A DNA stretch of 20,000 nucleotides, taken from IMG/VR virus record IMGVR_UViG_3300029305_007310, positions 54,256 to 74,255 of that record. The stretch is one strand, 5' to 3'. The notes beneath the pieces are model-generated. The model was not told the DNA's origin, did no database searches, and was given only the letters and a program-made list of their open reading frames with translations. Shown here piece after piece: positions 1 to 20,000 of the stretch. The position numbers and the translations under genes are program-made. How positions within the stretch are numbered: the first letter of the stretch is position 1; the number at the start of each line of letters is the position of its first letter. Origin of the DNA: an uncultured virus (IMG/VR IMGVR_UViG_3300029305_007310) (taxonomy: Duplodnaviria; Heunggongvirae; Uroviricota; Caudoviricetes).

Positions 1-1
1 T

Positions 2-1132
2 GGCGATGGTGTTAGCACCTGGGGGGAACTGCCTTATTTTGCTGGTGGGGAAAGCTACAGTGTTGAAGAGCTTGAAGCCGCTGTAAAGAAAGCGGAGCAG
101 GATATTGCTACCCTGCAGGCGGTTGTAACTCCTGCAGAGGGCGTACCGCTTCTGACTCGACTGGAGTTTTTGGAGAATAAGGTCGGTGTAGAAGATGATA
201 CAACAATCGACGCCCAGATTGATGCCAAGATTAATGAGTTTGCAGCTCGTGTGTCTGATGATGGCACGATCAACACTATCAAAGAATTGATTGATTATGT
301 AGCTGAGCATGGGGCAGAGTTTGCCAATGTTACTGCTGATGTAAAGTCTCTGAGAGATCTTATTGGCACTACGCCTGTTTCTGAACAGGTTATGGCTGCT
401 ATCAATGGCAGCGAAAGCAAGGCTAAGGCCCTGTTCGAGCATATGAAGTACGAAGTGACCAGCAAACCTGCGGGAGCACTTGTAAGCTATCGTGATCATG
501 AAATTCGCGTGATGTGCCCTGCAGATACTGCGTGGGAACATCAGCAAGTTGGTGGTACTGGTAACGCCAACTTGTATTACATGGGCTTTAAGGCGTATGC
601 TCCTGATGGCGCTGTGAGTTTCAAGGAAGATACTGCTGAAATTATCACGGACGAAACCATGTACCTGTTTGAAAACAATGATTTTGCTGGCGTTGACGCC
701 TATGGTCGCAAGTATAGCATTGTGTGGCTGCCTCTCGCGTCCTATGATGAGACAGCTCAGACGTGGACATATTATGGCACCAAGTCTAGTAAAGAGCGCT
801 ATATTGGCTGGTATTACTCCGTGGAGTGGTACGATGCCAATGGTGTGATGATTGATTCTGATATGATTCGTATCAATCTGAGCAACGAAGAGTGCCACAA
901 TGCAGTTGAGCCTTATTACATGGGCAATGTGGTCAAGGAAGTCAGCGTTAATGGTGTAACGCTTGCGAAGGAAAACGGCAAGGTCAACATTGAAACTGAC
1001 GATATGCTCAAGTCTTCTGAGGAAGTAATCGTTAACGAGGACGGCACTCTTGCGCTTGGTACGATTTCTCTTGCCAAGATCGCAACTAACGATGGCACTA
1101 CGCTGGTACTCAATGGCGGTAACGCTGGTTAA
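2..1132 (+). CDS. Phage tail fibre / minor structural protein (5'-partial)
   Basis: Frame is open from base 2 (GDGVSTWGELPYF...), upstream of the track's start at 170. GDG...LPY is the end of an Mtd_N-like domain. Ends LVLNGGNAG. Confidence 0.75.
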   Translation, partial: GDGVSTWGELPYFAGGESYSVEELEAAVKKAEQDIATLQAVVTPAEGVPLLTRLEFLENKVGVEDDTTIDAQIDAKINEFAARVSDDGTINTIKELIDYVAEHGAEFANVTADVKSLRDLIGTTPVSEQVMAAINGSESKAKALFEHMKYEVTSKPAGALVSYRDHEIRVMCPADTAWEHQQVGGTGNANLYYMGFKAYAPDGAVSFKEDTAEIITDETMYLFENNDFAGVDAYGRKYSIVWLPLASYDETAQTWTYYGTKSSKERYIGWYYSVEWYDANGVMIDSDMIRINLSNEECHNAVEPYYMGNVVKEVSVNGVTLAKENGKVNIETDDMLKSSEEVIVNEDGTLALGTISLAKIATNDGTTLVLNGGNAG

Positions 1133-1153
1133 TAAAACTAAATTACTTTGTCT

Positions 1154-1180
1154 GAAGCGGCTTAAAAGCCGTTTTTGTTT
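1154..1180 (+). terminator. Intrinsic terminator-like hairpin
   Basis: gaagcggctt-aa-aagccgtttt followed by a T-rich tract, just after the ORF stop. Confidence 0.55.
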
Positions 1181-1205
1181 ATTTATGAAAGGAAGTGCTT
1201 AAATT

Positions 1206-2861
1206 ATGGCTACTACTACTTTTAATAATATTCGTCTTCAGCTCAAGTATGATTCTTATGCCAATTGGCTTAACAGCTCTCTAATCCTGAATCCTGGTGA
1301 AATTGGTATTTGCACTATTCCTGCTGAGACTAATGCTATTCGTCAGGAGCCTGCTGTTATTATCAAGGTTGGTGACGGTGAGCATCTGTATAAGGATCTG
1401 CCGGTTTTGAGTGCAAAATCAGGAGATGTGGCATCCTGGGCCCTGGCCGAGAACAAGCCTGCTTACGAAGCTAAGGAAATCACTGGTATTGACGCCTACA
1501 TCGCTGGTTATGTTAATGAGCAGATGGGCATCTCTGTTGACACTGACACCCAGTACCAGATTGTGACCGTTGACGCTTACACCTGCAAGCTTCAGTCCAA
1601 GGGTAAGACCGATGAAGCTTGGGCCGATGTGTCTACTATCACCATGCCCAATGACACTGCTGCTATCGACGCTCTGAAGGCCCTTGTTGGTACCGAGAAT
1701 GTTGCTAAGCAGATTGGTGATGCTATCACTGCCCTGGATCTGGCCAACACTTATGCCGCAAAGTCTCATACCCATGAGATGGGCGAGGTGAACGGTCTGA
1801 CCGAGGCTCTGGCTGGCAAGCAGGCTGCTGGCGATTATGCCACCAAGGCCGAGGCTCAGGGCTATGCCGATGCCAAGGACGAAGCTATTGCTGCCGCTAA
1901 GAAGGCTGGCGACGATGCTCAGGGTGCCGTTGACGCTCTGGCTGGAAAGGTTGGCGAAGTGCCTGCCGACAAGACTGTTGTGCAGATGATCAACGAGGCC
2001 CAGACCGCTGCTACTTATGACGACACTCAGGTGAAGGCTGACATCAAGGCCAACGCTGATGCCATTGACGCCATTGAGGAAGACTACCTGAAGAATACCG
2101 ATAAGGAAGAGCTGCAGGGCGCTATCAACACCGAAAAGGGTCGTGTTGACACCCTGGTTGGCAACGACGCTAACAAATCCGTGCGTACTATTGCAGCCGA
2201 AGAGCTGGCTGCTCAGTTGATCGCTGAAAACGCTCAGGAAGCGCTGGACACTTTGGGCGAGATTGCCGCTTGGATTCAGGCGCATCCCGGCGATGCCGCC
2301 GCCATGAACAGGGCCATCGATGACCTTGAAGCTCTGGTTGGCACTCTGCCTGAAGGCGCTACCGCCACTACCGTTGTGGACTATGTGAATGAAATGATTG
2401 CTGGCCTGAAGATTGGTGATTATGCCAAGGCTGCTGATCTGACTGCCGCAGTTGGCCGCATTGCTGCTCTGGAAGCCAATGTCGATAAGTGGAATGCCGC
2501 TGAACAGAATGCCAAGGACTATGCTGATGGTCTGAATACCACCATGGATGGTCGTGTGCAGGCTGTTGAGGGCAAGGCCCACGAGCACGCCAACAAAGAA
2601 CTGCTTGATACTTACACTCAGACTGAAACCAACCTTGCTGACGCTGTTGCTAAGAAGCATGAACACGAGAATGCTGGCGTTCTGAATGGCATTACTGCCG
2701 AGAAGGTAGCCGCTTGGGATGCCGCTGAACAGAATGCCAAAGATTACACTGATGAGCTGGAAGGCGAGCTTTCTGCCGTTGCGAAGAGCGGCAATGTTAA
2801 TGATCTGATTCAGACCACTGGTGACGTCCTTATCCTTGACTGCGGAAACTCTGAGGCATAA
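1206..2861 (+). CDS. Phage tail fibre-like protein (Mtd_N-like N-terminus, Ala-rich coiled-coil shaft, HxH motifs)
   Basis: RBS gaaaggaag. IRLQLKYDSYANW...GEIG...KVGDG...DLP N-terminal pattern. Internal repeats, HTH/HEH/HEH motifs, and ends LILDCGNSEA. Confidence 0.8.
   Translation: MATTTFNNIRLQLKYDSYANWLNSSLILNPGEIGICTIPAETNAIRQEPAVIIKVGDGEHLYKDLPVLSAKSGDVASWALAENKPAYEAKEITGIDAYIAGYVNEQMGISVDTDTQYQIVTVDAYTCKLQSKGKTDEAWADVSTITMPNDTAAIDALKALVGTENVAKQIGDAITALDLANTYAAKSHTHEMGEVNGLTEALAGKQAAGDYATKAEAQGYADAKDEAIAAAKKAGDDAQGAVDALAGKVGEVPADKTVVQMINEAQTAATYDDTQVKADIKANADAIDAIEEDYLKNTDKEELQGAINTEKGRVDTLVGNDANKSVRTIAAEELAAQLIAENAQEALDTLGEIAAWIQAHPGDAAAMNRAIDDLEALVGTLPEGATATTVVDYVNEMIAGLKIGDYAKAADLTAAVGRIAALEANVDKWNAAEQNAKDYADGLNTTMDGRVQAVEGKAHEHANKELLDTYTQTETNLADAVAKKHEHENAGVLNGITAEKVAAWDAAEQNAKDYTDELEGELSAVAKSGNVNDLIQTTGDVLILDCGNSEA
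2494..2740 (+). repeat. Intragenic direct repeat (22-nt exact core, W(N/D)AAEQNAKDY)
   Basis: atgccgctgaacagaatgccaa at 2494-2515 and 2719-2740, 225 nt (75 codons) apart. Confidence 0.9.
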
Positions 2862-2890
2862 ACAAACTAATTAAACAGACGATTACACAC

Positions 2891-2920
2891 GGGGTGATGG
2901 GTTAATTCCATCACCCCTTT
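2891..2920 (+). terminator. Intrinsic terminator-like hairpin
   Basis: ggggtgatgg-gttaatt-ccatcacccc-ttt. A second GC-rich hairpin (ggggcggt...accgcctc) lies at ~2936-2961. Confidence 0.6.
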
Positions 2921-3007
2921 AACTTTGCAAATAACGGGGCGGTTGAAATGGATACCGCCTCGCCCTCTTACGATTTGAAAATGAAAATTGGATTGGAGGA
3001 AATATAG

Positions 3008-3922
3008 ATGACTGAGAAAAGATTTCGCTCACGAGTAATCAATAAACACGATATAGAAGCAAATTGGAAGCTTGCGGTTAATTTTAAGCCGCTAATTGGA
3101 GAATGGATTGTGTATGATCCAGATGAAAACTATGATTACGCCCGATTTAAAATGGGCGATGGTGAGACATTTGTAAATGATTTGCCGTTTTGTAATGACG
3201 TAATTACTGAAGAGGATGTAGACCTGATGGTTGGTTATCCTGTTGGTAATTTGCCTGAGAACGATCAGGAATCCATCGTGCAGCAGGTCATTGCTGCGCT
3301 TGGTACGCCTGTGTTTGGTCGTGTGGAGGATGACAAGGATATCATCCTGACGGCAACTAATCTTGCTGCAGGGACGTATACCTACTATTTCGAGGATGCA
3401 AACGGAGAGCGGAGACTCATTGGTACTGATGCCGTCGCAGAAGAGCCGAAGTACACCAACGTTATCCCGTTGTCCATCGCGGCAGATGGAACGCAGTTTG
3501 TGGGAGCAAATGGCGAAGACGGCTATAAAACAGGTACGCGCATAAATTCTTCGGGTGTCGAAGTAAGCGCAAATACGATTGTCACGGGCTATATCCCTGC
3601 AACTGTAGCTGATAAGTTCTATTTTTACGATATTGATCTTTCTGCCGATTCCAATAAATACCACAAGATTGCTATATACGATGAAAATTTCACTTTTCTA
3701 AGTGGTTGGGATGTGATGAGCATGTATAACGCCAAAGATAGTGAACAAGTCATTGCGGAGGGTGTTTCTTTTGATGAAAATGGAATACTTGCCACATACA
3801 GTCCGCTGGCGTTTAGATATGCTGTCGGTTCAACTGTTGTGAATAAAACTGCTTATATTCGCGTGTGCGCGGGAACTATTAACGAAAACTCTGTTATCAC
3901 CAAAAATGAGCCGATTGTGTAA
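3008..3922 (+). CDS. Phage tail-associated protein (Mtd_N-like N-terminus plus C-terminal module shared with 4964..6760)
   Basis: RBS ggaggaaa. KHDIEANW...GEWIVYD...RFKMGDG...NDLPF N-terminal pattern. C-terminal YTNVIPLS...RINSSG...VTGYIP...AYIRV...VITKNEPI. Confidence 0.75.
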   Translation: MTEKRFRSRVINKHDIEANWKLAVNFKPLIGEWIVYDPDENYDYARFKMGDGETFVNDLPFCNDVITEEDVDLMVGYPVGNLPENDQESIVQQVIAALGTPVFGRVEDDKDIILTATNLAAGTYTYYFEDANGERRLIGTDAVAEEPKYTNVIPLSIAADGTQFVGANGEDGYKTGTRINSSGVEVSANTIVTGYIPATVADKFYFYDIDLSADSNKYHKIAIYDENFTFLSGWDVMSMYNAKDSEQVIAEGVSFDENGILATYSPLAFRYAVGSTVVNKTAYIRVCAGTINENSVITKNEPIV

Positions 3923-3934
3923 GGTGGTGAAGTT

Positions 3935-4939
3935 ATGTCGTACAAACATTTTATACCACAAAATGTCGCGCCATTGGGAGTAAGACGTATCGGCATCTAT
4001 AACGCACAGGGAAACCGAGTAGGGCAAATCCCGCTCGGCTCCCTTACACCACCGAATCCGCACAAAAAGCTGTACAGTTTCGGTGCTCTGTCTGATGTGC
4101 ATGTTGTGTACGTTACGGCGGCTACGGATTTTGAAAGAGCGTTGGATTATATGAACGAAAACGAGGACGTGGCTTTTACCTGCATTGCTGGCGATCTTAC
4201 AGATGACGGAACGGCTGCACAGCTTGCCCAGTATAAAGCGGTTGTTGATGCTCATTCGCCTGATACGCCTGTATACGCCATTGCGGGAAACCATGAAAAG
4301 TATTCTGAACAACCGACGTTAATTCAACAGTACACAGGACAGCCCTTGTATTACAGTTTCGCGCATGGCGATGACGTGTTCCTGATGTGCGGATGCTATT
4401 CGTGGTCAAACGATGGTGTGTTCACAAAAGGCTATCTGCAATGGATTTACGAAACGCTTGAAGCCAACAGGAACAAGCGGTGCTTTATCTTTGAGCATGT
4501 GTTCCCTTGGGGTGACAGCGGAAATCCGGGCGAACTGTATCACTTCGATATGTTCACCGGAACGAAGGGGAGTGTATTTCAATCGCTTCTCCGACACTAT
4601 AAGAACACGGTGTTGTTTCACGGACATTCTCACACAAAGTTCGAGCTGCAAAGCGTGGATGATAAGGCGAATTACAGTGATGCACTTGATTATCGGTCTG
4701 TACATATTCCGAGCCTTGCTGTTCCTCGCGATATTGGCGATGGCGAACTTGCGAATATCTACTCTGAATCCGAGGGCTATGTCGTAGATGTGTACAAAGA
4801 CGGTATCCATCTTCGCGGCAGGGACTTTGTGAAGGGAGAGTTTCTCCCGATTGCGTCTTACTGGATTGATACCACGTTGCAGACCGTTGAGGCAGGAACC
4901 TACACCGATCCCACAGGGGTCATCATGACACAACCCTAA
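3935..4939 (+). CDS. Calcineurin-like metallophosphoesterase
   Basis: All five motifs present: SDVH, GDLTD, GNHE, EH, GHSH. RBS aaggtggtga. Confidence 0.9.
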   Translation: MSYKHFIPQNVAPLGVRRIGIYNAQGNRVGQIPLGSLTPPNPHKKLYSFGALSDVHVVYVTAATDFERALDYMNENEDVAFTCIAGDLTDDGTAAQLAQYKAVVDAHSPDTPVYAIAGNHEKYSEQPTLIQQYTGQPLYYSFAHGDDVFLMCGCYSWSNDGVFTKGYLQWIYETLEANRNKRCFIFEHVFPWGDSGNPGELYHFDMFTGTKGSVFQSLLRHYKNTVLFHGHSHTKFELQSVDDKANYSDALDYRSVHIPSLAVPRDIGDGELANIYSESEGYVVDVYKDGIHLRGRDFVKGEFLPIASYWIDTTLQTVEAGTYTDPTGVIMTQP

Positions 4940-4963
4940 ATTGAAGAAAGGCGAGTGAAATAA

Positions 4964-6760
4964 ATGGCTTTTTTAGGAAACGAAGCATTGCAACGACTTT
5001 GGGCGCACACGATCTCAAGGATCAGCTCGAAGGCCGATGAGATAAAAACATGGGTATCACAACAAAAAGTAAGCGCGTTTGAAAACGATGCTGGGTATCT
5101 GACTGAGCACCAGGACATCAGCGGCAAACTGGACGCGGACAAACTGCCAGAGGCTATCAACAACGCTCTTGCTCAGGCGGCGGAATCTGGGGAGTTTAAT
5201 GGGGAACCGGGTTATTCGCCGGTGCGCGGAACGGACTACTGGACACCTGCCGATCAGGAAGCAATCACGGAGGAAGTCAGTAATCAGCTATCTTTGGAGA
5301 TTGGGGTCGTGCCAGAATACGTCAAGGCTGAAGCGGAATCTGTGATCGAGCGTGTGAGTGCCGCGCAGGCTGGCAGGACGTTCACCTTTGCGGCAATCAC
5401 TGATTTGCACTATGGCAACGGCGGTTATACGGACGGCGTACTGCATTCATGTCAGGCTCTCAAATACATTGACGAGCGGCTGAAACTGGATGCTGTGGCT
5501 GTGCTGGGTGACTACACTGACGGATATCCTGCGGACGGGCTGGCGAATGCGTTCGGTGATTTCCGTGCTGTAAATGCAGTGCTGAATGATCTGCGGTTTG
5601 CGCCGAATCTGCGCACTCAAGGCAATCATGACTACTATGCAGACAATGCGCCAAAAATCCGCAGGCACATCCAGGCGTACTCCGAGGATGTTGTATGGGG
5701 CGATATTGCTGGCGGCTACTACCACAAGGATTTCGATGCGTACAAGCTGCGTGTTATTGTCCTCAACACTACCGAGACAGGGAATGCAAACATTGACTGC
5801 ACGACCGCACAGTATCAGTGGTTTGCAGACACACTCGACCTGAGCGCCAAAGAAGACGCTGAAGAATGGCAAATCCTTGTTCTGTCCCATCATCCGCTGG
5901 ACTGGTATCACATTGATGAAAGCTATGCGCTTGCCAGAATCGCCAACGCCTATCGTGAGGGAACAGCCTATTCCATCACCGGAGTTTCCTGCGATTTCTC
6001 CGACGGCAAAAATGCTGCTGTACTTATCGGCAACATTCACGGCCATATCCACAATCTGCTTGTGGACAAGGTGCATATCGGCAATGTGGTAAACGGCGTT
6101 AAGAGCGAGGTAGACCGTATGGCAACGCCCGAATCCTGCATCAACCGTGCGAACCAGTACACGGGCGCATGGCAGGAAGAAACGAGCTATCACAAGACCA
6201 TCGGCACGGCAGAAGATACGTCATTTGTGATCTACTGCATTGACCTCGACACCTACACGATACAGGCTGTGTGCTATGGCGCAGGCTATGACAGGACACT
6301 GACGTATTATGTGGCTAAAAACGGATATACAAATCAGATCCCTATTTCCGTTGATTCCGCCGGTGCTGTGTATAACGGGACGGGATACAAGGCCGATTAC
6401 CGTTTAAACTCATCGGGCACAGAAACGGAACTTGCTGGTACGGGTGTTACCGGCTTTATTCCGGTCAAGCGACTTGATGTAGTGCGGATGGAAAACATTT
6501 CCTACAAGCCCGGTGTCGATAGTACTGGCGACTATATTGCACTGTATGATTCCGACTTTACGAAAACGGTAACAATCAAGTCTCCATATGTTGCATCTCA
6601 TGACTATGTACTCGGCTCCAGGGTGCTGGATGATGACGGCAACTTGATTCAGTTTACAATGTCCGACAGCGCAGACGCTGGCCATGCGTATATGCGAGTA
6701 TCTTGCGCTGGCCTTGGCGCTGAATCGATCATCACAGTGAACGAGGAGATCACAGAATAA
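4964..6760 (+). CDS. Tail-associated metallophosphoesterase (fibre-like N-terminus, MPE domain, C-terminal module)
   Basis: Phage fibre-type linker motifs KVSAFENDAGYLTEHQDISGK and GYSPVRGTDYWT. MPE motifs TDLH, GDYTD, GNHD, SHHP, GHIH. Confidence 0.85.
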   Translation: MAFLGNEALQRLWAHTISRISSKADEIKTWVSQQKVSAFENDAGYLTEHQDISGKLDADKLPEAINNALAQAAESGEFNGEPGYSPVRGTDYWTPADQEAITEEVSNQLSLEIGVVPEYVKAEAESVIERVSAAQAGRTFTFAAITDLHYGNGGYTDGVLHSCQALKYIDERLKLDAVAVLGDYTDGYPADGLANAFGDFRAVNAVLNDLRFAPNLRTQGNHDYYADNAPKIRRHIQAYSEDVVWGDIAGGYYHKDFDAYKLRVIVLNTTETGNANIDCTTAQYQWFADTLDLSAKEDAEEWQILVLSHHPLDWYHIDESYALARIANAYREGTAYSITGVSCDFSDGKNAAVLIGNIHGHIHNLLVDKVHIGNVVNGVKSEVDRMATPESCINRANQYTGAWQEETSYHKTIGTAEDTSFVIYCIDLDTYTIQAVCYGAGYDRTLTYYVAKNGYTNQIPISVDSAGAVYNGTGYKADYRLNSSGTETELAGTGVTGFIPVKRLDVVRMENISYKPGVDSTGDYIALYDSDFTKTVTIKSPYVASHDYVLGSRVLDDDGNLIQFTMSDSADAGHAYMRVSCAGLGAESIITVNEEITE

Positions 6761-6796
6761 CTATCAGGAATGATTGTGACGTAAGGAGGTACGCTT

Positions 6797-6886
6797 GTGA
6801 TGAGCTTATGGCATTTGGTGTGGATCATCCCGCTGTCGGGTGGTATTGGGTTATTCGCTGCGGCTATTTTAAAAATGAGCGATTGA
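6797..6886 (+). CDS. Small single-pass membrane peptide (29 aa, MMSLWHLVWIIPLSGGIGLFAAAILKMSD)
   Basis: Strong RBS aaggaggt 6 nt before GTG-ATG. Hydrophobic. Below the ORF-track length cutoff. Confidence 0.7.
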   Translation: MMSLWHLVWIIPLSGGIGLFAAAILKMSD

Positions 6887-6938
6887 ATTATATGTTTATT
6901 TTGGATTAACGATAACGCACGGTGAAAAGGGTGAGTGT

Positions 6939-7841
6939 ATGATAACAGGACAGCAATTGGCGCAAATGGGCGTCGAATTGGCGACTGGCAAGCGTATTGA
7001 TTATGATGATGTAGACTGCCAAGCTTTTGTGGAGTTGATATTTGACGAGTGCGGGAAGGACATTAGTTATTCTGGCAGCAATGATATGTACCGCAATGCG
7101 TGCAGTTGGATAGGGACAATTGAAGAAGCAAAAAGAATTGGCTATCTCGTTCCAGGGGTAGCCCTTTTCATCCATTCTTTTAACGGTGGTGAACCAGAGA
7201 AATATCGCAAGGATGGAAAGGGTAACGCAGAACATGTAGGCCTTTACGTTGGAGAAAATGCTCTGGAAGACACTGATAAAAATGGGGAGTGGAGAATTTG
7301 CAATGTTGTTCATTCTTCTGCGTCTATGGATCGTGTTGCTGGGTCTACACTAAAAAATGGATGGACACATGTTGGATTATGGAAACAAATCGATTATGGT
7401 ATCCAGATCCAAAACAGTGAAAATGGCATATTGGAGAATTCCATGATTGGAGATGAAAAAATGGCAATTGAAGAGAGTTTTATTTATGCGACTGTAAAGA
7501 CAGCAAATGGTAGCCCCTTGAATTTCCGCACCAAGAAAAGCACAAAAGCTGATTTAGTGGCGCGTGTGCCGGAAATCACCAATGGAGCTCGTGTGAAAGT
7601 ATTGCGCGATGACGGTGATTGGTGCAAAATTTCCTACAATGGCTATAACGGTTATGTTTTAAGCGAGTTCCTTAACTTTGCTAATACTGTTAAGGAAGAG
7701 GCAGAGTGGGTAGATCAGACAATTGGCGATATGGATGATAAAGCAAAATTCTACCGCGTCTATGTTGATTTTACTACAAAGGATGAGGCTCTTGTTTTCC
7801 AAAAAGCTATGCAAGGGTGCCAAGTAGGTTCAGTAAAATAA
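6939..7841 (+). CDS. Endolysin: NlpC/P60 (CHAP-like) peptidase plus SH3 cell-wall-binding domain
   Basis: DCQAFV catalytic Cys and HVGLYVG His motif. SH3b-like LNFR...VKVL...DWCKISYNGYNGYV. Lies upstream of holin-like genes. Confidence 0.85.
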   Translation: MITGQQLAQMGVELATGKRIDYDDVDCQAFVELIFDECGKDISYSGSNDMYRNACSWIGTIEEAKRIGYLVPGVALFIHSFNGGEPEKYRKDGKGNAEHVGLYVGENALEDTDKNGEWRICNVVHSSASMDRVAGSTLKNGWTHVGLWKQIDYGIQIQNSENGILENSMIGDEKMAIEESFIYATVKTANGSPLNFRTKKSTKADLVARVPEITNGARVKVLRDDGDWCKISYNGYNGYVLSEFLNFANTVKEEAEWVDQTIGDMDDKAKFYRVYVDFTTKDEALVFQKAMQGCQVGSVK

Positions 7842-7854
7842 GAAAGATGGGTGA

Positions 7855-8400
7855 GTGGGAGTGGAAGAGGTGGTTAAATGGTTATCAGGCTGTACTGATA
7901 CCATGAAAGTTATAATTGAACTTGTCAAAGAAATTGGAATTGTTCTTGGTTTTTTGGGCACAGCGGTGTTATCATTTCGTAAATGGGTGATGAAGCCACT
8001 GGAGGCCGCTATTGAAGAGCAGAAAAAGGCAACAGTGGAGCTGAAAACAGATTATGAAAATAAAAGAGACGAAGTGCTTAAAGAGGTCGCTGTGCTTAAT
8101 GGGCGCATTATTGAGAATGACAAGAAAAGCGAAGAGCGTCATGAAAAACTTCGTGGTGAATTTAAATCTATGCGCTTGGAAATGGGTACAATGCAGGACG
8201 ATGTTGCTGACGTATTGGGTAATGAGCTCGAAAATGGGCACCACAAATTCATGACACAGGGTTGGTGTTCGCCTGCTGAAAAGCAACATTATGTTGATCT
8301 TCACAAGAGGTATGCAGCTCGTGGGCATAATCATTTGGCTCAACGCTACGAAGAAGATCTTTTAGAATTGCCGGATCATCCTCCACAGTATAACGGGTAA
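7855..8400 (+). CDS. Lysis-module membrane protein (one TM, coiled coil, holin-associated C-terminal domain)
   Basis: TM IGIVLGFLGTAVLSF. C-terminal Y..RGHN...LLELP resembles the Y..LGGN motif of phage holin-like proteins. Confidence 0.6.
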   Translation: MGVEEVVKWLSGCTDTMKVIIELVKEIGIVLGFLGTAVLSFRKWVMKPLEAAIEEQKKATVELKTDYENKRDEVLKEVAVLNGRIIENDKKSEERHEKLRGEFKSMRLEMGTMQDDVADVLGNELENGHHKFMTQGWCSPAEKQHYVDLHKRYAARGHNHLAQRYEEDLLELPDHPPQYNG

Positions 8401-8409
8401 GGTGATTTC

Positions 8410-8709
8410 ATGGCTGAAAAAACTGAAAAAATTGAAAATGTGAGCTGGCCAAAGACATCTGACAGGGAGTTTTCCAAGCGGATGTTTATTATTTTTATGT
8501 GGGCATTTTTTGCTCATGTTATTTTTACAATCATTGCTGAGTGGCTGTTTAATGTAGGTGGAAAAGCAGTAGAAGTATTCAAAATTTCAGTGCCAGTTTA
8601 CACGACGATCTTTGCGGCAGTCATTGTTAAGGGTGGCGTAGAGAACGTGTTTAAGGGTCAAAATTTGAAACAAACTACTGTGACTTCAACAACTGCTAAC
8701 AATGGCTGA
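8410..8709 (+). CDS. Two-TM holin-like membrane protein
   Basis: Two hydrophobic helices, RBS aaggtga, position in the lysis cassette. Confidence 0.6.
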   Translation: MAEKTEKIENVSWPKTSDREFSKRMFIIFMWAFFAHVIFTIIAEWLFNVGGKAVEVFKISVPVYTTIFAAVIVKGGVENVFKGQNLKQTTVTSTTANNG

Positions 8710-8726
8710 TGGGAGATGAATAGAAA

Positions 8727-9161
8727 ATGGAATGGTATTATGTTGTCGCAATTATTGCCGCTTTTGCGCTGTGTGTAGGTGGTTTTGTTTATCTGCGTAA
8801 GAAGGGTTATGTAAGTTCTGAACAGATGAACGGTCTTACAAATATTATTACTGGTCTTGCTACACTAGTTGGCGAATTAACTAAGAAAAATCAGAATGGC
8901 GCTACTGACATTCTTTACAATGTAGTAACACTTGTTCAGCAGGCTGTACTTGCGGCTGAGAATGACTGGTATAATAATAAAATCAGCAAGGAAGAGCGCA
9001 GAGAGCGCTGTATGGATGAATTATATAAGTTGCTTGCTGCTTATGATATTGTACTGACAGATTCTCAGTGGAATGTAGTGGATATTTTGGTTCGAGCCGC
9101 TTGCGAAGCGATTGGGCATACCACTGAAATTGAAAACCTTGCTGAGGTAACGGCAGAATAA
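8727..9161 (+). CDS. Phage holin, LL-H-family-like
   Basis: N-terminal TM followed by VQQAVLAAE...KEERR...ILVRAAC, the pattern of LL-H-type holins. Confidence 0.7.
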   Translation: MEWYYVVAIIAAFALCVGGFVYLRKKGYVSSEQMNGLTNIITGLATLVGELTKKNQNGATDILYNVVTLVQQAVLAAENDWYNNKISKEERRERCMDELYKLLAAYDIVLTDSQWNVVDILVRAACEAIGHTTEIENLAEVTAE

Positions 9162-9183
9162 GTTAGCATGAAAGCGTATTTTA

Positions 9184-9234
9184 ACCCTCCAGATGAGCAT
9201 ACTTTATGTATGAATTCAATGGAGGGTATTTTTT
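9184..9234 (+). terminator. Hairpin/terminator overlapping the RBS of the next gene
   Basis: accctcca...tggagggt stem with an inner catac/gtatg stem, followed by a T tract immediately before ATG 9235. Confidence 0.55.
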
Positions 9235-9588
9235 ATGGAAAATAAACGCATGGGGAGAAAGCCAGATTCAGTAGTTGCTGCTGAACGCGGGATTTCTCTT
9301 GAAGAGCTTAGAGCTGAAAGAAGAGAGCGCCTAAGAGCGAAAAATGAAAAACATGAAGAGCTTCCAGATCACAAGAAGGATTTCTACGATTATTTTGACA
9401 CAGAAATAAATGACATTGCATCAGCCATAGAAGAGTGTCGTGGCAAAATGGAACGATTGATTAAATGCCGCACTCATGAGCAAAAGCTAAACTATCTGTG
9501 CAAGCAATTCGTGGACGAAATCAAAAAGGTTGGGTTGGATCACGAGATCGCGCTTGGGAGAGCGAGAAGATTATTTGAAGAGAAATAA
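9235..9588 (+). CDS. Hypothetical charged helical phage protein
   Basis: 117-aa ORF with RBS ggagg. No recognisable motif. Confidence 0.7.
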   Translation: MENKRMGRKPDSVVAAERGISLEELRAERRERLRAKNEKHEELPDHKKDFYDYFDTEINDIASAIEECRGKMERLIKCRTHEQKLNYLCKQFVDEIKKVGLDHEIALGRARRLFEEK

Positions 9589-9633
9589 AAAAGAGGATGA
9601 TGTCCAAATAGCTGGGCACCATCCTCTTTTTTA
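9586..9633. terminator. Bidirectional intrinsic terminator between convergent phage operons
   Basis: aaaaaagaggatg...catcctctttttt inverted repeat with A and T tails. A second hairpin lies at ~9641-9672. Confidence 0.8.
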
Positions 9634-9684
9634 TGGCAAAGAAAAAGGGCCATGCCATTTGGCACAGCCCTGTAAGTTAAGGAT

Positions 9685-10188
9685 CTACGTCGTCATCCTT
9701 TTCTCATCCTTTTCAATGTTGCTTGCAAGAAGATTTTTTGCACGGATGTATTTCTCCATGCGATTAAAATCTTTTGTGGTTAGTTCACGAGATAGGCGAG
9801 AGGTGTCAAGATTGTGAGCGAGATCTGCGTACTTGACCAATTTGGCCTCCAAACTATTGCTCTCGGCAATAGCGGAAATATAGTCCATATAGGGAATATG
9901 GCGCTTATGGGTGAGTAGCTTCAGTGCTACAATGACTTCATGTGAGAAGCCTTGCAATGTGAGATCCTTTAATGCGCATGGAGGATTATCCTCAAAGACG
10001 TCGTGCAGAAGAGCGACAATGATGGTATCTTCACGCTGTTTATCGCTGGTATAGCCAAGATGGTTACATGTGTGGGCTACAGTGAGAGGGTGAAGGATAT
10101 AAGGATAACCACCCTTGTCGTACTGCCCGCGATGCGCAGCTTCTGCCATACACATGGCTTGCTTGATGAGAGGGGTATAGGGGAGCAA
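9685..10188 (-). CDS. HD-domain hydrolase of the RelA/SpoT / Mesh1 small alarmone hydrolase type
   Basis: AHRGQYDKGGYPYILHP, LLHDVFED and VKYADLAHN motifs. TTG start with RBS aaggagg. Confidence 0.85.
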   Translation of the reverse strand: MLPYTPLIKQAMCMAEAAHRGQYDKGGYPYILHPLTVAHTCNHLGYTSDKQREDTIIVALLHDVFEDNPPCALKDLTLQGFSHEVIVALKLLTHKRHIPYMDYISAIAESNSLEAKLVKYADLAHNLDTSRLSRELTTKDFNRMEKYIRAKNLLASNIEKDEKRMTT

Positions 10189-10202
10189 AGAGTATTCCTC
10201 CT

Positions 10203-10655
10203 TTATGCTTTGCCAGTGGAGCCAAAGCCTCCTGTACGTTCGGTAGTTGTATCGTCGTCATCCATAATGAAGTAGGGGACAATCATACCCTGAGCAATGC
10301 GATCACCTTGATTGATTAAAAAAGGTGCCAACCCATCATTGGCAAGCATGACGCCAATATTACCGTCATTTTTAGGGTTGGAATAATAATCGGCATCAAC
10401 CCACCCTTGAGTGTTTGCTAAGCAAATACGATGCTTGCCCATACTGCTACGTACATTGATAATCAAAGCGGCATTGTCAGGGATTTTTGCTTTTACATCT
10501 GTCCAGATCATCTGCATTGTACCGGGTTCAATACAATATTCAGAGGGAGAATGAAAGTCATAAGCGCAGGCATTTTTGGTAGCTCGCTTGGGGAGTTTAA
10601 TTTCTACATCTGGGTGCTTACGGTACTCGTCTGCAACAACTTCAAAACGTTTCAT
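10203..10655 (-). CDS. dut: Trimeric dUTPase
   Basis: Motifs AYDF, RSS, VDADY, GDRIAQ, RTGGFGSTG. Confidence 0.95.
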   Translation of the reverse strand: MKRFEVVADEYRKHPDVEIKLPKRATKNACAYDFHSPSEYCIEPGTMQMIWTDVKAKIPDNAALIINVRSSMGKHRICLANTQGWVDADYYSNPKNDGNIGVMLANDGLAPFLINQGDRIAQGMIVPYFIMDDDDTTTERTGGFGSTGKA

Positions 10656-10900
10656 TCCTCATCGTCCTCCTCGTCATCTTCATCCTCTTCATAGTCTTCA
10701 CGGTACTCCACTTCTGCCATGCTGTCAACCTCTCCGGGGGTGTAAATTGATGTGCCGCAATTGTCACAATGGAAACTTTCACAGCAGAAGTTTTCGAGGT
10801 CGATTACACCTGTGGGTGCGTTCATATCCAGGACAGAACTGCCAATGATTAGGTGTCCACACTGAGGACATGTACATGCGAGATGATATTCATTAGTCAT
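10652..10900 (-). CDS. Small zinc-ribbon protein with acidic tail
   Basis: CPQC...CDNC and a D/E-rich C-terminus. Start and stop overlap the neighbouring genes. Confidence 0.7.
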   Translation of the reverse strand: MTNEYHLACTCPQCGHLIIGSSVLDMNAPTGVIDLENFCCESFHCDNCGTSIYTPGEVDSMAEVEYREDYEEDEDDEEDDEE

Positions 10901-11087
10901 TGCTTTGTTTGCTCCTCTTTAGATTATTGAATCCTTCTGTGATAAGCCTTAAAATGTAGCAGGCAAGCGCGATTCCATATGAAAAGTGGCTAATAGTTGG
11001 AGAAAGCAAGTTCATAATGGCGCATAACGTCCAACAACCGGCCAGAATAAGATCCATGCAAGCAAGCGTTTTATAATGTTTTTTCAT
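10893..11087 (-). CDS. Small two-TM membrane protein
   Basis: Two hydrophobic segments, translationally coupled to its neighbours. Confidence 0.65.
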   Translation of the reverse strand: MKKHYKTLACMDLILAGCWTLCAIMNLLSPTISHFSYGIALACYILRLITEGFNNLKRSKQSND

Positions 11088-11287
11088 TCGTTTTCTTCCT
11101 CCGCTTCACAATCTTTATAATACAGCGCTTCACCACAGAAGCCACTTTCCTGTTTCTCTCTAAAGGCTTTACAGGGGCATTTCCATTCTTCCGTCTTAGG
11201 CATACCGAGGCAGAAGCCATTGTTTTTCTTGATCATTTTCTTTTTCTTTTTGAAGTATTCAGTATCGGGGTTGGGGCGAATAATCAT
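11084..11287 (-). CDS. Ferredoxin:thioredoxin reductase catalytic-subunit-like mini-protein (variant)
   Basis: NPD...NGFC...KCPC...C...LYYK layout matches FTR-c-like small proteins, but the CPC/CPC/CHC motifs read CLG/CPC/CGE. Confidence 0.65.
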   Translation of the reverse strand: MIIRPNPDTEYFKKKKKMIKKNNGFCLGMPKTEEWKCPCKAFREKQESGFCGEALYYKDCEAEEENE

Positions 11288-11299
11288 AGTAGGCTCCTC

Positions 11300-11620
11300 T
11301 CAATAAACGCGGTATAGAATATCGTTGTTATAGACTGCATTACACAAACGTTTAAGCAGTTTTTCCTTTTCTTCTACGGGGAGAGGAGTATGAGACACGA
11401 TCATTCTCATGGCATTGGGCAAGCCCATCCAATCGTGATAATTGCTGGCTTCAAGATGATCTTCTAGGGTTTTCACATAGCCAGGGAAGCCTTCTTCTTG
11501 AAGTTCTGGGTCATCTTTTGCCCAACGTTCCCAGCCTTTTGCTAAATCAGGAAGCTTATCAGCGGGACATGGATCATTGGATTGGTCATATGGGAAATTG
11601 GAAGTAATGTTATCGGTCAT
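11300..11620 (-). CDS. Hypothetical phage protein
   Basis: 106-aa ORF with RBS ggagg, overlapping the nrdG stop (ATGA). Confidence 0.7.
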   Translation of the reverse strand: MTDNITSNFPYDQSNDPCPADKLPDLAKGWERWAKDDPELQEEGFPGYVKTLEDHLEASNYHDWMGLPNAMRMIVSHTPLPVEEKEKLLKRLCNAVYNNDILYRVY

Positions 11621-12180
11621 GCTGGATTATCCTCCTGTGTGTGGTGAATTACGATCTCTCCTTTTTCAAGACTCTTTTGTACGTCGATAATTCTTTGGTT
11701 AGAACTGCCTCGGAAACGGAGGGTTTTATTTGCCATGGATTGAATAAAGGGCCCATCTACGAGCACATTGGTAAGAAGTAAAATAGGGTGGATAAACAGA
11801 TTTGAAGCATTGTATAGCTCTCCAAAAGTGGCTCCAGTATAGATCCATATATTATATTTTGTGCGGTTTTTGACACGGGCATGGATTTCTTCAAGGAGGT
11901 GTGTTAAGAAGAAGAAGGTTTTTTCAGGGCAAAAAAACGGGTCTCCACCAGATAGGGTAATTCCCTTTAAGAAGGGGCGTTTAACGATTTCTTCTGCGAT
12001 ATTTTCAATTGTTTGTGTGGTAATTGGAACACCAAAATTGGGGTCGTGGGATTCAGGATTGTGGCAACCAGGGCAGTTGTGAGGGCAACCACTAAGATAG
12101 ATAGTTGCCCTCACGCCCTCGCCATCTACCAGACTCTCATAATTGACCCCTGCTAAATAGGGGTATAGAGTAGTAGACAA
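11617..12180 (-). CDS. nrdG: Anaerobic ribonucleotide reductase activating protein (radical SAM)
   Basis: SLVDGEGVR, CPHNCPGCHN (CxxxCxxC), GITLSGGDP, VLVDGPF, FRGSSNQR. Directly downstream of nrdD. Confidence 0.95.
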   Translation of the reverse strand: MSTTLYPYLAGVNYESLVDGEGVRATIYLSGCPHNCPGCHNPESHDPNFGVPITTQTIENIAEEIVKRPFLKGITLSGGDPFFCPEKTFFFLTHLLEEIHARVKNRTKYNIWIYTGATFGELYNASNLFIHPILLLTNVLVDGPFIQSMANKTLRFRGSSNQRIIDVQKSLEKGEIVIHHTQEDNPA

Positions 12181-12195
12181 AGAGTATAAGCCTCC

Positions 12196-12675
12196 TTAAA
12201 CAGGCGTGTATGCAGTATGTTTTACACGATCTTTAACTTCTGCCTGTTTGCCGTCATTAAAGCGACGATAATCTGAGCTAAGATAGCCAGTTACACGGCG
12301 TAGCTGCGTGATATTCTGACTTTCACACTCAGGACATTCAGCATCAAATTCACTTTGATAGCCGCAGTCATTACAGGTGTCAATAGGGAAGTTAAAAGCA
12401 AGATAGGGGATATCAAGATCCATGGCGTAATTGATGATTGCCTCAATTGCGTCAGGATTGTTCATAAAGGTAGATTCACATTCGATATATGTGATTGTGC
12501 CGCCAGTACAAAGCTTGGTGAAAGGCGCCTCGATACGAAGCTTTTCATAAATAGATACCTTTTCCCATACGGGTACATGGAAAGAGTTTGTAAGATATTC
12601 ACGATCTGTTACATTGGGGATAACGCCATACTGATCACGGAGAACAGTTAGCGCAGTTCTGCAGAGATTCTCTGC
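12196..12675 (-). CDS. nrdD: Class III ribonucleotide reductase, exon 2 (AENLC... to stop, 159 aa)
   Basis: YLTNSFHVPV, zinc site CNDC...CPEC, glycyl-radical motif RRVTGYL. Joins exon 1 in frame to give YATP-AENLC. Confidence 0.93.
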   Translation of the reverse strand, partial: AENLCRTALTVLRDQYGVIPNVTDREYLTNSFHVPVWEKVSIYEKLRIEAPFTKLCTGGTITYIECESTFMNNPDAIEAIINYAMDLDIPYLAFNFPIDTCNDCGYQSEFDAECPECESQNITQLRRVTGYLSSDYRRFNDGKQAEVKDRVKHTAYTPV

Positions 12676-13533
12676 CACTTTGACTATATTTTCATCCTTT
12701 TTATCAAAGGAGTCTGCTCTTTCGTCCAATAAAGGACTACTCTACTCACTCATTGGTTTTCGATAGTCGATTCACATTTACAAGACAAGTATTCTTCTTT
12801 AGTGCAATAACGGAAATAATAAGGCTTTCTAACGGGCCTTTTATATTTGCATTGACGGGAAATAGTTGTTTTTTCGATTCCAGTAGCCGAGTTAGCCTCG
12901 CAAATTGAACCCCAGATACCTAGAAGCTCATTTGTGTAACGGTCGAACATTTTGACTGGATGAGATTGAGAATCGTTAACTCCTTTGTCATTGATCATTA
13001 GACCGTCATCGACTGCTTTTTGTGTATTTTCTTGGGCGGTAGTCCAATATAAATTTTCCACCCTGTTATCACTTTTGATGTTGTTTTTATGTCCAACATA
13101 GGGAAGCTTATCTGGATTGGGGATAAAAGCTTCGGCGACAAGGCGATGAATTCTTCTGGAGACCAAACCCTTTTTGCCTTTATATTGAATACCGCAAGAC
13201 ATATACCCATAAACAGAGTTTAGAGCTTTTTTATAAAGGACTCTTGGATGATTGTTGCGATGCTCTATAGCATATACAGACCCGTCAATATCTATCCAAT
13301 GCTCGTAAGCACCGCGAATTAGTTTTGCTGTTTTTGGTAGCTCTATATTTATTCACCTCTTTTTTTGTTTGTTTTACTTGTCTTGATTTAGCACAGGATT
13401 CCACAAAGGTTCCCTGTTAGCACTGCCGCAAGTCGCCATTTCCTGCGATTGACTTTCGCCCGGCAGCACACCCTTTAAGGTTAAGCAGATTTTTCATTGC
13501 ATGTTACCATGCAAGCCCCCACAGAAAATTCTC
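12676..13533 (-). mobile_element. Group I self-splicing intron (858 nt) in nrdD
   Basis: 5' exon ends in U (ACCCCU) pairing with intron GGGGG (P1). UUUUCUGU pairs with 3' exon GCAGAGAA (P10). Intron ends in G. Core-like elements GCUAACAGGGAA, AAUCCUGUGCUAAAUC, UCGACUAUC and AAUAUAGUC. Confidence 0.92.
12750..13346 (-). CDS. Intron-encoded HNH homing endonuclease (I-HmuI-like, C-terminal NUMOD1-like domain)
   Basis: IHRLVAEAFIPNP...VGHKNNIKSDNRVENLYW...EN HNH motif and C-terminal GIWGSICEANSATGI...ISRQCK. Frame is open 48 codons upstream of ATG 13202 to an ATA placed 7 nt after GAGGTG. Confidence 0.85.
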   Translation of the reverse strand: MELPKTAKLIRGAYEHWIDIDGSVYAIEHRNNHPRVLYKKALNSVYGYMSCGIQYKGKKGLVSRRIHRLVAEAFIPNPDKLPYVGHKNNIKSDNRVENLYWTTAQENTQKAVDDGLMINDKGVNDSQSHPVKMFDRYTNELLGIWGSICEANSATGIEKTTISRQCKYKRPVRKPYYFRYCTKEEYLSCKCESTIENQ

Positions 13534-15279
13534 AGGGGTAGCGTAACAGGAGAAATTCAGCCCATTCTTTTCACTTGCATGAGCCGCGAACTCGTTGATC
13601 GCTTGAACAACTTGATAAGCAAATTCACGGGCTTCAAGGCTATTTACATGGTTGGCGCCAAATAATGCTTCACACATTTCAGCTACCCCGATAAAGCCGA
13701 TGGCAAATGTATTGTGCTTGAGCGCCTCATATACATTATCAACGCACTTATCAGCATCTTTAATGACGCCGTTTTCATACATAAAGGGCGCTGCAGCCGG
13801 AGACTGTTTGGCCATAATGGCAAAACGTTCAAGATGAGCTTTTTCTACAAGATCAAGGGTGGATTCAAAGGCTTCCCAGAATCCCGTAAGATTGGGTTTA
13901 TCACGCTCACCAAGGCAAATACCATACTCGATACCAAGCTTGGGGAGAATGATAGTAATAGGAGTGTTATTACCACGTCCTATGCGGTTGTAGCCATAAC
14001 CATTGCGGTCATAGCCGATCATGGTCCTGCAGCCCATGGTACTAAAAATGGTATCAGGATCGTCAGGATCTTCATGAGCCTGAGACCAGTCGCCATTGCA
14101 AATATTGGGATATATGCGTTTGGACAACGACTTAATAGCGAGCTTTTTCAGGTCATAATTGGGATCGCCAGGAGCTCCATTAACCCCCTTCTTGTGAGAA
14201 AAGATGCCGATGGGGAAGATGGAGGTGACATGATTCTTACCTACGCCGTCTAGACTGGTTTCAAGAATCCAACGAGTTACAAGACGTCCTTCGGGAGAGG
14301 TGTCGCGTCCGTAGTTGATAGAGGTAAAGGGAACCTGCGACCCAGCTCTGGATTCGAGCGTATTAAGGTTATGGTACAAAGCCTGAGTGGCTTGCAAACC
14401 CTCACGTTCAAGCATTTCCATAGCATACTTCTTTGCTTTGGGGAAAAGATTGAACAGCTCGTCCTCAATGGAGAGATCATTTTCAATGCAGACTTTTTTG
14501 AAATCTTTATAAGAGCTTTCTTCAATTGTCTCGTTGTCAGGGTTTTCGAGGTATTTGATGCCATCGATAATATGAGAGTAAAAACTGCGCTTCACATAGG
14601 GAGCGAGATCGTAGTCCAAGTGGACACTGCCCACACCGCCATATTGGCATTGGGATTGCAACTGAAATGCTACTGCTACCAATTGGCATGCTGTGGAAAA
14701 ACTAGACGGTGGGCGAACATCGCAGTTGCGGGTTTTAAAACCTTGAGTGAAAAGACGCTTGAAGTCTAGCATGAGGCAATTGTGGGCACCAATATTGTAA
14801 TGATCCAGATCATGATGATAAATGCAACCATTTTTATGTCCATCGGCCACGTCTTTGCTCATGTTCTGGTCTAAGGCAATGCTTTTCTGGATTACAGTTG
14901 CGGCCTCATTTTTGCGACCGCCAAAAGAGCGTTCATCCACATTGGCATTAGCATTTTCTGTGGTCTCGCCCAAGGTTTTTTCTAAAACCTTTTTCATAAT
15001 CTCGTTGCGGAGATTTCTCTGCTTTGTTCTTTCAGCTCTATATAGGATATAACTCTTGGCAACATCCTTGCGATCAGAAGCCATGAGTTTTTCTTCAACC
15101 ATATCCTGAATAGCTTCTACCGATAGACGGCTGGGAATCAAATCGATCTCTTCTGCAATTTGATTGGCAAGTCTGATATCAACTGGGCCAGTTTCTTTCA
15201 TTGCGGCTAAAACCGCGTCTACAATTTTTGATGGATCAAAATCAACGATTCGTCCATCGCGCTTTACTACTTGTTCCAT
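13534..15279 (-). CDS. nrdD: Class III ribonucleotide reductase, exon 1 (582 aa; spliced product 741 aa)
   Basis: ATP cone (VVKRDGRIVDFD), YHHDLD, HNCL, QVPFTSINYG, MGCRT, NFSCYATP. Confidence 0.95.
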
Positions 15280-15330
15280 TTCTCAATCCTTTCTTTTGGT
15301 CGTATGAGGAATACAAACTGAGATAGGAAC
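15273..15330 (-). promoter_or_regulatory. mRNA hairpin sequestering the nrdD Shine-Dalgarno and start codon
   Basis: GUUCCUAUCUCAGUUU (15330-15315) can pair with GGAUUGAGAAAUGGAAC (15289-15273), with one bulge and one mismatch. Inner GUAU/AUAC stem. Folded by eye only. Confidence 0.6.
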
Positions 15331-15366
15331 AAAAACCGGGGGTGCTCTTGGTGATAGAATTGGCAT
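15283..15366 (-). CDS. Putative leader/arrest peptide of nrdD (MPILSPRAPPVFVPISVCIPHTTKRKD)
   Basis: RBS aaggagagtg. RAPP at codons 7-10. Stop is 3 nt before the nrdD ATG. Confidence 0.6.
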   Translation of the reverse strand: MPILSPRAPPVFVPISVCIPHTTKRKD

Positions 15367-15387
15367 CACTCTCCTTCGACGAAGATT

Positions 15388-15621
15388 TTAATTTAGTTTG
15401 AAATCTTTTTTATTAATTCTCCCGTGACGAGTACCATATTTTTCGATATTAAGATAATATATGTGTTTTTTTGACTCGAACCTTGCACAGAAAAACCAGC
15501 CGCTATCAAAATATTTACCTAAATGGATGTTATAAGTATGGGTTTCAAGGAAAAAGACATCCCATCCATGAGCCCTTTTTGTCCAGGGTGTATATGCTCT
15601 ACGCAAAATTTTAAGTTGCAT
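15388..15621 (-). CDS. Hypothetical aromatic-rich 77-aa protein
   Basis: In operon, RBS aaagga. Resembles the adjacent 77-aa ORF. Confidence 0.65.
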   Translation of the reverse strand: MQLKILRRAYTPWTKRAHGWDVFFLETHTYNIHLGKYFDSGWFFCARFESKKHIYYLNIEKYGTRHGRINKKDFKLN

Positions 15622-15624
15622 GTG

Positions 15625-15858
15625 TTAATCCTTTTTATTGATATACTTCCCTTTCATAAAACCGACTCCAGAAAAACGAGCGAACCAAACGGTTTCTTCC
15701 CATTGCCATTTCAAATAAATGAACCATTCTCCGCAGTCTGTGAACCAGTCAAAAAAGAAGTGCCAAGTACGGAAGCGAAGGATATCCCAGCCTTCCAGCT
15801 CACAATTATTATCAATGAGTGTGTAGTATCTATTTAAAAATTTAGGATAATGAGACAT
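15625..15858 (-). CDS. Hypothetical aromatic-rich 77-aa protein
   Basis: In operon, Trp/Phe-rich, overlaps the upstream gene end. Confidence 0.65.
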   Translation of the reverse strand: MSHYPKFLNRYYTLIDNNCELEGWDILRFRTWHFFFDWFTDCGEWFIYLKWQWEETVWFARFSGVGFMKGKYINKKD

Positions 15859-16318
15859 CTTTCAGCCCTTCTTTGGCTTTCATATACTCAATGCAATCGT
15901 TGATATAAAAAGCGGCCTTTTTGGCATCCTCAACAGGCTTTCCTTTGCGTTTAAGGCGCCAACAATATTTGATAACATTGCCAATGCAGAAGCCCTCGTA
16001 ACCATCCAGATCCTTGAGAACTTCTTTGAGGACTTCCTTACATTCATATTTTTCCAATGCATAGTGGGAAGGATGATTAACCATATCCACTACTTCAGGA
16101 GGCATGGGAAAGTCTTCCTGAATGGGATTGTCGCAGGGAATGTAGTCACCAAGACGATAACCTTTGGGAGCCGGTGCATTACTAGGGACTGCAGGATCTG
16201 TAAGCGTATTGGGTAAAATGGCACGGTCAGTATCTGTTGTTGTTCTATTAGAATACGTTAAATCCACTTCCTTTAATAAAGAAGGGCGCGGGACATAAGC
16301 AGCAATCATTTCACTCAT
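15842..16318 (-). CDS. DUF3310 protein (T7 gp1.7 nucleotide kinase / SaV-like family)
   Basis: DMVNHPSHY...GFCIGNVIKYCWR...KGKPVEDAKKAAFYI. Likely start is ATG 16318 (MSEM), overlapping the thyX end, not the track's 16537. Confidence 0.8.
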   Translation of the reverse strand: MSEMIAAYVPRPSLLKEVDLTYSNRTTTDTDRAILPNTLTDPAVPSNAPAPKGYRLGDYIPCDNPIQEDFPMPPEVVDMVNHPSHYALEKYECKEVLKEVLKDLDGYEGFCIGNVIKYCWRLKRKGKPVEDAKKAAFYINDCIEYMKAKEGLKDVSLS

Positions 16319-17066
16319 TCGTGCTCGCCTCTTCCTTGTTGTCCATCCATGTAGGCCATTCTTTAGGCACGACTTTAGGCGTCCAAGATTTAGACACATG
16401 GTAGACATCATCAAGCCTAGGGTGCATACCACAGGTGTCCTTTTTGCTTTCAGTGCAATAGGGATGCTTTTTGTCTTTTTCGCACTTTGGTACAAGCATG
16501 TCTTTAAAAGCATTGTCAGTTGCCATATTGAATTCATGAACCATTTGCCGGACTAGTTTGCGGATTTCCCATTGAGCGCGAGTACAAAGGCGCTCATGGC
16601 AAAGGTGGATGAACTCGCGAAGGTTGAAAGTTGCAATGAGGCTGCAACAGGCTGCATTAGGAAGGACAAAACGAGCGTCTTCTTGGGGTACACCTAACAA
16701 ACAAAGTTTGGTGTAATCGGCCAAAGCACGGGTCATAGAAGTTTGAAAAATTTGCCTAGCTTGTTCATTGTTTTCGATAGTGGGTGGTACAACAAACTGG
16801 AAGCCAGATTTGTAGGAAACATAGCGCTGACTTTCTACCGAGGGAGAAATAAGTCTATGTCTTGTCAATTGAGCCAATAGCACTCGGCTGACGCCTTCAA
16901 CACGGAAGGTAACAAAAACATGCTCTAAGATGCTATGATGACCACTGTTATAACAATGGCGTACAATGCGACCATCTAGGCTCGGGGTGGATTTGTAACA
17001 CATAGAGGCCGCTTCTTCTGCAGCCATTACAGGGTCGTTTGTGAACCGGGTTAGAAGTACTTTAAT
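16311..17066 (-). CDS. thyX: Flavin-dependent thymidylate synthase
   Basis: GHHSILEH, RHRx7S motif (RHRLISPSVES-QRY), EDARFVLPNA, ERLC..AQWEIR. ThyX-like N-terminus KVLLTRFTNDP extends upstream to an ATT codon at 17066 after aaggagatga. Confidence 0.95.
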   Translation of the reverse strand: MKVLLTRFTNDPVMAAEEAASMCYKSTPSLDGRIVRHCYNSGHHSILEHVFVTFRVEGVSRVLLAQLTRHRLISPSVESQRYVSYKSGFQFVVPPTIENNEQARQIFQTSMTRALADYTKLCLLGVPQEDARFVLPNAACCSLIATFNLREFIHLCHERLCTRAQWEIRKLVRQMVHEFNMATDNAFKDMLVPKCEKDKKHPYCTESKKDTCGMHPRLDDVYHVSKSWTPKVVPKEWPTWMDNKEEASTNE

Positions 17067-17216
17067 GGTTGGTCATCTCCTTATTTTTATTTTGAGTGCT
17101 GGCTAACCAATCAATGTGACCACATCCTTATTAGTTATTTTATAATCTTTTTGAGTAGGTACAAAACAAGATAGATACTTGGATTCTCAAGTATCCTTCA
17201 TTGTTTCGTTGAACTT

Positions 17217-17245
17217 ATTATACCACTAATACGGAACAAGTGCTA
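17217..17245 (-). promoter_or_regulatory. Extended -10 sigmaA-type promoter for the thyX-nrdD operon
   Basis: TGgTATAAT on the minus strand (17225-17217), with a weak -35 (TAGCAC) at 17-nt spacing. Confidence 0.5.
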
Positions 17246-17315
17246 TAGATAATATGGTATTATTTTTAGTAATATGACACATGTATAGGCACGATAAATC
17301 GCAATAAATTGCAAC

Positions 17316-18626
17316 TTAATAATACCCATAAAAATCATAAATGAAACCAGTTGAGAAGTGTGTTTTGCGCCTCAGCTGATAACATATATTGCCCATGCAC
17401 ATGCAAAGCGCCTGTTTGCCGCAGGAATGACATTTTTGAAAACAATGGTCGAGATGAAAGGCGATTCTCGGCAAAAGGCCCATATCCTCCAGCAGTGTGA
17501 ACAGCGGAAAAAAGATCGCCATTGGGGGCAGCATGACGGAAACAACCCAGGAAGTAACGCGGTAGATTCCATTGATAAGCAGATCCGTCAGCCATACCGG
17601 AGAAGAAATGCTTTGAAGAGAGGTTTGCAGGAGACTGCCAAGTCGGTTCAGCTGTTCGCTGAGCCATGCAGAAGGGACATTGGCGCCTTGAATGGTCAGG
17701 AAGAGAATGCCGCCAAGCAGTGCAATGCCTGTAAAAAGTGCAAACCACCTGCGGCAAAGAAGAGTGTCAAATACCAAGGATCCTTTTGCTTTTATGCGCC
17801 TTTCAGAAACTGCTGTCTGACAGAGCACTCGCGCCTGACGGTAGCTTTCGGCAATCAGCAAAGGCGCTATGCGTTCTTTCGGATATCCTGCTTTGAGCAA
17901 ATCCTTCTGGATGTTCTGAATCATTTGACAGATATGTGCATCCGGCTTCGAATGTGCAGTCAGCTTATCAATATAGGAAGCATCCGCAATCAAGGCACGC
18001 AAGGCAGCAAGGCGGCCGCTTCCGGAATGGACAACTTTTGGCGCAGAATGATTCAAACCGTTCATAAGGCTCTGAACAGCCTGTTCCATTTCCTGCGGAT
18101 ATACAAGCAAATCCTCGCGGCATTGTGCCGTAGAACAGGCCGTTTCGGCTGTTCGTTTCAGCAGTATGTCAAGACCGCATTTGCTGCGTGCACATATGCC
18201 AATCACGGGAATCTGCAAAAGCGCTTCCAACTTTTCGCAGTCAATGGATACACCGGCTTTCTGCGCCTCATCCATCATATTGATGCAAAGCACGGTGCGC
18301 GGACAGTTTTGAGCGATTTGCAAAGCGAGGTTCAGATTTCTTTCCAGCGACAGCGCATCGCAGACCACAATCACGGCGTCCGGATGCTCAAAGGTTAGAT
18401 AGTCGCTTGCCACAATTTCTTCCGCCGATCCGTTCAAAAGGGAATATGCACCGGGAAGATCGATCACTTCCCAGCGGATGTCTTTTGTCATCACACTTCC
18501 GCGCGCAACCTCCACCGTTTTTCCGGCCCAGTTCCCGGTATGCTGCTTTAAACCGGTTAATGCATTGAATACTGTGCTTTTGCCGACGTTTGGATTCCCG
18601 CACAAAGCAATTTTCAATGTTTTCAT
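17316..18626 (-). pseudogene. feoB: Ferrous iron transporter B, 5' part (412 codons) interrupted by the prophage, plus a 24-aa read-through tail
   Basis: G1 GNPNVGKST, HTGNWAGKTVE, DLPG, NMMD and VSVMLPPMAIFFPLFTLLED...RIAF. The expected FGC continuation and C-terminal membrane domain are absent. Confidence 0.9.
17380..17400. other. Prophage attachment junction (attL/attR) inside feoB
   Basis: FeoB homology stops after ...GKQALCMCMG (codon GGC at 17393-17391) and AT-rich unrelated sequence follows. Confidence 0.75.
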
Positions 18627-18880
18627 GCTTCACCTCCGCTTGCGATACATTCCACTTGGGAAGCATCCGCCTGCCTCAAAGCGATGATGGTCTGCTTGAT
18701 TCGGTAGGCTCTTGGATCGCCAAAAACAGATGAAAACAGACAAGCAACAGAGGAGCCAGGCGTAAAACCAAGGTCGCAAAGCCTTTCGTGCATCGGCCCG
18801 GAACCGTTTATCCGGTGAATGGTCGCACTTTTACCACTTGGAAGATGTGACAAAGGGATCGTTTGCTGCATTGTATGCAC
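18623..18880 (-). CDS. feoA: Ferrous iron transport protein A
   Basis: RLCDLGFTPG...GDPRAY...IALR. Overlaps the feoB start. Start is GTG 18880 or ATG 18871. Confidence 0.92.
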   Translation of the reverse strand: MHTMQQTIPLSHLPSGKSATIHRINGSGPMHERLCDLGFTPGSSVACLFSSVFGDPRAYRIKQTIIALRQADASQVECIASGGEA

Positions 18881-18951
18881 CGCCTTCCTGAGATCGGGAA
18901 AAACAGCCCGTTTTCAGCATATCGGAATACAAGGAGCTTGTGCCTGTCAGC

Positions 18952-18980
18952 TTGTCATTTTTTTGAATTCATGTTACGAT
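18952..18980 (+). promoter_or_regulatory. SigmaA-type promoter for the SpoIID-domain gene
   Basis: TTGTCA-17 nt-TACGAT with a TG extension. Confidence 0.55.
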
Positions 18981-19064
18981 ACGGCTGCAAAACGGATAAA
19001 TGCAATTTTACAGGCGGCTGATTCGTATCTTTCATGGAATGGATCGATCACAAGGAGGCATTGG

Positions 19065-20000
19065 ATGCTGGCATATTCAACATGGAAAAAAGGATTGCTG
19101 ATATTCATGACGGCTGCGCTTCTGATGGGAACGGTTTCTTTGGGCGCGCAGGCTGAAGATGTGCCGTACGCTCCCGCTCGCAGTCAGCTGGTGCGTGTTT
19201 TGCTAAGCCGCCTCAATCTGACCGACAGGATGGATGTAACGTTAAGCACGGATTATCTGCTGAAGACGGAAGACGGAAGCCAAATCCATTTCCGCGAAGG
19301 AAGCGAACTGGCGTTTTTGCTGCGTGACGGGGCCATTTATCTATATTACGAAGACATGGTGCTGGAAGCGGGCGGACGGCTCACACTCGAAAGGACCGCA
19401 GAAACGGGTGGTTTTTATCTGACCCATTTTCCGGCACTGTACTTGGGAAATCTGGAACTTCGTATCGAAAACGGTGTTCTCAGACCAGTTCTGACCATCC
19501 ATGTGGAGGATTATCTGCTGGGTGTTGTGCCTTATGAAATGGGCGAGGGTTTCCCGGCAGAAGCATTGAAGGCACAAGCCATCACAGCCCGTACCTACGC
19601 GCTGCGAAGCCAGGATCCGGATGCCCCTTATGATGTGGTGGATACCACCAACGATCAGGTGTTTAAAGGCTACATGCCCGGCAATCCACAAAGCGAACAG
19701 GCTGTGAGAGAGACGCGCGGAATCTGCGGTTTTTACAAAGGTCGCCTTGCCCTGTGCTACTATTCGGCCAGCAATGGCGGGCAGACGGAGCTTGTGGAGA
19801 CGGTGTGGCCCACGGAAGCGGATTATGGTTACTACACGTTTGGGGAAGACCCGTACGATGTGGAAAATCCGCTGAGCACGGTGCGAACGTTTGAATTGGA
19901 AAAACAGCCGAAACTGGAAGATCATCAGGCTTTTGGGAGGCTGATTGCGCAGCAGCTTGAAGGCACATTGAAGGAGCGCGGATGGGATACAGAGCCCGAA
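19065..20000 (+). CDS. Secreted SpoIID/LytB-domain protein (3'-partial, host gene)
   Basis: RBS aaggagg, signal peptide ending AQA, and VEDYLLGVVPYEM...EALKAQAITARTYA...DTTNDQVF...YSASNGGQTE motifs. Runs off the window, so absent from the ORF track. Confidence 0.9.
   Translation, partial: MLAYSTWKKGLLIFMTAALLMGTVSLGAQAEDVPYAPARSQLVRVLLSRLNLTDRMDVTLSTDYLLKTEDGSQIHFREGSELAFLLRDGAIYLYYEDMVLEAGGRLTLERTAETGGFYLTHFPALYLGNLELRIENGVLRPVLTIHVEDYLLGVVPYEMGEGFPAEALKAQAITARTYALRSQDPDAPYDVVDTTNDQVFKGYMPGNPQSEQAVRETRGICGFYKGRLALCYYSASNGGQTELVETVWPTEADYGYYTFGEDPYDVENPLSTVRTFELEKQPKLEDHQAFGRLIAQQLEGTLKERGWDTEPE

What the first reader, a model, noticed from the sequence alone, without database searches (positions are those of the whole stretch)
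15273..15378. Hidden RAPP arrest-peptide leader plus SD-sequestering hairpin in front of phage nrdD
Seen: an unannotated 27-codon ORF (15366-15283, MPILSPRAPPVFVPISVCIPHTTKRKD) with its own strong SD ends 3 nt before nrdD. Six nt after the last Pro codon of RAPP, a segment begins (15330-15315) that can pair with the nrdD SD and AUG (15289-15273). Established: RAPP/RAGP is the stalling motif of the SecM, ApcA, ApdA and ApdP arrest peptides. In secM-secA and mifM-yidC2, a stalled ribosome melts a hairpin to expose the downstream SD. Inference: the geometry fits, since a ribosome paused on the Pro-Pro would cover the base of the 5' arm and free the nrdD start. This would be a phage translational-attenuation switch for anaerobic dNTP synthesis. 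The N-terminus is too short for a membrane-pulling sensor, so the input is unknown (possibly EF-P status, translation state or a metabolite).
Basis: partly seen in the sequence, partly recalled or inferred. Interest (0 to 1): 0.85.

Follow-up and report, generated by a model that had tools for sequence, protein, structure and literature searches.

The report
Ribosome-stalling leader before phage nrdD
A gut prophage carries a tiny unannotated reading frame with the ribosome-stalling motif Arg-Ala-Pro-Pro just before its anaerobic ribonucleotide reductase gene and a second one before its DNA-replication genes, and the motif is kept in relatives, so the phage likely uses parked ribosomes to switch on its DNA-synthesis genes.

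Summary
The leader is real and under protein-level selection; the hairpin half of the reading is weaker. The 27-codon ORF (15366-15283) is as described. In strain-level contigs, 4 of 4 variable sites in codons 1-10 are synonymous (P about 0.008; two rest on one low-depth contig), while codons after RAPP change and frameshift. The only close relative with DNA (NrdD 80% identical) keeps a short SD-led RAPP ORF with four different codons in another frame, but no hairpin. None of 150 more distant upstream regions has RAPP; one has an SD-led HAPP ORF. The same phage has a second SD-led RAPP leader heading its replication cluster; there the RAPP codons pair 11 bp with the next start region (z -4), and it is kept in an 87% relative. 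In the window, a modelled stall lowers the cost of opening the nrdD start from 10.8 to 5-8 kcal/mol; no covariation was seen. Best reading: a sensor-less arrest leader that switches nrdD translation on; stalling and input are untested. This scan has noted RAPP leaders in other phages (amber-gated), none before nrdD. Eight literature searches surfaced no phage or nrdD example. New variant of a known kind.

The parts
15388..15621 (-). 77-aa upstream gene of unknown function; its stop lies 22 nt before the leader ATG; absent at this position in L002
   Evidence: no Pfam or PHROG family
15370..15385 (-). Weak predicted hairpin over the leader's own SD, beginning 3 nt after the upstream stop
   Evidence: prediction only
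15370..15377 (-). SD-like sequence of the leader (GAAGGAGA), 4 nt from GGAG to the ATG; the GGAG core is unchanged in the 4 contigs
15283..15366 (-). Leader ORF, 27 codons; codons 1-10 (MPILSPRAPP) constrained, the tail not
15337..15348 (-). RAPP codons, the predicted stall site (Pro9 in the P site, Pro10 in the A site, by analogy with ApdA and ApdP)
   Evidence: stall position from PMC12992588
15317..15333 (-). 5' arm that pairs with the nrdD start region; its first 6-7 nt would lie under a ribosome stalled at RAPP
15287..15294 (-). nrdD SD (AGAAAGGA); the 14 nt AGAAAGGATTGAGA are identical in L002
15270..15287 (-). 3' arm: spacer, start codon and first codons of nrdD
13534..15279 (-). nrdD exon 1 (ATP cone and class III ribonucleotide reductase); 3' boundary inferred from uninterrupted relatives
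12676..13533 (-). Intervening sequence in nrdD, probably a group I intron, holding an HNH endonuclease ORF (13202-12750)
   Evidence: no Rfam match at gathering threshold
12196..12675 (-). nrdD exon 2 (glycyl radical domain)
11617..12180 (-). nrdG, the activase, directly downstream
   Evidence: TIGR02491 above cut-off

Best explanation
The leader is a conserved ten-codon peptide ending in Arg-Ala-Pro-Pro that likely stalls the ribosome translating it, and in this phage lineage the parked ribosome is predicted to pull apart the lower half of a stem over the nrdD start, which would switch on translation of the anaerobic ribonucleotide reductase. Shown: the ORF, selection on codons 1-10, loss of constraint right after Pro10, RAPP in the one close relative, and a second leader of the same build heading the replication cluster. 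Predicted by folding: the stem, and its weakening under a ribosome footprint. Inferred: the stall, and that it acts as a latch with no ligand sensor. The input would be whether a ribosome loads on the leader and reaches RAPP (coupling to the upstream gene, free ribosomes, charged tRNA). One parked ribosome per message would keep nrdD open, and transcripts lacking the leader start would stay silent in the lysogen.
For: (1) Complete difference list for 4 contigs from 3 runs: 4 variable sites in codons 1-10, all synonymous third positions, 3 inside RAPP; P 0.007-0.009. After Pro10: 5 non-synonymous and 3 synonymous sites and a +1 insertion. The stop moves between haplotypes (worked out by hand from the listed differences), so finishing the ORF is not what is selected. 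(2) L002 has SD-led MNNIRKTNTRAPPR-stop with all four RAPP codons different, in another frame, 43 nt before nrdD, although the gene upstream differs. (3) Second leader in record G001: MIIQSRAPP..., RAPP codons pair 11 bp with the next start region (z -4.06 and -4.26). It is kept in L381 with indels only after RAPP and lies upstream of Sak4-like, DnaB-like, primase and polymerase III alpha genes. Background: the SD-start-RAPP/RGPP pattern hit 1 of 48 other phage records (5.4 Mb; 2 control hits), and that hit is the antisense of another gene's SD. (4) RAPP and RGPP are absent from 112 long ORFs (31,228 aa) of the phage. (5) Opening cost of the nrdD start falls from 10.8 to 7.8 or 5.2 kcal/mol with a footprint to +13 or +16. 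(6) RAPP stalls Bacillus subtilis ribosomes in many contexts and resists EF-P (PMC12992588).
Against: The stem is absent in L002, and no compensatory change was seen. One change (15331) breaks a pair at the stem base. The arm is not significantly more conserved than unpaired neighbours (1 of 15 against 7 of 32 sites, Fisher p 0.41), and the contrast between codons 1-10 and 11-27 alone gives p 0.07. Two of the four synonymous sites (15346, 15343) rest on one contig at depth 3.2. The upper stem survives the modelled stall. For the second leader the modelled stall barely lowers the opening cost in L379 (10.6 to 9.0-10.2) and gives 5.8-10.6 from 12.5 in L381, because other pairings form. PMC12992588 states that the motif alone is insufficient and needs N-terminal residues; only six precede it here. 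The leader SD is close to its ATG. Only one independent relative with RAPP before nrdD was found; 150 of 152 distinct upstream regions lack it.
Confidence: 0.55

Rival explanations
1. The ribosome stalls at RAPP but works as a roadblock rather than a helix opener: it would shield the downstream nrdD-nrdG message from 5'-to-3' decay by RNase J, or from Rho loading as in CruR.
For: Explains why RAPP is kept while the stem is lost in L002, and why the candidate leaders in L118 and L474 have AT-rich spacers (L118 start predicted largely open). Stalled ribosomes stabilise long downstream mRNA in Bacillus subtilis (PMC3997798 passages). CruR acts through Rho (PMC9426467 passages). The host looks like a spore-forming Bacillota (SpoIID/LytB gene; NrdD relatives mostly in Clostridia).
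Against: Does not explain the high opening cost in the window (rank 5 of 144) or the perfect 11-bp pairing in the second leader. RNase J and Rho in the host were not checked, because no host genome is held.
Confidence: 0.17
2. The codons before RAPP are a test of the tRNA pool: a ribosome would reach the stall, and open nrdD, only when tRNAs matching the phage's own set are available, for instance after a host defence cuts host tRNAs.
For: G001 encodes 14 tRNAs, among them Pro-TGG, Leu-TAG, Ser-TGA, Arg-TCT and Ala-TGC. Codons before RAPP whose amino acid has a phage tRNA are its exact cognate in 4 of 4 in the window (P 0.008 against the first codons of phage genes) and 4 of 4 in L002 (P 0.01, using G001's tRNA set). 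The lead came from earlier notes of this scan on amber-gated RAPP leaders.
Against: The test is post hoc. Pro2 is CCT in all 4 contigs, and one haplotype has AGG and GCG. The second leader matches only 1 of 2, and L057 4 of 9. Two of the matching codons lie in a hairpin arm. The tRNA set of L002's phage is unknown. No tRNA gene was found in the parts of G003 and G018 scanned. Hosts normally carry these tRNAs (general knowledge).
Confidence: 0.13
3. The leader is read through; RAPP is only a pause, and nrdD is activated by ordinary translational coupling when the ribosome melts the stem and terminates 3 nt before the start.
For: The stop lies 3 nt before the nrdD ATG in the window. The second leader keeps a stop overlapping the next ATG through a net 3-nt deletion. 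Short N-termini may not support full arrest.
Against: The stop position is not kept: one codon after RAPP in L002, and moved by a +1 insertion in strain contigs. Coupling does not need RAPP, yet RAPP is what is conserved.
Confidence: 0.09
4. RAPP is a coincidence: C-rich anti-SD sequence reads as x-Pro-Pro, and the ORF is not functionally translated.
For: The G046 hit shows that the antisense of an SD can spell RAPP. In the second leader the RAPP codons are the pairing arm and are identical in L381. No expression data: no RNA holder was available.
Against: In the nrdD leader the RAPP codons are not the pairing arm and change only synonymously. L002 spells RAPP with four other codons. Shuffle probability is about 0.0005 per upstream region.
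Confidence: 0.06

Closest known systems
RAPP/RGPP arrest peptides ApdA, ApdP, ApcA and SecM (PMC10951233, PMC12992588)
   Same: RAPP in an upstream ORF of the same strand; constraint ends at the second Pro; a predicted stem over the next start, as in secM-secA.
   Different: Those have a signal sequence or membrane segment, carry the motif beyond residue 100 and monitor Sec or YidC. Here RAPP is at codons 7-10, there is no sensor domain, the element is on a prophage, and the target is dNTP synthesis.
CruR (Bp2923, DUF2946) of Bordetella pertussis (PMC9426467)
   Same: RAPP leader required for expression of downstream genes unrelated to protein export.
   Different: CruR is 145 aa, senses copper through CXXC and works through Rho-dependent termination. 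No conserved Cys or His precedes RAPP here.
RAPP/RGPP small proteins of Streptomyces lividans and the GTDB survey (PMC12992588)
   Same: RAPP leaders in front of genes of many functions; one of the seven tested lacks a localisation signal.
   Different: The survey used annotated proteins, so it would likely miss 14-27-codon ORFs. It reports such leaders absent in many Bacillota. Its main text and 10 supplement files do not mention phage, nrdD or ribonucleotide terms (one file not searched).
5' mRNA stabilisers of Bacillus subtilis (ermC stall sequence, hbs SD; PMC3997798, PMC5737220)
   Same: A ribosome held upstream affects the downstream gene in a Gram-positive host.
   Different: ermC stalling needs a macrolide and hbs uses an initiating ribosome. 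A RAPP-based stabiliser was not found in my searches.
NrdR-box control of nrdD (consensus recalled, not from a call)
   Same: Controls the same gene; box-like matches (12-13 of 15) precede nrdD in related phages L065, L070, L074, L090 and L130.
   Different: Transcriptional repression by a host protein. The window scores only 9 of 15 in the 150 nt before nrdD and 10 of 15 over 15280-17300.

Membership tests
RAPP/RGPP regulatory arrest peptides | RAPP or RGPP motif in an upstream ORF co-directional with the target gene | tested here: met
RAPP/RGPP regulatory arrest peptides | Motif conserved at the protein level across homologues | tested here: met
   4 of 4 synonymous sites in codons 1-10; four other codons in L002; limited to one small clade
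RAPP/RGPP regulatory arrest peptides | Ribosome arrest with Pro-Pro in the P and A sites, lost in the Arg mutant | not testable with these tools
   needs toeprinting or in vitro translation
RAPP/RGPP regulatory arrest peptides | N-terminal module that supports the arrest | tested here: inconclusive
   six residues precede RAPP and are constrained within strains but unrelated to the nine in L002
Sec/YidC monitoring substrates (SecM, MifM, ApcA, ApdA, ApdP) | N-terminal signal sequence or transmembrane segment | tested here: not met
   only six residues before the motif
Sec/YidC monitoring substrates (SecM, MifM, ApcA, ApdA, ApdP) | Downstream gene encodes a protein-localisation component | tested here: not met
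   downstream genes are nrdD and nrdG
Translational attenuators of the secM-secA type | Stem over the downstream initiation region that a stalled ribosome disrupts | tested here: inconclusive
   predicted in the window (10.8 to 5.2-7.8 kcal/mol), absent in L002, no covariation
CruR / DUF2946 metal-sensing leaders | Exported protein with conserved CXXC before a C-terminal RAPP | tested here: not met
   no Cys before RAPP; no Pfam match for the 27-aa product
Known structured RNA leaders (Rfam) | Match at gathering threshold | tested here: not met
   0 matches in the window

The most novel reading that the evidence does not exclude
Large temperate phages of gut Clostridia have repeatedly evolved minimal R/H-x-Pro-Pro arrest leaders (RAPP twice in this phage, HAPP, RPPP and RSPP in other lineages) that gate dNTP synthesis and the replisome together. 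The few codons before the stall act as a test of the tRNA pool, so the phage commits to DNA synthesis only when translation, backed by its own tRNAs, is working.
Probability: 0.17. Interest if true: 0.9.

Novelty: new variant of a known kind. Interest (0 to 1): 0.72.

Why it matters
If the stall is real, this is an arrest peptide stripped to about ten codons with no sensor domain, encoded by a phage, in a phylum where RAPP leaders were reported to be largely absent. It is used twice in one genome, in front of the two modules that make phage DNA (dNTP supply and the replisome cluster). It would add ribonucleotide reductase to the targets of nascent-peptide control, in a lineage that shows no NrdR-like box. 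It offers a very small natural system for asking how few residues RAPP needs and what can regulate an arrest that has nothing to pull on. It also implies that surveys built on annotated proteins miss a class of ultra-short arrest leaders.

Tried and rejected
Rfam: no match in the window. Pattern scans of viral contigs for an ATP-cone start preceded by the motif: RAPP with GAT gave 33 loci, of which only the own phage and L002's contig are ATP-cone genes; R[AG]PP with GAC gave 120 loci from 29 of 64 parts, none an ATP cone; H[AG]PP with GAT gave 30 loci, none. The metagenome scan covered 21 of 64 parts and reached only 56% identity; the genome collection reached 53%; annotated phages reached 41%. 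No DNA was obtained for relatives between 64 and 79% identity, including P0003 (77%), the sister of the RAPP pair. Sequencing runs: no RNA holder listed; run X19 did not cover the leader and X6 covered only part. The RAPP ORF in L115 lies out of frame inside nrdD and was dropped as chance. The RAPP hit in G046 was dropped as the antisense of an SD. Second-leader relatives at 31-43% identity (12 loci) have no RAPP leader; one has an RSPP ORF. No promoter-like site was found between 15270 and 15800, and the four terminator-like sites lie elsewhere. EF-P sensing and metabolite sensing were considered and ranked low. The careful tree did not finish; a quick tree of 77 of 138 loci plus P0003 was used. 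The search of protein representatives added nothing closer.

Full report
Setting. The window is the right end of a virus record (G000, 74,255 nt). A longer record of the same phage (G001, classed as provirus, 125,944 nt) has an identical NrdD N-terminal region and leader. The minus strand carries thyX, a DUF3310 gene, two 77-aa unknown genes, nrdD (split by an intervening sequence with an HNH ORF), nrdG, dUTPase and an HD gene. Host-like genes (truncated feoB, a SpoIID/LytB gene) begin at 17316. NrdD relatives in named genomes are mostly Clostridia, so the host is inferred to be a spore-forming Bacillota.

Observation. The 27-codon ORF, the RAPP codons (15348-15337), the 3-nt gap to nrdD and the stem are all present. 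Two refinements: the leader SD is only 4 nt from its ATG, and the stem covers mainly the spacer, the G of AUG and the first nrdD codons, with only the edge of the SD. The whole leader is not unusually stable (z -0.60; stem region z -1.83), but the cost of opening the nrdD start ranks 5th of 144 related regions. The stall position follows PMC12992588 (third and fourth codons in the P and A sites). A footprint to +13 or +16 lowers the opening cost from 10.8 to 7.8 or 5.2 kcal/mol, near the median of 4.9; the upper stem remains.

Selection on the peptide. Seven of 20 listed runs were laid, all as assembled contigs. One search gives a complete difference list for four contigs from three runs; one search hid 50 rows, so its lists are partial. 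In codons 1-10 there are four variable sites (15361, 15346, 15343, 15337), all synonymous third positions, three inside RAPP (P 0.007-0.009). Two of them are seen in several runs and two in one contig at depth 3.2. From codon 11 on there are five non-synonymous and three synonymous sites and a +1 insertion after 15323 (one X8 contig, X10, and the loose end of X7). Worked out by hand from the listed differences, the frame then stops at 15296 in that X8 contig and, if no hidden difference intervenes, at 15242 inside nrdD in X10. The contrast between the two halves alone is p 0.07, and the pairing arm is not significantly more conserved than its neighbours (p 0.41). No compensatory pair was seen, and one change breaks a basal pair.

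Relatives. L002 (NrdD 80-82% identical) has an SD-led ORF MNNIRKTNTRAPPR-stop. It overlaps the stop of a different upstream gene, uses CGT GCC CCG CCT against AGA GCA CCC CCG, lies in another frame and ends its Pro-Pro 43 nt before nrdD, against 57 nt in the window. The chance of RAPP in such a region is about 0.0005. Its leader folds worse than shuffles and its start is predicted open, so the stem is not shared. Among 152 distinct upstream regions from five related-locus scans (counted; 4 and 5 loci dropped for a missing start or short flank) only these two have RAPP. The next relatives (61-63%) have none, and the RAPP pair forms a small clade with P0003, for which no DNA was available.

A second leader in the same phage. 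G001 has an SD-led MIIQSRAPPFVLIFKSYKLTIIGGAL-stop outside G000. Its RAPP codons pair over 11 bp with the 11 nt before the next ATG (z -4.06 and -4.26), and its stop overlaps that ATG. It precedes a 135-aa unknown gene, phrog_2367, a Sak4-like gene and, further on the same strand, DnaB-like helicase, primase and polymerase III alpha. L381 (87% in the phrog_2367 protein) keeps MIIQSRAPP with one synonymous change and has two indels after it, net minus 3. Of 200 short SD-led ORFs in 129 kb, 10 contain Pro-Pro, and the only two with R or H two residues before are these leaders. The pattern hit 1 of 48 other records, as an antisense artefact. Against this: here RAPP could be a by-product of an anti-SD arm, and the footprint models do not cleanly open the start.

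Possible wider class. In 264 loci outside the clade (803 kb), 6 of 158 short SD-led ORFs contain Pro-Pro, and 5 read R/H-x-PP. They are HAPP 39 nt before nrdD in L118, RPPP one gene before nrdD in L057 and L060, RSPP before the phrog_2367 gene in L474, and RAPP inside nrdD in L115 (dropped). By lineage that is 3 of 4 (p 0.002) after the drop. Record-wide searches of 49-50 records found the HAPP leader and seven in-frame RxPP ORFs (three matches had no locus and were not examined). Among the seven, the only short ones with a good SD and a stall-permissive middle residue are the RPPP leaders. PMC10951233 names RxPP and R/HxPP as strong stalling motifs, citing a study I did not read. HAPP and RSPP are single, unreplicated cases, and these lineages are scattered on the tree. 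They are leads.

Mechanism. I rank highest (0.55) a sensor-less arrest leader that holds the nrdD start open. The peptide is selected exactly up to the second proline, the tail and stop are free, and in this lineage the stem begins under the predicted footprint. The stall and the direction of the effect are inferred from ApdA, ApdP, SecM and CruR. Because the stem is missing in L002, a roadblock role against RNase J or Rho is the main rival (0.17; PMC3997798 and PMC9426467 passages). The input is open. The residues before RAPP are not conserved, which argues against a ligand pocket, and long RAPP peptides resist EF-P. A tRNA test is possible (0.13): the phage has 14 tRNAs, and the pre-RAPP codons match them in 4 of 4 in the window and in L002 (P about 0.01 each, post hoc), but not in the second leader, and strains change one of them. 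That idea came from earlier notes of this scan and is not independent support. Simple coupling (0.09) and coincidence (0.06) fit worst.

Novelty. RAPP arrest peptides are well known, and many targets beyond Sec have been catalogued. Eight searches, read as listings, surfaced no phage-encoded or nrdD-linked RAPP leader; the library lacks most subscription papers. Papers seen: PMC12992588 (abstract, Results parts 1-2 of 4, sections 13, 14, 15, 24, and term searches of the text and 10 supplement files, one file not searched); PMC10951233 (passages and Discussion); PMC9426467 and PMC3997798 (passages); PMC5737220 (start of abstract and one reference passage); all others listing only. The NrdR-box consensus and the group I intron boundary rules are recalled, not from a call. 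This scan noted amber-gated RAPP or RGPP leaders in other phages and short RAPP leaders before nod-like genes, but none before nrdD. Verdict: it likely works like a RAPP translational switch; it fails membership of the Sec/YidC monitors and of CruR; arrest is untested. New variant of a known kind, interest 0.72.

Noticed in passing
G001:C1:17626-17546 minus (L365, L379, L380; relative L381:1036-1113): Second SD-led RAPP leader of the same phage; its RAPP codons pair 11 bp with the next start region; it heads the replication gene cluster.
   Followed up: yes
window 13533-12676 minus: Probable group I intron with an HNH ORF in nrdD after the YATP motif; no Rfam match at gathering threshold. L002 lacks it but is interrupted at another site (after residue 416), as are several relatives of about 410-420 aa.
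   Followed up: partly
L118:1135-1164: Very strong SD and MLYTHAPPY-stop 39 nt before nrdD in a distant phage (47%); single example.
   Followed up: partly
L057:753-869 (also L060, L062, L063) and L474:615-674: Short SD-led ORFs with W-x(3-5)-Y-R-x-P-P (RPPP one gene before nrdD; RSPP 85 nt before the phrog_2367 gene); possibly another arrest-leader family.
   Followed up: partly
L372:2437-7581 minus (G001:22437-27581): Cluster of 14 phage tRNA genes, mostly reading A-ending codons, a few kb upstream of the second leader.
   Followed up: partly
window 17316-17360: feoB is truncated at 436 aa with an unrelated tail, and a 12-nt match to the left end of G001 lies at 17353; likely the prophage attachment site inside feoB.
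   Followed up: partly
L065, L070, L074, L090, L130, 150 nt before nrdD: NrdR-box-like pairs before nrdD in a related phage clade, suggesting host repressor control there instead of a leader peptide.
   Followed up: partly
window 17173-17196: Terminator-like hairpin scored on both strands between the host feoB fragment and the phage thyX region.
   Followed up: no
window 3935-6760 plus: Two adjacent ORFs that look like metallophosphoesterases among the tail-associated genes (motif impression only, not searched).
   Followed up: no

Follow-up and report, generated by a model that had tools for sequence, protein, structure and literature searches.

An uncultured virus record ends in host DNA, where an intact feoA is followed by a feoB frame that runs directly into phage sequence. 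This locus raises the question of whether a prophage has simply landed in an iron transporter gene or whether its excision rebuilds that gene as a step in sporulation. We analyzed a window of 20,000 nucleotides, which is the end of the 74,255-base virus record (positions 54,256 to 74,255) and is phage as far as the junction. Its relevant features are the following, where L010 is the separate record carrying the other prophage end.

18819..20000, plus strand: host gene with a SpoIID/LytB domain (PF08486, TIGR02669), divergent from feoA and running off the window end.
18915..18943, minus strand: predicted sigma-K-type feoAB promoter, with GCAC, 16 bases, and a -10 box mismatched at its first base.
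18623..18880, minus strand: feoA, intact, 85 aa (PF04023).
17402..18626, minus strand: 5' part of feoB, of host origin, comprising codons 1-408 and the first base of Met409; it encodes the GTPase domain and the initial transmembrane part.
17392..17403, minus strand: 12-bp core, common to the other prophage end (L010 7708-7719), with the putative crossover dinucleotide TG at 17401-17400.
17374..17399, minus strand: phage attachment-site arm P', an imperfect inverted repeat of the other end's arm.
17316..17390, minus strand: 24-codon non-FeoB tail from phage DNA, which terminates a 436-aa truncated frame (stop at 17316).
17353..17373, plus strand: 21-22-bp motif, with a second copy at L010 6001-6022, just after the recombinase's sigma-A-type promoter.
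16311..17027, minus strand: phage thyX (PF02511), the first phage gene inside the junction, identical in the provirus record G001.
1..17399, no strand: prophage body in the window, with tail, lysis, and nucleotide-metabolism genes.

A sequence-only reading of this DNA had described feoA and feoB codons 1-412 as uninterrupted and followed by phage, which agrees with our analysis. Both frames are open, feoB extends from 18626 to codon 412 (17391, minus strand) through FeoB_N and the start of Gate, and the FeoB match ends at ...KQALCMCMG. Beyond this point lie phage thyX, nrdD, nrdG-like, dUTPase, lysis, and tail genes, and GC content drops from approximately 0.50 to 0.41-0.44 across the junction. 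The proposed site motif, MG|FGC, had to be corrected to MCMG|LGC in the present host. Placing the switch exactly after CMCMG was accurate for the visible end of homology but not for the crossover: since the 12-bp core recurs in the phage arm, we position the latter about 9 bases earlier, on the Met409 TG. An Rfam scan of the window returned nothing at gathering score. Elsewhere in the window, phage nrdD is divided into pieces of 591 and 177 aa that flank an HNH endonuclease ORF (12196-15279, minus strand), as expected of an intron with a homing endonuclease.

The other end of the prophage, predicted to carry a large serine recombinase (LSR), the remainder of feoB, and a short core in common with this end, was found in L010. 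Over the initial 6,044 bases of G001 (125,944 bases), this record agrees exactly, and it then extends beyond G001; G001 in turn was compared with the window phage over two stretches and is identical to it at 10,714/10,714 and 2,337/2,338 bases. L010 encodes, in order, RecD2, a terminator, a 54-aa ORF, a 544-aa LSR, the core, the feoB 3' half, and a ribokinase-family host gene; the recombinase, 54-aa ORF, and feoB 3' half thus all lie outside the window (L010 5878-8551). The LSR (L010 6045-7679) contains catalytic, recombinase, and zinc-ribbon domains (PF00239, PF07508, PF13408) and sits 30 bases from the core. The same PF07508 profile had no match in G001 because that record stops before the LSR. 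The concern that the feoB 3' half might be absent or degraded does not apply here, as it is intact from MCMGLGCN through to its normal end. Joining the two halves in silico yields a single 688-aa FeoB frame. The halves cover positions 1-364 and 361-594 of the TIGR00437 profile, for which the intact homolog P0002 scores above the cut-off, and together contain the GTPase domain, gate domains, and FeoB_C of a full-length FeoB. Both junctions have the 12-bp core in common, and the reconstructed attP arms are symmetric at 18 of 25 positions about the Met409 TG (11 about the next axis).

The complete prophage measures ~127,980 bp, summed over three overlapping records, with its two ends on separate records joined via identical overlaps rather than on one molecule. 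We can give virtually no credence to an assembly chimera of host feoB with free phage, which the sequence-only reading had listed as a hazard. A 470-base contig from run X1, possibly the source sample, bridges the junction (17165-17634) with zero differences; the other end matches in its core, LSR, and 3' half; for both the LSR and the 3' half, the longest contig listed has 137,223 bases, which matches the length of the prophage together with its flanks; and the same codon is split in other genomes. The feoB/phage junction is real and marks one end of a prophage of ~128 kb that an LSR inserted.

Among 17 proteins scanned, the prophage carries terminase, portal, structural, tail, holin, polymerase, and helicase genes. 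The closest terminase matches are 25-26% identical and come from ~81-kb Bacillus phages (12 of 27 matching records listed), and the portal protein matches only Clostridium phage Amboise (25%) among the matches listed. Since neither protein has an SPbeta-like match among those listed, we do not class the prophage as an SPbeta relative. A search of viral contigs with the FeoB 5' half found no relative, and a motif scan of metagenome contigs gave 0 matches. Two very long ORFs in the tail region (1,695 and 2,109 aa; G000:C1:32635-48105) have several small genes between them by eye, with a further ORF interrupting the end of the second, a possible case of insertions in a tape-measure gene. A tyrosine-integrase-family gene lies far from both ends (G000:C1:1897-2811); as SPbeta MrpR has a repressor-like role, one might guess at a similar one here. 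The 21-22-bp motif, possibly an operator, has one copy just inside attL, and on the excised circle its copies would be inverted and enclose the LSR and attP. It was not found in the four small elements in which it was sought; in L066, the test overlapped itself.

Relatives do use the same site. Among 120 FeoB matches, three other proteins break off at this motif and continue into a foreign tail, and 67 of 120 matches to the 3' half start at MCMG or MG, with about 10 more showing a foreign N-terminus up to the motif; the length filter on 3'-half matches favors those starting at the motif. Searches with the LSR placed three of 15 loci (L012, L021, and L022) inside feoB. In an even sample of the class Clostridia, 11 of the 150 listed matches (of 181 in all) are interrupted at the Met409 codon. 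All 13 listed matches with short motif-starting frames were examined: 11 contain foreign DNA at the codon; L059, which is intact and lies at the end of a contig, and L061, which is not judgeable, were removed from the count. The count leaves out two rows starting at query residues 36 and 38 and rows with 430-511-aa frames. Another apparent split, G023, was discarded since its contig ends before the site. A related LSR, 36-43% identical to that of the phage, accompanies seven of the 11 split loci. Of the other four, one holds a different prophage with an unrelated LSR, two are cut off by a contig edge, and in the last, 8.3 kb of sequence showed no LSR. Within the host's own family, the split was seen only in the seed genome (1/63, with three candidates scored per genome).

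Seven of these elements have both ends, measuring 2,156, 2,662, 3,214, 4,583, 5,410, 5,426, and 13,536 bases. All seven rejoin feoB in frame in silico, making eight of eight with the phage. By eye, their ORF lists show no phage genes, and those of the five smallest show no relaxase or replication gene. The LSR gene points one way relative to feoB in L012, L022, L062, and L063 and the other way in L010, L021, L066, and L068-L071. As the TG is not palindromic, these two orientations imply repeated inversion of attP with respect to the LSR gene. They also led us to consider a palindromic AT crossover, which we set aside: arm symmetry is best at TG in 8/8 elements, and L068 shares only TG.

The elements carry ferritin, MarR with an ABC transporter, pyruvate formate-lyase with its activase, alkylation repair, PHP, and SPFH proteins. 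Ferritin is the sole cargo of a 2.7-kb element that splits an iron transporter (L021 3198-3707), and pyruvate formate-lyase and activase occupy a 4.6-kb element whose LSR has no coiled coil (L066 1527-4453). Such widely differing cargo at one site, together with the two LSR orientations and the mobile-element-like genes seen by eye in L063, would be in keeping with cargo islands, either SCC-like or helper-dependent satellites, that use the LSR for horizontal spread and restore feoB as a by-product. The LSR also bears a weak likeness to CcrB, although at 109 bits against a cut-off of 900 it falls far outside the SCC/Ccr group. We consider this explanation improbable, given that relaxase and replication genes were not seen in the five smallest elements, that the putative promoters described below are of the mother-cell rather than the vegetative type, and that coiled-coil loss impairs intermolecular integration in LI integrase, according to the text available for PMC5499577, which speaks against spread.

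A second alternative is that the site is a safe harbor without any switch. The conserved motif in a vegetatively unused paralog would then be a cheap and widespread attB, with excision occurring upon induction or at random and feoB simply off in carriers, where its loss costs little. We regard this as unlikely, though with more to recommend it than the cargo islands. At L064 16257-18590, an unrelated LSR (22% identity) in a second prophage occupies the same feoB codon, which is convergent targeting and speaks for a safe harbor. Against this alternative, both feoB halves are open and in frame in 8/8 elements, despite LSRs at feoB that are only 32-62% identical among these hosts, and the LSR is still catalytically intact in 2-5-kb elements in which neither phage nor transfer genes were seen.

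The recombinase modules show further signs of domestication. The catalytic serine motif and zinc ligands are kept in 11/11 aligned LSRs, and four of the 11 have lost most of residues 388-496 (4, 4, 16, and 36 residues left), a region modeled as two long helices that form the coiled coil. The starred branches of a quick tree imply at least three separate losses; the LSR of L068, which also has part of its C-terminal end missing, may be decaying. A small ORF lies just upstream of all seven full-length LSRs (partial in L012) and is absent before three of the four short ones. In the available text of PMC5499577, LI integrase without its coiled coil is described as carrying out efficient attL x attR excision in vivo while integrating poorly. 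A mother-cell -10 box, CATANNNT, occurs within 110 bases before nine of 12 modules (null mean 2.2, max 5), which also argues against a safe harbor; the 12 modules include L013 and L015, whose location in feoB is not established. The strict sigma-E pattern precedes 3/12 modules (null 0.24, max 2) and a relaxed pattern, whose form was chosen after viewing the sequences, 6/12 (null 0.6, max 3).

The module of the window phage is one of the three with no such box: before its 54-aa ORF, no mother-cell promoter was matched (best 6/8 positions). A terminator lies just upstream of this ORF, and a sigma-A-type promoter for the LSR is predicted inside it, an arrangement like that of ordinary temperate phages. 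These features favor the safe harbor, and, as no mother-cell promoter was found before the candidate directionality-factor gene, excision of this prophage may depend solely on lytic induction.

We assign the 54-aa ORF as a candidate recombination directionality factor. It directly precedes the phage LSR, and its homologs lie just ahead of related LSRs in L013, L015, and L021; small ORFs of 47-57 aa are conserved upstream of LSRs, with seven full-length matches in one search. A complex model of the 54-aa ORF with LSR residues 312-544 scored 0.73 (best control 0.00), with runs agreeing in at least 86% of contacts and a partner pLDDT of at least 71. The mark used for such models was reached by 116/157 solved pairs versus 2/215 mismatched pairs. 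The modeled interface comprises the coiled-coil base and the last strand of the LSR. Since solved LSR-directionality factor complexes are on record (PMC11722253), the passing score may reflect likeness to those structures. The ORF had no match in Pfam, PHROG, or NCBIfam, and the best score in an atlas search, 0.79 (TnpW on 13% of members), is a lead only.

We also looked for excision products in contigs from four DNA runs (depth 2-5), where phage depth approximately equals host depth. The suggested check for junction products found no host attB among the loose ends listed and one run X6 contig compatible with attP. Loose ends at 17392 in X1 and X6 had been candidates for host attB and turned out to be intact feoB of other organisms. 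In the X6 contig, the match breaks off precisely at the edge of the core (17403), 13 letters before the contig ends; this would fit free attP of the kind made by lytic induction and in this respect also suits the safe harbor.

Because the argument for a developmental switch turns on when feoB is expressed, we examined the host operon. Intact FeoB homologs are 44-72% identical to the split protein (55% for that of Candidatus Limiplasma). Host genomes hold additional FeoB paralogs, and the split feoAB, judged by the promoter pattern and spoIVA co-occurrence described below, appears to be a copy other than the housekeeping one; the further paralogs also speak for a safe harbor. The sequence-only reading had reported a sigma-K-like pattern upstream of feoA, which is indeed present (GCACA at 18943-18939 and GATATGCT at 18923-18916), as well as the lack of a clear sigma-A promoter, matched by our finding of no sigma-70-type site upstream on the feoA strand. 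It likewise noted no clear Fur box before feoA; our best match was 11/19 positions to the consensus, so its suggestion of iron limitation as a trigger is unsupported.

The sigma-K-like pattern is a conserved putative promoter of this feoAB group. AC-N16-18-CATANNNT occurs upstream of feoA in 18/23 regions in strict form and in 19/23 with a G variant, versus a mean of 0.31 and a maximum of 3 in shuffled controls; a sigma-E pattern occurs in 0/23. These regions comprise 19 family loci hand-picked from 63, L012, L021, L022, and the window, where G replaces the first C of the -10 box as the single mismatch. At four paralog loci, no sigma-K pattern was matched. Five split loci at class level carry the strict pattern in two cases, the variant in one, and neither in two.

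Occurrence across genomes also points toward sporulation. In 301 genomes from the family of Candidatus Limiplasma, 58/63 with an ortholog (at least 48% identity) have spoIVA versus 108/238 others; a paralog control was mildly enriched (36/49), more weakly than the ortholog. In 399 Clostridia genomes (two genomes of the class sample were left unscored), 170/179 with an ortholog have spoIVA versus 131/220 without. These counts come mostly from incomplete genomes, and the statistics ignore phylogeny. No ortholog was matched in 131/301 spoIVA-positive class genomes, so this FeoB is not essential for sporulation, and the many spore formers without it are a further point for the safe harbor. The SpoIID/LytB-domain gene adjoins feoA also in L021 and L041.

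Our literature search on feoB and sporulation led to a single source, PMC3789822, on C. difficile. In its available text, sigma-K promoters have AC and sigma-E promoters ATA, the CD1518-CD1517 feoAB operon falls to 0.05 (20-fold down) in a sigK mutant, and its mapped promoter reads AC-N17-CATA...T. The split feoB, which agrees with CD1517 in promoter layout and operon shape, is probably its ortholog; a CD1517 homolog appears, as one table row, among Moorella spore proteins in PMC8745062. The literature examined contained no spore phenotype of this FeoB. Taken together, the sigma-K pattern and spoIVA co-occurrence suggest that the insertion target is mother-cell-specific, and the apparent link to sporulation is much stronger than the window alone could show.

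Only a handful of genes in spore formers are known to undergo programmed rearrangement. The closest parallel is SPbeta, which, with its remnants, interrupts spsM in B. subtilis and B. amyloliquefaciens and uses SprA/SprB (PMC4191935, available text). There, as here, an LSR has placed a large prophage in a gene under sigma-K control (predicted in our case), a small directionality factor is encoded (58 aa versus our 54-aa candidate), and a full phage and shrunken remnants share one site. The feoB system differs in its transporter target, in having the small ORF adjoin the LSR, and in the absence of a mother-cell promoter match before that ORF. The skin element in sigK (B. subtilis SpoIVCA; C. 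difficile CD1231/CD1234; PMC5025042, available text) similarly pairs a sigma-A-type LSR promoter, as reported for CD1231, with a small factor, and the predicted mother-cell-type promoter before the module in small feoB elements is another likeness. The sigma-E promoter of the skin factor has no counterpart found in the window phage. Unlike skin, the feoB elements interrupt a sigma-K-dependent gene rather than sigK, vary in size and cargo, and include coiled-coil-less LSRs. The elements gin (gerE, B. cereus; PMC5595907), yin (yabG, C. botulinum; PMC10747680), vfbin, and vrin are also serine-recombinase elements, phage-like or not, in mother-cell genes; those are reported from few strains, whereas the feoB site is split across the class sample described above (11 of 150 listed matches). 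Finally, CD1518-CD1517 has the same two-gene layout and promoter arrangement, and no interruption of it is reported in the available text of PMC3789822.

Excision of feoB as a sporulation step is apparently undescribed so far. Our literature search found no account of feoB as a prophage, recombinase, attB, or skin target; a 2013 survey outside that search (PubMed 24015831) could list the site. The word feoB is absent from the main text of PMC4191935 and PMC5025042, as far as available, and of PMC5595907 and PMC10747680, and from the text and eight supplements of PMC10083194 (figures were outside the search in all cases).

We therefore return to the opening question with a graded answer. We consider it probable that the feoB family of elements represents a mother-cell gene rearrangement of the skin/SPbeta type at a new target; for the window's prophage itself, we are evenly divided on whether excision follows a sporulation schedule. 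The att sites, LSR, intact feoB halves, and recurrence are directly visible in the DNA, while conservation suggests sigma-K control, the directionality factor, and mother-cell promoters. In the mechanism that we propose, a temperate phage LSR would integrate at the Met409 TG of a sigma-K-transcribed feoB paralog. Vegetative cells would not need this paralog, and the insertion would therefore be cheap. Late in sporulation, the LSR and small directionality factor would recombine attL with attR and rebuild feoB in frame, assuming the chemistry of the family. By analogy with SPbeta (PMC4191935, available text), excision would take place in the mother cell and, because that cell is terminal, the spore would keep the element. 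Shrunken, phage-free descendants or relatives would occupy the same site across Clostridia with their recombinases under mother-cell-type promoters, and some, having deleted the coiled coil and mostly dispensed with the small factor, may be biased toward excision. The window prophage would be the full-size state of this series.

Since small inserts without viral genes occupy this position in many relatives, excision to rebuild feoB may be widespread. A broader version of this proposal, which we advance tentatively and hold to be somewhat doubtful, is a class-wide developmental rearrangement in Clostridia in which elements as large as a 128-kb phage and as small as 2-kb remnants split several percent of sigma-K-type feoB genes, always at one Met codon, and are excised in the mother cell. 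Stepwise domestication, including repeated coiled-coil deletion, would then have produced a factor-free excision enzyme with sigma-E timing.

These results would add feoB to the targets of programmed rearrangement, seemingly a common one in gut Clostridia, and they point to a late mother-cell role of a FeoB-type transporter. If the proposal is true, host genes caught inside an element would be lost only from the dying mother cell. With states from live prophage down to minimal element occurring naturally, the series offers a test bed for the evolution of "active lysogeny", and the natural coiled-coil-less LSRs test the current model of directionality control. The new LSR and its candidate factor, with a defined attB conserved across the class, could also serve as an integration tool for gut Clostridia.
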